DNA of 64,000 bases from a virus (Duplodnaviria; Heunggongvirae; Uroviricota; Caudoviricetes), in IMG/VR virus record IMGVR_UViG_3300023174_000034. One strand, written 5' to 3'. Positions 1 to 64,000 of the stretch are shown here, piece by piece. The position numbers and the translations under genes were made by a program. The notes under the pieces were generated by a model that ran no database searches, was not told the origin of the DNA, and saw nothing but the letters and a program-made list of their open reading frames with translations. Position 1 is the first letter of the stretch. Each line of letters starts with the position of its first letter.

Positions 1-984
1 ATGGGTCGTAGAGGCGATCGCGACCATCAGATCTTTAACATTGCCAACGACTTTGCAGTCAACGCAGACTTGATTGATCAGAAAGTTGGTGAGCGTATTA
101 GTGTGGTAGGCATGCTGTACGATCCCAAATACCGCGGCATGATGAGTGAAGAAATCTATGACGACTTGATGAAGAATGTCAAGAAGATCAACTTGCAAGA
201 CTTGATTGACCAGATGCTGGATGAGCACTTGGATGGCGACGGTGATGGCGACGGTGACGAAGAAGACGAAAACGGCAACAAAAAAGGCAATGGTCGTCCC
301 AAGCTCACTGAAGAAGAAAAGCAAGCAATCAAAGATGAATTGCGTGAGGCTGTGCTCAATGCCGCACAACAAGCAGGTGCAGGTAACTTGCCTGCAGGTG
401 TCAAGCGACTGATTAGCGACTTGACTGATCCAGTGATTGACTGGCGCACCCTGTTGGAGCAACAGATCCAGAGCACTATCAAGAGTGACTTTAGCTGGAT
501 GAAGCCTAGCCGACGCGGTTGGCACATGGATGCAGTCATGCCAGGTATGTTGCCGGGCAATCAGATTGATGTATTCATTGGCATGGACACTTCGGGTAGT
601 ATCAGCGAGCGTGACATCAAGGACTTCCTGAGCGAGATCAAAGGCATCATGGAAAGCTACGATGAGTACAAGATCCATGTGGTCACTTGGGATACTGAAG
701 TGTACAATCATCAGATCTTCACAAGCGACAACCTCAGTGACATCGAGTCATACGAGCCACAAGGTGGTGGCGGTACTGATCCCATGTGCGTGTGGCAGTT
801 CTTGAAAGAAAACGACATTGAGCCTAAAAAGCTGATCATGTTCACTGACTACTGTTTCTTTGGTTGGAATCCTGAAGAAGTTGAGCCATATGCTGATACA
901 GTTTGGATCATCAAAGGCAACCCTAGTGCTGAGCCAGAGTTTGGTGTGTGGGCACACTACGACGAAGCCAAGAAAGGTCGATAA
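1..984 (+). CDS. VWA (MIDAS) domain protein, DUF2201/metallopeptidase-VWA type; 5' end probably truncated by the window
   Basis: MIDAS motif DTSGS, GGGGTDP and MFTD downstream motifs; acidic DGDGDGDG linker; WRTLLEQ..SWMKPSRR pattern typical of phage VWA partners of MoxR ATPases. Confidence 0.8.
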   Translation: MGRRGDRDHQIFNIANDFAVNADLIDQKVGERISVVGMLYDPKYRGMMSEEIYDDLMKNVKKINLQDLIDQMLDEHLDGDGDGDGDEEDENGNKKGNGRPKLTEEEKQAIKDELREAVLNAAQQAGAGNLPAGVKRLISDLTDPVIDWRTLLEQQIQSTIKSDFSWMKPSRRGWHMDAVMPGMLPGNQIDVFIGMDTSGSISERDIKDFLSEIKGIMESYDEYKIHVVTWDTEVYNHQIFTSDNLSDIESYEPQGGGGTDPMCVWQFLKENDIEPKKLIMFTDYCFFGWNPEEVEPYADTVWIIKGNPSAEPEFGVWAHYDEAKKGR

Positions 985-1142
985 TGAACACTGACATGAA
1001 ATGGGCGGCGCTGGCGTTTTTCTTTGTTCTAGGTATTCCAATGGCAGGGCTGGCTTTGAAAGAATATCATATCCACCAATGCCGTGTTGAAGGTATTCGA
1101 GCCAACATGGAACCTGACAAGATTTCTCAAGTGTGCAAATAA
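984..1142 (+). CDS. small hypothetical membrane protein
   Basis: ATG overlaps previous stop (TAATG); hydrophobic WAALAFFFVLGIPMAGLAL segment. Confidence 0.65.
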   Translation: MNTDMKWAALAFFFVLGIPMAGLALKEYHIHQCRVEGIRANMEPDKISQVCK

Positions 1143-1402
1143 TGAAAAAAGTACTAAACTTTATCATATGGTGGTGGCGTAGGCTGGACACATGGCAAAA
1201 GGGTTGGATGGCCGCTGCCTTTGTGTTTGGAGCAGGACTTTCAGCTTCAGAGCCTTATAAAATCTATCTACTGGCAGTATTGCCAGTGTTTGTACTGCTG
1301 TCCGTGCTCAAGTGGGCATTTTGGGACAGTGTCAGAAACGAGTGGATCCGATTCAACAAAGAGCAAGAACGTATTGTGGAGATCATGCGAGACGGTAAGT
1401 AA
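1142..1402 (+). CDS. small hypothetical membrane protein (two TM segments)
   Basis: TAATG coupling to the previous gene; two hydrophobic stretches. Confidence 0.7.
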   Translation: MKKVLNFIIWWWRRLDTWQKGWMAAAFVFGAGLSASEPYKIYLLAVLPVFVLLSVLKWAFWDSVRNEWIRFNKEQERIVEIMRDGK

Positions 1403-1405
1403 TAA

Positions 1406-2050
1406 ATGATTCCACTAAGCATTAGACCTGGGCTGTTTGATACTGCTACACTAGCATCTCTTGAAGAACATGTTCTAAAATGCAGTGAAGTAGTCAATTA
1501 TCATGACCACGAAGGTGTGTGGAAAGACCGTGGAACTGTAGCAAACATCACACATTGGGAATGGGATCATCCTGATGCGGGATACATTCGTGACACACTA
1601 GGTGCTGTACTAGAACCAATCATTGGATCTTTTGTCAGCGTCAAGAGTCACATACTAGACAGTAGGCTTCCGTGGGATGTGCATAACGACTATGTAATTG
1701 AATGCAGTCAAAATCAGCTCAAGCCCTATTGTGTTGTTATGATTCCGCTTGACGCCACACCTGCCAAAACAATTTTCTTCAAGCAAAGTGCAGAGTACAA
1801 AGAGTTTGGTCGCTACAAAGAACAACATGCGCCCATATCAGATCATGTGGCACATGAAGAGTGGAACAGTATGCTGGATCATTGTCGTGTTAAAGATCGT
1901 TTTTGGTTAAGTATCGATCAGGTGTACAACTGGAAGCAAGGCGATTTGATTATTTTTGATCGCCGACAATGGCACTCTAGCGATAACTATCTCACAAATG
2001 GCATTGAACAAAAACGAGCCATTGTCCTGTTTACAAGTCACCCTGAGTAA
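1406..2050 (+). CDS. putative 2OG-Fe(II) dioxygenase-fold protein
   Basis: HxD (VHND), distal His (WHSS) after GDLIIFD, and later Arg (KRAIV): facial triad plus 2OG-binding pattern. Confidence 0.6.
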   Translation: MIPLSIRPGLFDTATLASLEEHVLKCSEVVNYHDHEGVWKDRGTVANITHWEWDHPDAGYIRDTLGAVLEPIIGSFVSVKSHILDSRLPWDVHNDYVIECSQNQLKPYCVVMIPLDATPAKTIFFKQSAEYKEFGRYKEQHAPISDHVAHEEWNSMLDHCRVKDRFWLSIDQVYNWKQGDLIIFDRRQWHSSDNYLTNGIEQKRAIVLFTSHPE

Positions 2051-2058
2051 AGTATAAT
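2030..2058 (+). promoter_or_regulatory. sigma70-type promoter
   Basis: TTTACA (2030-2035), 17-nt spacer, TATAAT (2053-2058); ATG at 2064. Confidence 0.7.
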
Positions 2059-2063
2059 ACATT

Positions 2064-2240
2064 ATGATTTCCTGGACTTACACTATCATCCCAATGGTTC
2101 CTGCCAGCGACGAGATCAATGCCAATGCTACCAAGTTTTTAGATCTCATGAACGAACTTGGTAACATTGGTTACGAACTTGTTTGCGTACACAACGATTG
2201 TCTTATATTCAAAAAACCATGTCCTACATCCGAGACCTGA
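2064..2240 (+). CDS. 58-aa DUF4177-like protein (not in the ORF track)
   Basis: Hand translation MISWTYTIIPMVPASDEINANATKFLDLMNELGNIGYELVCVHNDCLIFKKPCPTSET; WxY...NELGxxGYELV...FKK pattern; directly behind a consensus promoter. Confidence 0.65.
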   Translation: MISWTYTIIPMVPASDEINANATKFLDLMNELGNIGYELVCVHNDCLIFKKPCPTSET

Positions 2241-2509
2241 ATCCGTTAAGTGTACATGGCATGCGCCGCATGGAGCATTGTCCTCCTCATTTTGAACGTG
2301 TTGAATTTGATCTAGCAACTGACGAGAAAAACATCACTGACTGGATATATGTCAACTGTGCTGGCCGCTTTTACTTTGGTGATTATTTTATCATAGACAG
2401 TAACAGTAAGAGGCAAATGTGTAAAGTGGTGGCATTTGAAAATCACAGTGAAGCCAGTTACTTTGGATTGTTTGCTGATCAAATCAACAAACGTAACGAC
2501 CTTTGGTAA
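2219..2509 (+). CDS. hypothetical phage protein
   Basis: ORF fits operon packing; ATG at 2219 chosen as start. Confidence 0.7.
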   Translation: MSYIRDLNPLSVHGMRRMEHCPPHFERVEFDLATDEKNITDWIYVNCAGRFYFGDYFIIDSNSKRQMCKVVAFENHSEASYFGLFADQINKRNDLW

Positions 2510-2531
2510 AGAAAAATATTCGATCATATAC

Positions 2532-2572
2532 GTGCTCTTAAATAATAGTAACAGATTTTACTTGGAGAGCAC
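2532..2572 (+). promoter_or_regulatory. T4-type late promoter core TAAATA inside an RBS-sequestering inverted repeat
   Basis: TAAATA 2539-2544; GTGCTCT (2532-2538)/AGAGCAC (2566-2572) arms; SD GGAG 2564-2567; ATG 2573. Confidence 0.6.
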
Positions 2573-2824
2573 ATGAGCGAAGCCGAAGAAACAACCACGC
2601 AAGAGCAACCAAAAACACCTAGCCTAGGTGTACAGGACTTGGTTACTATTGCCCAAATTATCCAAATAGCCACACAACGTGGTTCATGGAAACCTGAAGA
2701 ATTGAGCACAGTAGGCCTTACCTATGACAAGCTGATTGCTTTCCTAGATGCAGCCGGCGCTGTAGCCAAACCAGACGACACCGCAACGTCAGAAGAACAA
2801 CATGCGGTAGCCCTAGGAGAATAA
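2573..2824 (+). CDS. hypothetical protein
   Basis: GGAG RBS, ORF in operon. Confidence 0.75.
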   Translation: MSEAEETTTQEQPKTPSLGVQDLVTIAQIIQIATQRGSWKPEELSTVGLTYDKLIAFLDAAGAVAKPDDTATSEEQHAVALGE

Positions 2825-2825
2825 A

Positions 2826-3539
2826 ATGTTAAAGCACGTAGTCAAACACAATAACCGCAAAGCGGCTCTATTATATCGTCAAGTGCCTGGTGAAGATCAC
2901 ATGTGCCTTTTGGTATATAGTGACTTGCTACCACGCATGATCCACGATGAAATCATGAAGGTACTAGAAAGTGCAGTTGGCCAACAAGCCAATGATCTAG
3001 CTGATGCACTATTTCGCAACATCATGCCCGATGGTAAGAATACCTTACATGTATTACATACAGATGGCATGATTCAAAAGGTGCCATGCAACCAAGTGGT
3101 TGTACAAGCAAACGCCAAATCAAATGTTCGATTGGATGAGCTGAACGGCATCCTAAACGAAATGGCTCAAGGCCAGGAAGCAGTACAACGTCTTGCTGAA
3201 CTTGATGCTAAAGTAACTGGTTGGACACCTGCACAGCAAACTGAGCAGAATGCCAAGAATGCCGCAAAGAAAAGAGCCAAGCAAGATGAAGGCCGCGAAG
3301 TTGGAGTGCCACCAAATGCGGCCCGGCCTGTCGACCTTCCTACTGTGACAGAAAGTGCATTGTCAAACATTGATATTGCACAAAATCTTCTAGACCAAGC
3401 AGAACGCATGAAGCAACAAGCCGCTAGCATGTTAGCCGAAGTCACAAAATTAACCAACCAAGCAATCGCGTTAACTCCAGCGCCAGCCGTGAAGGTAACA
3501 AAAGCAAATGGCACGAAAACCAAAGTCAAAGCGAATTAA
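2826..3539 (+). CDS. hypothetical protein with C-terminal coiled coil
   Basis: AGGAG RBS, 237-aa ORF. Confidence 0.8.
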   Translation: MLKHVVKHNNRKAALLYRQVPGEDHMCLLVYSDLLPRMIHDEIMKVLESAVGQQANDLADALFRNIMPDGKNTLHVLHTDGMIQKVPCNQVVVQANAKSNVRLDELNGILNEMAQGQEAVQRLAELDAKVTGWTPAQQTEQNAKNAAKKRAKQDEGREVGVPPNAARPVDLPTVTESALSNIDIAQNLLDQAERMKQQAASMLAEVTKLTNQAIALTPAPAVKVTKANGTKTKVKAN

Positions 3540-3834
3540 CGTAGACACAAGAGATCGTTGGAAACAAATTCTTAAAACAGTAAGCAAGGATGAAGTTCCT
3601 GTATCGCTACTAGAGAAAGTTCATGTTAATTTAATTGATGGCAGTACAGTAGAAGTAGACATAGCTCAGTTGTTATCAGAAGGGATGCACCCAGATGAAA
3701 TCAAAGATGAGTTAAATGACCGACTCAAGAAGATGGATGAAATTATCAAGGACGTTGATTTCTTCATCTCCATTGAGAACGTGGCAAAAACTGTACAACC
3801 TGTCACCGACGATATCTTAAAAACTCTCACATGA
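3508..3834 (+). CDS. hypothetical protein
   Basis: ORF overlaps both neighbours in operon fashion. Confidence 0.75.
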   Translation: MARKPKSKRINVDTRDRWKQILKTVSKDEVPVSLLEKVHVNLIDGSTVEVDIAQLLSEGMHPDEIKDELNDRLKKMDEIIKDVDFFISIENVAKTVQPVTDDILKTLT

Positions 3835-4346
3835 TCCGCAGTATATTTTCTATAGACCAGCGGGGAGGCCTAGGCAACAAAGGCTCTCTGCCATGGGCCA
3901 GTGACTCAGAAGATATGGCATGGTTCAAAGAAGCCACGACTAATGGCGTGGTTATCATGGGGCGGCGTACCTGGAACGATCCCAAGATGCCCAAGCCGTT
4001 ACCAGATAGAATCAATGTTGTATTGAGCAGTATGCCAGTTGTATCTGCCAGCAAGAGTGTGTTCACCCGTTCAGGCGATATACGTAGTATATTGTTAGAC
4101 GTACAAGGTCGTTGGCCCGGAAAAGATGTCTGGATCATTGGCGGTTCCGAACTGCTGATGGAAAGCAAAGACTACTGTGATGAAATGTGGATTGCACATC
4201 GCAAAGGCGCATACTTTACAGATGTGCGTGTTGACCTAAACAAATACATGACAGGAACTAGAATATTAAGTTCTGTTCCCAATCAAGCTCGCACCATCAA
4301 CTGGTGTACTTATAGAAACATAGATTTATTTAGACCATACCTATGA
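3831..4346 (+). CDS. folA: dihydrofolate reductase
   Basis: GLGNKGSLPW, EDMAWFK, VIMGRRTW, PLPDRINVVLS, IIGG motifs; adjacent to thyA. Confidence 0.95.
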   Translation: MIRSIFSIDQRGGLGNKGSLPWASDSEDMAWFKEATTNGVVIMGRRTWNDPKMPKPLPDRINVVLSSMPVVSASKSVFTRSGDIRSILLDVQGRWPGKDVWIIGGSELLMESKDYCDEMWIAHRKGAYFTDVRVDLNKYMTGTRILSSVPNQARTINWCTYRNIDLFRPYL

Positions 4347-5251
4347 AAACATACCTTGATGCACTACAACAAGTATTAGATACAGGTGTTACTCGCAAGG
4401 ATCGTACCGGTACTGGTACTATTGGTGTATTTGGTATGCAACAACGCTATGATCTGAGCACGGGCTTTCCTGCTGTGACTACCAAGAAGCTGGCATGGCG
4501 AAGTGTTGTGTCCGAGTTGCTGTGGTTCATTGAAGGGTCAGGGGACGAAAATAGGCTGCGAGAGATATTACATGGTAGCACCGAGTCTAGCAAGACAACC
4601 ATCTGGTCTGCCAATGCCACAGCACCATATTGGACACCCCGAGCAAAGTATCCAGGCGACCTGGGTCGTGTGTATGGTGTACAATGGCGCCACTGGCGCA
4701 CCCCTATGGAAACTGGTGGATCATTTACGAATGACTTTGGTCATTCGTTTAGTGTAAGAGAAGGTATCAATATAGTAGAAGTTGATCAGATCAAACAGCT
4801 GATCGAGGGTATAAAAGCAGACCCATACGGAAGACGACATATATTATCAGCGTGGAACCCAGGTGAATTAAACTTGATGGCCCTGCCACCGTGTCATTGC
4901 TTTGCACAATTTTATGTAGCAGATGGTCGACTCAGTTGCCAGATGTATCAAAGAAGTTGCGACATGTTTTTAGGTGTCCCCTTTAATATCGCTAGCTACA
5001 GCCTGTTAACGGCCATGATAGCTCAAGTGTGCGGCCTTGAGGTCGGGGAGTTCGTTCACGTTCTCGGCGATGCACACATCTACCTAAATCATGTTGATCA
5101 GGTAAAAGAACAACTCACACGTGAACCCTTGCCTGCGCCAACTCTTTGGTTGAATCCTGACGTAACTGATATCACCCGGTTCAGTATGGACGATATTCGG
5201 TTAAATGACTACCAGTCACTCTCTAGTATATCTGCATCAATGGCTGTATAA
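4343..5251 (+). CDS. thyA: thymidylate synthase
   Basis: DRTGTGT, LPPCH catalytic Cys, YQRSCD, GVPFNIASY, GDAHIY. Confidence 0.97.
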   Translation: MKTYLDALQQVLDTGVTRKDRTGTGTIGVFGMQQRYDLSTGFPAVTTKKLAWRSVVSELLWFIEGSGDENRLREILHGSTESSKTTIWSANATAPYWTPRAKYPGDLGRVYGVQWRHWRTPMETGGSFTNDFGHSFSVREGINIVEVDQIKQLIEGIKADPYGRRHILSAWNPGELNLMALPPCHCFAQFYVADGRLSCQMYQRSCDMFLGVPFNIASYSLLTAMIAQVCGLEVGEFVHVLGDAHIYLNHVDQVKEQLTREPLPAPTLWLNPDVTDITRFSMDDIRLNDYQSLSSISASMAV

Positions 5252-5258
5252 TACAGAC

Positions 5259-5492
5259 ATGATACTGTTCAAAGAAATTGCCATGGGCGATGTCGAGGAT
5301 CCAGAGCTCTACGCGGCCTTCCCAATCAATGAGTGGGAAAAAAGCGAAGTAGGTCAATGGGTCATGGCCCATGCTGTTGAGACTCCTAGTTTTCGTATTG
5401 TAATTAACCATCAAAGTTATGGTTACATGGTACAGATCTACGGCAAGCTTCGCGAGCAGGACGAAATAATTTATAGGTTAAAATACACATGA
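5259..5492 (+). CDS. hypothetical protein
   Basis: ATG 6 nt after TATAAT (5247-5252); fills the gap between thyA and the epimerase gene. Confidence 0.7.
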   Translation: MILFKEIAMGDVEDPELYAAFPINEWEKSEVGQWVMAHAVETPSFRIVINHQSYGYMVQIYGKLREQDEIIYRLKYT

Positions 5493-6466
5493 ACATTTTA
5501 GTAACAGGTGGGTGTGGTCTTATTGGACACAATGTTGTTAGTCAGCTGGAGCAACTGGGACACACGGTTGCTGTAACAGATACCAAAACAAACTACGGTA
5601 TCATTCCGCAAGAGGAAATTGATTACCTCATGAGCGAACGTCTTAAAAAGATCACGTCACCGGTGTACGGTGCAGACATTGCCAGTGACTCAATGGATTA
5701 CTTGTGCAAGAAGCACAGCATAGAAACTATTGTACATCTGGCCAGCTTGCCCAGACAAAAAGTTGTTAATGCAAATCCCATGTTGGGTGCAAGAACAATG
5801 ATGGAAGGCCTACTTAATCTACTGGAAACTGCACGTACAAACAATGTTAAAAAGTTTGTGTACGTCAGTAGTTCAATGGTATACGGTGACTTTGATAATA
5901 ATGTGACCGAAGATGCGCTGTGCAAGCCAATTGGGCAGTATGGCATTATGAAACTTGCAGGAGAAGACCTTGTCAAAGATTATACCCGTCGTGGTTGTTT
6001 TGATCACACTATTATCCGTCCCAGTGCTGTTTATGGGCCACTTGATGTTGAAGACCGAGTCGTTGCCAAATTCATGCTCACAGCAATGCGCGGCGGAGTG
6101 CTCCGAGTTAATGGAGCAAACGAAACCCTAGACTTTACCTACAGCGAAGATGCGGCCCGAGGCATTGTTGCTGCCACACTGTGTGATGCCGCAAACAACA
6201 AAACCTATAACATCACAAAAAGTCACTCTGTCAGCTTGTTAGAAGCCGCACAAAAGATCATGAATATTGCGTGTAACGGTACTATCGAAGTGCGTGACAA
6301 AGATGCAGACTTCCCGAGTCGTGGCGCTCTAAATATTGATGCGGCTCGAGAAGACTTTGGATTTGATCCGCAAGTGGATGTGCAAGAAGGATTCCACAAA
6401 TACTATGAATGGTTAAAACACAGCCCATACTGGCAGAAGAAACTAAATGAAGATTCCATTCACTAA
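5489..6466 (+). CDS. NAD-dependent nucleotide-sugar epimerase/dehydratase (extended SDR)
   Basis: GGCGLIG Rossmann motif, SSSMVYG, YGIMK (YxxxK), RPSAVYGP. Confidence 0.92.
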   Translation: MNILVTGGCGLIGHNVVSQLEQLGHTVAVTDTKTNYGIIPQEEIDYLMSERLKKITSPVYGADIASDSMDYLCKKHSIETIVHLASLPRQKVVNANPMLGARTMMEGLLNLLETARTNNVKKFVYVSSSMVYGDFDNNVTEDALCKPIGQYGIMKLAGEDLVKDYTRRGCFDHTIIRPSAVYGPLDVEDRVVAKFMLTAMRGGVLRVNGANETLDFTYSEDAARGIVAATLCDAANNKTYNITKSHSVSLLEAAQKIMNIACNGTIEVRDKDADFPSRGALNIDAAREDFGFDPQVDVQEGFHKYYEWLKHSPYWQKKLNEDSIH

Positions 6467-7532
6467 TCTATATCAGCAGTACCTGGACTGCAAACCAGAA
6501 ATTGATTCGGCCATTGCAAAGGTCATTGCTTCCAGCAGTTTCATTACAGGACCAGACGTCACAAAGTTTGAATCAGAATTTGCACAATACGTAGGCGCCG
6601 AGGATTGTGCCAGCACAGGTTCGGGTACCACAGCATTGCTGTGTGCCATGCGAGCCTTAGGCATTGGGGAAGGTGACGAAGTGCTGACTACCCCACATAC
6701 GTTTGTGGCCACAACAGAAGCCATTGTTAGTGTGGGTGCCACGCCGGTGTTTGTGGACATTGATCCAGACACACATCTAATAGATCTAGATCTATTGGAA
6801 CAGGCAATCACTCCTTATACTTGTGCTATCTTGTTTGTGGATATCTACGGACAATGTCCAGACATGCAACGACTGAATGCTATCCGTGAAAAATACGACT
6901 TGTACATTGTGGAAGATGCCGCACATAGCCTAGGCAATACATTCATGGGTCGTACTGTCGGCAGCTTTGCCGACATCACTTGTTTCAGTTTCAATCCTGT
7001 GAAAAACTTGGGTGCCATGGGCGATGCAGGTTGTGCAGTAGGACAGAAGATACTGATGGATCAGGTACGTATGTATCGCGATCACGGACGTACAGGGCGC
7101 TACGACATCGTGGAGATAGGATATAATGCACGTATCGACAACATGCAAAGCAATATCGTACTGGCCAAACTGCCTAAACTATACACCTGGTTAGAACGCA
7201 AGCGTACAATCTGTGCCTACTACAATCATCATCTCAAAGATGTGGTCAAGACTGTTAAAAGAGTGCAAGGTAACAGTCACAGTTACTATGTGTACGTTAT
7301 ACAAACGCCACAGCGTGACGGTCTCCGCAAGTTCTTGGAAGCCAAAGGTATTGGTACCAACATACACTATGCTACCACCACACACCAACAACCTGCATAC
7401 CTGCCTTGGTATCGTCCTTGCCCGGTAGCAGAACGTACAGTAAACGAAATCCTCAGCTTGCCGTGTTGGCCAAGCATGACCGACGAAGAAGTCAACTATG
7501 TGGTCGACTGTGTCAAGGAGTTCTTTCAATGA
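6447..7532 (+). CDS. DegT/DnrJ/EryC1/StrS PLP-dependent sugar aminotransferase
   Basis: SGTTAL, GDEV, TFVAT, EDAAHS, SFNPVKNLGAMGDAG (PLP Lys), GYNARID, LSLP. Confidence 0.95.
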   Translation: MKIPFTNLYQQYLDCKPEIDSAIAKVIASSSFITGPDVTKFESEFAQYVGAEDCASTGSGTTALLCAMRALGIGEGDEVLTTPHTFVATTEAIVSVGATPVFVDIDPDTHLIDLDLLEQAITPYTCAILFVDIYGQCPDMQRLNAIREKYDLYIVEDAAHSLGNTFMGRTVGSFADITCFSFNPVKNLGAMGDAGCAVGQKILMDQVRMYRDHGRTGRYDIVEIGYNARIDNMQSNIVLAKLPKLYTWLERKRTICAYYNHHLKDVVKTVKRVQGNSHSYYVYVIQTPQRDGLRKFLEAKGIGTNIHYATTTHQQPAYLPWYRPCPVAERTVNEILSLPCWPSMTDEEVNYVVDCVKEFFQ

Positions 7533-8419
7533 ACATGTGGCTGGTTGGTGCAGGCTACTGGGGTAGTAAACTGCTATCTGGGTTAGAAAAGCTAGGCGTA
7601 AATGGCCAAGTGATTGATATCAAAAACGGACAGACCATTGATGATATCAACGACCAAGGCCCTGTGATGCTGGCCACACCCTTGTGGGAACACTTTGGTC
7701 AGACCATGGAACTGCTGAGTCGTGGACACGATGTGTATGTAGAAAAGCCAGCGGCAGAATCCTGTGTTGAGGTCAGCAAGATGTCAGCAATGCTGAGAGA
7801 AGACCAACTGCTCATGGTAGGACATATCTTTATACATCATCCGCAGTTGGCTGAAATTAAAAATCTTATTGCTTCAGATAAAATAGGAAAGTTAGAACAT
7901 GTTACTAGCCGACGACTCAATTGGGGCATTTACCAAACACGCACCACACCTGTGCTAAGCCTTGCCGCACATGATATTAGTATTATCCTAGACGTGTGCG
8001 GCAACGAAGCCAGCATCTACGATGCCCACGGTTATTGTCACAGCGAGAATACACAATTTGATCGTGTGGTATTCCGCGGCGCCGCTGGCGGAATTACGTT
8101 TGATATTGATGTAAGCTGGACATGGCCTGTACGCACACGTGAAACAATTTTTCATGGCACTAAAGGACAAATTGTTTGGGACCAGGATGCTAATACTGTG
8201 ACTTTGTTTGGCAATCATATTGCAAACAATCGTGCTGTTGCTGATCCTAGTCCTGTTGTTAGCACATACCACTGGGACCTAACGCCACTGGAGTTTGAAT
8301 TAAAGCACTGGGTACACTGTGTCAACACACGCACTAGGCCACTGACAGGCGTGAGTAGTGCTTATCATGTGGCACGAGTTATTGATCAGGTTCATAACGA
8401 GATTGGAAGAAGGCCCTGA
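7529..8419 (+). CDS. Gfo/Idh/MocA family oxidoreductase (sugar dehydrogenase)
   Basis: VGAGYWG, VEKP, VGH, AAHD motifs; ATGA coupling to the aminotransferase gene. Confidence 0.88.
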   Translation: MNMWLVGAGYWGSKLLSGLEKLGVNGQVIDIKNGQTIDDINDQGPVMLATPLWEHFGQTMELLSRGHDVYVEKPAAESCVEVSKMSAMLREDQLLMVGHIFIHHPQLAEIKNLIASDKIGKLEHVTSRRLNWGIYQTRTTPVLSLAAHDISIILDVCGNEASIYDAHGYCHSENTQFDRVVFRGAAGGITFDIDVSWTWPVRTRETIFHGTKGQIVWDQDANTVTLFGNHIANNRAVADPSPVVSTYHWDLTPLEFELKHWVHCVNTRTRPLTGVSSAYHVARVIDQVHNEIGRRP

Positions 8420-9707
8420 GCCATTCCCAACGAAACGCTTTTTTGAGCTCATGGTTGTTTGAAATATTGTCATCAAAGAATTGTGCGCCATCGTTTGCAC
8501 CTCTTAGAACCCACTCAGCATTTGCTCCTGTTGCGTGGGTTCGCCATACATGTATGCGATAGTCTGTTTCTACACTAGGTTCATCCAGTTGCCACTGGCA
8601 CAGTTTACTCACTTCACGGAATGCTGTGCGCCACGCATGGTAAGGAGTAATAGCAAACTCTCCGTACACACTGGTCAGTGGAATTGATTCTGTAGCAAAG
8701 CTCATGGTAAAGTCCATACCGCCAATCTGTTCCCAAGGCTTGGAATTCAATATTGATTCCTTATGGTACATGATGATGCCCATGTGTCCATAACACAACC
8801 CATTGCTGGCATTTAGTGCGTTGAAGATATATTGCTTGGGTGCTTGCCAACGATCAGGTACAAAAGAGAAGTCCCAGCCTTCGTGTAGTCTTGTTTTGGC
8901 AAAGGTAGCATAAAACCAAGGTGTGGTACTTGTTGCGGCTGCGGCCTTTAAGGCATGTTCCATTCCTTCTACACCATGCACTCTTTGAGCTGTAGGAAAA
9001 CGGGCAACAAGTCTAGCCCAATTTTCATCTGCTTGTGGTTCATCGTAACTGATGAACACAATGTCTTGCTGTATACTTTGTACAGAGTTTACACGTACTA
9101 GATGCAGGTAATCATAAACCTGTGTCTTGAGGTAGTTTTGTGCTACTTTAGGCACAAGGCTGACACTATTATCCGCAGAAAAACTAATCAGCTGGTGGTG
9201 TTTTTCTCCCCACAGGCTAGGTTCAGTGTCTATGTGTGCTGTATATGTATTGCAGTTGAATAATTGATATTCGGATTGGAATTCCGTTGCCATAATTGTA
9301 GTGACCAAATCATTGTTGCCCACATGTACTTCGGGCCAGGCAACTCTTTTCGGGCCAGGGGAGTGATAGTTGACATCTTCGAACCATTCTAATAGTTCTG
9401 GCACCTGACGCTTGTATTCAGCAACAGGCACCAGCAGTATGTCTCCAAACTTTTGATCACCTGCGGCCCAACAATGTATTTGAGCAGCCTCCCATGGCAC
9501 TGGATCCCAATCAAATTCAAAGCCTACACAGTCTGAACAACTCATCACAATCCACACATGGCTTGTGCGAGAACGTTCTACACAACGCATGACAGTTGCC
9601 AGGACGCTGTGATAGTAGCGTGTGACTTGTGCATGTGGGTAACGCTGTTTGATTGACAGAATGTTTTGAGTGTGACTGCCTAGATCAACAACAAACATGT
9701 CATGCAT
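8379..9707 (-). CDS. glycosyltransferase-like protein (paralogue of 17207..18121) with degenerate N-terminal repeats
   Basis: DIVFISYDEP, NGLCYGHMG, TPYHAWRTAFRE shared with 17207..18121; FAK at the DxD position. Confidence 0.6.
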   Translation of the reverse strand: MHDMFVVDLGSHTQNILSIKQRYPHAQVTRYYHSVLATVMRCVERSRTSHVWIVMSCSDCVGFEFDWDPVPWEAAQIHCWAAGDQKFGDILLVPVAEYKRQVPELLEWFEDVNYHSPGPKRVAWPEVHVGNNDLVTTIMATEFQSEYQLFNCNTYTAHIDTEPSLWGEKHHQLISFSADNSVSLVPKVAQNYLKTQVYDYLHLVRVNSVQSIQQDIVFISYDEPQADENWARLVARFPTAQRVHGVEGMEHALKAAAATSTTPWFYATFAKTRLHEGWDFSFVPDRWQAPKQYIFNALNASNGLCYGHMGIIMYHKESILNSKPWEQIGGMDFTMSFATESIPLTSVYGEFAITPYHAWRTAFREVSKLCQWQLDEPSVETDYRIHVWRTHATGANAEWVLRGANDGAQFFDDNISNNHELKKAFRWEWLRAFFQSRYEPDQ

Positions 9708-10779
9708 CTTCGTTTCTCCACGTGTACTCGTATGTGCGTGTGTGCTCGCTAGTCTCAATTGAATAGATATTAAGATGCTTGGTCAACAAGTCCCATACTG
9801 CATACGGGTCAGTTGTTCCAAATGCTTGCTCTACATCAACATCACCAATGTGTAAGTATCCTAGACTGTTGTTGATATCTGTGGAATCAATATTGTTGTC
9901 AGCAAGCCATTGCTTGAACTCTGTCATCTGTTTGTCGTGCCAATCAAACACACCATCCACAATAGTCTTACCCCATTCAATATCAAACTCGCCTGAGTAG
10001 TATTTGAGTTGTGTGATTGCTTCGCACACGGTTTCTGTTAACACAGGGGCATTTTCATCTCTAAATACTTCAAAGTAGGTTTTACCTATTTGCGCCCAGT
10101 GCATGTACACTCCACCGAGCTTGCGGTTGAATCCATTTTGTGCAAATCCCACACGGTGTTCATCTGTTAGTTCATAACGTGGTGCATTATGGAATGTGGT
10201 GATCTGTACAGGGCGTGTCCACTCAGGCAATAGCATGTGTTTGCGTTGGCTCAGTACCAAGTTTTCTATTTCGTGGCATAGTGTGTTAAGGCGTCCCATT
10301 GCTTGACGTATGTGTGCAGGTGCCGCACGAAAGTAATTGCTAGGAGATTCAACTGTGCCTTGCAGTCTTTCAAAGTGATTGTGTATGCGATTCATTATTT
10401 CATGCTTGGTGCTATGAAACAACATCTCCGGAAACATCTGTAGTGGTGCAACATACTCTGGTCCATAGCGTACCACATCTGGTGCGAACCAATCCTCAAT
10501 ACGATATTGCGGAAGATCATGCTGTTGCCAGTTGTAAGTGTTGAGCGTATAGATGGCTCGATTCATCTGCTCGCACAAGTATTCTATGTCGCGAGGTGTG
10601 TCTGGAAAGCCCAAAAAGCAGTAGCTCTTGTTAAGGCGTAGTCCACGTTTGAGTATGTCGTTTAGTCCTGCTAGCCAATCCTTTGCAAGTGCATGATCTG
10701 CGGCTGTGATTGTGTATACCAGATCATTGTTTGTGTCTGGATCTCTTAGCGTTACTCTGATTTGATTTGTTTCCACCAT
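9700..10779 (-). CDS. hypothetical protein embedded in the radical SAM cluster
   Basis: 359-aa ORF overlapping both neighbours. Confidence 0.8.
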   Translation of the reverse strand: MVETNQIRVTLRDPDTNNDLVYTITAADHALAKDWLAGLNDILKRGLRLNKSYCFLGFPDTPRDIEYLCEQMNRAIYTLNTYNWQQHDLPQYRIEDWFAPDVVRYGPEYVAPLQMFPEMLFHSTKHEIMNRIHNHFERLQGTVESPSNYFRAAPAHIRQAMGRLNTLCHEIENLVLSQRKHMLLPEWTRPVQITTFHNAPRYELTDEHRVGFAQNGFNRKLGGVYMHWAQIGKTYFEVFRDENAPVLTETVCEAITQLKYYSGEFDIEWGKTIVDGVFDWHDKQMTEFKQWLADNNIDSTDINNSLGYLHIGDVDVEQAFGTTDPYAVWDLLTKHLNIYSIETSEHTRTYEYTWRNEDA

Positions 10780-12065
10780 GCTAATACTTCTGGCCTTTGT
10801 GCTAATATGTGTTCTAGTGTGTATGTATCTCTGCGGTATGCTTCCAGATTGGAAACTGTATACTTGGCTTTGCGTTGACCTGCAAGGTATGTGTCAGGCC
10901 AGTGTTCTTCAAATGTAGACTGTGTACGTAGTTGATCGAACAAGTCTGCCACATAGTGTGCATCTGTTCCTAGCTCTGCTTCGATGTCATTGATCCAGGC
11001 GTTTAGCAGTTCACGCGGCAGTATCTGTGGACTCATGCTAATGGCAGGATCAAACGCAAAACACAATTTGGTAAGCAAGTCTACATCGTACTCTTTGGCC
11101 AGCTTAACAATGTTCACAACTTCTGTCAAGCCGGGTAAAGTAAGAGTAAAGTCAATTCTCATCTGCCTTTTATGTCGTTGGATTGCAAGCCCTGCTTCGA
11201 AGTTGGTTCGCCATTGACTGTAGTCAAGACCTGTTCTGATGTATTCGCCGGTTTGCGATGTTCCGTCAAGACTTGCACATATTTGATAATCTCGGAGATT
11301 AACAAGTATATCCCTGTACAGATTACTACCCCGGTAATCAATGCGGCTAAGATTTGTATTATATCTACTATAAACATTACGTCCATCTCCTAATTCAATG
11401 ATGCGTAGCATGTACTTCCAATGCTGTTCGTACATGAGTGGCTCTCCACCTACCCAATACACTTCTTCTACCCTGTGTTCTTCTACTGCTGTGGCAAACT
11501 CTTGTTCTACCGTGCTGTCTTGGAACGCTGTGATTTCTGCCTTGACATCCGGTTTCATCCAAAGATTATCAGGGTGCTCCCAATAGTCCTTGGTCACTGC
11601 ATTCATACCTTTGAGTTCAGTTTCCCAACTGCTACTCAACTTGTCACCACACATGCGGCATTTGAAGTTGCACAGGTTACTGAAGCGGTAATCCCAGCTC
11701 ACGGGCTTCATTGTTGTACTACCATCCGGTGCAGTGGACGCTTGTACTTGCGCCCACTTGTGACCAAATAGATTGGTAAAGTAATCGCGGTATACAGATG
11801 AATTTAACAGTTTGTTGTTACATACGTCACACTCCGGTATTGTTTCTCCGCTGAGCATACGCTGGCGCACGGATCGCATGTGTTCTCCGTTCCAATGATC
11901 TTCTAGCGTGATAGGTATGTATCGACCAGTGCCGGCACTGGTATCAATATACTGCATGAAGTTTTGTGCAGGTTCACGACTTGCACAACACAGCCTACGC
12001 TCAGTTTGTGGACTTAGGTATGTGTGCGTCCACGGAGCAAGGCATAGATTATTAGGTTTTTCCAT
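10752..12065 (-). CDS. radical SAM enzyme with N-terminal Twitch/SPASM-like Cys cluster
   Basis: CLAPW..RLCC..CDVC then CNFKCRMC, GGEP, YNTN. Confidence 0.9.
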   Translation of the reverse strand: MEKPNNLCLAPWTHTYLSPQTERRLCCASREPAQNFMQYIDTSAGTGRYIPITLEDHWNGEHMRSVRQRMLSGETIPECDVCNNKLLNSSVYRDYFTNLFGHKWAQVQASTAPDGSTTMKPVSWDYRFSNLCNFKCRMCGDKLSSSWETELKGMNAVTKDYWEHPDNLWMKPDVKAEITAFQDSTVEQEFATAVEEHRVEEVYWVGGEPLMYEQHWKYMLRIIELGDGRNVYSRYNTNLSRIDYRGSNLYRDILVNLRDYQICASLDGTSQTGEYIRTGLDYSQWRTNFEAGLAIQRHKRQMRIDFTLTLPGLTEVVNIVKLAKEYDVDLLTKLCFAFDPAISMSPQILPRELLNAWINDIEAELGTDAHYVADLFDQLRTQSTFEEHWPDTYLAGQRKAKYTVSNLEAYRRDTYTLEHILAQRPEVLAWWKQIKSE

Positions 12066-13245
12066 ATCCCATTGCCTCGGCTATTTCGGTGTGTGTGTCT
12101 GCAAAGTTTTCTTTACGGTTAGCATCTGTTCTTTTCATGAACTCACAGAACCCTGTGCCATCTGTGCTTGTTCCGTTTTGTATAAAGCGGATAATACCTT
12201 CAACATCGTTGTGATACTTAGGATGGAAGATTCCATCACGTAGTTTTTCAATGACTGTTTCTTTTGCACAATCTCGCATGTGCCCAATATTCATATGAGG
12301 AGGATCGTGTAACATGTTTACGTAGGCCATGTTGAATCCTTGCGTGTCAACCCAACGGCATAGGTCTTCAAAGTAGTACACGTTCTGTACATTGATTGTC
12401 ATGCAGACTTGTAGTGTAATATTTCGTGACTCACGGCGTAGTTGTTTAGCATGTTCTATGTTGGCGCAAACCTCATTCCACTTTGCACCACTGCGTTCTA
12501 TTTCAAACTTAGTACCAATGTTGTCTATGCTAAATGCAATTTCTACATTCTTGAAATGTCTCCAAATATCCACAAGCTCTGCGTCCCATGTGGTGCCATT
12601 TGTATTGTAATGTATACTGATGTCTTTGGCGCAACCTAAGTCAACTGCTTGCTGAAGTAAATTAAAGTGTTCTTTAATAAGAAAAGGTTCACCACCTGTA
12701 AATTCAAAATACTTCACCTGTGGTAACAATGTTCCTAGATCTGTCCAGAATGTGTCTGATTTGCGTGGCCATTCACCTGCTCGTAATTGCAAGTATGCGC
12801 GAGTAGTTTTAGGATCACTGATTGTTTGATAATCCATTTCTTCTTGTGCCCACTTGCTACTTGACCATGTGCCGCATATACGACATTTCAAATTGCAGAT
12901 GTTGCCTAGTTTCAAATCAAGGAACCATAGTTGGTCAGGACTGGTATTGTACCAGTCTACTTGTGCTGTTTGATTTGCGAACTTTCGTAGGTGCCATTGT
13001 CGTTTGCTAGTACGACCAGCATCCTCTTCCGACCAACAGCGTTGACAAGTTTCAGGGCGTTCGGCATTTAAGAACTGCTGTCGTAGCTGTTGCATACTTT
13101 CACTCTTGTATGCTGTGGTCAAACCATCTGCAACTGTCAACCCGGGTATTTCCTCTGTGGCAAGACAACAAGGACGCAATGCACCCGTTGGTGTGGTCTC
13201 CATTGAGATCCAAGGTAATATACAGATCTTAGGGTGTGGGAGCAT
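12052..13245 (-). CDS. radical SAM enzyme with N-terminal Twitch/SPASM-like Cys cluster
   Basis: CILPW..RPCC..CQRC then CNLKCRIC, GGEP, YNTNG. Confidence 0.9.
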   Translation of the reverse strand: MLPHPKICILPWISMETTPTGALRPCCLATEEIPGLTVADGLTTAYKSESMQQLRQQFLNAERPETCQRCWSEEDAGRTSKRQWHLRKFANQTAQVDWYNTSPDQLWFLDLKLGNICNLKCRICGTWSSSKWAQEEMDYQTISDPKTTRAYLQLRAGEWPRKSDTFWTDLGTLLPQVKYFEFTGGEPFLIKEHFNLLQQAVDLGCAKDISIHYNTNGTTWDAELVDIWRHFKNVEIAFSIDNIGTKFEIERSGAKWNEVCANIEHAKQLRRESRNITLQVCMTINVQNVYYFEDLCRWVDTQGFNMAYVNMLHDPPHMNIGHMRDCAKETVIEKLRDGIFHPKYHNDVEGIIRFIQNGTSTDGTGFCEFMKRTDANRKENFADTHTEIAEAMGYGKT

Positions 13246-14539
13246 GTTTACGTAGTGCTTCTAGTTCTGGAAATGTAGCAAAAAAATCTTCATCTCGCAA
13301 TTTATCTAGCTCTGTAGTACGACTAAAGAATGTACTAAGCCAATGGTCATCAACAGTCTGTGCATCCATGAAGCTTAACATACCTCGGTACCCACTGGTG
13401 GCACGAGTTAGTTTGTCCTGCGGTTCCAACCATTTGATATGTTCTTCAATCTTCACACGTATCTGATCTTTTACTTCTTGCGGCAGGCAATCAATGCGGA
13501 ACCAATTTGGGCTTTGCAAAATGTTGATGTTAAAATCGTGTGGTTTGATCAATCCTAATTCAACCCATTCGCGATGAAAGTCTGCAATGTGCATTGCATT
13601 GTATATGCTGACTGTTGCACTAACATAGAAATCCACTTTGGGACAAATCTCTAACATGCGTTGACGATTCTTGACTGTTTCTTCCCAGTCTTGTCCTTTG
13701 CGAATATACTCGCCGCGGGCGCCGCTTGCGTCTAGACTAGCACCAACACTTACCACATCAAATTTCTTCCACAGTTCAAGTACGTCTTGATCTTTGTATG
13801 CCAGCTTGCTGAAGTTTGTGTTATAGATTAGTCGGACATGAAACATTTCACGCTTGACTAATTCGTTGAGCAAACGATAGTGTTCTTCCATGATAAGTGG
13901 TTCACCACCAGCAAAGTAAATTTGGTCCAGATGCGGAATATGCTCTTGCATTTGTTCCCACATGTCTTCATCTGTTTTACCAGCAAACATAATGCGCGGA
14001 TGACCACGATCGCCGTAGAGTTTGACTTCATCGTTGTACCAGTTGCTGGAAAAAATACTTCCACAACTGCGACAACGGAAGTTACACACGTTGGAGAAAC
14101 GAATATCGTAGTAGCGAAGTTTGAAATCTTCTACTGTGCCATCTTCTAATGTGTCGTCTACCAGTGCAATATGTTGTCCAAAGTTTTGACTAGTGCTGTG
14201 GCGCATACTAACAAATCCTGCTTTTTCTTGTTCGTAACACCGACCACACTCTTTGCTGGGTTTGCGATTAAGCATGTTCACACGCATGTCTCGCATGCCT
14301 TGGCTGTTCCAAACTTGTTTCATTGACTGTTCTTTAAGGTTACCAATGGGCATGTTGTATTCGCCCATACAGCAAGGATATGCACGACCATCTGGAAAGG
14401 CGTGCATGTGGATCCAGGGTATCATGCAAAAGTGTGGGTCTGTGGTCAACAGATCTTGATGCCGTTCTGGCATGGCATGTAAATTAGCATGGATAGGAAT
14501 CCTGCTGTTGTAAGTGTAGTCTTTAGGGTATTTGCTCAT
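13229..14539 (-). CDS. radical SAM enzyme with N-terminal Twitch/SPASM-like Cys cluster
   Basis: CMIPW..YPCC..CGRC then CNFRCRSC, GGEP, YNTN. Confidence 0.9.
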   Translation of the reverse strand: MSKYPKDYTYNSRIPIHANLHAMPERHQDLLTTDPHFCMIPWIHMHAFPDGRAYPCCMGEYNMPIGNLKEQSMKQVWNSQGMRDMRVNMLNRKPSKECGRCYEQEKAGFVSMRHSTSQNFGQHIALVDDTLEDGTVEDFKLRYYDIRFSNVCNFRCRSCGSIFSSNWYNDEVKLYGDRGHPRIMFAGKTDEDMWEQMQEHIPHLDQIYFAGGEPLIMEEHYRLLNELVKREMFHVRLIYNTNFSKLAYKDQDVLELWKKFDVVSVGASLDASGARGEYIRKGQDWEETVKNRQRMLEICPKVDFYVSATVSIYNAMHIADFHREWVELGLIKPHDFNINILQSPNWFRIDCLPQEVKDQIRVKIEEHIKWLEPQDKLTRATSGYRGMLSFMDAQTVDDHWLSTFFSRTTELDKLRDEDFFATFPELEALRKHAPTP

Positions 14540-15860
14540 AGAATTCCTTTAGCTCAGGGAAAGTTTCGATAAAGTTCTTTCCTCTGCGTTGATCATATTG
14601 TGTGTAAAATTGTTTGAAGTCGTTTTGCATCCTGGGCAACTCTGGTCCAGTCACTGGCTCTTGCAAGTAGTCGTGCAGGCGAGTCAGTTGATTGATTTCG
14701 TGTTCGTGCCATAGCTCGCTACCTTTGTGGTTATCCAGGAATGTTGCAATTTCCATTGCATACAGTTTGCGGTCTGCCAGCGAAAGCACGTACACGCCTT
14801 GGAAACTTGGAAAGCGTAAAATGTTAAAGCTCATGCTAGGAAAATCTCTACCATATGTTTTCTTAAGCATCATCATTGTGGTCAAGAAAACAGGCAGGCC
14901 TGGCAAACATAATGCGTTGATTGTACACATAACATGCAGTCCGCGGATGCCACTGGTCGCTAGTTTCTCTACATTTGCCAACCAGGCTTTCCAGTCTAGT
15001 CCATCACGAATGTATTCAGCGTGTAAGCCAACTGCCTCACAACTGGTGTACACGTCTAGTTCAATGCCCTGGGTAGATTCAATCAAGCGGTCCACATCAA
15101 CTTCCCGACCAAGATTTGTGTTGATAGCTAGACGTGTGCTCGAACGTCCTTGGTTTTGTTTGAACCAGTCAATGAGTTGCCAGGTGTGAGCTGACATGAG
15201 TGGCTCTCCTCCGGTGATGCGGAGTTCTGTAAGGGTGCGGTGTAGGTCAGTTTCCCACCACTTGAAAAAAGCCTCCACATACGGATTAGTTTCACCGAAT
15301 TTATAAAGTTGACTACTATCATGAGCATGAGTAAAATGACCGCGCCCGTCTGATACCAGGTTAATGTAGGGTCCGTTTTTACGTATGTCATTAACCCAAG
15401 TACTACTAAAAGCAGGGTTGCAATAAGAACAAGCAAACTGGCAAGTTCTGTCAAAAGCAATTTCCAACGTGCGAAGGTTGAAGTCGGTATAACTTGGTCT
15501 GGCGAATGCAACATTTAGGTCCTCCTCGGAATGTATCACAGTTTTATAAACACGATCGGAAATGGCATCCTTGTTCATGTCTTCGATCTTCCAGCAGTAA
15601 TCGCAGCCTGCTGGGCGTTCACCACGTTGCATCTGTTCACGCTCTTTTTTCTTTTGCGTGGTATTGTGCAATGCGGCAGGGTTAGTTTTAATTTCATCCA
15701 AGTCAATGGCATGTGGTAACGGATGATGACAACTGGTTGTTTGTCCGCTACCCAACCATATGGTAGCATTGTACCACTTGGCTCCACAGAAGCTTGACGA
15801 CTTGATGTCGATTACTCTGCGTTTGTATTCAAGGTCTGTTTCGTTATTCTGTTTCGGCAT
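14523..15860 (-). CDS. radical SAM enzyme with N-terminal Twitch-like (CxH) cluster
   Basis: CGAKW..SCHH..CDYC then CQFACSYC, GGEP. Confidence 0.9.
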   Translation of the reverse strand: MPKQNNETDLEYKRRVIDIKSSSFCGAKWYNATIWLGSGQTTSCHHPLPHAIDLDEIKTNPAALHNTTQKKKEREQMQRGERPAGCDYCWKIEDMNKDAISDRVYKTVIHSEEDLNVAFARPSYTDFNLRTLEIAFDRTCQFACSYCNPAFSSTWVNDIRKNGPYINLVSDGRGHFTHAHDSSQLYKFGETNPYVEAFFKWWETDLHRTLTELRITGGEPLMSAHTWQLIDWFKQNQGRSSTRLAINTNLGREVDVDRLIESTQGIELDVYTSCEAVGLHAEYIRDGLDWKAWLANVEKLATSGIRGLHVMCTINALCLPGLPVFLTTMMMLKKTYGRDFPSMSFNILRFPSFQGVYVLSLADRKLYAMEIATFLDNHKGSELWHEHEINQLTRLHDYLQEPVTGPELPRMQNDFKQFYTQYDQRRGKNFIETFPELKEFYEQIP

Positions 15861-17217
15861 GGTATTTACACAGGCTCCAAAATTCTTTCATCTCACCAAA
15901 TGTTGCCAGGAAGTCAGTAGACCTACGTCTGTCATGTTCTGCAAAGAAACGATAAAAGTCTGCACGATCATGTTTCAATGATGTAGTGTCTTGTGGTTCG
16001 CGCATCCAAGCAAGGTTGCGTTCCATACGTTGTATTTCATAATCCTTGAAGCCAACAAAGCCGTCATCTTTAAGTTCGTTTTCACGCATCCACTCAATGA
16101 CTTTTTCTAGCTTGTAGGCATAGCTCTCGGGCAGGATTTGTAAACTCTGCCAGCGTGGTTGTCTCAGCAGTGGTGTGTCGAACCACACACGTTGATATGT
16201 TCTACTGTGTCTAGCACGTAGTTCAAGAATGTAATCTAACAAGTCTTGTAAGCCTGTGATGTTTAGATTGTTCATTGTGATAATGAATGTAAGGCTGTTC
16301 TTGTACGGAATGTCTGTGAGATAACTATCCACATTGTTCAAGCAACGTTCAAATTCTAATCCATCTCGTAGATATTCAGCTTGGTCGGCCACACCAGTAT
16401 CCAGGCTCACATACTGCATGAAGTGTTCTATTTGTGTGTTACACAGACGTTTGACATAGCCAAGATACTTGTCCATTAGCTTTTGTTCTACACTAAAATT
16501 ACTTGTAACGTCAAGATGTAGATCTGGCTTGGGCAATGCCAACACATAGTCAAATACTCTGTATGTGTTGTAATCCATCAGCGGCTCGCCGCCTGTCATT
16601 CGGAAGTGTTTGAGCCGGGGATAGAGACTAGGCCACCACTCCCAAAATGCGTCAACATAAGGGTTATGCTCTCTGGCAGGAATAGGACGACGGCTACCAG
16701 TAAAATGCTCAGGGGCATTGTGAGGTACACGAGTAGGCCAAGCACCGAAGGTGTTTGTTTCTCCTGCCCATGCACTACTAAACTGTGGACTACAGTAACT
16801 ACATTTAAGATTGCAAGCATGATTAAAATTAACTTCAACATAACTTGGAACGACATCTTCATCTCCTATGGCATTTTTAATTGGATGTAAATATTCGGCG
16901 GCCCAGGGCTCACCGCTACGATAATGCCTGTCACTCAATTGCCCATTGTCCTCGGCTGACCAGCAATAGCTACATTCGTCTGGACGTTCATTCTTCAGCA
17001 TGATCACACGCTGTTGTTTCTTGTATGGCGTATTGTGTAGAGCACTAGGATTGTCTGCCAACAGCTCTGTAGGAATCTTGTGCAGTGGCGGGTGATAGCA
17101 TGAGTTAGTCATGCCTGTTGTTAGGTGCAGACTGACCTGTTGCCATTTGGCCAAACAGAGACTAGGACCCAGTATGTCCTTCATTTCTTCGGCGGCGTAT
17201 TTGAACTCACTGGTCAC
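15844..17217 (-). CDS. radical SAM enzyme with N-terminal Twitch-like (CxH) cluster
   Basis: CLAKW..SCYH..CSYC then CNLKCSYC, GGEP. Confidence 0.9.
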   Translation of the reverse strand: MTSEFKYAAEEMKDILGPSLCLAKWQQVSLHLTTGMTNSCYHPPLHKIPTELLADNPSALHNTPYKKQQRVIMLKNERPDECSYCWSAEDNGQLSDRHYRSGEPWAAEYLHPIKNAIGDEDVVPSYVEVNFNHACNLKCSYCSPQFSSAWAGETNTFGAWPTRVPHNAPEHFTGSRRPIPAREHNPYVDAFWEWWPSLYPRLKHFRMTGGEPLMDYNTYRVFDYVLALPKPDLHLDVTSNFSVEQKLMDKYLGYVKRLCNTQIEHFMQYVSLDTGVADQAEYLRDGLEFERCLNNVDSYLTDIPYKNSLTFIITMNNLNITGLQDLLDYILELRARHSRTYQRVWFDTPLLRQPRWQSLQILPESYAYKLEKVIEWMRENELKDDGFVGFKDYEIQRMERNLAWMREPQDTTSLKHDRADFYRFFAEHDRRRSTDFLATFGEMKEFWSLCKYHAETE

Positions 17218-18121
17218 GTGTCATTATCCCTTTGTTTTGAAAATTGCTTTTGTAATGATGTTTGAAGAACGCACTAGGCTCTGGATCTAGATCTACAATA
17301 TTCAAGTCTAGTTGTTTGCGAAGTTTTTCTCCTAGTTCATTACACTCATCAGGGCCGTGATTTTGATACATAGCCCACATGCGTTCTAGTTCATCAAAGT
17401 CTTGTACCTGTGTGTAGTCCCAGTTGCTTAACATAGTTAAACTGGTTCCACGGCGTGCGCCATAGATGGCCCAGAAGCCATTAGGATCATCTGCGCCAAC
17501 GCTTTGCCATATGGTCAAGTTATCTAGATTACGACTATGCACACGCTGTTTGAAATCACTTAGGCTAGGTCGTGCTCCGCGATCCAGACACATCTTTACA
17601 CCTTCACGGAATCCTGCTCTCCATGCTTGAAAAGGAGTTTGATTGGGATATGTTGTTGAATAACAATCGTGCATGGCCCAGTAGCGTGGATCAAAGCAAA
17701 ACTCTACCTGTGTTTCTGCACGACCATCTGTTGCTTCGTGTGTACGCATGGCGTTGACAAAGTCTTTGGTCCAACAACTTAATCCACCATTGCCATACAT
17801 CAGTCCATTAACCACATTACGTGCTCGCCAGCGAAATACACAATCACGATTGCTGTCGTCCAATTCAAGTTGGAGATTAAAAAAGCCAACATCAGGAATG
17901 TTGTCACCGTCAATAAGAATAAATCTATCAGTGCTACTGGCAGACGCCGCGGCTTTGTGTGCCGCATCACTTCCTTTGATACCGTCAACTCGTTTTGCCC
18001 AAGGAACCATGTTTTTAATTTTGATCCAAAACTCATCTTTTTTAGGCTCGTCGTAGGTCAGGAACACGACATCTAAGTCAGCTATGTCTACTAGTTTTTG
18101 AGTACTGTTTGATTGTGTCAT
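17207..18121 (-). CDS. putative GT-A fold glycosyltransferase
   Basis: DVVFLTYDEP N-terminal strand; AHKAAA helix followed by FILIDGDN (DxD), in GT2-like spacing. Confidence 0.65.
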   Translation of the reverse strand: MTQSNSTQKLVDIADLDVVFLTYDEPKKDEFWIKIKNMVPWAKRVDGIKGSDAAHKAAASASSTDRFILIDGDNIPDVGFFNLQLELDDSNRDCVFRWRARNVVNGLMYGNGGLSCWTKDFVNAMRTHEATDGRAETQVEFCFDPRYWAMHDCYSTTYPNQTPFQAWRAGFREGVKMCLDRGARPSLSDFKQRVHSRNLDNLTIWQSVGADDPNGFWAIYGARRGTSLTMLSNWDYTQVQDFDELERMWAMYQNHGPDECNELGEKLRKQLDLNIVDLDPEPSAFFKHHYKSNFQNKGIMTRDQ

Positions 18122-18461
18122 ATTCTTCCCCTGCCTCTAATAGCAACGCCATATGGTTAGCGACAGCTTGATATTCACCTTCAGAGGTTTGATGTAATTT
18201 TACTATATGTGTCCGTGTTTTGTCAAGTTTTATTAACTTTCCACTGACTATTTTATACTGGGTGACATTACGGGCTTGGTCACTTGTTATGTCAATCCAT
18301 GAGTATTCTAAATCAGGCCAGTCTGGGCCATTGGCCACAGTTACAAAACGGTCAGCATCGTGATACACTCGCCATTGGTCACGTGGGGGATGTTGTGCCA
18401 GCTGTTGCTCTATGACAGCATACTCAAGTATTGCTTGTTCAAATGGCGTTGGCATAGTCAT
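18078..18461 (-). CDS. hypothetical protein
   Basis: ORF overlapping both neighbours in the cluster. Confidence 0.7.
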   Translation of the reverse strand: MTMPTPFEQAILEYAVIEQQLAQHPPRDQWRVYHDADRFVTVANGPDWPDLEYSWIDITSDQARNVTQYKIVSGKLIKLDKTRTHIVKLHQTSEGEYQAVANHMALLLEAGEEYDTIKQYSKTSRHS

Positions 18462-19248
18462 CTATTATCTGGTCTGTTACCCATTCTTTGTTGTGATAAT
18501 GAACTGGGTATAACTGTTCATGACCATTTATGCGTATGACAGGCGGAACTAGTTCTACATTTAGATCAGCAATACTGCGTGTCTGGATGGCCTGTTTCAT
18601 ATGTACAAAATTAAAAAAATCTGCAGCCGGTAGTGTTACTTTGTCTACTCCAACCAATACTGCTGCCAGTGCAAATACCATGTCATTGCTGCCAGGGTCG
18701 TCGCATCGCACAAGTTCTGTTTGCACTGTTGACCATTGTTGATACAGTTGTTTACACTTGCCAAAGAAATGTGCGGCCAGTTGACTTTTTCGCCAGTACA
18801 TGAGACCAGAGTATGTGTCTGGTAAATCGTTGGCATCAAATGTTTTTCTGTATGCACGACTAGTTGCACAGCGGCCCCGATAGTCTCTACATCCCAGGCT
18901 AAGAACAACATCACGATGTTCTAACATTCGCCACCAGTGCGAGATACTGCAAGTAAACAGCAGGTCTGATTCAACTTTGATTGTTTGTGTAAACGGACTT
19001 AGTGCAAACAACTGCCAGTCGTTGCGCTGTTTCCACTCTTGATCTTTTGCCCAATCAATTGGCAGTACTATAATATAGTCAAACACCACACGTTGTTTGT
19101 CTGTTAGTTTATCTGCGCTTGATTGGTCTGTTACCAGCGCATAAGGTAAATCAGGATTGGTCAGTTTCAAGCTCAACCTTTGCAAATATGCAAGACGTAT
19201 ATAGTCAGTGGACTCATTGTTTTGCGCCATGCAAATCACGCCTCGCAT
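18439..19248 (-). CDS. putative GT-A (GT8-like) glycosyltransferase
   Basis: LSPFTQTIKVESDLL (ExD), YSGLMYW, NDMVF, VHYH; paralogue of the next gene. Confidence 0.6.
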   Translation of the reverse strand: MRGVICMAQNNESTDYIRLAYLQRLSLKLTNPDLPYALVTDQSSADKLTDKQRVVFDYIIVLPIDWAKDQEWKQRNDWQLFALSPFTQTIKVESDLLFTCSISHWWRMLEHRDVVLSLGCRDYRGRCATSRAYRKTFDANDLPDTYSGLMYWRKSQLAAHFFGKCKQLYQQWSTVQTELVRCDDPGSNDMVFALAAVLVGVDKVTLPAADFFNFVHMKQAIQTRSIADLNVELVPPVIRINGHEQLYPVHYHNKEWVTDQIIDDYANAI

Positions 19249-20003
19249 ATAAACTTCTCCAGCTTAGTGCTTTGTAACCATTCCTTGCTCATCACATGCA
19301 GATCTGTACGTGGCAATACCAGTGCATTGTCTTGTGTTCGTACTGTGATCCAATCCTTGTTGATTTGAACATCTGTCAGTGCTTGATCTGCTGTGACAAT
19401 TCCAAACGGCATGTTTGTTGCGCTACTACGATTGTATCCACCAATGATAATTTCTGCCATGGCAAAAGCATAGTCGTTACGAAAACGCAATTCAACAATG
19501 CCAAACAACACACGATAGTATTCCCAGTTGCGCTGTATGCGCCCTACCAGTTCAAAGAACAATCTTGTGCGTTCAGTTTTGCGAAAATAAAAAACTGTGG
19601 CCCACACAGGAGTAAGTGCAGTAACATCCAGTGTGGGACGGAATAACATTTCGTTTTTATGACAAAGTAGCAGGTCTTGTGTGCTGTCAAATAAATTTAG
19701 TAACCGTTGGGTGGTGATCAAATAGTCAACATCAATTACCAGCGTTTGTTCAAAAGGTGACAGTTCCCAGGCCTGGTAACGATTGAAGTTGTTCCATACC
19801 ACTGTTTTTTGTTGATCAACGTCAAATCGTGTGTTACGCCAGTTGTCTTGTTTTTGCCCAATCACCAAATGCACAGGTAGTCCTAGAGACTTTGATGCCA
19901 ATTGTAAAGTTTTGTTAGCTATACGTTCGTAGTCCACTGTGGGACTGTTATTGGCAAAGGCCAGTATGCCTTTAGATTTTTCTGACACGCTGAAGTTCTT
20001 CAT
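19236..20003 (-). CDS. putative GT-A (GT8-like) glycosyltransferase; start uncertain (19988-20012)
   Basis: LSPFEQTLVIDVDYL (DxD), RNDYAF, LHVMSK. Confidence 0.62.
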   Translation of the reverse strand: MKNFSVSEKSKGILAFANNSPTVDYERIANKTLQLASKSLGLPVHLVIGQKQDNWRNTRFDVDQQKTVVWNNFNRYQAWELSPFEQTLVIDVDYLITTQRLLNLFDSTQDLLLCHKNEMLFRPTLDVTALTPVWATVFYFRKTERTRLFFELVGRIQRNWEYYRVLFGIVELRFRNDYAFAMAEIIIGGYNRSSATNMPFGIVTADQALTDVQINKDWITVRTQDNALVLPRTDLHVMSKEWLQSTKLEKFICEA

Positions 20004-20283
20004 GTAAGCCATGCCATCTATTTAGGACTCGTTGATATTGTTGTTTACATTTTTCGAGCAATGCTGTGCGGTTGCAGTGTATAGGATTACCGTATTGATC
20101 TTCTACAAACAGCTCATCGTCTGTCCATGCGTTTAGAAAACCAATCAGTTCAGGAGTTACAATAAACAAGCCATCATTATGATGTACCACAAGGTCAGCT
20201 TTTGTTTGCTCTCGTAACAGAGTACGATTGCGTTGAATGTCTGTGGCTTGTTTTATTTCAAGTGCAAGTGCAGTTAGGGTCAT
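19972..20283 (-). CDS. hypothetical protein, first gene behind a late-type promoter in the GT/radical SAM cluster
   Basis: 103-aa ORF; TAAGTA 5 nt upstream of ATG. Confidence 0.75.
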   Translation of the reverse strand: MTLTALALEIKQATDIQRNRTLLREQTKADLVVHHNDGLFIVTPELIGFLNAWTDDELFVEDQYGNPIHCNRTALLEKCKQQYQRVLNRWHGLHEELQRVRKI

Positions 20284-20309
20284 ACTAGTACTTATTTTGC
20301 ACTAGCACG
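20281..20309 (-). promoter_or_regulatory. late-promoter variant TAAGTA inside an 11-bp RNA hairpin that buries the AUG
   Basis: Minus strand CGTGCTAGTGC-aaaataa-GTACTAGTATG, 11 pairs including three G-U; TAAGTA at 20289-20294. Confidence 0.55.
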
Positions 20310-20319
20310 AGTCCTAAAA

Positions 20320-21408
20320 TTAAGGCGACTGAGCGATTAGTGCAATAGATCCAACTGTTGGATTAGACCATGTTTTAGTAACTGTTGCCCCTGCGCCTGA
20401 CTGATCGATCAAGTCAATTGCTATCCCGGTTCGAACATCAAGATTATCTGTGTTCCAGGCAGGCAATGCACCGGTACTACCAAATCCTGATGATATTCTA
20501 AACACAATTACAATGCTTTTACCAACTGCTCCGTTATCAAGGCCGTTGCCTGTTACATCTGCGCGATAGGCATAAACCGTGATGAAACTGTCTGAATATG
20601 CGCCACTTCCAAGTGAGTTCGATCCCAGCTGTAGTGAACTGGTTCCCAAGGTCCAATATCCTTTACCTGCACCTGTATTACTGCCCGAATCATTGCCAGC
20701 AAAACCAGTGTTGTTGTATGCAGAGATATAACATTCGCCTATACCATTGATAGTACTCACAAGAGCCGCTGATCGATCATTTGCTGGGCTACCAATGGTA
20801 GATCCAGCAAAACTTATTCTTAGTTGGCCGCCGGCGTTAAAGAACCAGCGAGCGTGATCTCCAGTGGGCCAGGATATTTTGCAACTGTACTCTCTCATGA
20901 CAGTACCAGCGTAAGTTGCAGTGTTCAAGTCCACAGTTCTGGTTGCGCTAACTGATGTAGTAGCTATTCCAAAAGTTGGAACTGGGCTGTCAAACCAAAC
21001 ATTGGCAGAAGTCATTTTGGCTGCAACAGAAGCAAATGTTGAGATAGTTCGTCCTTGAGCCGGAGTCGGACTCATTGAAAGATTGCCGGTTGCGCCTTCC
21101 TGGTAATATCTCATGCGATTCAATGCTGAAAAGAAGCCAATCCACGACTGTGCTTCAACAAGATCGCCTGTGTTGACTGGTTGTAGTTTGCCTTTTCGAT
21201 CAGACAGCACAGCCGAAACTGGGTTCTGTGGCAGTCCTGGAATTTCTAAACTTTCCATGTCCTGATTCAGACCTCGATTGGCTTTTCCTGGTCCCCATAT
21301 GTAGTTGATATTGTTACCTACAACAACTCCATTGTTGCCCGTTGGATCTCCCCAAACAAAGTTGTTGTAGTCTTCGTTGTCGATCAGTGAACCAGTTAGA
21401 TACGTCAT
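20320..21408 (-). CDS. putative virion structural protein (tail/baseplate accessory)
   Basis: G/S/T/N-rich, ARWFFNAGG motif, last gene of the structural block. Confidence 0.6.
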   Translation of the reverse strand: MTYLTGSLIDNEDYNNFVWGDPTGNNGVVVGNNINYIWGPGKANRGLNQDMESLEIPGLPQNPVSAVLSDRKGKLQPVNTGDLVEAQSWIGFFSALNRMRYYQEGATGNLSMSPTPAQGRTISTFASVAAKMTSANVWFDSPVPTFGIATTSVSATRTVDLNTATYAGTVMREYSCKISWPTGDHARWFFNAGGQLRISFAGSTIGSPANDRSAALVSTINGIGECYISAYNNTGFAGNDSGSNTGAGKGYWTLGTSSLQLGSNSLGSGAYSDSFITVYAYRADVTGNGLDNGAVGKSIVIVFRISSGFGSTGALPAWNTDNLDVRTGIAIDLIDQSGAGATVTKTWSNPTVGSIALIAQSP

Positions 21409-21409
21409 G

Positions 21410-24019
21410 TTAGATACCTGCCCTTACAGTAGCCTCAACCAGGCCTTCTTGTGTAGTTAATTTATCTGCTAGTGCGCGACCCAGAACATTCCACGGTGTT
21501 GCAACACCATCATGATCAGCTTTGGCACAACCATTGCCGGCACTGATCAAACGGTCGCCTTTGGCACATGGCCCGATCACGCGAACTGGTACTCGACCAA
21601 CTTGAGCCACTGGTGGGTGAGTTATATCATTGCCAGCTTCGCTGTTCATTAAGTAAGCTGGATTTGTTGAAATAACCCCAAACACTTGTTCACTGGCTAT
21701 TTCTGTTTCCATAGTGATTTCTTTGGTTCCGCCAATGCGTACCACTGTGCCGGGCACATACTCTGCATCTGTTTCAAAACGTTCTGCAACGTCGGCGTAT
21801 TTTGCAGTTGATGATACACCATAGAAGTTAGTGGCATAGACCGCACGGAACACTGACCCAACAGCACCAATATCTAGTGTATTAGTACTTGCTCCAGCTG
21901 ACAGAGCAATACCTGTTGAGCTTAATGTTACAGAATTAAGAATGTTTACGCCAGTTACATAAGCAACTTCAAAACGTTTGCTTGACGAACCAATTGGTTG
22001 TGGTGTACTAAACTGATTAGTAATACCACTGGCATTCAATGTAACATAGTTTGAACTTTCAAACGAAGAAGCATATACTGTGTTCCAACGTTTGAAAACA
22101 CCACCACTGGCAAAACCAACATTGTAAGTTGCGTCAACACCTGGCATTATATCGCCACCAGATGTAATACTTCCGCCAAAGGTAGCTGCCGCACTGGTTG
22201 ATACGCCACCTGTTAGATTCAATGAAGCCGCATTGACTGTTTTGACATAAAGATTATTAAACCTGCGAGTATTGCTTGTGCCGATATCAATTGCTTCGTT
22301 GTAATTCACACTGTCCGGCATGGTGATGCCACCGGTCACTTGTACAGTACCAGTGATACGCATGTCACCCTTCACACCCCATGGCGTGCCTTGTGCCAAG
22401 GTAGTGTCAAAATTTTCGTTGAAAATAATGTTACCTGTGATTTGCAAAGGGTTTGCCGCAATCATCATTGGGTATGCAGCCAATACCTTTGTTGCATTAG
22501 TAACTGAACGATCACCGTAGCGGTTGATCCAACGCACGTTATCTAGTCGTCCAGTTGGTAAAGAATCACCATCAACAGCCGCTGAGCCCAATGTAACTGT
22601 GTCTGTAAATGTTGTGGCAAAACGTGCATCTGATTTACCAAGATTACGCACGTGGTCTGAGTCAGGATATAACACACCAGTAATAGTCAAAGTACCGTCA
22701 CGGCGTAGGTCATCGTTTTCTAAGTTACTAACTTTGCCTTGTAGCAGTTTAACGTTAGCGTACATGGATGAAGTGTTTGTACCACCTGCGCCGCCATCAC
22801 CTGTGCGTGTCAGCACGTTAGAAACAATACTTGCTACGTTACTCCATAGCACGTACAAGTTACTAACCAGACTTTCATTACGTGTGACAAATATTTCTGT
22901 ATACCTCAAATCGTCATCACTGCCCGGACCGCCCTTACGGAATCCCAGGTGTGACTGGATTGTACGAACGTTAGAGTAGTTGGATGCGGCGTTGGAATTT
23001 AATGTACTGACGTTGGAGTTGATGGCAACAACGTTGTTTTGCAACATGGTACGTGTTGTGTTGTCGCGTGTGTCAACATAGTTCTTGGTAGCAACGCCAG
23101 TTGGATCTGTTGGATCGTTCAGAACAGTGACTAGACCAGTAACTTTATCAATTTGTAAAACTGTTTGGAATGCACCACCAGCGTTATCTGGTTTTGTACG
23201 GATGATCAAACCGTTACCACGAATCAAACTTACCAATTGGATGTTGTTGTTACTGATGTTCAACTGGAAGTTGGTAATACCTGTACCTGCTTGGTCTTCT
23301 AGTTCTAAACCAGAATCATTACGAATAACCAACTTGGATGTTAGCAACGCATTGTTCTTGGTCAAGTATTGATCGGCTGATACTTGTCCCAAGTAAGAGG
23401 CATTGTTTGCGTTTTCATAAAACACCAGCTCAGGTGTCGTGTCACGTGCTAGGTTGAAACCTGGTTTGATTGTAGAAAAGCCAGGAATAGTAGTAGCAGG
23501 TTGGAATGAAGCGTCTTTAGAAAGCACAGCAACCAATTGGTTCTGTACAAAGAATTTGACCACGACGTGACTGAACTGACTAGAGTCAATGACTGTGTCA
23601 GCAACAGCACCAGATGTACCAGTAGTACTTGTGAAGCTTGGGCCAATAACAACCCAGCCTGCTCCAGACCAGACTTTTAGTTGTTGGTTAACTGAGTCAA
23701 ACCACAGATCACCAGCCACACGATAGGTTGGTTCGTCTGCAACAGATTGTGCACCTGAAATTGATTTCCAAGCATTACCGTTGTAAACTTGCAGGACTTT
23801 GGTACTGGTTTGATACCAAACTTGACCAGATTTGGGATTAGAAGGTTGGTTTGCACTAGCAAAGTGCTCTAGCAACTTTACAAAGTTTTCATTTAAGAAC
23901 GTTCCGTAACCGGCAAAGTTCTTACCAACTAGTGTAAGGCTAGTTGCTGTACTGTTGGTTTGACCATCGCTGATTGTTGCCAACGGTGTGCCATCTGATT
24001 TTACTATGTTATACGCCAT
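21410..24019 (-). CDS. tail fibre/spike-like protein with C-terminal intramolecular-chaperone (peptidase G2-like) domain
   Basis: N-terminus shared with 24073..26658; C-terminal YADVAE...GVIS..PAYLMN...GRVPVRV..KGDRL. Confidence 0.7.
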   Translation of the reverse strand: MAYNIVKSDGTPLATISDGQTNSTATSLTLVGKNFAGYGTFLNENFVKLLEHFASANQPSNPKSGQVWYQTSTKVLQVYNGNAWKSISGAQSVADEPTYRVAGDLWFDSVNQQLKVWSGAGWVVIGPSFTSTTGTSGAVADTVIDSSQFSHVVVKFFVQNQLVAVLSKDASFQPATTIPGFSTIKPGFNLARDTTPELVFYENANNASYLGQVSADQYLTKNNALLTSKLVIRNDSGLELEDQAGTGITNFQLNISNNNIQLVSLIRGNGLIIRTKPDNAGGAFQTVLQIDKVTGLVTVLNDPTDPTGVATKNYVDTRDNTTRTMLQNNVVAINSNVSTLNSNAASNYSNVRTIQSHLGFRKGGPGSDDDLRYTEIFVTRNESLVSNLYVLWSNVASIVSNVLTRTGDGGAGGTNTSSMYANVKLLQGKVSNLENDDLRRDGTLTITGVLYPDSDHVRNLGKSDARFATTFTDTVTLGSAAVDGDSLPTGRLDNVRWINRYGDRSVTNATKVLAAYPMMIAANPLQITGNIIFNENFDTTLAQGTPWGVKGDMRITGTVQVTGGITMPDSVNYNEAIDIGTSNTRRFNNLYVKTVNAASLNLTGGVSTSAAATFGGSITSGGDIMPGVDATYNVGFASGGVFKRWNTVYASSFESSNYVTLNASGITNQFSTPQPIGSSSKRFEVAYVTGVNILNSVTLSSTGIALSAGASTNTLDIGAVGSVFRAVYATNFYGVSSTAKYADVAERFETDAEYVPGTVVRIGGTKEITMETEIASEQVFGVISTNPAYLMNSEAGNDITHPPVAQVGRVPVRVIGPCAKGDRLISAGNGCAKADHDGVATPWNVLGRALADKLTTQEGLVEATVRAGI

Positions 24020-24041
24020 TTACCTGGACTCCGATTTGTTG

Positions 24042-24049
24042 TATTTATA
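24042..24049 (-). promoter_or_regulatory. T4 late promoter consensus TATAAATA
   Basis: Exact TATAAATA on the minus strand in the intergenic gap; GGAG RBS and ATG (24019) downstream. Confidence 0.8.
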
Positions 24050-24072
24050 CATGGTTATTTTCTGGGTGTTTA

Positions 24073-26658
24073 TTATGGGGTATACTGGAACCAGATATCA
24101 CCATTGTTGCCGTCACTAGAAATTGGTGCGGCAGCTGATATGAATTTACCACTTCCGTCCCAAGTCGGAACGTTGGCAACTGCAATACGACCTCTTACCC
24201 ATGCAGTGGTTGCGGCAATGTTAGCATTGCTGTTATCCGATGGGTTGGGTATTGTTACTGTGCCGATGAATGTTGGTTCAGTTTTTGGCGCCAAATTAGC
24301 GGCAATGTTAGCCACCCAACGTGTTGTTGCAATCCAAAGACTTGATTGTCCAACAGGAGGATCAGCATACAACTGAGCTTGACCAGTGAAAGTTGGACTA
24401 GCAAGTGGTGCCGCGCCAGCAATGTCACCTACTGCCAGTACCACGTTACCAGTTTGTGTGTTGACACTCAGTACAGGGCTACGTTCAGCAACAAACTTAG
24501 TTGTTGCAATCTTTGTGCTGTTGTCTCCTACATTGGGTGTAGGAGCAGTAGGTACGCCTTCCAACGCAGGACTCACTTTTGTTGCATATGGTGTTAGGTT
24601 TGCACTTGGCATTGTTGCCACAATATTTGCAACAAAACCAACCGTGGCCAATTGTGTAGGATATGGATGACTTACAACAATGCCCAGTGGAGCACTGGTT
24701 GTAGATAATGTGCCATATGTTAAATTGGCCGCAGTAAATGCGCTAACTGGGTATCCAGTAAAGCTCGGATTGTTAATCGGTGCTTTAGAGCTTAGTCCGT
24801 TGTCGATACCATTTGTTGCGGTGGCAACCAAGTTACCAACAAATGATGTTGTGGCAATTCTACGTGAGCGATCTGTGTCCGAAACGTGTGTGGTTTGCGG
24901 TGTGCCAGAAAAATCTGGACTTGAAATATTGGCCCGGAGTGCAATCTCTGCAGATTGTGTCAGGGCATTTGCCTGCCATGCTGTAGTACTGGTGTTTATT
25001 GCGCCTGTAACAAATGCTGTAGTGGCAATTTGTGTGTTACTTGTACCCGCCGGAGCAGTGGCAGCTTTGGGAACACCGGTAAATGTTTGTCCATCAATAT
25101 TTGCTTTTGTATCAAGCACATTGTTGACAGTTGTAAAATTGCCCGAGTATGTGTCAAGCACCGTTTCAATGTTACCAAAATCTCGACGACTAACACTTGC
25201 ACCATTGATCAGTGCAGTGACATTTTGACTGATTTCGTTCAGTACCGTTGCTGTTGAATTATCAACATAGCCTTTGGTAGCAACACCGTTTGCAGAAATT
25301 GGGTTACCGCGTACTTCTGCAAGTCCGGTATTGCCTGTAATTTTTAGCACTTCAACTGGCGTGCCACTCACAAGGCTGACCACTGTACGCAGGCTAATGT
25401 TACCATTACCCTGTGTGTTGATTAAATTAAAGTCTCGACTGTTTTGCCACAGCACAGTACTGTCTGTGAATAACGTGCTTTGACCTACACCAAGATTGCC
25501 TGTCACACTTACATTGGCCAGGAACAATTGATCTGTATCTAGTGTTGCAAATCGGTCAGCAGTGATTCCATTCAACCGTTGTGCATTTGAAACTGTTCCG
25601 TGGAACATGTTGCTTTGGTCACTGCCACGTTGGAACACAATGACATCATTTGTCATTAGGCTAGTTGTGGCATTGATACGAATGCTACCGTTGGCATAGA
25701 TTTCTTGGATTGTTTTTAACGAACTATAAGCAATGTCGTCGGTGATAACATAATCCCCAACTGCCAGTCCTTCGGTTTGTGTGACAGCAATAACTGTATT
25801 ACCTGAGCTGCCTGTGGTATTTGATAACACACTGCGAACCAATTGCGGTGCGGCATCATCAACCAGCGTGATGCCAGGTTTGATAATTGGCAAACGCTCA
25901 ATTGTGTCTGCGGCGCCCGGCGCATATTCGTTTTCACGACTGATGGACCCAATCACAGAACCCTTTTGATAAATCAGCCCAACCACACGAGTGATTGATT
26001 GTGAGTCTGTAATGGTGCGAGGAAAGATACCAGTCAGCTGTTGATCTTTTGTGTAGCTAGGCCCAATTAGGTTCCATCCGCTGCCACGAGTAAACGTGAC
26101 TGTTTCACCTGGAAAAATTGATGCTGTTGTACCAACACGAACATTGCTGGTACTTAAAATTTGTGTGACTGTGACTGCGGCATTGCTCAGAATGTTTGCT
26201 GTTGTGAGTACATCGCCGACACGAACTGCTGTGGCACTGACCAGTGATACTTCATAACTGGTTGTACGATAAACTGATGGACTTGTTGTTGTAGTTTCGC
26301 CTGCCCATGTTTTCAACTGTTGATTGGTAGTATCCCACCACTGGTCGCCAACATTGCGTCCACTTGCTGTGGGTGCATTACCCGATGCAGTAACATGTCC
26401 AACTTTCTTCCAAACATCACCTGTCCAAATTTGTAAATCATTATCTGAATTGTTCCACCATAGCTGACCTTCCAATGGTGTTGCTGGTGCTGTGCTTTTG
26501 GAAAAGTTTTCCATTAGCGCAACAAAGTTGTCGTTTAGATAGATGCCGTAGCCAGAGTAATTACGCCCTACTAGGAATAAGCCATAGTCGGTATTAAGTT
26601 CTGTATCCGGAATGGTTACTAATGAATCACCGTTAGTTTTTGTTATTGTGTATGCCAT
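24073..26658 (-). CDS. tail fibre protein
   Basis: Six copies of the A-x3-P-x-F-x-G...ATTxFV fibre repeat in the C-terminal third; GDIWFQY end. Confidence 0.8.
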   Translation of the reverse strand: MAYTITKTNGDSLVTIPDTELNTDYGLFLVGRNYSGYGIYLNDNFVALMENFSKSTAPATPLEGQLWWNNSDNDLQIWTGDVWKKVGHVTASGNAPTASGRNVGDQWWDTTNQQLKTWAGETTTTSPSVYRTTSYEVSLVSATAVRVGDVLTTANILSNAAVTVTQILSTSNVRVGTTASIFPGETVTFTRGSGWNLIGPSYTKDQQLTGIFPRTITDSQSITRVVGLIYQKGSVIGSISRENEYAPGAADTIERLPIIKPGITLVDDAAPQLVRSVLSNTTGSSGNTVIAVTQTEGLAVGDYVITDDIAYSSLKTIQEIYANGSIRINATTSLMTNDVIVFQRGSDQSNMFHGTVSNAQRLNGITADRFATLDTDQLFLANVSVTGNLGVGQSTLFTDSTVLWQNSRDFNLINTQGNGNISLRTVVSLVSGTPVEVLKITGNTGLAEVRGNPISANGVATKGYVDNSTATVLNEISQNVTALINGASVSRRDFGNIETVLDTYSGNFTTVNNVLDTKANIDGQTFTGVPKAATAPAGTSNTQIATTAFVTGAINTSTTAWQANALTQSAEIALRANISSPDFSGTPQTTHVSDTDRSRRIATTSFVGNLVATATNGIDNGLSSKAPINNPSFTGYPVSAFTAANLTYGTLSTTSAPLGIVVSHPYPTQLATVGFVANIVATMPSANLTPYATKVSPALEGVPTAPTPNVGDNSTKIATTKFVAERSPVLSVNTQTGNVVLAVGDIAGAAPLASPTFTGQAQLYADPPVGQSSLWIATTRWVANIAANLAPKTEPTFIGTVTIPNPSDNSNANIAATTAWVRGRIAVANVPTWDGSGKFISAAAPISSDGNNGDIWFQYTP

Positions 26659-26663
26659 TTACT

Positions 26664-27353
26664 TTATCCTATTGCGCTCAAGTTGGTCAGTGTTTGAATA
26701 CGCACAGTATAGTCGATTTGGATCAAGCGATTCAGTGACTTTTGCACTGGATGGAAAATCACATGTGTAAGCAATTTGCCTGCGCCTGCTGTGCTATCAA
26801 GAGCACGAGCTTTGATACCTAGTTCATCAAATGTATAGGTATCGTTGAGTGTTGTACTATTATCAAATACTGATTGGGTGGCCGGTTCACCGTAGTCTAG
26901 CAAGCAAGTGATAATGATATCAGAGTATGGATTACCAGCAATATGGCGGACTTCCATTTTATTATGGGCGGTATCCGGGTTGTTGCTAGTATCAGTATCG
27001 TCTACAATTTTATAATATGTTGGGTTGTACAAATCAGCAGACTGACTTGTTGTGTTTGGAATCAAGTATGTGATAACACCTGTGCTGTCAACGGCTGTGC
27101 CGCCGTTGCCAAAGTGCATTTCGTACATGTATTGTTGATCACGGTGACTCAGTGCATACGCAATCGCTTCACTCATGTTTTCATAATGAATAGCGTTGGG
27201 TTTGTCTACAAACACTTCGCCAGTTTCAGGGTTGTGAATCTTGATGTGACCACGCACATAAATGCCCGCTACAACGTCTGGCTGTTTGGTGTCTTTTTCC
27301 ATTGGTTTTTCCGCCTGATTCTTCATCTGTGTCTGTTCTTTTTCTGTGTCCAT
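26664..27353 (-). CDS. baseplate/tail-fibre attachment-like structural protein
   Basis: MHFGNGG, DELG, HPVQKSLNR motifs in a tail operon; TAAATA and AGGA upstream of ATG 27353. Confidence 0.55.
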   Translation of the reverse strand: MDTEKEQTQMKNQAEKPMEKDTKQPDVVAGIYVRGHIKIHNPETGEVFVDKPNAIHYENMSEAIAYALSHRDQQYMYEMHFGNGGTAVDSTGVITYLIPNTTSQSADLYNPTYYKIVDDTDTSNNPDTAHNKMEVRHIAGNPYSDIIITCLLDYGEPATQSVFDNSTTLNDTYTFDELGIKARALDSTAGAGKLLTHVIFHPVQKSLNRLIQIDYTVRIQTLTNLSAIG

Positions 27354-27357
27354 ATCC

Positions 27358-27364
27358 TTATTTA
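27358..27364 (-). promoter_or_regulatory. late promoter core TAAATA
   Basis: gcTAAATAaggatATG on the minus strand, flanked by a short TATATC/GATATG inverted repeat. Confidence 0.5.
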
Positions 27365-27374
27365 GCATGATATA

Positions 27375-27725
27375 TTACCTGGTGCCAAGTATGCTGACCA
27401 CTGTGCCCACAGGGTAACTTAAATTAGCCACAGTAACATTTGCTAGTCCATAAACACCGTTTGCATTAGACGCTGTATAAGTCCAAACATGTGCACCGAT
27501 ACGGAGATATCCCAACTTACCAGTAGATGGACTAGACACCAAGGTGACGTTGGATACAGAAATCCAACTGTTGGCTGAGTTATTTGCAGTCAATGTTACT
27601 AATTTGGGCAGTCTGGGATCTGCGCTGGGAACATAAGATTTAGATGCTCGCAAAAAGTCAGCTTGGAAAGTACTACTTCCAAAAATTCCAACTCCTGCCG
27701 TAACTACGTTTGATACAATATTCAT
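27375..27725 (-). CDS. small putative structural protein
   Basis: TAATG coupling to the giant gene; beta-strand-like S/T/V/N-rich sequence. Confidence 0.65.
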   Translation of the reverse strand: MNIVSNVVTAGVGIFGSSTFQADFLRASKSYVPSADPRLPKLVTLTANNSANSWISVSNVTLVSSPSTGKLGYLRIGAHVWTYTASNANGVYGLANVTVANLSYPVGTVVSILGTR

Positions 27726-30700
27726 TATAAGTCTACCCAAATAGAGCCCTGATAAATCGATGTTGTCGTAGATGACAAGTATGTTGCTGAATTTGATCCA
27801 CCAACAATACCGTTTTCCACGGTTACATCTTCTGTGATAGCAGTAGTGATGTCACTGACAATCAGCTGTGATACCGTTGCATCGCTTACCAAACTACCAA
27901 CAACGTGTACTGATGCTACGCTGGTACGCAATGTGCCACGGCGCAGATCTTGCAGTTTGTTATTGGCACGATCAATTGCCAAATAAACAATCTTTTCTGC
28001 ATTGACCCAAACACTACCAGAATCCGGTAAAACGTTAGCATTTGTTATTGAAATTTCTGTAGCATCATAACTCAGGTTAGACGATAACACAGTTGTATTT
28101 GCAGAGGCCAAACGATAGTAAGTGCTTGGTAACTTGTAATCAGTGAAGATTTTATACCCAATTACATCAGTATAGTCTGGAACTCCATTCACAGCATTGG
28201 CAGTGAACACGTTCATTTGCAAGCTATCAATCACTTGTCCTGGCACCAGCTCTTCAGGAGCATGACTAGAATATGTATCAATGAACTTACCGCCGTCAAT
28301 GACAATGTCTTCTGGACGTTGTCCTAGTACACTATCTGTAAAGTCACTGCTGATATCTGTGTCAAGTCCAAGTGCATCCTCTGTAGTATCAGTAAATGAT
28401 TTACCAAGTACCTTGCTACCAGTGTATCCTGTGCCTGGAATCAGATCCGGGATGTCTTTTTCTAATCCACTCAACACTCCGCCAATGTTATAGTTGACAA
28501 GTCTGGTGATCACTGTGCCATCCTGGATGCCTAGTGTGGCATTGCCTTGTATTGTGAATCCAACCTGCACTTGACTAATATTGGCAAAAGTCAATACTGA
28601 CACATTGCCGGGCAGGTCTTGTGTTGCAGTCAATTGGCTAATAGTTCCAGTTGGGTCACTGAATGTGATTACATTGCCTGAGAACACACCGCTTACGTTA
28701 CCGGTAATTGGCAACAATGGCTTGCTAATTTCAGCCACTGTTGTGTTGACACTGACTGCACGATAGTCTAAGTTAACATTGTCAACTGTGCCTGGAGCAT
28801 ACTGCCAGCTATAGTTTGCAAACTTACCAACATAACGAACACGAGCATTTGCAGGAATACCAGCACCAGCAATGATCCAATTACTTTGTACACGGTCGTC
28901 ATAATCAGTTACGTAGATACGTGTGTCACCAATTGCTACATTGTCACGAACAGTCAGGGTGAGAGTATCTGTACCGTTGCTCGCAGTAATAGTATCCCCT
29001 GCAGAAATAGTATCTGTCAGTACATATGCAAACGATATAAACTTTGCGGTGCCAGTGGCAACGTTTGTCTCGCCGAATGTTACTGTGATTTCATGTGTGG
29101 TTGTACCAACTACCACGCCAGATACCACTGCATCGCTAGGCAACCCACTGGCATAACAAGTCATACCTATAACAATGCCAGAAGCGTCTAGGTCAGCTGC
29201 CGGAATACTAATTACTCTAGAAGTAATCCCAGTACCAACTGCCCAGCTTGCACTTTCGCGGCGACTAGCAACACTCATACTTGGATCAATTGATCCAATT
29301 TCAATATAGGCTTCTGCTTCTACGCCCGGGTATCCCCACAGCACAATACTACGAGTACCAACCACAACAAACTTATCTCCGTCCCAGGTGATGTCCGTAA
29401 AGTTAATGTCTGAAATCCTATCGCGTGTTAGTGGTGCAATAAAATTGCTATCGTTAAACTTACGGAAGTTGTTGAACATGTACAGGCCGTGGTCAATAAC
29501 TGTTTTACCAATTGTGTCTGGCGCAATTTCCGCACGTCCGTCTTGTATCTGTATTGGTAAGTTGAATTGGTTCCAGATCAATGTTCCTTGTGATCCAACT
29601 GCTACCACCCAATTGGTACGTTCATCGGTTACTGCAATACTGTTCAATTGCTGTCCGCTTAGATCGTCTTGCAGGCCTTTGACGTCAACTGGAACATCTA
29701 ACGATCTCCATGGATAACTTAAATTATCATTTTTACCAGCATTATAATTATATCCGCTGACAAACCCTTGTAGGTAATCTTCCAGTGCGTTAAATGTAAT
29801 AGCATTGATAGCACCGTTGACACCACAGGTAAAGACCACGCCGGCCTTCATGCGTTTCTTTGTCGTGCCATCTGATTCTATATAGTATCCAGAAGTAGCT
29901 TGGATTTCAACATCATATGTTGTGCCATCAATGTCAGTTAGGTAACCTCGATCAACTGCAATAACTTTCAAATAATTTTGTGCAATCAATTGTGATTGTA
30001 CTTTAATGTTGAACCAACCTTCGAATGTTTTAGTAGTTAGATCGCTGTTGCCACGTGGGTTAGCTAGAATTGATCCGTTATTGCCAACAACAAGAATATA
30101 ATTGCTATAAGAAGTTGCAACACCAGTACCACTTGTCAAGTCAAGAGTTTGTGCGGTGTTTTCTTGTATTTTACCCAATGGGTTATCAATACTTGCATCG
30201 TAGTAATATTGATCAATTGCTTCTTGTGTCCAATCAATGCCGTTATCAGTAGAATAAATTGCACCTTGATTGGCCACAACCACCCAGGTGTAATTGTTGT
30301 AGAAGAAAACATCGCGACCATTGATTGTGGTGTCTGTGATACGGTTTGTTATCCATGTAATGCCGTCAGCACTTACACCAATCAAACTGCTGTCGCCAAC
30401 TGCGGCATATTGGTAGCCGTGTTGTACAGGATAGAATGCTGAGTGTCGTACTGCATTCCATTGTTTACCAACTGAAATAATCTGATTGTTAATTTCGCTT
30501 GGATCCAAACGAATTGTATTTGGAGTGCTGTAAATACGTGCGCTATCTGGACTACCTGGTTTTAGGTAGGCCGCCACACGATCAACTGCATTGTCAAGAT
30601 CGCTTCCAAATAGTTTTTCAACAATCAATGGATTTTCAAATATATTCAAGTCAATGGTACTGCGACCTGTTAGAGTTTTTAACACCCGGTATACAAAACT

Positions 30701-33700
30701 AAAGCGTGGTAAAGAACGTTCAGTGTAATTTACAAAATTACTTGCACGAACATCATCAATCACAATCAAGTCACCAGGGTGGTAAATTTCGTATGGTTTC
30801 CATTCACGTAAAGAACTGTTATAACTCACCCGGTCAAATTTGATCTTGGTAAGAATGCCACGAATCTTTTTGTTTAGAGTGGCCGACGTGATTGCTGTTC
30901 CAAGTGTTTGTACCAGTTGCACTGCGGCAGTTGCGCCAGTACCGTTGCCTCCTGTAAATTCCACAATAGGTGTGCTGGTGTAGCCTGAGCCAGAGTTTGT
31001 TAGTATAATATCTGTGACTACTCCATTTATAATCACCGAGCGAGCAGTAGCACCTGTACCGCCACCACCAGTAATCTTAACGCGAGGAGCTTCGGTATAT
31101 CCACTTCCGCCGTAATTCAGATTCAAAGTTTGAATTTGATATGTGTAATGATTCAACCAGTCTGCGCGACCAGTGTTTTGAATCAACTTCAAATCAGTTG
31201 AATTGTTTGGATCTAAAATACGATACGCACTAATAGTCTTGTCATACACACTCGAGAAGTCAAAGTCGCTCAGTCCTGTGCCTAGTATTTCAGTGCCTTC
31301 GTAGTCCAACAGATATTCTCGAATCTGTGTACGATATGGTTTTACTTCGTTAATATATTTTTCGTAGTAGTCTTGGTTATCTTTGATATAATTAGGAAAT
31401 TGTTCCAGCTTACGAATCTTGTGTAACACACTGATCAAACTGGTCTTAACTGCCCAGTCAACACTTAACTGTTCACTTAAAATATAATTAAGCAACGTAA
31501 AGAACAGATTGTTAACTTCTACAGAATCTGTTTCTATAAAAATATCATATGCCAATGATTCAAAAATATTGCGTAACTCAAGAGCTTGTGTGGTTGAGAA
31601 TCCAACCTGGTCAAACGCAGAGTTATCAAACCCTGACCGAGATTGGGTGCTGTCATATAATGCTGTACTTAACGCAATAGTACCTTTTTCTACAATAATT
31701 TCTTCAAGACTGCTGTCGCTAGCCACACGGTACACAGTGTATGCACCTTTTCCAGTGTCAGTAACTTTAACAGTATCGCCAACATCTAGTGTTAATCTCA
31801 ACAAGTCAGTATAACGAGCCACAGTATAGTTAATGTCAGTATAAGCATCAACATCAGTTGCATACCAATTGGCATAATTCCACCAACGAGTAGTATCGTA
31901 ACTTTGAATACGGATCATGCGGAATCCAACATATTGTTGGTATTCATATATTGTCCAGAATCCATAAAAGTCAGAGTCAGTATTTACTAAAACTTTGTAT
32001 CCAACAAACAACTCACTGCTTGGAATATATTGTAATTGTTCGACTGTGTCAACTGAGGTGTTGTAATAACCTGTCCCAGCGACCGGAACAGGTTCTTGTT
32101 TTAATAAACGTGCAAAGTTTTTTGTGTATGTAATTTTCTTTGTTGCCAACACATTGTTCACAAATGTAACAAACACTTGAACAGCGCCTGTAGAGTTTTT
32201 AATCATGCTCTGGCGTGGTAAATTGTTAATGCCATATGCGTCAGCATCGCTTAATTTCAAGTCTGGAACAACACTACCTGTTGAATTTTCACCACTCAAA
32301 CTGTCAATTAGTTTGCTAATCAACTTGCTAGGAATTTCGCTATTGTTGCTGCCTTGCTGGATTAACTCATACTCGTTGTGACTAATAATATCGCCAAGAA
32401 CTCGACTGTATTCCACACGGAATATGGTACGATCTGAATTCAATGAGTTCTTGACATTGTACAAGTTGAAAGCATTGTTGGCAATGGCCGCAAAATAAGG
32501 AATGCCTTGTGCTTGAGGATTTGTTATCAAGCGCTCAAGCGTCACAACAGAATTGGTTCTGCGTGTTTTTGTTGTGTCAATACTTTGTTTGTTAATCACC
32601 CAATAGTAGTACTTGGTTTTGATAAGACCGGATTGTATGTCAAAATATGTGTTCTCAACGTATGCGCTGTTATCAGAATACTTGGCTTGGCCGTCACCCA
32701 CTTCAGCCGCATAATCACTTGGCAGATAATTGGATCCGACCCATTCACAGACCTGGATCATACTGTCCGGGAATAACTGTCCCCAACGGTTGCTACGATA
32801 GTTGATAGGACCTTGCTCGTAGTTGATATAACGAGCCAGCGATAAATCCCACCATGTTTGTGTTTCTTGCATTTCGCCCCAGCTTGAATCCGTAGCAATA
32901 GTTACAGTTGCCAATGATCCGCGATTGTACTGTGCAGGGTCATAACTTGATTTGTAATCCAAGTCCTGATCAGCAATACCTAGAATCTTACCTTTGGCAG
33001 GATCAAAGTAATCTAGATCTTTCAAATTAACTTGTTTCTTTTTATCATAGATCAAGCCCTTGTTGATGTAGTCAATGTCAATTTCTTCGCCGCGTTCACG
33101 CAAGCGTCCCCAGCCCTTGACATTACCGTCATTGATAAACAAGTGGGTCGCACCTGCTAGTGTGCTGTGATAACTGCTGTTTTCTGCACCAACTAATGCC
33201 CAGCCATTGTTGATATCAACTGAGCTACCAAAGTTATCTCCAGTTAGCACATAAGCATTTTGTAACACTTGGTTATACAATAACTTACCAGGGTTTGCTA
33301 ATGTTTCTCCCGGAGGATTCAAGTAATCGTACACATAAACAGCACCAGACGCATTCAAGCTGTCAATAAAGCGAGTGGTATCTTTATCAAATAATGTTGT
33401 TTCGTTATCAAACGTAGAAGTCTTAAGAGTGTTACCACCCTCGGATGCAATCAATACAGTCTTACCAGTATCATCAATTGCCACCTTGGTACCAAATCTT
33501 TCCGGAACACCATAACGTGGGTGTTGTAAAGTTTGGGTGAGTTCATAAATTTTTAGTCCTAGTCCGTCTAGTGCAGTACCTGTACCAGGCAAAATATCTA
33601 ATCGAGTCAATGCGTATTGATCACCAATTGTAATTTTAAGTAGCCCATCGACCACAGCCGTATCAACAGCAACCAATCCACCTTGTTCAAAATTACGAGC

Positions 33701-36700
33701 GATCTTGCTAAGGTTATCACCAGCACGTACAAAAGATAGTGCATCGCCTGCTGTGATTGTAACAGGTGCGCTGACTATAACGTTTGCCACCAGCGGCAAT
33801 GTAGTATCAGCCCATTCTACAAACTTAACTTGGAATGCTTCAGGAATGTCGGGTCCTACCAGCGTGTCTCCCACTACCAACCCAACGTTTGGTGTAAAAC
33901 TAACTTTGGTTGATACGCTACCATATACCGCAGAGACGTTGTTTATCAAGCCAGGTACAATCTCATTGAATGTGACTGTCCTATCGTTGACTTTAATAGT
34001 GTCGCCTAATGTTAGTGCAACGTCTAGGAAAGTTTTTTCAGTTGTAGCTGTACCATAAAATAGCCCTTTGTTTACATAGCGATATACAGTACCATTGTAA
34101 TAATCGTCATCGCGATAGCCTGGACTACCAATTGCAAAACTAGTGTTGTCTGGAGCAATATCTACACTATAACCAAATCGTCCTAGATTAACAATACTTG
34201 GACAAGGAATTACCTGTATGATATTAAAGAAGTTTGTGTCAATCTTGATTTTAGCACCGTTACGTGGTGCAACAGTAAACACTACCGAGCTTCCTTCGAT
34301 AATGTAATCTACGTTCTCGGCCAATAAAATACTGTCCAAGCTCACACTTAGAACAGAACGTACTGCTTCTAGGGTGAACACGCTTAATGTGCCAATGGAT
34401 AGAATAACTTCGTAACTGCGAGAGAACACATAAGCACGTCCAGCACTTGGTATGGTTTCTAAATCTGCATTCTCTTCATCCATGTCAGGCGCCCCTACTA
34501 ACAATCGGTAGCCACCTTTATCAATTTTTACACTCCACCCAAAATTGGCATCTGCATTGATTGCATCAGTTGGAACTATTGTTTCAACCAACTGATAAAA
34601 TACATCACGCTGATTGGCAACAATACTTGGCTCAGTTAAAAAGCTGTCATCCAAGAAAATTAAGTTACTACCAATAACAGTGTATTCCTTGTTGGGCACA
34701 AATACCCGGCCAGTGGCACCGTACACCAATAATTGATCTATTGTTTCAGGACGACTGGCCAATTGATATGTTCTCTGAGTTAAATTTCTAATAACAGTTG
34801 GTATGATATTTGTTTGCAAACGTTGACGTGTGATGTATATTTTGTCCTGGCTAGCAATACGTGCGTAGTCTGCCCAGTAGATACTACCAATGGAGTCAAC
34901 TGTGTAGTCAAAATTTGGTTCGTAAATTTTACCACTGCTACCAAGAACTTTTAATTCTTGAGCACTACGTAACCCAGTTAAATTTGTACTGTATGTCAGC
35001 TGATTAAGTACTGGCGTCAACGTCACACGTTGATACGCTTGTGTACGTTTACCGTAAGCATAGACTTTGTTGGCACCAGGTGCGCCCACATAGATCCATT
35101 GCTGGTCGTCACTGATTGCTACAGAATGACCAAATCGATCGCCGGGCTCGAGAGTTGGTGGAAATAGCATTTGGTAGCTGATCCATTGAGAACCCAAGGT
35201 CTGCGAAACCAACACACCACCTTGTTCTGCATAAGTCCCAGGTGCACCAATTGCTGCAAGCGTGGTGCCTAGGTCAATACTATAGCCAAATTCTCGTGCA
35301 TCGCTGTTGAATGGCTTGATTAACTGGGTTTCTTCAACACCAGTCAATGTCTGATTAGGACGTAGGAAAGTCTTGACTTGTCCGGTTGGCATAATCGCCT
35401 CAACAATGGCGCCGCTGCCTGACCCAGATAGGTCAACAACTTCGACTGTTGGCGGAACTAGATAACCTTGGCCGTAACTGAGGACCGTACCGGAAATAAA
35501 ATCGCCAATACCATCAACAGTGTGTCCAATATTACCAGTTGCGCCCGATCCTCCACCATAATAGATATTGGCAGTGGCAGTGGCAGTGGCATATCCAGAA
35601 CCAGTGGTGTACACTGATACGTTGCCAACAGCACCATTGGCATATACGTTTACGTTTCCAAGGAACCCGCTTCCACTGACGCTATTTTCAATAGTGATAA
35701 TTGATGTGTTGCCATAACTCTTGCCACGGTTCGTAACAGTGACACTTGACACTCCACCGTTACCATAGAAATTCAATGTTGCGGCAGCATCTATTCCGCG
35801 ATCGCGTGTGTCTGCTTGAATAACAAGAACTGGCTCGCGATAGTCCTGCCCTTTGTCTGAAATAATTAAATTTGCAACTGTGGTTGATTTTAATTTCACT
35901 CGCAAATCAACTGGTGTTGCGTTGTTGGTCAATAGTGTAATCTCAGGAGTTTCGTAATATCCGCTTCCAGCGTTTGTTACTGTGACTGATTGGATCACTC
36001 CGCCAGATATTGCGGCCACTGCTCGAGCTCCGGTGCCACCACCGCCCACAATGTCAATTTGCGGATTGATCGTGAATCCACTACCGCCATCCACAACTTG
36101 AATATAATCAATAGTTGTTGGAGTCAATCGAGCCCGTACTCCACCTGCAAGACCTCGAGAGAATGTGACTTGGGTGCCAGATCTAACACTGAGTGCTGTG
36201 GTTACCAACCAAGAAGTGGATGACCCGGACCCGAATAAAATTTCAACATTTACTACCAACGTTTGGTCTACAAAACTTACAACATAACCTTCCATGTATA
36301 CAGTGTTGTCGTTTGTTTTATAAATTCTGATACCTTGGTCTGGCACAATGCTAGTGCTATTGGCTGTTACTGATGTGACAAATGTTTTCTCGCCAAGGCC
36401 AGCAGTCATGCTAGTGGCAGATGAAAAAGTTGGCACAGGTGGGCCATCAATTTTAATTTTGAATTGTGCCTCAGTGATATCAACCACTTGTGATTCATCA
36501 GGAATACCACGACCAGAGATATAATCGCCAAGATACACACGGCCCATGTCACCAGCTGACAAAAATAAGTATTCGTCAGTTAATGTTTCTGCGGTAGTAA
36601 CTGTGGTGTATTGATCTACAACTGTCACATTCGGAGCAAAGGTATAACCATATCCGCTGGTAATCAAGTTGGCAAGCACAAGAGTTCCTGTGTCTTTTAG

Positions 36701-39700
36701 CGCAGTAAATTGTGCCAGTTGCCCAGTGGGGCCAGTGGGATATGAAATACGTACAGCCGGACTTTCGTAGTTTGCTCCAGGGTTGATAACACGTAACCCC
36801 AATAATGACCCAGTTGTAAATCGCGGTGTTCCGGCCAATATCAATTGGTTATCAACACTTAGTTTAACTTCAGCGCCGTATCCTTCTTGATAACGATCCT
36901 CGCCAAGACGCAGTGGTAGCACCTGATTAAATGCCCATCCGTCGGTTTTTTCAAACACACCCCAAACATCAGTTGCAGTATCGTTATCAATCCATACGCG
37001 GTCTTTATCTCTCCAGCCGTGTGGTGGAGTAAAATCAATGATGTTGCTCACGCTGGCAAAGCGCACACTCTTCATGCGTAAGTATACTCCGCTGCCTGTT
37101 GCTGTAGACACTTGCTGGAAGAAACTCAGGCCACGGTATCCAGTAACAGTAATACTCAAACCGTCTTCGACTGTTATCACGCGATAAAAACCATCGAATG
37201 AGTTATCGTTAAAGTTTTTAACCACAACAAATTCGCCCGGGCTGGTAACGTGCGGCTTATCAAACACAAACAATAATGTAGTTGGTGTTACTCTTGTGAT
37301 TGATACCAACAGAATGTCTGTTTCTGTGGCACGATATATGTTCCACATTTTATCAGTATCAACTGCTACCCATAACTTGTACCCTGAGCCAAGGTTGGCA
37401 ACTAATCCAAAATAATTTTGGTAATTGGCAATATCGTACATGGTGCCATCGATGTCATCAATGCGCGGATATCCAGCAGTGACATTGTCACTGATTCGAG
37501 GTCTGTAATCACTACGTGCCTTGACAATGTTTTTGCTGTAGATTTCTTCACTGGTACGATAGATTGTGCGTGGATTGAAATTGATGGCACCTGACACATC
37601 AGATTCGCCCAAGTTTGATAGAACAATAGTAGATGGGTCTTCTGTAAATTGTTGTTCGTCTAGGGTTACTTCAATAAATTGGTCACTGCCAGTTGCGCCA
37701 TATTCGCCAACACGTAATGCCCATTCTTCGTAGTACGAAACTTCACTAGACACGCGATCAAACTGTCCAGCAGTTAAACTAGTGATAGCATTTTTTGTGC
37801 CTTTTTGCTTGATGTAGCCTTGGTAGAATTTAAGTTGGCTTGTGCGATCAATTCCAAGATCCTGCAAATAATCACGGTTACGGAAACCAATCAGGCCATT
37901 ACTGTATTGGTCAAATATTTCATTACGATTCATTTGGTCTGGATCGTAAAACCCGCGGAAACTATTTGCGGCGTTGGAGAAATTGGTCAACAATCCGGTC
38001 TTGATCTGATCCTTGTCAATTGGGCGCCAATAGGTAAAATCAAACTGTGTGCTTTCTGGCACACGTTGCAGGGCCATGTAATATTTGTCTTTGTATGCTA
38101 CCAAACTGCCCAGGTTGTAACTGGCATTTTGCACCCAGTCTGCAACTGTTTCGTCATTGTAGATATAACCTGGGGCATTCAATTGTCCGTTCCAGTTTCC
38201 GGACTTGTATCCAATCAAACGCAAACGATATTGTCTATTGCCTAGCTCTGGTTGATAGATAACATCATTGAAAACTGTGGTATTATCAAAGATCAGTACA
38301 TGTTCGTAACTGACCAATGTTAAATCAGCCAGTGCAATCATTTTGTTATACAATGCCGTTGCAGTAAACACACCGTTGTCTCGAGTGACACTATACTCGC
38401 CGTGGCGTATCAATGAAAAGTTCTGATCTAATAATCGATTTCCATCAGACTTGTTAGAGATGTTATCAACCACGCCGTTTTCGGACACCACTGTAATTTT
38501 GCTACCAATCGGACTTAGAATGATTACACTGCCAGTTCTCCACCCCTGTTGCACCCATGTCAACAGTTCACGAATGCTTAGATCCCAGTCACGTGTGATG
38601 CCAAGGTCTGGATCAACATCAGAAAATACAAATCCAATTGAGCGCAGATATCTGCTGTAGCTAACGAAGAAGTCTGCGATTTGTTGTAGATTGGTAAACT
38701 CTGTGCCGTAAGGCACTGCTAGTTTTAATAATTTGTAATCTTTGTATACTGCGACACTTTGATTAACTTCTGTCAAGGTATAGGAATTGTTGTTTGGCTC
38801 ACTTGGTACTACTGTAAAGTATGGACGAGACGCATCGTAGCCGCCAACCTTGTAGCCTCGATCAGTTTTCTCAACAATAACTGCACTGTAGGTCAAACGT
38901 TTAATCGGTGTGCTCTTGTTCAAGTACACACGATAGTTTTCGTCTGGAACTACGATATTGCGACCGCTACCGCCTGGTGAACTTTGTTCGGCAATAACTT
39001 CTAACATTTTTTTATCAGTGAACCCAGCAACTCTATAGTTTAATCGTACATCAAGTTTTGTTAAGGAATCACTCAGCTTAGATGCACTATCAATACCTTT
39101 GTATTTCAAATAATCGCGCACCCAGTTTGCATACCCAGCTGTTAACACAGGGGTGGCCGTCCCTAGTCCAATATTTGGTACCAACAATGAGTTTGGTGTT
39201 AGTCGTTGTCGGGTACCCGAGTAAACAATTTGTCCAATTTCTGTATCGTACTTGTAACGACTGTTATCAAACAACGTACCGATATAAAATGCCGGGCGAG
39301 CTAGCATCATTGCAATTTGCACAGCATAAGGATAGTTACTGCTACGTCTCCAGGCTGTTTCAACAGGGCCGTGGTCACCAATAGCAAAACTCAAACTAGT
39401 ATCGTCAGCATTGAAATTTGCTACCAATAACTTTACAGGTTCAATTAGATTGCCGTTGTAGTCAACAGGAACAATCTTACTCAGTCCTGGACGTGCAAAA
39501 CGTGTATCGATACCAGCGCGAGCTCCTTGTAAGATTCGTCCTGCTTCTAAGTCTTCCCACAAAACTTTGTTGCCGCTTGTGTATGGTGCTGGACCATAAG
39601 CGCCTTCCCACCAACTTGGTTGTTGACTAAATCCTAGCATCTCCCACGGAGCATAATGAGGACGATCGGTATCGTAGTATTGTTTATAGATACCTCTCCA

Positions 39701-42700
39701 GTACCCAGGCAGCTCGTTACCTTGTAAATCAGTAAATCCTTTATAGTTCCACGACCATGGATCGTTTGGATTGAACCACTTGTTTTCACTATAGTCTAAC
39801 TTGTTAGTGCCGATCCAGCTCAAGAAACTACGTGTCAAAAGTTGATCAAATTCATTTCGTGTGTAGTCAGATGAACGATAATGCCCTGGTAGTGTATTAA
39901 AAATTTCCAACAAGGTATCGTCGTAATTTACTTTGATATTGTTATAGATGCGAAGCTCAAGTTCCATTAACAATTGGTCGCGGTAATCACCAAATGCCGG
40001 AGTCAAACTACCATCATGACCTTGTATTACCTGGGTTGGCACACGGTATGTGGTATCCAGTAACATTGTGGGAATAAACTTTGGATACAATCCAAGTTTG
40101 GTCGGAGTCTCAGGAACGTAACACTCAGTTGTGTTGGTACAATCCACAATGTCAAATTGTGTTGTGTATTTTAGCACCACGTGATCTGCAATTACAATGC
40201 TAGAAATATCTGTTGCAAATGTGTAGTCAATGCCAATTATCAGCTGACGGTATGTGCTATCTGTTGTGTCTTTCAAGTATACCAAGACACTGCGACGGCT
40301 GAGCACAGTGGGATCAAATGTATTTGGAATCAAATATGTGCGCTGACGTGTATTCAATACTGGCAATGTTGTTTTTGTCTTGAACTTAGAGCCCCACATC
40401 AACATGTCACTGTCATACCACGGAGCCATTGAGCTCTTGCCCAACATGATGCTAGACATAATGGTATCAACTGATCCAGGAATATCTTTTACGTTAACTT
40501 GAATCTTGCCGGCCTGGTCTAAGAAACGATTCTTAAACTTCACATATTCTCGCTGTGCATATTCTGTAGCCTGTACGATATCTAGATCTTTATCAATCAT
40601 AAACAAACTAGGCATGCTCATCGAACTAGCATGTTGCAAGATGCTGCCTTGCCAGGATTTTGTATTCAGGTCGCGTAAATTATTACTACCCAATGCTTGC
40701 CCAACAACACCATAATTGTTGTCTGTTTGTGCAACCAAGTGATTACGGATTTGTCCTAGTGTTAAAAAATTAAAACTGCTGTTTAGAGGATTGTAATCCA
40801 GATTGATTGGAGTATCGTATCGACCCAATACGCTTTGTTGTTTACTATAAACTTTAACGACCACAAGATCACCGGTTGTTAAATAATTAGAGTTGATAAC
40901 AACTGCGCGGCGGCCTCCATATTGATCAACAGTATATGCTGTTTCGGGCACACGTTTGCCTGCAACATAAACTTTTAGATACGGAATAGTCTTAGACTCA
41001 AGTGGCGTTACATCTATCTCGAAATAATTGGTAGTGCCATCAAATTCCGAAGTAATAGATTGATACTGTTTGCTGTCTTCGGTTATTTGAGTCCAAATAT
41101 TTTTTAATTTGAATCCTGCATCAGTTTTTTGTTTTAGAACAAAGTTACTGATTGCGACAGTGTCTTCATTGAACCCATTCAAATAATTAAAGGATTCGTT
41201 TTGGAAATAGTTAGAAAACTCAATGTCGCCAACGTTGTTGAAATTCTTGTACACCAACGGGAACTTCAGCACAGGATCTTGTGTTCCAGTACCCACGCGG
41301 TAACCAAAGATTTTTGTGCCAAAGAACTTGCTGCCAGGATATGCTGTGGCGTCGGCTGCGCTGTACCCATCGGTATTGAATGCATCAAACAACGGCTCTT
41401 GATTGATATTAGATTTTTGTTGTGCAGGCAACCACTCGGTACCGTTAAAATAGTATTGGTTGTATGCAACAATATTTGTTGCTGTTTGTGTTTTGTTAGC
41501 CGGGGTGTTTACTAGTACAGTATCCCCTGCTTCGTACGTTTCCGGGGTTGTGTCGTTTACATCAATTGCAGAATTCTCAAGATTGATCAACGATAATGCC
41601 TCTGCGGCCAATGTAAATATTACTTCAACATCAACAAATGCAGATTGATCAATGTCTACAATAACTCGAGCTTCAAATGTATTTGACGCTGTTTGTTCGT
41701 ATACAAATCCTACTACCACAGGAATGTCTGCACCAGTTGTGATACCAATACCGTTTGAATCAAACGAACTTGTAATCTTGGATCCAACTACGATATCAGT
41801 GAAACTAGAAACAGCCAGTACACGATTACCTGGATAAAATACATCTAATGTTCTATCATTGATATCTTTATAATTTACAAGGCCAGGTGTGCCAAGGCAA
41901 GTTGCTAACAAAGTAACAGATGGATACCGTGGCTGTATGGTAGCTACAGGTGCGCTTGCATAACCTGCACCTTCATCGCTGATGGCAATATAGTCAATTT
42001 CTGCTTGCTCTAACTCAACACTCATTACTGCATTATTAGACAGTTTAACTGGTGTTGCCGACGGCAAAGTAACAGCACGGCTCAATGTAATTCTGTTGAT
42101 ATAAGAATCAACCGCAGTGACTCTAATGTCAGCCAATAGGGTATCGGCTAAAGTTTGAAACACCATGCCAGGTTGTATACCCAGCACAGAATTTAATGTT
42201 ACCACAGTTCCTTCGAGAACTTCATTCACAAGAAGGAATCCAGTTTTTGTATTTCCAGCAACCCGTGCACCACTACCACGGCCGTCGGTGGTAAAGAATC
42301 TGTTTTGTGCAGTTACAAATATGCGAGAACCAGCTGGCAAATCAATCTGCTCGCCGTCACTATCCAAGCTGTCAATGACATTGCTTAGGATCAATCGGTC
42401 GCTGTCAATACTATCTACTGTTAAAATTTGAGCATTGGTTTTGGACACGTCCATGAAAAAACGATAGTCTGCATCATACGGACCTGTTGTGTCTGTTGTG
42501 GCGTACGGAGTTTGTCCAAAATCTGTGTAGATTTCGTCTCCGTTTACTGCGGTAATCAAAAATACCAACCAACCGGGTTGTACCGGAATTAGATCATCGC
42601 TGTTGGCAAAATACAATATATCAGTACCATGTGTTACTGTTTGTGATGTTGTTAATTCTAATCCACTCACAACATCAACTGTGATGCCCGAACTAATAGC

Positions 42701-45700
42701 GTAGCCATTGCCGTTTGTGGTTACGTTGATGTAGCTAATAATGTCATCGTTGGTAATTGCCGTTGCAGTAGCAGGATTACCAGATCCGTTGTACCAAACA
42801 GCCACGTTTGGTGCAGTGGTGTATCCAGATCCTGGGTTAGTAACAGTAATGTTGTAAATGCTGTTGTTATCGCTACGTGCAAATGCTTGTGCTGTTACGC
42901 CGCCAAACACTAACTTAGTACCAGGTTTGACTCGAACTGTGCGGGTAGTTTCAAATTGGGTAGAACTGATAACTCGATTAACTGTGGTCAGTCCATAGTC
43001 TATCGTATAGGCTGTGAGCGTTCCGCCGGAAATGTAATCACCGTAATTACGAGAGTCTTGTTCGTTGCCTGTTGTCAGACCTGCATCGGAATACAACTCA
43101 ATGGCTGTTTCGCTGACTCGATAAACATAGAAACGTGCATAGTTTAGATCAGTTGTACCTAACACATCGCGAACATATACCAAGTCACCGTTTTGTAAAT
43201 TATGTTCGGTGGCAGTAATAATACGTGTTGGCACCGCGGTAATAACAATATTGCTAATTTCAATTGGTTGTAAACCACCACACACTGCCATGCCAACGTC
43301 CAGCATACCAGTATCATCAACGGTGATCACTGTGTGATCAATCACTGTTGTCTGTACAGTGGCGTAGGTGCCGGCATCAACGTTGGACTTAAATGTCCAT
43401 ATGTCCCCGGCTTCGACTGCAGAAATACCAAAAACTGGTGTCTCCAAGCTTCTGTTGGCAATAACTGCTGGAGCATTGATGGTAACCAAGTTTGCACCGT
43501 TGTCAACTGCTGTGATAATAGAGCCGCCAATGATACCATTGGCAATAATTTGCATGCCTGGTACCAAGTAATCCCACAATGTGGTAGAAGTGCTTGCAAC
43601 TGTTCCGATGTTTCCAGTACTGGCAGCATAGGTATTGCCGGTGGTAGAAATTGTAAGAGTTGGGTTGGTCAGGTAACCTGACCCAGGATTCAACAAACTA
43701 ATTGATTTGATTGCTCCATTGGCATGCAAGTAAACATAGTTCACTGTTGCTGTTACACCAGCTGGGGTAGTAGGAGCAGAGATTGTAGCTGTTACGTTTG
43801 ACTGGAAATATCCCAGGCCAACGTTACTAAATGTAATGTTCAAGTTACCGCTGGTGGTAGCCAACGCTTTTGTTACCACAGGGTTAGGAATATTGCCGGC
43901 TGCAATTTCAAATGTTAATCCGGTGGTACTTATTTGGGCATTGGTAACTGTTGCCCAATATTCGTTAGGATTAGAAAGCACCACGTTTGCGGCGTATGAA
44001 TAACTGGTTCCTCGAGAGTCGATTCGTATGTAGTCAACTTGCTTGAATGGACGATATACAATATCAAGCCCAGCAGGAGTAACGTAATCCGTATTGATTT
44101 TGATATATGGATCAGCAACATAATTCACGCCAGAGTAACTAACAACAACGTTGGATACACCGGTTGATTTCAATACAACGTTACCTGTAGCAGTCATAGT
44201 ACCAATGCCAGGCAGTGGTGCTGTGAATGTCACACTAGGTACAAAATTGTACGCTAGATTTGAAGTGATACGAGCGCCACTGACTGTGTAAATTGGCAAG
44301 TCTTGGGTGCTGGTACTGACCAAGTGCAACACTGTGCCAACATCAGTTGTGATTTCTTCCACTCGATAGATTCTTCTGCGAACTTCCGGATCAGCATCAT
44401 TTGCAAAAATAATACGTGTGCCTGGAGTAAGTTCTCGGGTGATACCATTGGGCATTTGAACAATGTATTTGTTCTTGCCTTCTACTTCTTGGAATGCATC
44501 AGTCACAACAAAATCAAGAATATCAATTGGACTCTTGGCCTGGCGACCATAATCAAACAAATAAATGTCTGGGTCAAATTCAATGATCGGACGTTTTCCA
44601 CGCTGAACGCCAGTTAAATCAAGCAGTAACGGATCTTCACGGTACTGTGCGGCTAGTTCAACGGTTTGAATATGGAACCAACGATTACTACGGCTCCAGC
44701 CGTTTAGGTCACGACTGGCACGATTGATCGTGATGTAGTCAGGCTCTGTCAGGCGTGATGTATTTGCATACTGCTCAGGTACACTGAAATTACCGATGTT
44801 AATCAGTTTGATTGCAGTACCAACGCCTTCAACAATATATGCATTGCCTGCATAACGAGCAGGAACGATTGTGTTATCGAATCGTACATGTAGTCCGTTG
44901 GTGAATTTAACTTTGTTCGGACTTGTGTAGTTGATCTTATTCAGGATGTCGGCGACAACATCAATTGATGCTGTGCCAGGCTCTACCAAACGAATAATAC
45001 CAAAGAAATCTGGATTGCTATCGTCTTGATAATATAACTCTGTCAACGGTGCAGTAACTGGCTCAAGTTCTTGAAAGTATCCATTTGGTGCTTTGATAAA
45101 CTCTACGTTTGCGTATTGTGTGCCAGCACGTACATATACTTTTTCACCAATGGCAATTTCTGTTGTGGGAACTAGTTTAATCAGTTGACGGCCATTGCCA
45201 GCATCAACGGTGTCGATACGGAACACACCAAAACGACTCTGCGATGGTACAGTAGTGCCATATTCAAAACCTTCGCCGGTGTAATCAAAACTGCCAGTTG
45301 CACCAGTAGTACTGCCTGTGTCAAAGTTGCCAGGGTCTGTCCACTGGTCTGCAACAGAGTCTTGATTCAAGAAGATAATTGTTTTGCCATTGAGGCCTTC
45401 GCTGACACCATCAAAGCCGCCAATGTTTTTAATAACATTGTTCAAATGACTCTGCACTTGGTTGTAGCTGAGTGTGGTTGCAAAATCCACTGTGGCGGCC
45501 AATTGAGCACGAGTTGCACTACCTTGAGCATCTGTCGTGGGCACTGTAAATTCAATCGTACCATTGTCAATGCCGTTGTTTCGCAAACCATAAATTTGTC
45601 GATTTAATATTTCTGATGCCACGCTGGATGTACCAGTTACCCCTGGGCGAATCTGAATCCAGAATGGATTGTTGGCTTGGTTAACACGGAACTTGTATGT

Positions 45701-46255
45701 TGTTCCTTTGACCAATGTAATGATAGGATTACGGTCAGTTCCAAATTCTGTAAACTGGTAACTTTGACTTGCACTAGAACGAGTAACATTATATTCTAAC
45801 GCAATATCAACAGTTGATGCTGTTACTGTGACTTCAGGTGGACCGTCGGGCAACCATAGGTATTGTGTGAAGTTAACAAATTTATCAAAATCAAACACCC
45901 CATCAAAACTGTAACTTTGATTTGTAAACAAACGACTATGGTCATTTGTGAAACCACCGTAGTATGCAATCTGTTGCAACAGGTCTTGATAGTTTGCATA
46001 AAAGCTAGTCTTGCCTTGCCCTGCATCAACAATGGTGCCTGCCTCAACTTGATAGTTCTGACGTTCAGTGCTGATCTCTGTTACGTATGTGTCTCCAGTT
46101 TTCCATGTGGGAGTGTCTTGTCGACCAACATACGAATCAAGGCGCACTGAAGAATCTGCTTCACTGACCAATTGGTCAATAGTTGCCGCCAAGAACTTAC
46201 GGTTAGAATCGCTTCTAAATATCTCGGGTAAGTAGTTAATGCTTTTGGTTACCAT
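27725..46255 (-). CDS. giant (6176 aa) baseplate-wedge/virion structural protein, gp7/P2 gpI-like core with many inserted repeats
   Basis: Uninterrupted 18.5-kb ORF directly after the gp6-like gene; YIKQKGTKNAI and EVKPY motifs; many GxGY-x3-P repeats; FG-GAP-like and BNR-like repeats. Confidence 0.75.
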   Translation of the reverse strand: MVTKSINYLPEIFRSDSNRKFLAATIDQLVSEADSSVRLDSYVGRQDTPTWKTGDTYVTEISTERQNYQVEAGTIVDAGQGKTSFYANYQDLLQQIAYYGGFTNDHSRLFTNQSYSFDGVFDFDKFVNFTQYLWLPDGPPEVTVTASTVDIALEYNVTRSSASQSYQFTEFGTDRNPIITLVKGTTYKFRVNQANNPFWIQIRPGVTGTSSVASEILNRQIYGLRNNGIDNGTIEFTVPTTDAQGSATRAQLAATVDFATTLSYNQVQSHLNNVIKNIGGFDGVSEGLNGKTIIFLNQDSVADQWTDPGNFDTGSTTGATGSFDYTGEGFEYGTTVPSQSRFGVFRIDTVDAGNGRQLIKLVPTTEIAIGEKVYVRAGTQYANVEFIKAPNGYFQELEPVTAPLTELYYQDDSNPDFFGIIRLVEPGTASIDVVADILNKINYTSPNKVKFTNGLHVRFDNTIVPARYAGNAYIVEGVGTAIKLINIGNFSVPEQYANTSRLTEPDYITINRASRDLNGWSRSNRWFHIQTVELAAQYREDPLLLDLTGVQRGKRPIIEFDPDIYLFDYGRQAKSPIDILDFVVTDAFQEVEGKNKYIVQMPNGITRELTPGTRIIFANDADPEVRRRIYRVEEITTDVGTVLHLVSTSTQDLPIYTVSGARITSNLAYNFVPSVTFTAPLPGIGTMTATGNVVLKSTGVSNVVVSYSGVNYVADPYIKINTDYVTPAGLDIVYRPFKQVDYIRIDSRGTSYSYAANVVLSNPNEYWATVTNAQISTTGLTFEIAAGNIPNPVVTKALATTSGNLNITFSNVGLGYFQSNVTATISAPTTPAGVTATVNYVYLHANGAIKSISLLNPGSGYLTNPTLTISTTGNTYAASTGNIGTVASTSTTLWDYLVPGMQIIANGIIGGSIITAVDNGANLVTINAPAVIANRSLETPVFGISAVEAGDIWTFKSNVDAGTYATVQTTVIDHTVITVDDTGMLDVGMAVCGGLQPIEISNIVITAVPTRIITATEHNLQNGDLVYVRDVLGTTDLNYARFYVYRVSETAIELYSDAGLTTGNEQDSRNYGDYISGGTLTAYTIDYGLTTVNRVISSTQFETTRTVRVKPGTKLVFGGVTAQAFARSDNNSIYNITVTNPGSGYTTAPNVAVWYNGSGNPATATAITNDDIISYINVTTNGNGYAISSGITVDVVSGLELTTSQTVTHGTDILYFANSDDLIPVQPGWLVFLITAVNGDEIYTDFGQTPYATTDTTGPYDADYRFFMDVSKTNAQILTVDSIDSDRLILSNVIDSLDSDGEQIDLPAGSRIFVTAQNRFFTTDGRGSGARVAGNTKTGFLLVNEVLEGTVVTLNSVLGIQPGMVFQTLADTLLADIRVTAVDSYINRITLSRAVTLPSATPVKLSNNAVMSVELEQAEIDYIAISDEGAGYASAPVATIQPRYPSVTLLATCLGTPGLVNYKDINDRTLDVFYPGNRVLAVSSFTDIVVGSKITSSFDSNGIGITTGADIPVVVGFVYEQTASNTFEARVIVDIDQSAFVDVEVIFTLAAEALSLINLENSAIDVNDTTPETYEAGDTVLVNTPANKTQTATNIVAYNQYYFNGTEWLPAQQKSNINQEPLFDAFNTDGYSAADATAYPGSKFFGTKIFGYRVGTGTQDPVLKFPLVYKNFNNVGDIEFSNYFQNESFNYLNGFNEDTVAISNFVLKQKTDAGFKLKNIWTQITEDSKQYQSITSEFDGTTNYFEIDVTPLESKTIPYLKVYVAGKRVPETAYTVDQYGGRRAVVINSNYLTTGDLVVVKVYSKQQSVLGRYDTPINLDYNPLNSSFNFLTLGQIRNHLVAQTDNNYGVVGQALGSNNLRDLNTKSWQGSILQHASSMSMPSLFMIDKDLDIVQATEYAQREYVKFKNRFLDQAGKIQVNVKDIPGSVDTIMSSIMLGKSSMAPWYDSDMLMWGSKFKTKTTLPVLNTRQRTYLIPNTFDPTVLSRRSVLVYLKDTTDSTYRQLIIGIDYTFATDISSIVIADHVVLKYTTQFDIVDCTNTTECYVPETPTKLGLYPKFIPTMLLDTTYRVPTQVIQGHDGSLTPAFGDYRDQLLMELELRIYNNIKVNYDDTLLEIFNTLPGHYRSSDYTRNEFDQLLTRSFLSWIGTNKLDYSENKWFNPNDPWSWNYKGFTDLQGNELPGYWRGIYKQYYDTDRPHYAPWEMLGFSQQPSWWEGAYGPAPYTSGNKVLWEDLEAGRILQGARAGIDTRFARPGLSKIVPVDYNGNLIEPVKLLVANFNADDTSLSFAIGDHGPVETAWRRSSNYPYAVQIAMMLARPAFYIGTLFDNSRYKYDTEIGQIVYSGTRQRLTPNSLLVPNIGLGTATPVLTAGYANWVRDYLKYKGIDSASKLSDSLTKLDVRLNYRVAGFTDKKMLEVIAEQSSPGGSGRNIVVPDENYRVYLNKSTPIKRLTYSAVIVEKTDRGYKVGGYDASRPYFTVVPSEPNNNSYTLTEVNQSVAVYKDYKLLKLAVPYGTEFTNLQQIADFFVSYSRYLRSIGFVFSDVDPDLGITRDWDLSIRELLTWVQQGWRTGSVIILSPIGSKITVVSENGVVDNISNKSDGNRLLDQNFSLIRHGEYSVTRDNGVFTATALYNKMIALADLTLVSYEHVLIFDNTTVFNDVIYQPELGNRQYRLRLIGYKSGNWNGQLNAPGYIYNDETVADWVQNASYNLGSLVAYKDKYYMALQRVPESTQFDFTYWRPIDKDQIKTGLLTNFSNAANSFRGFYDPDQMNRNEIFDQYSNGLIGFRNRDYLQDLGIDRTSQLKFYQGYIKQKGTKNAITSLTAGQFDRVSSEVSYYEEWALRVGEYGATGSDQFIEVTLDEQQFTEDPSTIVLSNLGESDVSGAINFNPRTIYRTSEEIYSKNIVKARSDYRPRISDNVTAGYPRIDDIDGTMYDIANYQNYFGLVANLGSGYKLWVAVDTDKMWNIYRATETDILLVSITRVTPTTLLFVFDKPHVTSPGEFVVVKNFNDNSFDGFYRVITVEDGLSITVTGYRGLSFFQQVSTATGSGVYLRMKSVRFASVSNIIDFTPPHGWRDKDRVWIDNDTATDVWGVFEKTDGWAFNQVLPLRLGEDRYQEGYGAEVKLSVDNQLILAGTPRFTTGSLLGLRVINPGANYESPAVRISYPTGPTGQLAQFTALKDTGTLVLANLITSGYGYTFAPNVTVVDQYTTVTTAETLTDEYLFLSAGDMGRVYLGDYISGRGIPDESQVVDITEAQFKIKIDGPPVPTFSSATSMTAGLGEKTFVTSVTANSTSIVPDQGIRIYKTNDNTVYMEGYVVSFVDQTLVVNVEILFGSGSSTSWLVTTALSVRSGTQVTFSRGLAGGVRARLTPTTIDYIQVVDGGSGFTINPQIDIVGGGGTGARAVAAISGGVIQSVTVTNAGSGYYETPEITLLTNNATPVDLRVKLKSTTVANLIISDKGQDYREPVLVIQADTRDRGIDAAATLNFYGNGGVSSVTVTNRGKSYGNTSIITIENSVSGSGFLGNVNVYANGAVGNVSVYTTGSGYATATATANIYYGGGSGATGNIGHTVDGIGDFISGTVLSYGQGYLVPPTVEVVDLSGSGSGAIVEAIMPTGQVKTFLRPNQTLTGVEETQLIKPFNSDAREFGYSIDLGTTLAAIGAPGTYAEQGGVLVSQTLGSQWISYQMLFPPTLEPGDRFGHSVAISDDQQWIYVGAPGANKVYAYGKRTQAYQRVTLTPVLNQLTYSTNLTGLRSAQELKVLGSSGKIYEPNFDYTVDSIGSIYWADYARIASQDKIYITRQRLQTNIIPTVIRNLTQRTYQLASRPETIDQLLVYGATGRVFVPNKEYTVIGSNLIFLDDSFLTEPSIVANQRDVFYQLVETIVPTDAINADANFGWSVKIDKGGYRLLVGAPDMDEENADLETIPSAGRAYVFSRSYEVILSIGTLSVFTLEAVRSVLSVSLDSILLAENVDYIIEGSSVVFTVAPRNGAKIKIDTNFFNIIQVIPCPSIVNLGRFGYSVDIAPDNTSFAIGSPGYRDDDYYNGTVYRYVNKGLFYGTATTEKTFLDVALTLGDTIKVNDRTVTFNEIVPGLINNVSAVYGSVSTKVSFTPNVGLVVGDTLVGPDIPEAFQVKFVEWADTTLPLVANVIVSAPVTITAGDALSFVRAGDNLSKIARNFEQGGLVAVDTAVVDGLLKITIGDQYALTRLDILPGTGTALDGLGLKIYELTQTLQHPRYGVPERFGTKVAIDDTGKTVLIASEGGNTLKTSTFDNETTLFDKDTTRFIDSLNASGAVYVYDYLNPPGETLANPGKLLYNQVLQNAYVLTGDNFGSSVDINNGWALVGAENSSYHSTLAGATHLFINDGNVKGWGRLRERGEEIDIDYINKGLIYDKKKQVNLKDLDYFDPAKGKILGIADQDLDYKSSYDPAQYNRGSLATVTIATDSSWGEMQETQTWWDLSLARYINYEQGPINYRSNRWGQLFPDSMIQVCEWVGSNYLPSDYAAEVGDGQAKYSDNSAYVENTYFDIQSGLIKTKYYYWVINKQSIDTTKTRRTNSVVTLERLITNPQAQGIPYFAAIANNAFNLYNVKNSLNSDRTIFRVEYSRVLGDIISHNEYELIQQGSNNSEIPSKLISKLIDSLSGENSTGSVVPDLKLSDADAYGINNLPRQSMIKNSTGAVQVFVTFVNNVLATKKITYTKNFARLLKQEPVPVAGTGYYNTSVDTVEQLQYIPSSELFVGYKVLVNTDSDFYGFWTIYEYQQYVGFRMIRIQSYDTTRWWNYANWYATDVDAYTDINYTVARYTDLLRLTLDVGDTVKVTDTGKGAYTVYRVASDSSLEEIIVEKGTIALSTALYDSTQSRSGFDNSAFDQVGFSTTQALELRNIFESLAYDIFIETDSVEVNNLFFTLLNYILSEQLSVDWAVKTSLISVLHKIRKLEQFPNYIKDNQDYYEKYINEVKPYRTQIREYLLDYEGTEILGTGLSDFDFSSVYDKTISAYRILDPNNSTDLKLIQNTGRADWLNHYTYQIQTLNLNYGGSGYTEAPRVKITGGGGTGATARSVIINGVVTDIILTNSGSGYTSTPIVEFTGGNGTGATAAVQLVQTLGTAITSATLNKKIRGILTKIKFDRVSYNSSLREWKPYEIYHPGDLIVIDDVRASNFVNYTERSLPRFSFVYRVLKTLTGRSTIDLNIFENPLIVEKLFGSDLDNAVDRVAAYLKPGSPDSARIYSTPNTIRLDPSEINNQIISVGKQWNAVRHSAFYPVQHGYQYAAVGDSSLIGVSADGITWITNRITDTTINGRDVFFYNNYTWVVVANQGAIYSTDNGIDWTQEAIDQYYYDASIDNPLGKIQENTAQTLDLTSGTGVATSYSNYILVVGNNGSILANPRGNSDLTTKTFEGWFNIKVQSQLIAQNYLKVIAVDRGYLTDIDGTTYDVEIQATSGYYIESDGTTKKRMKAGVVFTCGVNGAINAITFNALEDYLQGFVSGYNYNAGKNDNLSYPWRSLDVPVDVKGLQDDLSGQQLNSIAVTDERTNWVVAVGSQGTLIWNQFNLPIQIQDGRAEIAPDTIGKTVIDHGLYMFNNFRKFNDSNFIAPLTRDRISDINFTDITWDGDKFVVVGTRSIVLWGYPGVEAEAYIEIGSIDPSMSVASRRESASWAVGTGITSRVISIPAADLDASGIVIGMTCYASGLPSDAVVSGVVVGTTTHEITVTFGETNVATGTAKFISFAYVLTDTISAGDTITASNGTDTLTLTVRDNVAIGDTRIYVTDYDDRVQSNWIIAGAGIPANARVRYVGKFANYSWQYAPGTVDNVNLDYRAVSVNTTVAEISKPLLPITGNVSGVFSGNVITFSDPTGTISQLTATQDLPGNVSVLTFANISQVQVGFTIQGNATLGIQDGTVITRLVNYNIGGVLSGLEKDIPDLIPGTGYTGSKVLGKSFTDTTEDALGLDTDISSDFTDSVLGQRPEDIVIDGGKFIDTYSSHAPEELVPGQVIDSLQMNVFTANAVNGVPDYTDVIGYKIFTDYKLPSTYYRLASANTTVLSSNLSYDATEISITNANVLPDSGSVWVNAEKIVYLAIDRANNKLQDLRRGTLRTSVASVHVVGSLVSDATVSQLIVSDITTAITEDVTVENGIVGGSNSATYLSSTTTSIYQGSIWVDL

Positions 46256-46265
46256 GCTCTAATCT

Positions 46266-49200
46266 TTATAGTTGTACTGCGGTAATAGCTGTGATGATTT
46301 CAACGTCGTCTACGGTTGCACAGCTGATTGTAATTTCGTCAGGCTCTGCGTTAATTTGATATAAGCTACCAAAAATTAGTTGTGTGCTTTTTGGAACAAT
46401 AACAATACTACTAATCTTGGTTGTTAATTCTGCATGTAAGTATGCGCTCAATTCACTGAAGTAAAATGTTTCACCAAAGTCCCAGTTGTTGATGTCAAAA
46501 TATGCATTCACTGCGGTAATGACAGCTACTTTGACGTCGTTGTCACTGATGACAACTTCAGCGTTTTTAACAACTTTGAATGTGGCACGAAGTGCTTCGT
46601 CGGCTTTGCTACCAAACACCAGTTTGAAACGACCAGTGTTGTAAATGATAGTATCGCTTATGGTTTTGTAATTTTCTAGCTCGCCGTATGCCAAACGCAA
46701 CTGTTCGACATCAGTTTCAACCGGTTGAGAAATTTTACCGCTGTTGTCTCTGATCCAGGCCTGGTAATCTGTAGCATAGGCTTTTGTAAGGATATACAAG
46801 TCAACAATGTTGTTTGGACTTGGATCAATACGTCGGTTGGCTGGACTTGTGTGTCGGTATTGGAAATACAAGCCTCGACGACCATACAACCACAAATACT
46901 TTTCACTGTTGGCGCTACCAGTCAATGTGCGTGTTTCAACACCACGTGTGGCAACCACAGACAAGTCATAAAATGTATTTTCATCTGTTGCATAAAAAAT
47001 TTGTCCGTCTTCGTACAAGTTATATGCCTGAACAATATCACCCTGTGAAGCATACGCTACACTGACCAATACGCTGTCCAATGGCACATATTGCACAAAG
47101 TTATTGCTATTGTATGTTTTCTGAAAGTAAACGTACTTGTTGTAGTTGGTATTAACCGCAGGATTAACCAGTTCTTCAAATACGTCAGGGTTATCTGGCA
47201 CACCGTCGCGGTTGCTGTCGGCAAATTTGACAAGTATCTTGTTTGTGTTTTCGCGACCGTCTGGATCCACAATCATCTTGTGTATAAACCAAGGCTTGTC
47301 TTCATACAATGCAGTATTACCGTCCGGTACACTATTGGAACGCAATATTTTAATTTGATCGCTTAGTGTGGTTGCGCTCTTGCTGTCGTACACTCGTACC
47401 TTAGGATCAAAATAAAATTTAGTTTCTTGTTCGCTCTGGAACACGTAGTCAATTTGTCTATAATAAATGGTGTAACCGAATGTTCCCGACACAAATGCCA
47501 TTAGCCAAGAGCTATCCAACGAGCTTGAAGTTGTATCTCCTGTGTAGGTTTCACTGTATTCGGCATTGTAACCATCTGTGTTAATCAACACTGAGTTAGT
47601 TTGTTTTAATTTCAAATCTTGTGGTTGGATCAATGCCCATTCTTGATTGACTTGGTCAAAACGTATGCCAAAGTTTTTCTTACTGTTAATCAATGTAACC
47701 GCACTACGCAAAACAGTTTGTGGAATTACATTGTAAATTTTAGGAATGATTTCTTCAATGTACGACCCGGTCGGCACAAAGGTGCTCAGTGTGATAGGTC
47801 CGGAGTCTACAATAGTTAAAACGCCAGCACCAGTGCCATCGCCACTTACGTTGACAACTGTTGCGTAAATGTAAGAGCGGTCGCCTGTGTTAGTTGGTGT
47901 ACCGAGTGTGATTTCGCCAGCGGCATTGAAATAACTAACACCTGCCGCCTCAGACGCACGGAATTTAATAATACTCCCTACCTTTATGAAACGCAAAGCA
48001 TTCGAACTGGCATCACCAACTTTGAGTGCTGGCAGTGCCAAGGTATTTGCCAGTTGAACACCAGTGGCTGTGTTGATGGTATCTATATAATTTGATTTTA
48101 GTGTGACAAAGCCAGTACACTGGCCAGTACTGATAGTCATTTGCTGCCAGACACCATCAAAGTTTGAACCATTGATAGCAATATTTTGGGTGTCGAAGCG
48201 TGGTAACTTGGCGTAAACAAATTGTGTAAATGGAATATATCCATCTGTCAACAAGGTGTTGTTTACTGTTTCGTTCAGTTGGCCAACGATGTCGCCGCTC
48301 ACTCCCGGAACAAAGTCGATACTATTGATTACTTCATTGCGATACAAAATACCATCTTGTGCAAAGATGTTTGTGCTTGAATACTTGCCTGTGATGTCAA
48401 TGGTGTCTAGGTATCGACTGATACCAGAGCTGGAACGGTTGGTACTCTTTATTTTAAGAATACTATTAAATTTAGTGAATGGCAGGATGTTGTAGTCCTC
48501 GCCAGTGATCATACGATTCTGTGTATAGTACTGTTGCGGTGCCTTGGTTTTGATCTCAGTAAGGGTTTCACGTGCTGACGCATTGTTCACTGTGTAGTAC
48601 AAGCTGCCGCGAATGTTCAGTGTTTCTGTACGACCATTACGGCTTACATAGTTGATGGGAATTAAAATGTTTTGCATTTCCACTGGGGAAATTTTGTAGT
48701 TTAATCCGTTGCTCACACGATAGAAGAAACGAAAGTTACCGCTTGGTATGTTTGCAAATGCACCGTCACCAAATACCAGATCAATTTGATCGCCTGCACG
48801 AGTATTAACTTGATATAGATTACGTTCGGTGCCGGTGTTGTACACAACGTTCACCCCAACAACGTTATCAACCTTGCTCCATAATTGTATATAGTTGCCT
48901 GCGTCGTCAACTTGATATAACCAGCAGTCTTCATTGTTGATATTATCAATCTGGATGCTGACCACGCGGTTAGGAAGTTTCTGGTCCAGTGAAAAGTCTA
49001 GGTTACGCAACTCGCCTTGCTTGAAATAAACAAACCAACCAGTGTTGGTTGAATCGTTGCCAAGGTTATCATTACGATATAAAATGTTAAAAATGCTTTG
49101 CGGACGTGGTTCACGTTCGTAAATATATTCTTGATTTACTGCGGTTGGGCTGACTGCTTCAAAACGCATGACTGTGTTTTCAACAGAAGTGCTGTAGCTG

Positions 49201-49796
49201 AATGTGGGCAACACACTATTTAGAATGTTGATGCTGTACTCATCTGTTGTGATGCCGCTGATACTTGATGAGTTGCCCGGTTTACCAACCACCTGACTGT
49301 CGATCAATGCTGAGTTAAAAATCAAACTCATTTGTTCAAGCCAGTTGTCATTTCCTGGATCGTTCCAGGTTACCGGAATGTTACCCAAACTGATACCGTT
49401 GCTATCAGTCAGGCTTTCTGTTGTGGTCACTGCTTCTACCCGTAAAAAACCACTGGAGCTTACATTTCTTTTTGGAACATAGCTGACTAGTCTTGCTAGG
49501 CGTAGTACACTGTCGCGGCGTTCTGCGGTGTCAATAAAATTCTCACGTGCATTCAAATCAGCACGGAAAGCTAGTGATTGCCCTAAAAATGCAATCAAGT
49601 CAATCAGGGCCACATATTCGCTAGACTCAATAAAGTCATTGAAATCTTCAGGATAGTAGGTCCTTAGATAATCAATCATGCTCTTACGCAGGGTTTCAAA
49701 GTCGTAGCTTTGGAAATCAGCGTTCTGGAAGCTTTGATATACTTTCTTCCAATCCTGTTGGACCAGCAAGTTTGTTTGTCTAGTAGTAGCGGCCAT
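46266..49796 (-). CDS. gp6: baseplate wedge subunit (T4 gp6-like)
   Basis: DFETLRKSMIDYL, ENFIDTAERRDSV.RLA..V.Y.PKR, FGDG, ETLTEIK..AP..Y.TQNRMITGEDY. Confidence 0.85.
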   Translation of the reverse strand: MAATTRQTNLLVQQDWKKVYQSFQNADFQSYDFETLRKSMIDYLRTYYPEDFNDFIESSEYVALIDLIAFLGQSLAFRADLNARENFIDTAERRDSVLRLARLVSYVPKRNVSSSGFLRVEAVTTTESLTDSNGISLGNIPVTWNDPGNDNWLEQMSLIFNSALIDSQVVGKPGNSSSISGITTDEYSINILNSVLPTFSYSTSVENTVMRFEAVSPTAVNQEYIYEREPRPQSIFNILYRNDNLGNDSTNTGWFVYFKQGELRNLDFSLDQKLPNRVVSIQIDNINNEDCWLYQVDDAGNYIQLWSKVDNVVGVNVVYNTGTERNLYQVNTRAGDQIDLVFGDGAFANIPSGNFRFFYRVSNGLNYKISPVEMQNILIPINYVSRNGRTETLNIRGSLYYTVNNASARETLTEIKTKAPQQYYTQNRMITGEDYNILPFTKFNSILKIKSTNRSSSGISRYLDTIDITGKYSSTNIFAQDGILYRNEVINSIDFVPGVSGDIVGQLNETVNNTLLTDGYIPFTQFVYAKLPRFDTQNIAINGSNFDGVWQQMTISTGQCTGFVTLKSNYIDTINTATGVQLANTLALPALKVGDASSNALRFIKVGSIIKFRASEAAGVSYFNAAGEITLGTPTNTGDRSYIYATVVNVSGDGTGAGVLTIVDSGPITLSTFVPTGSYIEEIIPKIYNVIPQTVLRSAVTLINSKKNFGIRFDQVNQEWALIQPQDLKLKQTNSVLINTDGYNAEYSETYTGDTTSSSLDSSWLMAFVSGTFGYTIYYRQIDYVFQSEQETKFYFDPKVRVYDSKSATTLSDQIKILRSNSVPDGNTALYEDKPWFIHKMIVDPDGRENTNKILVKFADSNRDGVPDNPDVFEELVNPAVNTNYNKYVYFQKTYNSNNFVQYVPLDSVLVSVAYASQGDIVQAYNLYEDGQIFYATDENTFYDLSVVATRGVETRTLTGSANSEKYLWLYGRRGLYFQYRHTSPANRRIDPSPNNIVDLYILTKAYATDYQAWIRDNSGKISQPVETDVEQLRLAYGELENYKTISDTIIYNTGRFKLVFGSKADEALRATFKVVKNAEVVISDNDVKVAVITAVNAYFDINNWDFGETFYFSELSAYLHAELTTKISSIVIVPKSTQLIFGSLYQINAEPDEITISCATVDDVEIITAITAVQL

Positions 49797-49808
49797 CTGT
49801 TATTTTTC

Positions 49809-49841
49809 CCAGTTTGTGTATTTACCAGATTGTAAAACTGG
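49809..49841 (-). promoter_or_regulatory. late promoter core TAAATA inside an inverted repeat upstream of gp6
   Basis: TAAATA at 49819-49824 between CCAGTTT/AAACTGG arms (49809-49815, 49835-49841); 3' arm overlaps the GGGA RBS. Confidence 0.55.
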
Positions 49842-49849
49842 TATTATTA

Positions 49850-50221
49850 TCACACTTTAGTAAGAGTCTGACTGTCTCGATTAAATTGCAAGGTCATTTT
49901 GTCAATTTCGTTTGTGGCTAAAAAACGCACAGCAATACTCAAATTGATGCCATGTTCGTACTCGTCCACCACAACTTGTTCTAGCACAAGTCTAGGGTCG
50001 TAGGAGCAAATCAAGCGCACTTCTTCCGTTAATGCTTCTTTGATCTCACTGTTAAACGGCTCAAAGATTATATCCCAAATGCTTGTGCCAAAATTTGGAT
50101 TCATTAGTTTTTCGCCTTTGCGAATATTGAAATGATTAAACAAGTCTTGTTTGACTATTTCGTAGTCGCCGACTGCAAAACGCTTGGTTCGATTGTACGT
50201 ACTAAAGCCTTTGTATAACAT
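49850..50221 (-). CDS. gp25: baseplate wedge subunit (T4 gp25/GPW-like)
   Basis: VKQDL.NHFNIRKGEKLMNPNFGT.IWD..FEP, YDPR. Confidence 0.9.
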   Translation of the reverse strand: MLYKGFSTYNRTKRFAVGDYEIVKQDLFNHFNIRKGEKLMNPNFGTSIWDIIFEPFNSEIKEALTEEVRLICSYDPRLVLEQVVVDEYEHGINLSIAVRFLATNEIDKMTLQFNRDSQTLTKV

Positions 50222-50230
50222 GATTTTTCC

Positions 50231-52456
50231 TTATCTATAATAGGTCGAATACTGGCTGGATACCGCGGTCGATCCTGCGGCATACAACTGATTGGGCGGA
50301 AGTTTATTTGTTGTTGTTTGCCCGGACATGGTGCCTGTCCTGGCCCAGTTGGCGGCAGCATCTGCACCATACTCATGTGCCACAGCCAGCATGCCTGCTG
50401 TGTGTGCAGATGGTCCATCCGCCGGAACAACACCAGACTGTACTAGTGTTTGATAATTTCTTACAGCGTATTCCTTGGCCGCATCTTCTTGTGCAGAAGG
50501 ATTTTGCAAGAATCCAGCCATTCCTCCACGGTCTTTCCAGGTATCCGTTCTATCCAATGCACCTCCGTTTGGATATTTTGCACTTGACCCAGGTTTTAAT
50601 AGTCCTGTACTTTCTAATGCTTCTTGATTCATACCGTAGCGTCCTGCACCTTCACCTTGACGCATGCCATAGTCCAGGCCAGCTGGTTGTCCGCTGCCAT
50701 AAGATTTAGCAAATCCCAATCCTGTCAAGTAAGAACTGACATCTCCTTGTGTCATGTTGCCAACTGGCGTGGATGCGTTTGGCGCAGTGGACGAGTCGTA
50801 ACTGCTGACCTTGGGAATCATTTTGCTAGGCAATGTGTTATTTTGCAATGCGCTGGCCACACCAGGATGACGTTGCAAAAAGTCGCCTTTCAGTAACCCA
50901 CTTATGTCACCAGCGCCAATTACTGAAATCTGTCCATTATCGTCCACTGTGAGATTACTTGAGCTTTGACCAGCAGGAGAACTAAAGCTGGGTGCCGGGC
51001 CTGTGGCTTGATTCACTGCTTGTCTTGTTATAACATCAAACCCCATGCGATCCCAAGGTTCGTGTGTGGGAAATATAGGACAGATAGTTGGGCTGGCTGA
51101 CTTGGTAGTATCAACTTTCCAAAGCCCAGTTGCGTTGTCTTGCACAGTGTCTTTGTTTTTGTCATACAATGCCAAGCCTCTGGGTGCTTTGGGTGTGGTT
51201 GCGGCTTTGTTGTCAGCAAGCGAAACAGTCTTTTGAGCATCAATTGATATAGATCCTCCTGAATTGACACTGATATCGCCCTTGCCGTCTAACACAATTT
51301 TTCCTTTTTGACTTATAAGGTTTAGTACACTATCACCAAATAATTCAAGTTCCTTACCGCCAGTGATTCCAATTTTGTTTTTGCCCTCAATGGTCATATC
51401 ACCATCGGTACGCATTTGAATTCCTTTGATTGCCATTACACGGAATGTTTCATCAGTGTGGATGTTGAAATCTCCACGGGTACGCATTGTTATTCCTCCG
51501 CTGGAAAAAGCAAACACCTGCCCGCTTTGTGTCATTTCAAACCAACTGCTACCACTTGCATTGATTACATAGATACTGCCTGCATCGTCATCCATTAGGA
51601 TCTGATGCCCACTGGCACTACGCATCTTCATGTGAGATCCGGCGCCAGAATAATCGCCGTCGTCTAGCACAAACACATGTCCGCCTTCGCGTTCATACAC
51701 TTGTTCAGTTGACTTGGGAATTCCATTGCGCCCCATGGGCTTGCCAGGAGTGCTGATGCCATACACTTGACTTGGCATGTCTCGCTGTGAGCTGGCATTA
51801 CGCGGACCTCGAATTGGATCGCCAATCAGACCTTGAGCAATGTACTGCGCGGCCAATATTTCGTGTATCACACGTTTTCTATCTTGTATGTCTTCGCTGG
51901 TTTTTTTGTATGGGTTGAATTCAGCCAGTGGTACAAATACCTTGCCAATTTTCATTGCTTGTTGTATTGCTGTTTTAAGTTTACCATTTTGCAGTGTGGC
52001 AAGATCAACGTCGACTCCAACTTCGCCGCCACTGTTGGATGGCATTCCGCTATGGCCTTTACGATCCATTACGCAAGCAAACCAAAATCCTCTGTTGGGA
52101 TCTCCATTGACAAATGTACACAACACTTGATTGCCAATGTCCGGAGGTACTGCCCAAAAACCGTAACTCATGCCATTGTTTTCAAAACTTTCAGCTTGTG
52201 ACTTTGCACCCTTGACTCCGCGACTGTTTGTAGTGCCCATGAAAGGGCTGGCATAGCGTACTGGGCGCCAACCGCCGTCGTCGTTTTCGTCGCCGCCCAG
52301 CTCAGGAATCCAAACTTTGAGTTTTCCTGCTCGGTCAGGGTCATTGACATTTTTTACTACACCAATATAAGTTCCTGGTTGTAGTTGGGTGCCCGCTGGT
52401 TTGCCCGAGTAAATACTCGAAACATTTTGACCCATTACACTGTCTGATTTACTCAT
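50231..52456 (-). CDS. gp5: baseplate hub central spike (gp5-like): OB fold, beta-helix, C-terminal lysozyme-like domain
   Basis: GVVKNVNDPDRAGKLKVWIP, VPPDIGNQVLC.F, GHVFVLDD, SGHQILMDD repeats. Confidence 0.8.
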   Translation of the reverse strand: MSKSDSVMGQNVSSIYSGKPAGTQLQPGTYIGVVKNVNDPDRAGKLKVWIPELGGDENDDGGWRPVRYASPFMGTTNSRGVKGAKSQAESFENNGMSYGFWAVPPDIGNQVLCTFVNGDPNRGFWFACVMDRKGHSGMPSNSGGEVGVDVDLATLQNGKLKTAIQQAMKIGKVFVPLAEFNPYKKTSEDIQDRKRVIHEILAAQYIAQGLIGDPIRGPRNASSQRDMPSQVYGISTPGKPMGRNGIPKSTEQVYEREGGHVFVLDDGDYSGAGSHMKMRSASGHQILMDDDAGSIYVINASGSSWFEMTQSGQVFAFSSGGITMRTRGDFNIHTDETFRVMAIKGIQMRTDGDMTIEGKNKIGITGGKELELFGDSVLNLISQKGKIVLDGKGDISVNSGGSISIDAQKTVSLADNKAATTPKAPRGLALYDKNKDTVQDNATGLWKVDTTKSASPTICPIFPTHEPWDRMGFDVITRQAVNQATGPAPSFSSPAGQSSSNLTVDDNGQISVIGAGDISGLLKGDFLQRHPGVASALQNNTLPSKMIPKVSSYDSSTAPNASTPVGNMTQGDVSSYLTGLGFAKSYGSGQPAGLDYGMRQGEGAGRYGMNQEALESTGLLKPGSSAKYPNGGALDRTDTWKDRGGMAGFLQNPSAQEDAAKEYAVRNYQTLVQSGVVPADGPSAHTAGMLAVAHEYGADAAANWARTGTMSGQTTTNKLPPNQLYAAGSTAVSSQYSTYYR

Positions 52457-52468
52457 TATTGAAATTCC

Positions 52469-55400
52469 TTATTCACCAAGGCCCCGGGCCGCCTCTGCCC
52501 GGCGGCGATTATCTTCTTCACGGCGGAGGTCGAGTACAACTTCGAAAGTTCCGCCAGTGCCTTCAACTCTACTGCCGCCAACTTTAATTCCTCTGGCTTG
52601 ATCTAATTTAGCCTGATCTTCCGCCGAGTAATTAACATTGCCATAAGGATCAACTATAGGTGTAACTACAACGTCAGACTGATTGGTGGCATTACCGACA
52701 CCTCCAGTATAACTAGTTCCGCTATTTGGTCCTGGCTGCAATGTCTTGGGTTGATATGTTGTTGCGGTACCTGCGTTTTCGCCTGGCTTGACACGATAAT
52801 TTGACAATCTATTTGCTTGTGCTACATCAGAGCTTCGATCTGTGGACTGTTTGATATCCTGATCCATGTACCTGATCAAGTTAAGAGTTTGTGTGAACTG
52901 TCCTCTAGAAAAGTCGGAATCAACCATGAGCAACTTATACACACCAGTGAACCCAGATTTTAATTTATTGCTGTCATAGAACCGTACGCCGCCTGTCCTA
53001 TCGTCGATATCAACTGGTGATCTAATTTCAACCCAGCACACAACTTCTGCGCTGTCCATTACAATACTATTGTTATTTTTTTTAGTTAGGTCTTTGCTAC
53101 TATCAGTAGGAGCCAATGGAGATCCCCTATTAACGTAGTCTACACCACCAATAGGTTGTACAGCAGTTTGACTTTGTCCAAGTGATGCAATTACTCCAGT
53201 AAACACATCGTCTTGTTTAATCAGTTCTGGATCTCCGATAATCTTCAGTGTGATGTTGAGCATTTCGCCACCAGCTGAACTATAAAGACTTTCAGATACA
53301 TTTGCCACTGCCATTGCAGTTGGGTCGCGACGCAGGTTTTTGCCTGCATTGGCAGGATCATCACTCACATGAACTATCACCCCTGGATTGGCTCCTTTGC
53401 CTTGTGCGGAGTTGTCGTTGGTTTCGGGATTATTCTCTGTTTGTGCATTGTATGAATTGTCGATATTTTTTGCTCTCAGTGCTGTAACTTTTGTAAAATA
53501 CACAAAGTCAAAATCAATTGCAAAATCAATCACAGACGTGTTTTGCCCAGTGTAGAAATACGGGTATTCTTTGCTACACAAGCTTCGGCTCGGCACTGCT
53601 TTTGGTAAACTTGGATGTGTCGTGTTCCATACTGTGTAAGGCACAACATAATATGTTGTGTCAAACGACCACTGATTGTTTTTATCGTCAAAATCTTGGA
53701 GTTTAACCAATGGAATTATTTTCCACCAGGTCACTAGACCTTGTACTTCTTTTATGCCGCCTGCCTTGGCTTCATCTTGGAGCACAATCTGTTTGCGAAT
53801 AAATTCACTTGACTGCATGGCAACATTGATTACTTCAGTGATCTGTGTGCCAGCAACAAAAGTAAAATTATCTTGTACTTGATTTGCTCTAACGTTGTCA
53901 CCATTTTTGGCGTCAGGACTCTTGGCCATGGCGCTGGCACCTACTGTTCCATCTTGGTCGCGCTGTCGGTAAACTTTATTGCCACCATTATCAGTGAACG
54001 TTTTATCAAATACCACAGAAATTTTATTTGGTGTTTTAACCTGGATGGCTTTTAATTTTACCAGGGTGTTTTGCCATTCGTTGTATGCGGCAACATAACT
54101 TTTAATCTCATAATTTTTGTCAGACAGTGCCTTGAGTTTGTTTTCATCAACTGCTCGTGCTTCTGCCAACCGGGTATTAGTTGCGGTGTTGGCTGGCGCC
54201 TGCTGGACTGCGTTTTGAAGCCGGGTGAGTTCTCGTGCGCCTGTGTCGGCTACCTGAGCCGAGGCCTTATCTTCAGACTGGAAGAATTCTTCCAGAGTGC
54301 CAGCGGTAACTGTAAAAGTAGCAGGAGTTGATGCACGAGTTTGTGACAGTGCATGGTGACTGAATGGAACTGCTGTACATCGATATTCGCTGCCTTTGGC
54401 TGAAGCTTTGATGGTCATACCAGTTAGTCTGATAGGTATAAATTTCTTCATATCTGCTATTTTGCCGCCGTCGGCTGAATAAAAATTGATTTCTAATAGA
54501 TAACAATTTGCAAAATACAAGCCTTTGCCGTCACTGAGCTCGTCTGTGGTTACTATCAGTCGGTCAATCAGAGATAATCCGTAGGGTTCTATTATGGTAA
54601 AGTCGCAATCAATTACGTTGGTACCTCTGCTGGTGCTATTGAGTCCAATCACTGAACTTAGCTTTAGACTTTCAAAGAAAAAGTTATCCTCCCACCCTTT
54701 GGCTCGGGGCGCACTGTCGGTGGACATGCCTGCACCTGATATCAGTGTGTTTGATGGTGAAAATGTTTGAGTCCTGTCGGTAGACACCATTGCATTGTAT
54801 TCTTGTTGTGTCAAGATGTGCAAAGAAATAGTGTAAGAATGTGATTCATATGCATCCAGTGGGTTGGGCCGCAAAGCGACTTGACGGGGTGCAGTTTCGC
54901 TGGCGCCAGCATCTGTCTGGGCTGATTGATTTGCGAATCTTACTTTAGTAATTTCATCAGGTTCGTCAGACCTTGATTTTGGTGCATCATTTGGAATTTC
55001 TAATGGTACTTGATTCCGCCAGTCGTCAGCAAGCCTTTGTGCTAAAAGTGCATTATTTTGTCTAGCAAAACTGGTAGGCATTTCTACTAAACCAAGAGAT
55101 TGATCGACTTGTTGTTGATTGGTTTTTGATCTTACTGCACGTTTCAATGCCGCTAGTTCGTCGCTGGCCAACGCAGCCGACCCAATTGGCCTGCGCCCAC
55201 TGTCAACAAAAGGATCAACCACACTAACTTGTGGGTATCGTGTTCTAGGAGTGTCTTCAAGGGTGGTGTCTTGAAGCGTTTTGGTTATAAGGTAGTTCTG
55301 GTACGGAGTACCGTAAGGCTTGGCACCAGTGGTTTTTTCTACTGATACTACATAATTTTGGAAGTCTTTGAAGTACGGATCACGTTGCAAGTCAGCGATC

Positions 55401-55798
55401 GAAGTGATGGTATCAGTTTGCCCTAGTCGGTAAACGCCTTGTTCTTTTGCCCAGGCTTTGAATGTTTCTATTTCGTTGTTTTGTTCGCGAACAATCAACG
55501 TGTTTTCATTGTTCTTTTCTTTGAAAAACTCGTTGTCGTCTCGGCTGGCATTATACTCTTGTCCAGTCTGTGTGACAATGACCAACGTGCCATCGGGTTT
55601 GTAGTAAACACTAGTGGCAGTTAGGTCTTTAAGGGCGGGACTGCCTGTTGAATTTCTTGTTGCATTCCGTAGGAGAACATCACTGGCTGCGTCAAGTTGG
55701 GCTTGTTGGGCCTGGCTGATATTTTGTTGAGTCGTACTTTCTAGCACAGCACCCTGAGCAACACTCGCGGCTTCTTCTGAACTTAGGTCATTTGCCAT
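52469..55798 (-). CDS. baseplate hub protein (gp27/late-control D-like) with long low-complexity N-terminus
   Basis: Position between gp53-like and gp5-like genes; LKIIGDP and GVYKLL.V.S.F..G.FTQ.L.L.R C-terminal pattern. Confidence 0.55.
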   Translation of the reverse strand: MANDLSSEEAASVAQGAVLESTTQQNISQAQQAQLDAASDVLLRNATRNSTGSPALKDLTATSVYYKPDGTLVIVTQTGQEYNASRDDNEFFKEKNNENTLIVREQNNEIETFKAWAKEQGVYRLGQTDTITSIADLQRDPYFKDFQNYVVSVEKTTGAKPYGTPYQNYLITKTLQDTTLEDTPRTRYPQVSVVDPFVDSGRRPIGSAALASDELAALKRAVRSKTNQQQVDQSLGLVEMPTSFARQNNALLAQRLADDWRNQVPLEIPNDAPKSRSDEPDEITKVRFANQSAQTDAGASETAPRQVALRPNPLDAYESHSYTISLHILTQQEYNAMVSTDRTQTFSPSNTLISGAGMSTDSAPRAKGWEDNFFFESLKLSSVIGLNSTSRGTNVIDCDFTIIEPYGLSLIDRLIVTTDELSDGKGLYFANCYLLEINFYSADGGKIADMKKFIPIRLTGMTIKASAKGSEYRCTAVPFSHHALSQTRASTPATFTVTAGTLEEFFQSEDKASAQVADTGARELTRLQNAVQQAPANTATNTRLAEARAVDENKLKALSDKNYEIKSYVAAYNEWQNTLVKLKAIQVKTPNKISVVFDKTFTDNGGNKVYRQRDQDGTVGASAMAKSPDAKNGDNVRANQVQDNFTFVAGTQITEVINVAMQSSEFIRKQIVLQDEAKAGGIKEVQGLVTWWKIIPLVKLQDFDDKNNQWSFDTTYYVVPYTVWNTTHPSLPKAVPSRSLCSKEYPYFYTGQNTSVIDFAIDFDFVYFTKVTALRAKNIDNSYNAQTENNPETNDNSAQGKGANPGVIVHVSDDPANAGKNLRRDPTAMAVANVSESLYSSAGGEMLNITLKIIGDPELIKQDDVFTGVIASLGQSQTAVQPIGGVDYVNRGSPLAPTDSSKDLTKKNNNSIVMDSAEVVCWVEIRSPVDIDDRTGGVRFYDSNKLKSGFTGVYKLLMVDSDFSRGQFTQTLNLIRYMDQDIKQSTDRSSDVAQANRLSNYRVKPGENAGTATTYQPKTLQPGPNSGTSYTGGVGNATNQSDVVVTPIVDPYGNVNYSAEDQAKLDQARGIKVGGSRVEGTGGTFEVVLDLRREEDNRRRAEAARGLGE

Positions 55799-55801
55799 CT
55801 A

Positions 55802-56107
55802 TTACAATCCTAGTGCAGAGTCAAGATCAACCTTTTTAGGAATACGAATAGTAATACCTGCAATAAAGTCACCCAGTGGATCTGTGATCACGTTGGGGTT
55901 TCTCATGGCAAACACCCACCACAGGCCTGCATCTCCGTATAGGTCAAATGCCAGTAGGTCAGGACGACCTTGGTATGCTCGTTCAATCGTATATACCACA
56001 TCGTCTTTACGAAAGTCTACACTGCGTTTTTCTAGCACATCCAGAAATGTTCCGTATTTTTGTGTTTTGAAATAAGGACTGCTTCTATTGTAATTTGCGT
56101 TTGCCAT
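55802..56107 (-). CDS. gp53: baseplate wedge gp53-like (LysM-like) protein
   Basis: RPDLLAFDLYG...LWWVFA.RN....DP...F..G..IRIP. Confidence 0.8.
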   Translation of the reverse strand: MANANYNRSSPYFKTQKYGTFLDVLEKRSVDFRKDDVVYTIERAYQGRPDLLAFDLYGDAGLWWVFAMRNPNVITDPLGDFIAGITIRIPKKVDLDSALGL

Positions 56108-56913
56108 TATAGTTGGCCTCCACCAGGTTGGTTGGTTTTTGTGCCGCTGCCGCCTAGGAATCCGCCTTTAGTGAAATCATCCAACAGCATCTTTTCAGAT
56201 TGTCGTTTGCGACTCACTACTGGTTGCAGAGTAACTGTTAGTGTGCTGGAGATTGGCATCCATCCGTATGAACCGTCCCCAATGATGTATTTGATGTAGT
56301 CCACGTCTTCCGGCATGGTATGTGATACCGAAGTTACCACGCAATTGATGCTGGGCAAATAATGCTCGCCGTATCCGTACAGTCTGACCAATGTGGGAGG
56401 AGTTCCTGCTTTTGGATTGTCTGCTCCAAATTCCATTTTGGTACAAGCACGTAGGAACTGCACACTGGCCATTAAATATTCCGCTTCGCTTGCATCCTGA
56501 CAGGTAAATACACCAGCGATAGATATCGACGAGACATCGCTACCTTCATAGAAGTAGTTTTTGTAATTGCTATGGACCAGAGCCTGTTCGTTGTATCGTG
56601 CATTATGCGCTATGGTAACTGATGGGGTATACGGGAACACCACGCCGCTTCGCCAGAAGTCACTTGTGCCGTTTACACCAAATAATACACCGGTCAGTCC
56701 AGCGTACTGTTGCATGTATGCAAATTTGCTCAAAGGTGGTAACCCAATTCGCACTCGCCAATCTGTTGATGCACTGGCATCACTATTGGCGTTAGGAGAT
56801 ATGTATGTACGTTGGCTGCTTTGGAGCAAGGCTCCTCCAAGGTCAGCTCGGTTGTTGCCTATTGCCGTGGCCGTCTTGTAGCCTCCGGCTCGTAATGCAG
56901 TTGATCTGGTCAT
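56107..56913 (-). CDS. baseplate-tail tube junction protein (gp48/gp54-like)
   Basis: FPYTP, PPTLVRLYGYG, CVVTSVS, VTLQP pattern; first gene of the baseplate operon. Confidence 0.6.
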   Translation of the reverse strand: MTRSTALRAGGYKTATAIGNNRADLGGALLQSSQRTYISPNANSDASASTDWRVRIGLPPLSKFAYMQQYAGLTGVLFGVNGTSDFWRSGVVFPYTPSVTIAHNARYNEQALVHSNYKNYFYEGSDVSSISIAGVFTCQDASEAEYLMASVQFLRACTKMEFGADNPKAGTPPTLVRLYGYGEHYLPSINCVVTSVSHTMPEDVDYIKYIIGDGSYGWMPISSTLTVTLQPVVSRKRQSEKMLLDDFTKGGFLGGSGTKTNQPGGGQL

Positions 56914-56914
56914 G

Positions 56915-56944
56915 TCAGAAACCTCTTGTGTTTCTGATATTTAT
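56915..56944 (-). promoter_or_regulatory. late promoter ATAAATA followed by an RBS-containing hairpin
   Basis: Minus strand ATAAATA-TCAGAAAC-acaagag-GTTTCTGA-c-ATG; perfect 8-bp stem. Confidence 0.65.
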
Positions 56945-56985
56945 CTGTTAAAATATATGGTAGCTTTATAAGGATACTCACAAAC

Positions 56986-57885
56986 ATGAAACACAATTAC
57001 CTTAATAACAAGGACATCTTGAAAGAGATACACAAGAGCAAAAGTACCTATTGTTGGTTTGCACAGCCTAGCGATGCTGATTATGACATGATCATCACTG
57101 ACGGACGCAAAATTACCAAGAAGGATATTACCGAAGCTAAAAAGAATCGAGCAGAACGACTGGGCAAAATTGCACACGAAGCTGCCACAGCAGATGGTAC
57201 AAAGATTAAATTGGACGAATTTGTTGTAAAGCATACCAAAGTCCCCGAAGAAGATCTGGTATTTCGCGTGATGACCTGGGAACATGTGCCAATCATGGAT
57301 GTGGTTAAAACTGTCAAAAAGCGTGGCAAGGCTGAGCCTGTGGACGAAGATGACAGCATTGACAACGAGTATGATGCTGGTGCAGAAGAACCTGCCAAGC
57401 CTACCAAGTTTGTCAAGGTTAATTTTCCACCGTTCAAACACATCAAACTCACCCGTGATACAGAAGAAAATCTAGTACAAGTCACTGTGGGTATCAGTCA
57501 CTGGAAGGGCACACCGGACACTGGATGCTATTCACGTGACCACGGAGGTATGACCAACAAACTGGCACACATGTTTATGAAACTGTGTGAACGCTATGCC
57601 ACAAGATCAAACTGGAGAGGATACACCTACAATGACGAAATGCGAAGCCAAGCCTTGTTACAACTCAGCCAAATTGGACTCCAATTTGACGAGTCCAAAT
57701 CGCAGAACCCGTTTGCGTATTATACTGCCGCTATCACTAATAGCTTTACTCGTGTCTTGAACATTGAAAAGCGCAATCAAAACCTACGCGATGACATCTT
57801 GCAAATGAACAACTTGAACCCAAGTTACACACGCCAGATGGCCAGCAGTGGTGGCGGTGGCGGTGGTGGCAGCTACGAAGAGTAA
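56986..57885 (+). CDS. gp55: late-transcription sigma factor (T4 gp55-like)
   Basis: NYLNNKDIL N-terminus; NWRGYTYNDEM...FDESKSQNPFAYYT...F.R.LNIEK; gp55-gp47-gp46 synteny as in T4. Confidence 0.85.
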   Translation: MKHNYLNNKDILKEIHKSKSTYCWFAQPSDADYDMIITDGRKITKKDITEAKKNRAERLGKIAHEAATADGTKIKLDEFVVKHTKVPEEDLVFRVMTWEHVPIMDVVKTVKKRGKAEPVDEDDSIDNEYDAGAEEPAKPTKFVKVNFPPFKHIKLTRDTEENLVQVTVGISHWKGTPDTGCYSRDHGGMTNKLAHMFMKLCERYATRSNWRGYTYNDEMRSQALLQLSQIGLQFDESKSQNPFAYYTAAITNSFTRVLNIEKRNQNLRDDILQMNNLNPSYTRQMASSGGGGGGGSYEE

Positions 57886-57899
57886 GATTATCAAAAGAC

Positions 57900-57928
57900 T
57901 TGCACTTACTGGTGCAAGCGTCTATAAT
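57900..57928 (+). promoter_or_regulatory. sigma70-type promoter for gp47/gp46, with an inverted repeat over the -35
   Basis: TTGCAC (57900-57905), 17 nt, TATAAT (57923-57928); CTTGCAC/GTGCAAG repeat 57899-57918. Confidence 0.65.
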
Positions 57929-57936
57929 GGAGTGCT

Positions 57937-58953
57937 ATGAGTAATCTATTCAAGAAGGCCGCGGTCTTCACTGACATCCACTTTGGCTTGAAGTCAAACA
58001 GCATCACCCACAACGAGGACTGTTTAGCATTTGTTAAATGGGCAGTTGCCAAAGCAAAAGCAGAAGGTTGTGAAACCTGCCTGTTCCTTGGCGACTGGCA
58101 CAACAACAGAGCCGCACTAAACATTCTCACATTGAACTACAGTCTCCGGGCACTGGAGCACATGAACAACAACTTTGATGCTGTGTACTTTATTCCTGGC
58201 AATCACGACTTGTACTACAGAGACAAGCGCGATATACAAAGTGTTGAATGGGCGCGGCACCTGCCCAACGTTCATATCTGCAACGATTGGTTCAGTGAGG
58301 GAAATGTAACTATTGCCCCATGGCTAGTGGGTGATGATCACAAGAAGCTGTTGAAGAAAAAAGGCAAGTACTGCTTTGGACATTTTGAACTGCCTGGCTA
58401 CTACATGAATGCCATGGTACAGATGCCAGACATTGGCGAGGCCAAAAGCGAAGACTTGATGGGCTTTGAAAAAGTGTTCTCTGGACATTTCCACAAGCGC
58501 CAGACCAACAGCAATATTACCTATATCGGCAACTGCTTTCCACACAACTATGCAGATGACGGTGACGAAGAACGTGGCATGATGATACTTGAGTGGGACA
58601 AGGAACCGGAGTACCATGCCTGGCCCGATCAACCCACATATCGTGTGTTGAGTTTGTCCAGCATTGTGGATCATGCAGACAAGATTCTCAAACCCAGGAT
58701 GCACGCCAGGATCAATATTGACATTGATCTCAGCTATGAAGAAGCTAACTTTATCAAAGAAACTTTTATGGAGACCTACAAACTACGTGAGTTGAGTTTG
58801 TTGCCAAAGAAAGAAATTGATACAAACGAAGGCGTGGCCATTGGCGAAATTAAATTTGAAAGTATCGACACAATCGTGCAAAATCAAATCAACGCAATTT
58901 CAAGCGAACACTACGATCGCAATCTATTGTTAGATATCTACAGGAACTGTTAA
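57937..58953 (+). CDS. gp47: recombination endonuclease subunit (Mre11/SbcD, T4 gp47-like)
   Basis: Phosphoesterase motifs DIH, GDW, GNHD, GHF, SGHFH. Confidence 0.93.
   Translation: MSNLFKKAAVFTDIHFGLKSNSITHNEDCLAFVKWAVAKAKAEGCETCLFLGDWHNNRAALNILTLNYSLRALEHMNNNFDAVYFIPGNHDLYYRDKRDIQSVEWARHLPNVHICNDWFSEGNVTIAPWLVGDDHKKLLKKKGKYCFGHFELPGYYMNAMVQMPDIGEAKSEDLMGFEKVFSGHFHKRQTNSNITYIGNCFPHNYADDGDEERGMMILEWDKEPEYHAWPDQPTYRVLSLSSIVDHADKILKPRMHARINIDIDLSYEEANFIKETFMETYKLRELSLLPKKEIDTNEGVAIGEIKFESIDTIVQNQINAISSEHYDRNLLLDIYRNC

Positions 58954-64000: not shown

Follow-up and report, generated by a model that had tools for sequence, protein, structure and literature searches.

An uncultured giant phage from freshwater carries, just behind its tail-fibre genes, a widely conserved operon of 12 adjacent, co-directional minus-strand ORFs (g1 first, g12 last; positions 8379–20283 of the window, i.e., the whole 64,000-nucleotide stretch of DNA that was analysed) that most likely builds, and then chemically edits, a sugar structure. 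This role in sugar building and radical tailoring is well supported; in bacteria, members of the radical SAM family encoded here lie mostly among polysaccharide genes. In our fuller explanation, to which we give slightly less than an even chance, the genes would form a self-contained cytoplasmic operon for glycan assembly and editing, with a virion protein as acceptor and its own promoter. The gene arrangement agrees with an earlier note on this DNA, which had placed 12 adjacent minus-strand genes downstream of the fibre genes: two fibre-like genes (21410–24019 and 24073–26658) lie directly upstream of the operon, and PHROG tail-fibre and virion-protein matches were found in the upstream fibre unit (Table 1).

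Table 1. Features of the operon and its surroundings in the window.
Feature	Position	Strand	Basis or remark
Convergent NDP-sugar genes	5489..8419	+	SDR, DegT/PseC-type, Gfo/Idh/MocA
SDR dehydratase/epimerase	5489..6466	+	
DegT/PseC-type aminotransferase	6447..7532	+	
Gfo/Idh/MocA oxidoreductase	ends 8419, start uncertain	+	41-bp overlap of 3' end with g12
g12, N-terminal domain without known family plus g5-like domain	8379..9758	-	FAK replaces DGD
g11, 359 aa	9700..10779	-	family found alongside these radical SAM enzymes
g10, N-terminal-twitch radical SAM enzyme	10752..12065	-	NF033640 279.1 bits
g9, N-terminal-twitch radical SAM enzyme	12052..13245	-	NF033640 342 bits
g8, N-terminal-twitch radical SAM enzyme, most typical of its family	13229..14539	-	NF033640 410.9 bits
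g7, N-terminal-twitch radical SAM enzyme	14523..15860	-	NF033640 279 bits
g6, N-terminal-twitch radical SAM enzyme	15844..17217	-	NF033640 305.5 bits; all cluster cysteines present
g5, 304 aa, GT-A-like, invariant DGD, anchor gene of the module	17207..18121	-	alignment and fold comparison
g4, 127 aa	18078..18461	-	no family match
g3, 269 aa, GT8/GT24-like retaining-type GT-A glycosyltransferase, ExD metal-motif variant	18439..19248	-	model and Foldseek
g2, 258 aa, GT8-like, canonical DxD	19236..20012	-	paralogue of g3
g1, 103 aa, conserved, first gene of the operon	19972..20283	-	alignment
RNA hairpin pairing the whole g1 AUG (20281–20283)	20274..20317	-	inner 12-bp stem, 20299–20310 with 20280–20291
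TAAGTA hexamer, 5 nt upstream of the g1 ATG	20289..20294	-	position of the TATAAT-like -10 element of relatives
Fibre unit upstream of g1	20320..24049	-	TATAAATA at 24042–24049; fibre-like gene 21410–24019; variable 362-aa gene 20320–21408

The operon was expected to encode four glycosyltransferase (GT)-like proteins in two paralogous pairs. Both pairs were recovered, g2 with g3 (23% identity, E 2.7e-14) and g5 with the C-terminal half of g12 (29% identity, E 1.2e-15), but g12 contains no DxD motif, a loss common to its orthologue in contig L003, so that only three of the four look catalytically equipped. None of the four GT-like proteins scored above threshold in a Pfam search, a point against our best explanation, and for g2 and g3 no family, including PF01501/GT8, was returned at E up to 0.01. 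Fold comparison bore out the expectation of a GT-A fold most clearly for g3. The g3 model (pLDDT 95.4) was matched by Foldseek to the UGGT catalytic domain, glycogenin, LgtC, and xyloside xylosyltransferase (E about 1e-8, TM 0.5–0.6), and by sequence only its family profile reached glycogenin (E 2e-4, positions 1–109). At matching columns, the g2 family has DxD and the g3 family ExD; D189 is common to both, and H250 and K254 are invariant in the two families, with H250 as a putative metal ligand.

The g5 model (pLDDT 73.6) resembles GT-A enzymes and nucleotidyltransferases alike over residues 7–150, a weak match (Z 7.1, rmsd 3.2, 123 residues aligned) that we count against our best explanation. 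Its top Foldseek match, A64R of chlorovirus PBCV-1 (PDB 2P6W), is likewise weak (E 0.015). D71-G72-D73-N74, a DxD motif that follows the fourth strand, is invariant in 21 sequences, and g5 has at least 8000 relatives, many of them >70% identical. Look-alikes of both g5 and g12 were viral only. The true start of g12 is likely the ATG at 9707, given that relatives align from residue 18.

The five tandem radical SAM genes that had been recognised before (g6–g10, 10752–17217) all pass the curated whole-protein cut-off of NCBIfam NF033640 (N_Twi_rSAM; 170 bits) with scores of 279–411 bits and intact motifs. Across the five paralogues and three extra copies, the core cysteines C152, C156, and C159 (CxxxCxxC) and G211-G212-E213-P214 (GGEP) are invariant, as are four cysteines (C38, C57, C98, and C101) of an auxiliary-cluster domain N-terminal to the core; in g8, Pfam places SPASM at residues 38–102 and Radical_SAM at 147–305. 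This order of four-cysteine domain, CxxxCxxC core, and GGEP is that of NF033640, a catalogued family without an assigned reaction, whereas here five diverged paralogues stand in fixed order in a phage operon with glycosyltransferases. Profile positions 4–102 align with the twitch domain of BtrN (E 0.002; PDB 4M7T), the twitch radical SAM dehydrogenase of butirosin synthesis, whose substrate is a sugar-like aminocyclitol; however, the BtrN twitch domain is C-terminal, that of g6–g10 is N-terminal, and the similarity of the cores is remote. The cleanest orthologous group is g10 (58–66% identity in 25 of 26 relatives and 43% in one), which is monophyletic with support 1.0. Bacterial NF033640 members adjoin carbamoyltransferase, DegT/SDR, ABC-2 exporter, GT4, GT2, and GT90 genes. 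At one bacterial locus (Paenibacillus), fatty-acid/polyketide-type neighbours take the place of sugar genes, an observation counted against our best explanation.

The three genes listed earlier as unknowns (g1, g4, and g11) indeed had no match in family searches (Pfam and PDB for g1 and g11). The g1 gene is conserved; g4 was identified in closer relatives only, at about 20 of 83 loci. The g11 family comprises 707 representative sequences, adjoins g10 wherever the flank reaches that far, and includes one natural fusion to a g8-like radical SAM enzyme (P0378, contig L084).

The synteny survey of relatives proposed in the earlier note upheld the linkage to fibre genes. The order fibre, g1, g2, g3, (g4), g5, radical SAM array, g11 was found in 80/80 phage contigs anchored on g5. 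When contigs were anchored instead on an unrelated upstream gene (u234), g1/g2/g3/g5 came after the fibres in 38 of 80 contigs, i.e., wherever the flank passes them; in the remainder, the flank was short or occupied by fibre genes or unmatched sequence. The number of radical SAM copies between g5 and g12 ranges from none (L175, L188, L200, L217, and L218) to seven (L002), showing that the radical SAM block is an optional addition to a fixed GT core. In relatives, g11 is followed by a NodU-type carbamoyltransferase and SGNH genes.

A cultured phage, Ralstonia jumbo phage RsoM2USA (MG752970), has the core as well, directly after ORF361, ORF359, and ORF356, which are virion proteins confirmed by mass spectrometry (PMC8504454). 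Its ORF354–348 correspond to g1, g2, g3, and g5 orthologues, a g6/g7-like radical SAM gene, which is the only copy at this locus, and a g5-like gene. A second locus (ORF203–199) encodes a g7 orthologue (ORF202, 51% identical to g7), accompanied by SGNH genes and the carbamoyltransferase. This second set lies about 94 kb from the fibres, which we also count against our best explanation. RsoM2USA differs from the source phage in having only two radical SAM genes, spread over two loci, and all of these genes are annotated as hypothetical and are unstudied.

A comparable order of fibre genes, then GT8, then optional radical SAM genes occurs in the host-recognition cluster of pelagimyophages, in which radical SAM cassettes are gained and lost after the tail-fibre genes (Zaragoza-Solas et al. 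2020, PMC7029224). These phages are of another lineage and habitat, and the genes were only noted there, without promoter, fold, or family analysis; their authors proposed modification of the host O-chain. Viral GT-A enzymes near or acting on structural proteins are likewise found in PBCV-1 and in mycobacteriophages (Freeman et al. 2023, cited in PMC12619734). These systems include no radical SAM enzymes, and virion glycosylation is shown in both, whereas here it is only a candidate function.

In the mechanism that we propose, the GT8-like g2 and g3 and the GT-A-like g5 with its DGD motif would, judging by their folds, transfer sugars from nucleotide sugars, and the convergent SDR/DegT/Gfo genes may supply some of the donors as amino sugars. 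SDR or DegT genes also stand beside or within the module in L048, L075, L076, L082, L175, and RsoM2USA. The five radical SAM enzymes, together with g11, would abstract hydrogen atoms from sugar carbons, leading to oxidation, epimerisation, or deoxygenation, presumably as in the twitch enzyme BtrN; HygY is another twitch enzyme that performs comparable chemistry. Relatives may add O-carbamoyl and SGNH-type acyl steps. In keeping with a cytoplasmic site of action, no membrane segment was found in any of the 12 proteins. The likeliest acceptor would be a virion protein belonging to the tail fibres or the baseplate, a tentative assignment that we consider rather less than evenly probable; the operon follows the genes of this apparatus in every relative examined. 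Position beside fibre genes alone does not single out an acceptor, and a virion protein is only the leading guess. Sequence conservation is far higher in g5 than in the hypervariable fibres, so that a conserved acceptor fits better than the fibre tips, a further point against our best explanation.

The start of g1 bears on when these genes are expressed. The predicted hairpin over this start agrees with the earlier description of a buried AUG: its minimum free energy is -20.2 kcal/mol (z -5.5; 0/200 shuffles were as stable), with every nucleotide of the AUG paired. Comparable hairpins over the start, built from other arm sequences, are present in L014, L006, and L001 and in a minority of relatives. 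The TAAGTA hexamer had been read as a late-type promoter, a reading that was not supported, as TAAGTA is not enriched in the window (17 observed vs 29 expected) and the homologous site in relatives is a sigma-70-type -10 element, with TATAAT-like hexamers concentrated 5–7 nt before the g1 ATG; in L001, TAAGTA itself stands at equal spacing. No T4-type gp55 late promoter was recognised before g1: the sequence there, AATAAGTA, agrees with 6/8 positions of the TATAAATA consensus, relatives have a -35 element at 17 nt, and the only exact TATAAATA in the window is that of the fibre unit. Late timing likewise found no support, because in most relatives a terminator stands between the fibre operon and this one, which then has its own promoter (TTGACA/TTTACT-N17-TATAAT; TTGACA-N17-TAAAAT in L075 and TTTACT-N17-TATAAT in many). 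The proposed fusion to the tail operon applies to this sub-lineage only. No terminator-like site was found in the 36-nt gap before g1 in the window, and no sigma-70-type promoter was recognised there (TAGGAC-N16-TAAGTA, 2/6 per hexamer). The operon does not look late-expressed.

By analogy with relatives, the operon would be driven by its own promoter rather than the late fibre promoter, and the position of the promoter in relatives predicts a leaderless g1 mRNA. In the source phage, the terminator may have been lost and the promoter may have degenerated to the hexamer inside the hairpin, and in every transcript that reads through, this hairpin would keep the AUG of g1 locked. Control of this kind is known from T4 genes e and soc, whose start sites are masked by a hairpin in read-through RNA while a promoter within the hairpin yields translatable RNA. 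Similarly, L014 and L006 have a -10-like TATACT in the 5' arm of the start-burying hairpin, and the TAAGTA of the window lies at the junction of loop and 3' arm. However, the internal promoter of T4 is a late TATAAATA, whereas those of the relatives are sigma-70-like with a -35 element, and the window hexamer is degenerate. A promoter of the sigma-70 type would suit a host-surface or DNA target just as well, which counts against our best explanation.

The operon might instead remodel a glycan of the host envelope (core or O-chain of LPS, or capsule) early in infection, blocking superinfection or re-adsorption of progeny to dying cells, a reading that we consider unlikely although several observations agree with it. 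GT8 enzymes are typically LPS-core transferases, and the same proposal was made for the GT8 and radical SAM cassettes of pelagimyophages (PMC7029224). In addition, the sigma-70-type promoter of relatives would be early, and bacterial homologues of the radical SAM enzymes occur in exported-polysaccharide loci with an ABC-2 transporter. Against this, no membrane segment and no likeness to a flippase, polymerase, or polyprenyl-phosphate transferase was found among the 12 operon proteins, total reliance on host export machinery would be needed, and the strict fibre linkage across diverged phages is left unexplained. Serotype conversion is, moreover, classically a trait of temperate phages.

More doubtful is that the radical SAM enzymes modify protein, installing cross-links, epimerisations, or oxidations of the RiPP type in a fibre protein or in g1/g4, while the GTs add sugars separately. 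Many SPASM/twitch enzymes modify peptides; among solved structures, the core of these radical SAM enzymes best matches the peptide maturases TvgB (8VPO) and SkfB, which also counts against our best explanation; and distant loci with g11 and radical SAM genes adjoin Laminin_G_3 proteins and an Asp/Asn hydroxylase. Yet the structure matches also include BtrN, BlsE, and viperin, whose substrates are sugars or nucleotides, bacterial neighbours are mostly sugar enzymes, and Pfam/NCBIfam matches included no RRE, the N-terminal domain being the twitch domain itself. Nor was a conserved short precursor-like gene seen, and g4 is absent from most relatives.

Hypermodification of phage DNA, by base glycosylation and then tailoring of the attached sugars, is improbable. 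GT-A-type enzymes can glycosylate DNA bases, nucleotide-metabolism genes border the cluster (here folA and thyA, and in L002 dCMP deaminase and a P-loop kinase), and a sigma-70-type, probably early promoter would suit this role; but searches of the cluster showed no hydroxymethylase, TET/JBP, ParB, or DNA-binding domain, and the module lies in the structural region in all relatives. ThyA is canonical, as the earlier note had it (362.6 bits vs an equivalog cut-off of 327 for ordinary thymidylate synthase), but this is only weak evidence against a role on DNA.

Very improbable is a soluble glyco-metabolite (an aminoglycoside-like or nucleoside-like compound) with no macromolecule decorated, since GT8-like enzymes usually use macromolecular or lipid-linked acceptors, no exporter, resistance gene, or cyclitol-forming enzyme was found, and the conserved fibre linkage is left unexplained. 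In its favour, the nearest relatives of solved structure include BtrN and BlsE, which belong to antibiotic pathways, and a cyanophage study read a similar set of radical SAM and aminotransferase genes as 'antibiotic synthesis genes' (PMC12801897).

The twelve adjacent ORFs g1–g12 are well supported as a unit for sugar assembly with radical tailoring; two fibre-like genes (PHROG tail-fibre/virion-protein matches) and a gene encoding 362 aa immediately precede them. Upstream beyond the fibres are a very long ORF and gp6-like and VgrG-like baseplate genes. In Ralstonia phage RsoM2USA, the region equivalent to this ORF encodes the virion protein ORF361 (>288 kDa; PMC8504454). We tentatively regard virion proteins as the acceptor, at somewhat below an even chance; a product carried by the tail apparatus would matter for host recognition and defence evasion by giant aquatic phages. 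The source is an uncultured freshwater jumbo myovirus present in lake DNA sequencing runs, and the run search for the window returned freshwater DNA runs only and no RNA sequencing runs. No deposited phage matched the cluster in a Megablast search, and the nearest DNA record (G001), a fragment of 14 kb, lacks radical SAM genes.

Coordinates of the operon, its surroundings, and features in related loci
Feature	Contig	Coordinates	Strand	Position or content
DUF2201 metallopeptidase-like plus VWA-like protein	window	1-984	+	at the edge of the window, before folA and thyA
Overlap of 3' ends	window	8379-8419	-/+	g12 (-) and Gfo/Idh/MocA gene (+)
Operon g1–g12	window	20283 down to 8379	-	
Fibre-like gene	window	21410-24019		
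Exact late-promoter consensus	window	24042-24049	-	
Fibre-like gene	window	24073-26658		
Single 6176-aa ORF	window	27725-46255	-	between baseplate and fibre genes
Structural genes preceded by looser ATAAATA-like motifs	window	46266-49796, 56107-56913		
Natural g11 fusion	L084	1284-3548		g11-like domain and g8-like N-terminal-twitch radical SAM enzyme
AAATAAGTA region	L164 (RsoM2USA)	5696-5712		upstream of ORF354
Second unlinked tailoring locus, ORF203-199	L246 (RsoM2USA)	7117-12693		SGNH, g7 orthologue, unknown gene, SGNH, NodU-type carbamoyltransferase

Four of the operon proteins (g2, g3, g5, and g12) are glycosyltransferase-like, even though none of them reached the Pfam threshold. The structural model of g3 (pLDDT 95) matched the catalytic domain of UGGT, glycogenin, and LgtC (E about 1e-8), and a profile of g3 relatives also matched glycogenin. 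Its paralogue g2 carries the metal motif DxD, whereas g3 has ExD; D189, H250, and K254 are present in both. The g5 protein is unusually conserved, with at least 8000 relatives (sequence clusters from public metagenomes), many of them >70% identical, and an invariant DGD motif. Only its first 150 residues matched a GT-A/nucleotidyltransferase fold, and weakly (Z 7.1), and the Foldseek match to PBCV-1 A64R was also weak (E 0.015). In its C-terminal half, g12 is paralogous to g5 but carries FAK in place of DGD, a change found as well in the orthologue from relative L003. Family searches returned no match for g1, g4, and g11.

To compare the module among phages, at least 586 IMG/VR contigs were retrieved using g5 as anchor. 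The best 80 showed an essentially invariant arrangement: fibre, a variable gene of ~350 aa, g1, g2, g3, (g4), g5, the radical SAM array, and g11. When contigs were anchored on an unrelated upstream gene (u234), 38 of 80 had the module after the fibre genes, and the flanks of the other 42 were short, taken up by fibre genes, or without matches; in one of these 42 (L242), the only other match was thyA on the opposite strand. The order g6-g7-g8-g9-g10 is kept among relatives with extra copies inserted in places, and g10 forms a clean orthologous group. The number of radical SAM genes ranges from none between g5 and the g12-like gene in five contigs (L175, L188, L200, L217, and L218) to seven in L002; the glycosyltransferase core is therefore constant, and the radical SAM block, together with g11, is an optional addition. 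Genes found 3' of g11 in relatives encode SGNH-type proteins, a NodU-type O-carbamoyltransferase, a P-loop kinase, and a dCMP deaminase. Among published phages, four core glycosyltransferase groups are described for 'moraphages' (PMC12619734), and a marine T4-like genome has 12 radical SAM genes (PMC5332604).

Abundant in metagenomes, the g5 family is nearly absent from deposited phage genomes: it occurs in one of 50,697, that of RsoM2USA, which is now identified as the one cultured carrier of the core. Orthologues of g1, g2, g3, and g5 lie within its ORF354-348, with an unrelated gene between those of g3 and g5, and a g6/g7-like radical SAM enzyme followed by a g5-like gene after that of g5. 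The g7 orthologue at its second locus is 51% identical. In pelagimyophages, radical SAM cassettes and GT8 genes beside the fibres were read as host O-chain modification (PMC7029224). Host envelope glycans as the acceptor of the product are unlikely here, though the strongest of the alternatives to virion proteins; the proteins of the cluster contain no membrane segments. In RsoM2USA, ORF354-348 follow the virion proteins ORF361, 359, and 356, found by mass spectrometry.

All five radical SAM enzymes (g6–g10) passed NF033640 (N_Twi_rSAM, NCBIfam) with 279–411 bits (cut-off: 170 bits). Pfam placed a SPASM-type domain N-terminal to the radical SAM core, the BtrN twitch domain aligned with this N-terminal part, and the four N-terminal cysteines, CxxxCxxC, and GGEP are kept in all copies. 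Because of these scores, domain order, motifs, and alignment, g6–g10 look active, probably with one auxiliary cluster each. The family has no known reaction, and our literature search on N-terminal-twitch radical SAM enzymes, or on radical SAM with tail fibres, found nothing specific. The presence of five diverged copies within one pathway implies that its product goes through several distinct radical steps, and such multi-step chemistry would be new for a sugar or glycoprotein. A further possibility, itself rather doubtful, is that the operon makes a glycan coating tail-fibre or baseplate proteins, and that the sugars of this glycan would be rewritten by as many as seven radical SAM enzymes of the N-terminal-twitch type through C-H chemistry undescribed for any glycoprotein; the copy number of 0 to 7 would then serve as an exchangeable 'virion serotype', adjusting adsorption or concealing the particle from host defences.

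The g11 protein has 707 representative relatives, one of them a fusion with a g8-like radical SAM enzyme. A feature-based search of the ESM Atlas gave no usable match for g11, Pfam scans of 22 members gave chance-level matches only, and a complex prediction for g10 with g11, run without control pairs, scored 0.00. On the contig with the fusion (L084), the radical SAM genes lie between genes for Laminin_G_3 (lectin-like) proteins.

A genome search with alignment A6 found 334 bacterial stretches encoding radical SAM relatives; g8 alone found nothing. A few of them are misbinned phage contigs (L085-L090, L142), and the remainder, often arranged in tandem, belong to Bacteroidota, Bdellovibrionota, Elusimicrobiota, Alphaproteobacteria, and Paenibacillus. 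Arrays of 3 to 7 N-terminal-twitch genes occur in MAG contigs L091, L094, L109, L143, L154, and L157 (Bdellovibrionota, Elusimicrobiota, and one unclassified MAG, L091); such arrays thus characterise the family and are not confined to phages. Bacterial neighbours include carbamoyltransferase (seven loci), DegT/SDR, ABC-2 exporter, GT4, GT2, GT90, UbiA-type, SGNH, and FAD-binding oxidase genes; the Paenibacillus locus differs in having ketosynthase and AMP-binding genes. The bacterial neighbourhoods give independent support, short of proof, for a saccharide substrate. Radical chemistry directed at protein is improbable. Core similarity was discarded as a guide: the best solved match, 8VPO, is the RiPP enzyme TvgB, therefore such similarity does not settle the substrate class.

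g12 faces three convergent genes, which encode a dehydratase/epimerase, a PseC/DegT-type aminotransferase, and a Gfo/Idh/MocA oxidoreductase. The last of these overlaps g12 by 41 bp at the 3' ends, leaving no room for terminators between the convergent units. The sugar genes come after folA and thymidylate synthase, and the latter scored above its equivalog cut-off. DNA as the acceptor is quite improbable, and a soluble metabolite as the product of the operon is the least probable reading of all.

The earlier note had taken the operon to be late-expressed because of a TAAGTA motif, which lies 5 nt before the g1 ATG. This timing found no support: TAAGTA, AATAAGTA, TATAAATA, and GGTTGAC are not enriched within the window, and most relatives have a sigma-70-type promoter insulated by a terminator. 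Among 59 distinct relatives, TATAAT-like hexamers cluster 5-7 nt before the g1 ATG (36 matches of at least 5/6), with TTGACA, TTGACT, or TTTACT 17 nt before them and usually a GC-rich terminator hairpin further 5'. From this spacing and the terminator, we predict that g1 is transcribed from a sigma-70-type promoter as a leaderless mRNA, insulated from the fibre operon, and thus that such mRNAs occur across a large clade of aquatic jumbo phages. Many loci (e.g., L025, L028, L050, L065, L068, and L075) have, in the 60 nt before the g1 orthologue, the terminator hairpin and then TTGACA/TTTACT-N17-TATAAT, with the -10 ending 5-7 nt before the ATG and no Shine-Dalgarno sequence. Early expression alone would not rule out the virion decoration that we tentatively propose.

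In the window and in L001, the terminator was lost and only TAAGTA is kept at the same spacing. The 36-nt gap before g1 and the first codons form a hairpin (-20.2 kcal/mol, z -5.5) in which the whole AUG is paired, and closer relatives have start-burying hairpins of differing sequences. We read the window hairpin as a probable lock on read-through RNA that resembles the arrangement of T4 gene e, though the class of the putative promoter may differ. The only exact T4-type late-promoter consensus in the window (TATAAATA) lies 22 nt upstream of the fibre-like gene nearer to g1. Upstream of RsoM2USA ORF354, the 9-mer AAATAAGTA, common to the pre-g1 region of the window, lies ~60 nt from the ATG, ahead of a 9-bp hairpin and of a TACAAT located 3 nt 5' of the ATG; the 9-mer could be a shared signal or chance.
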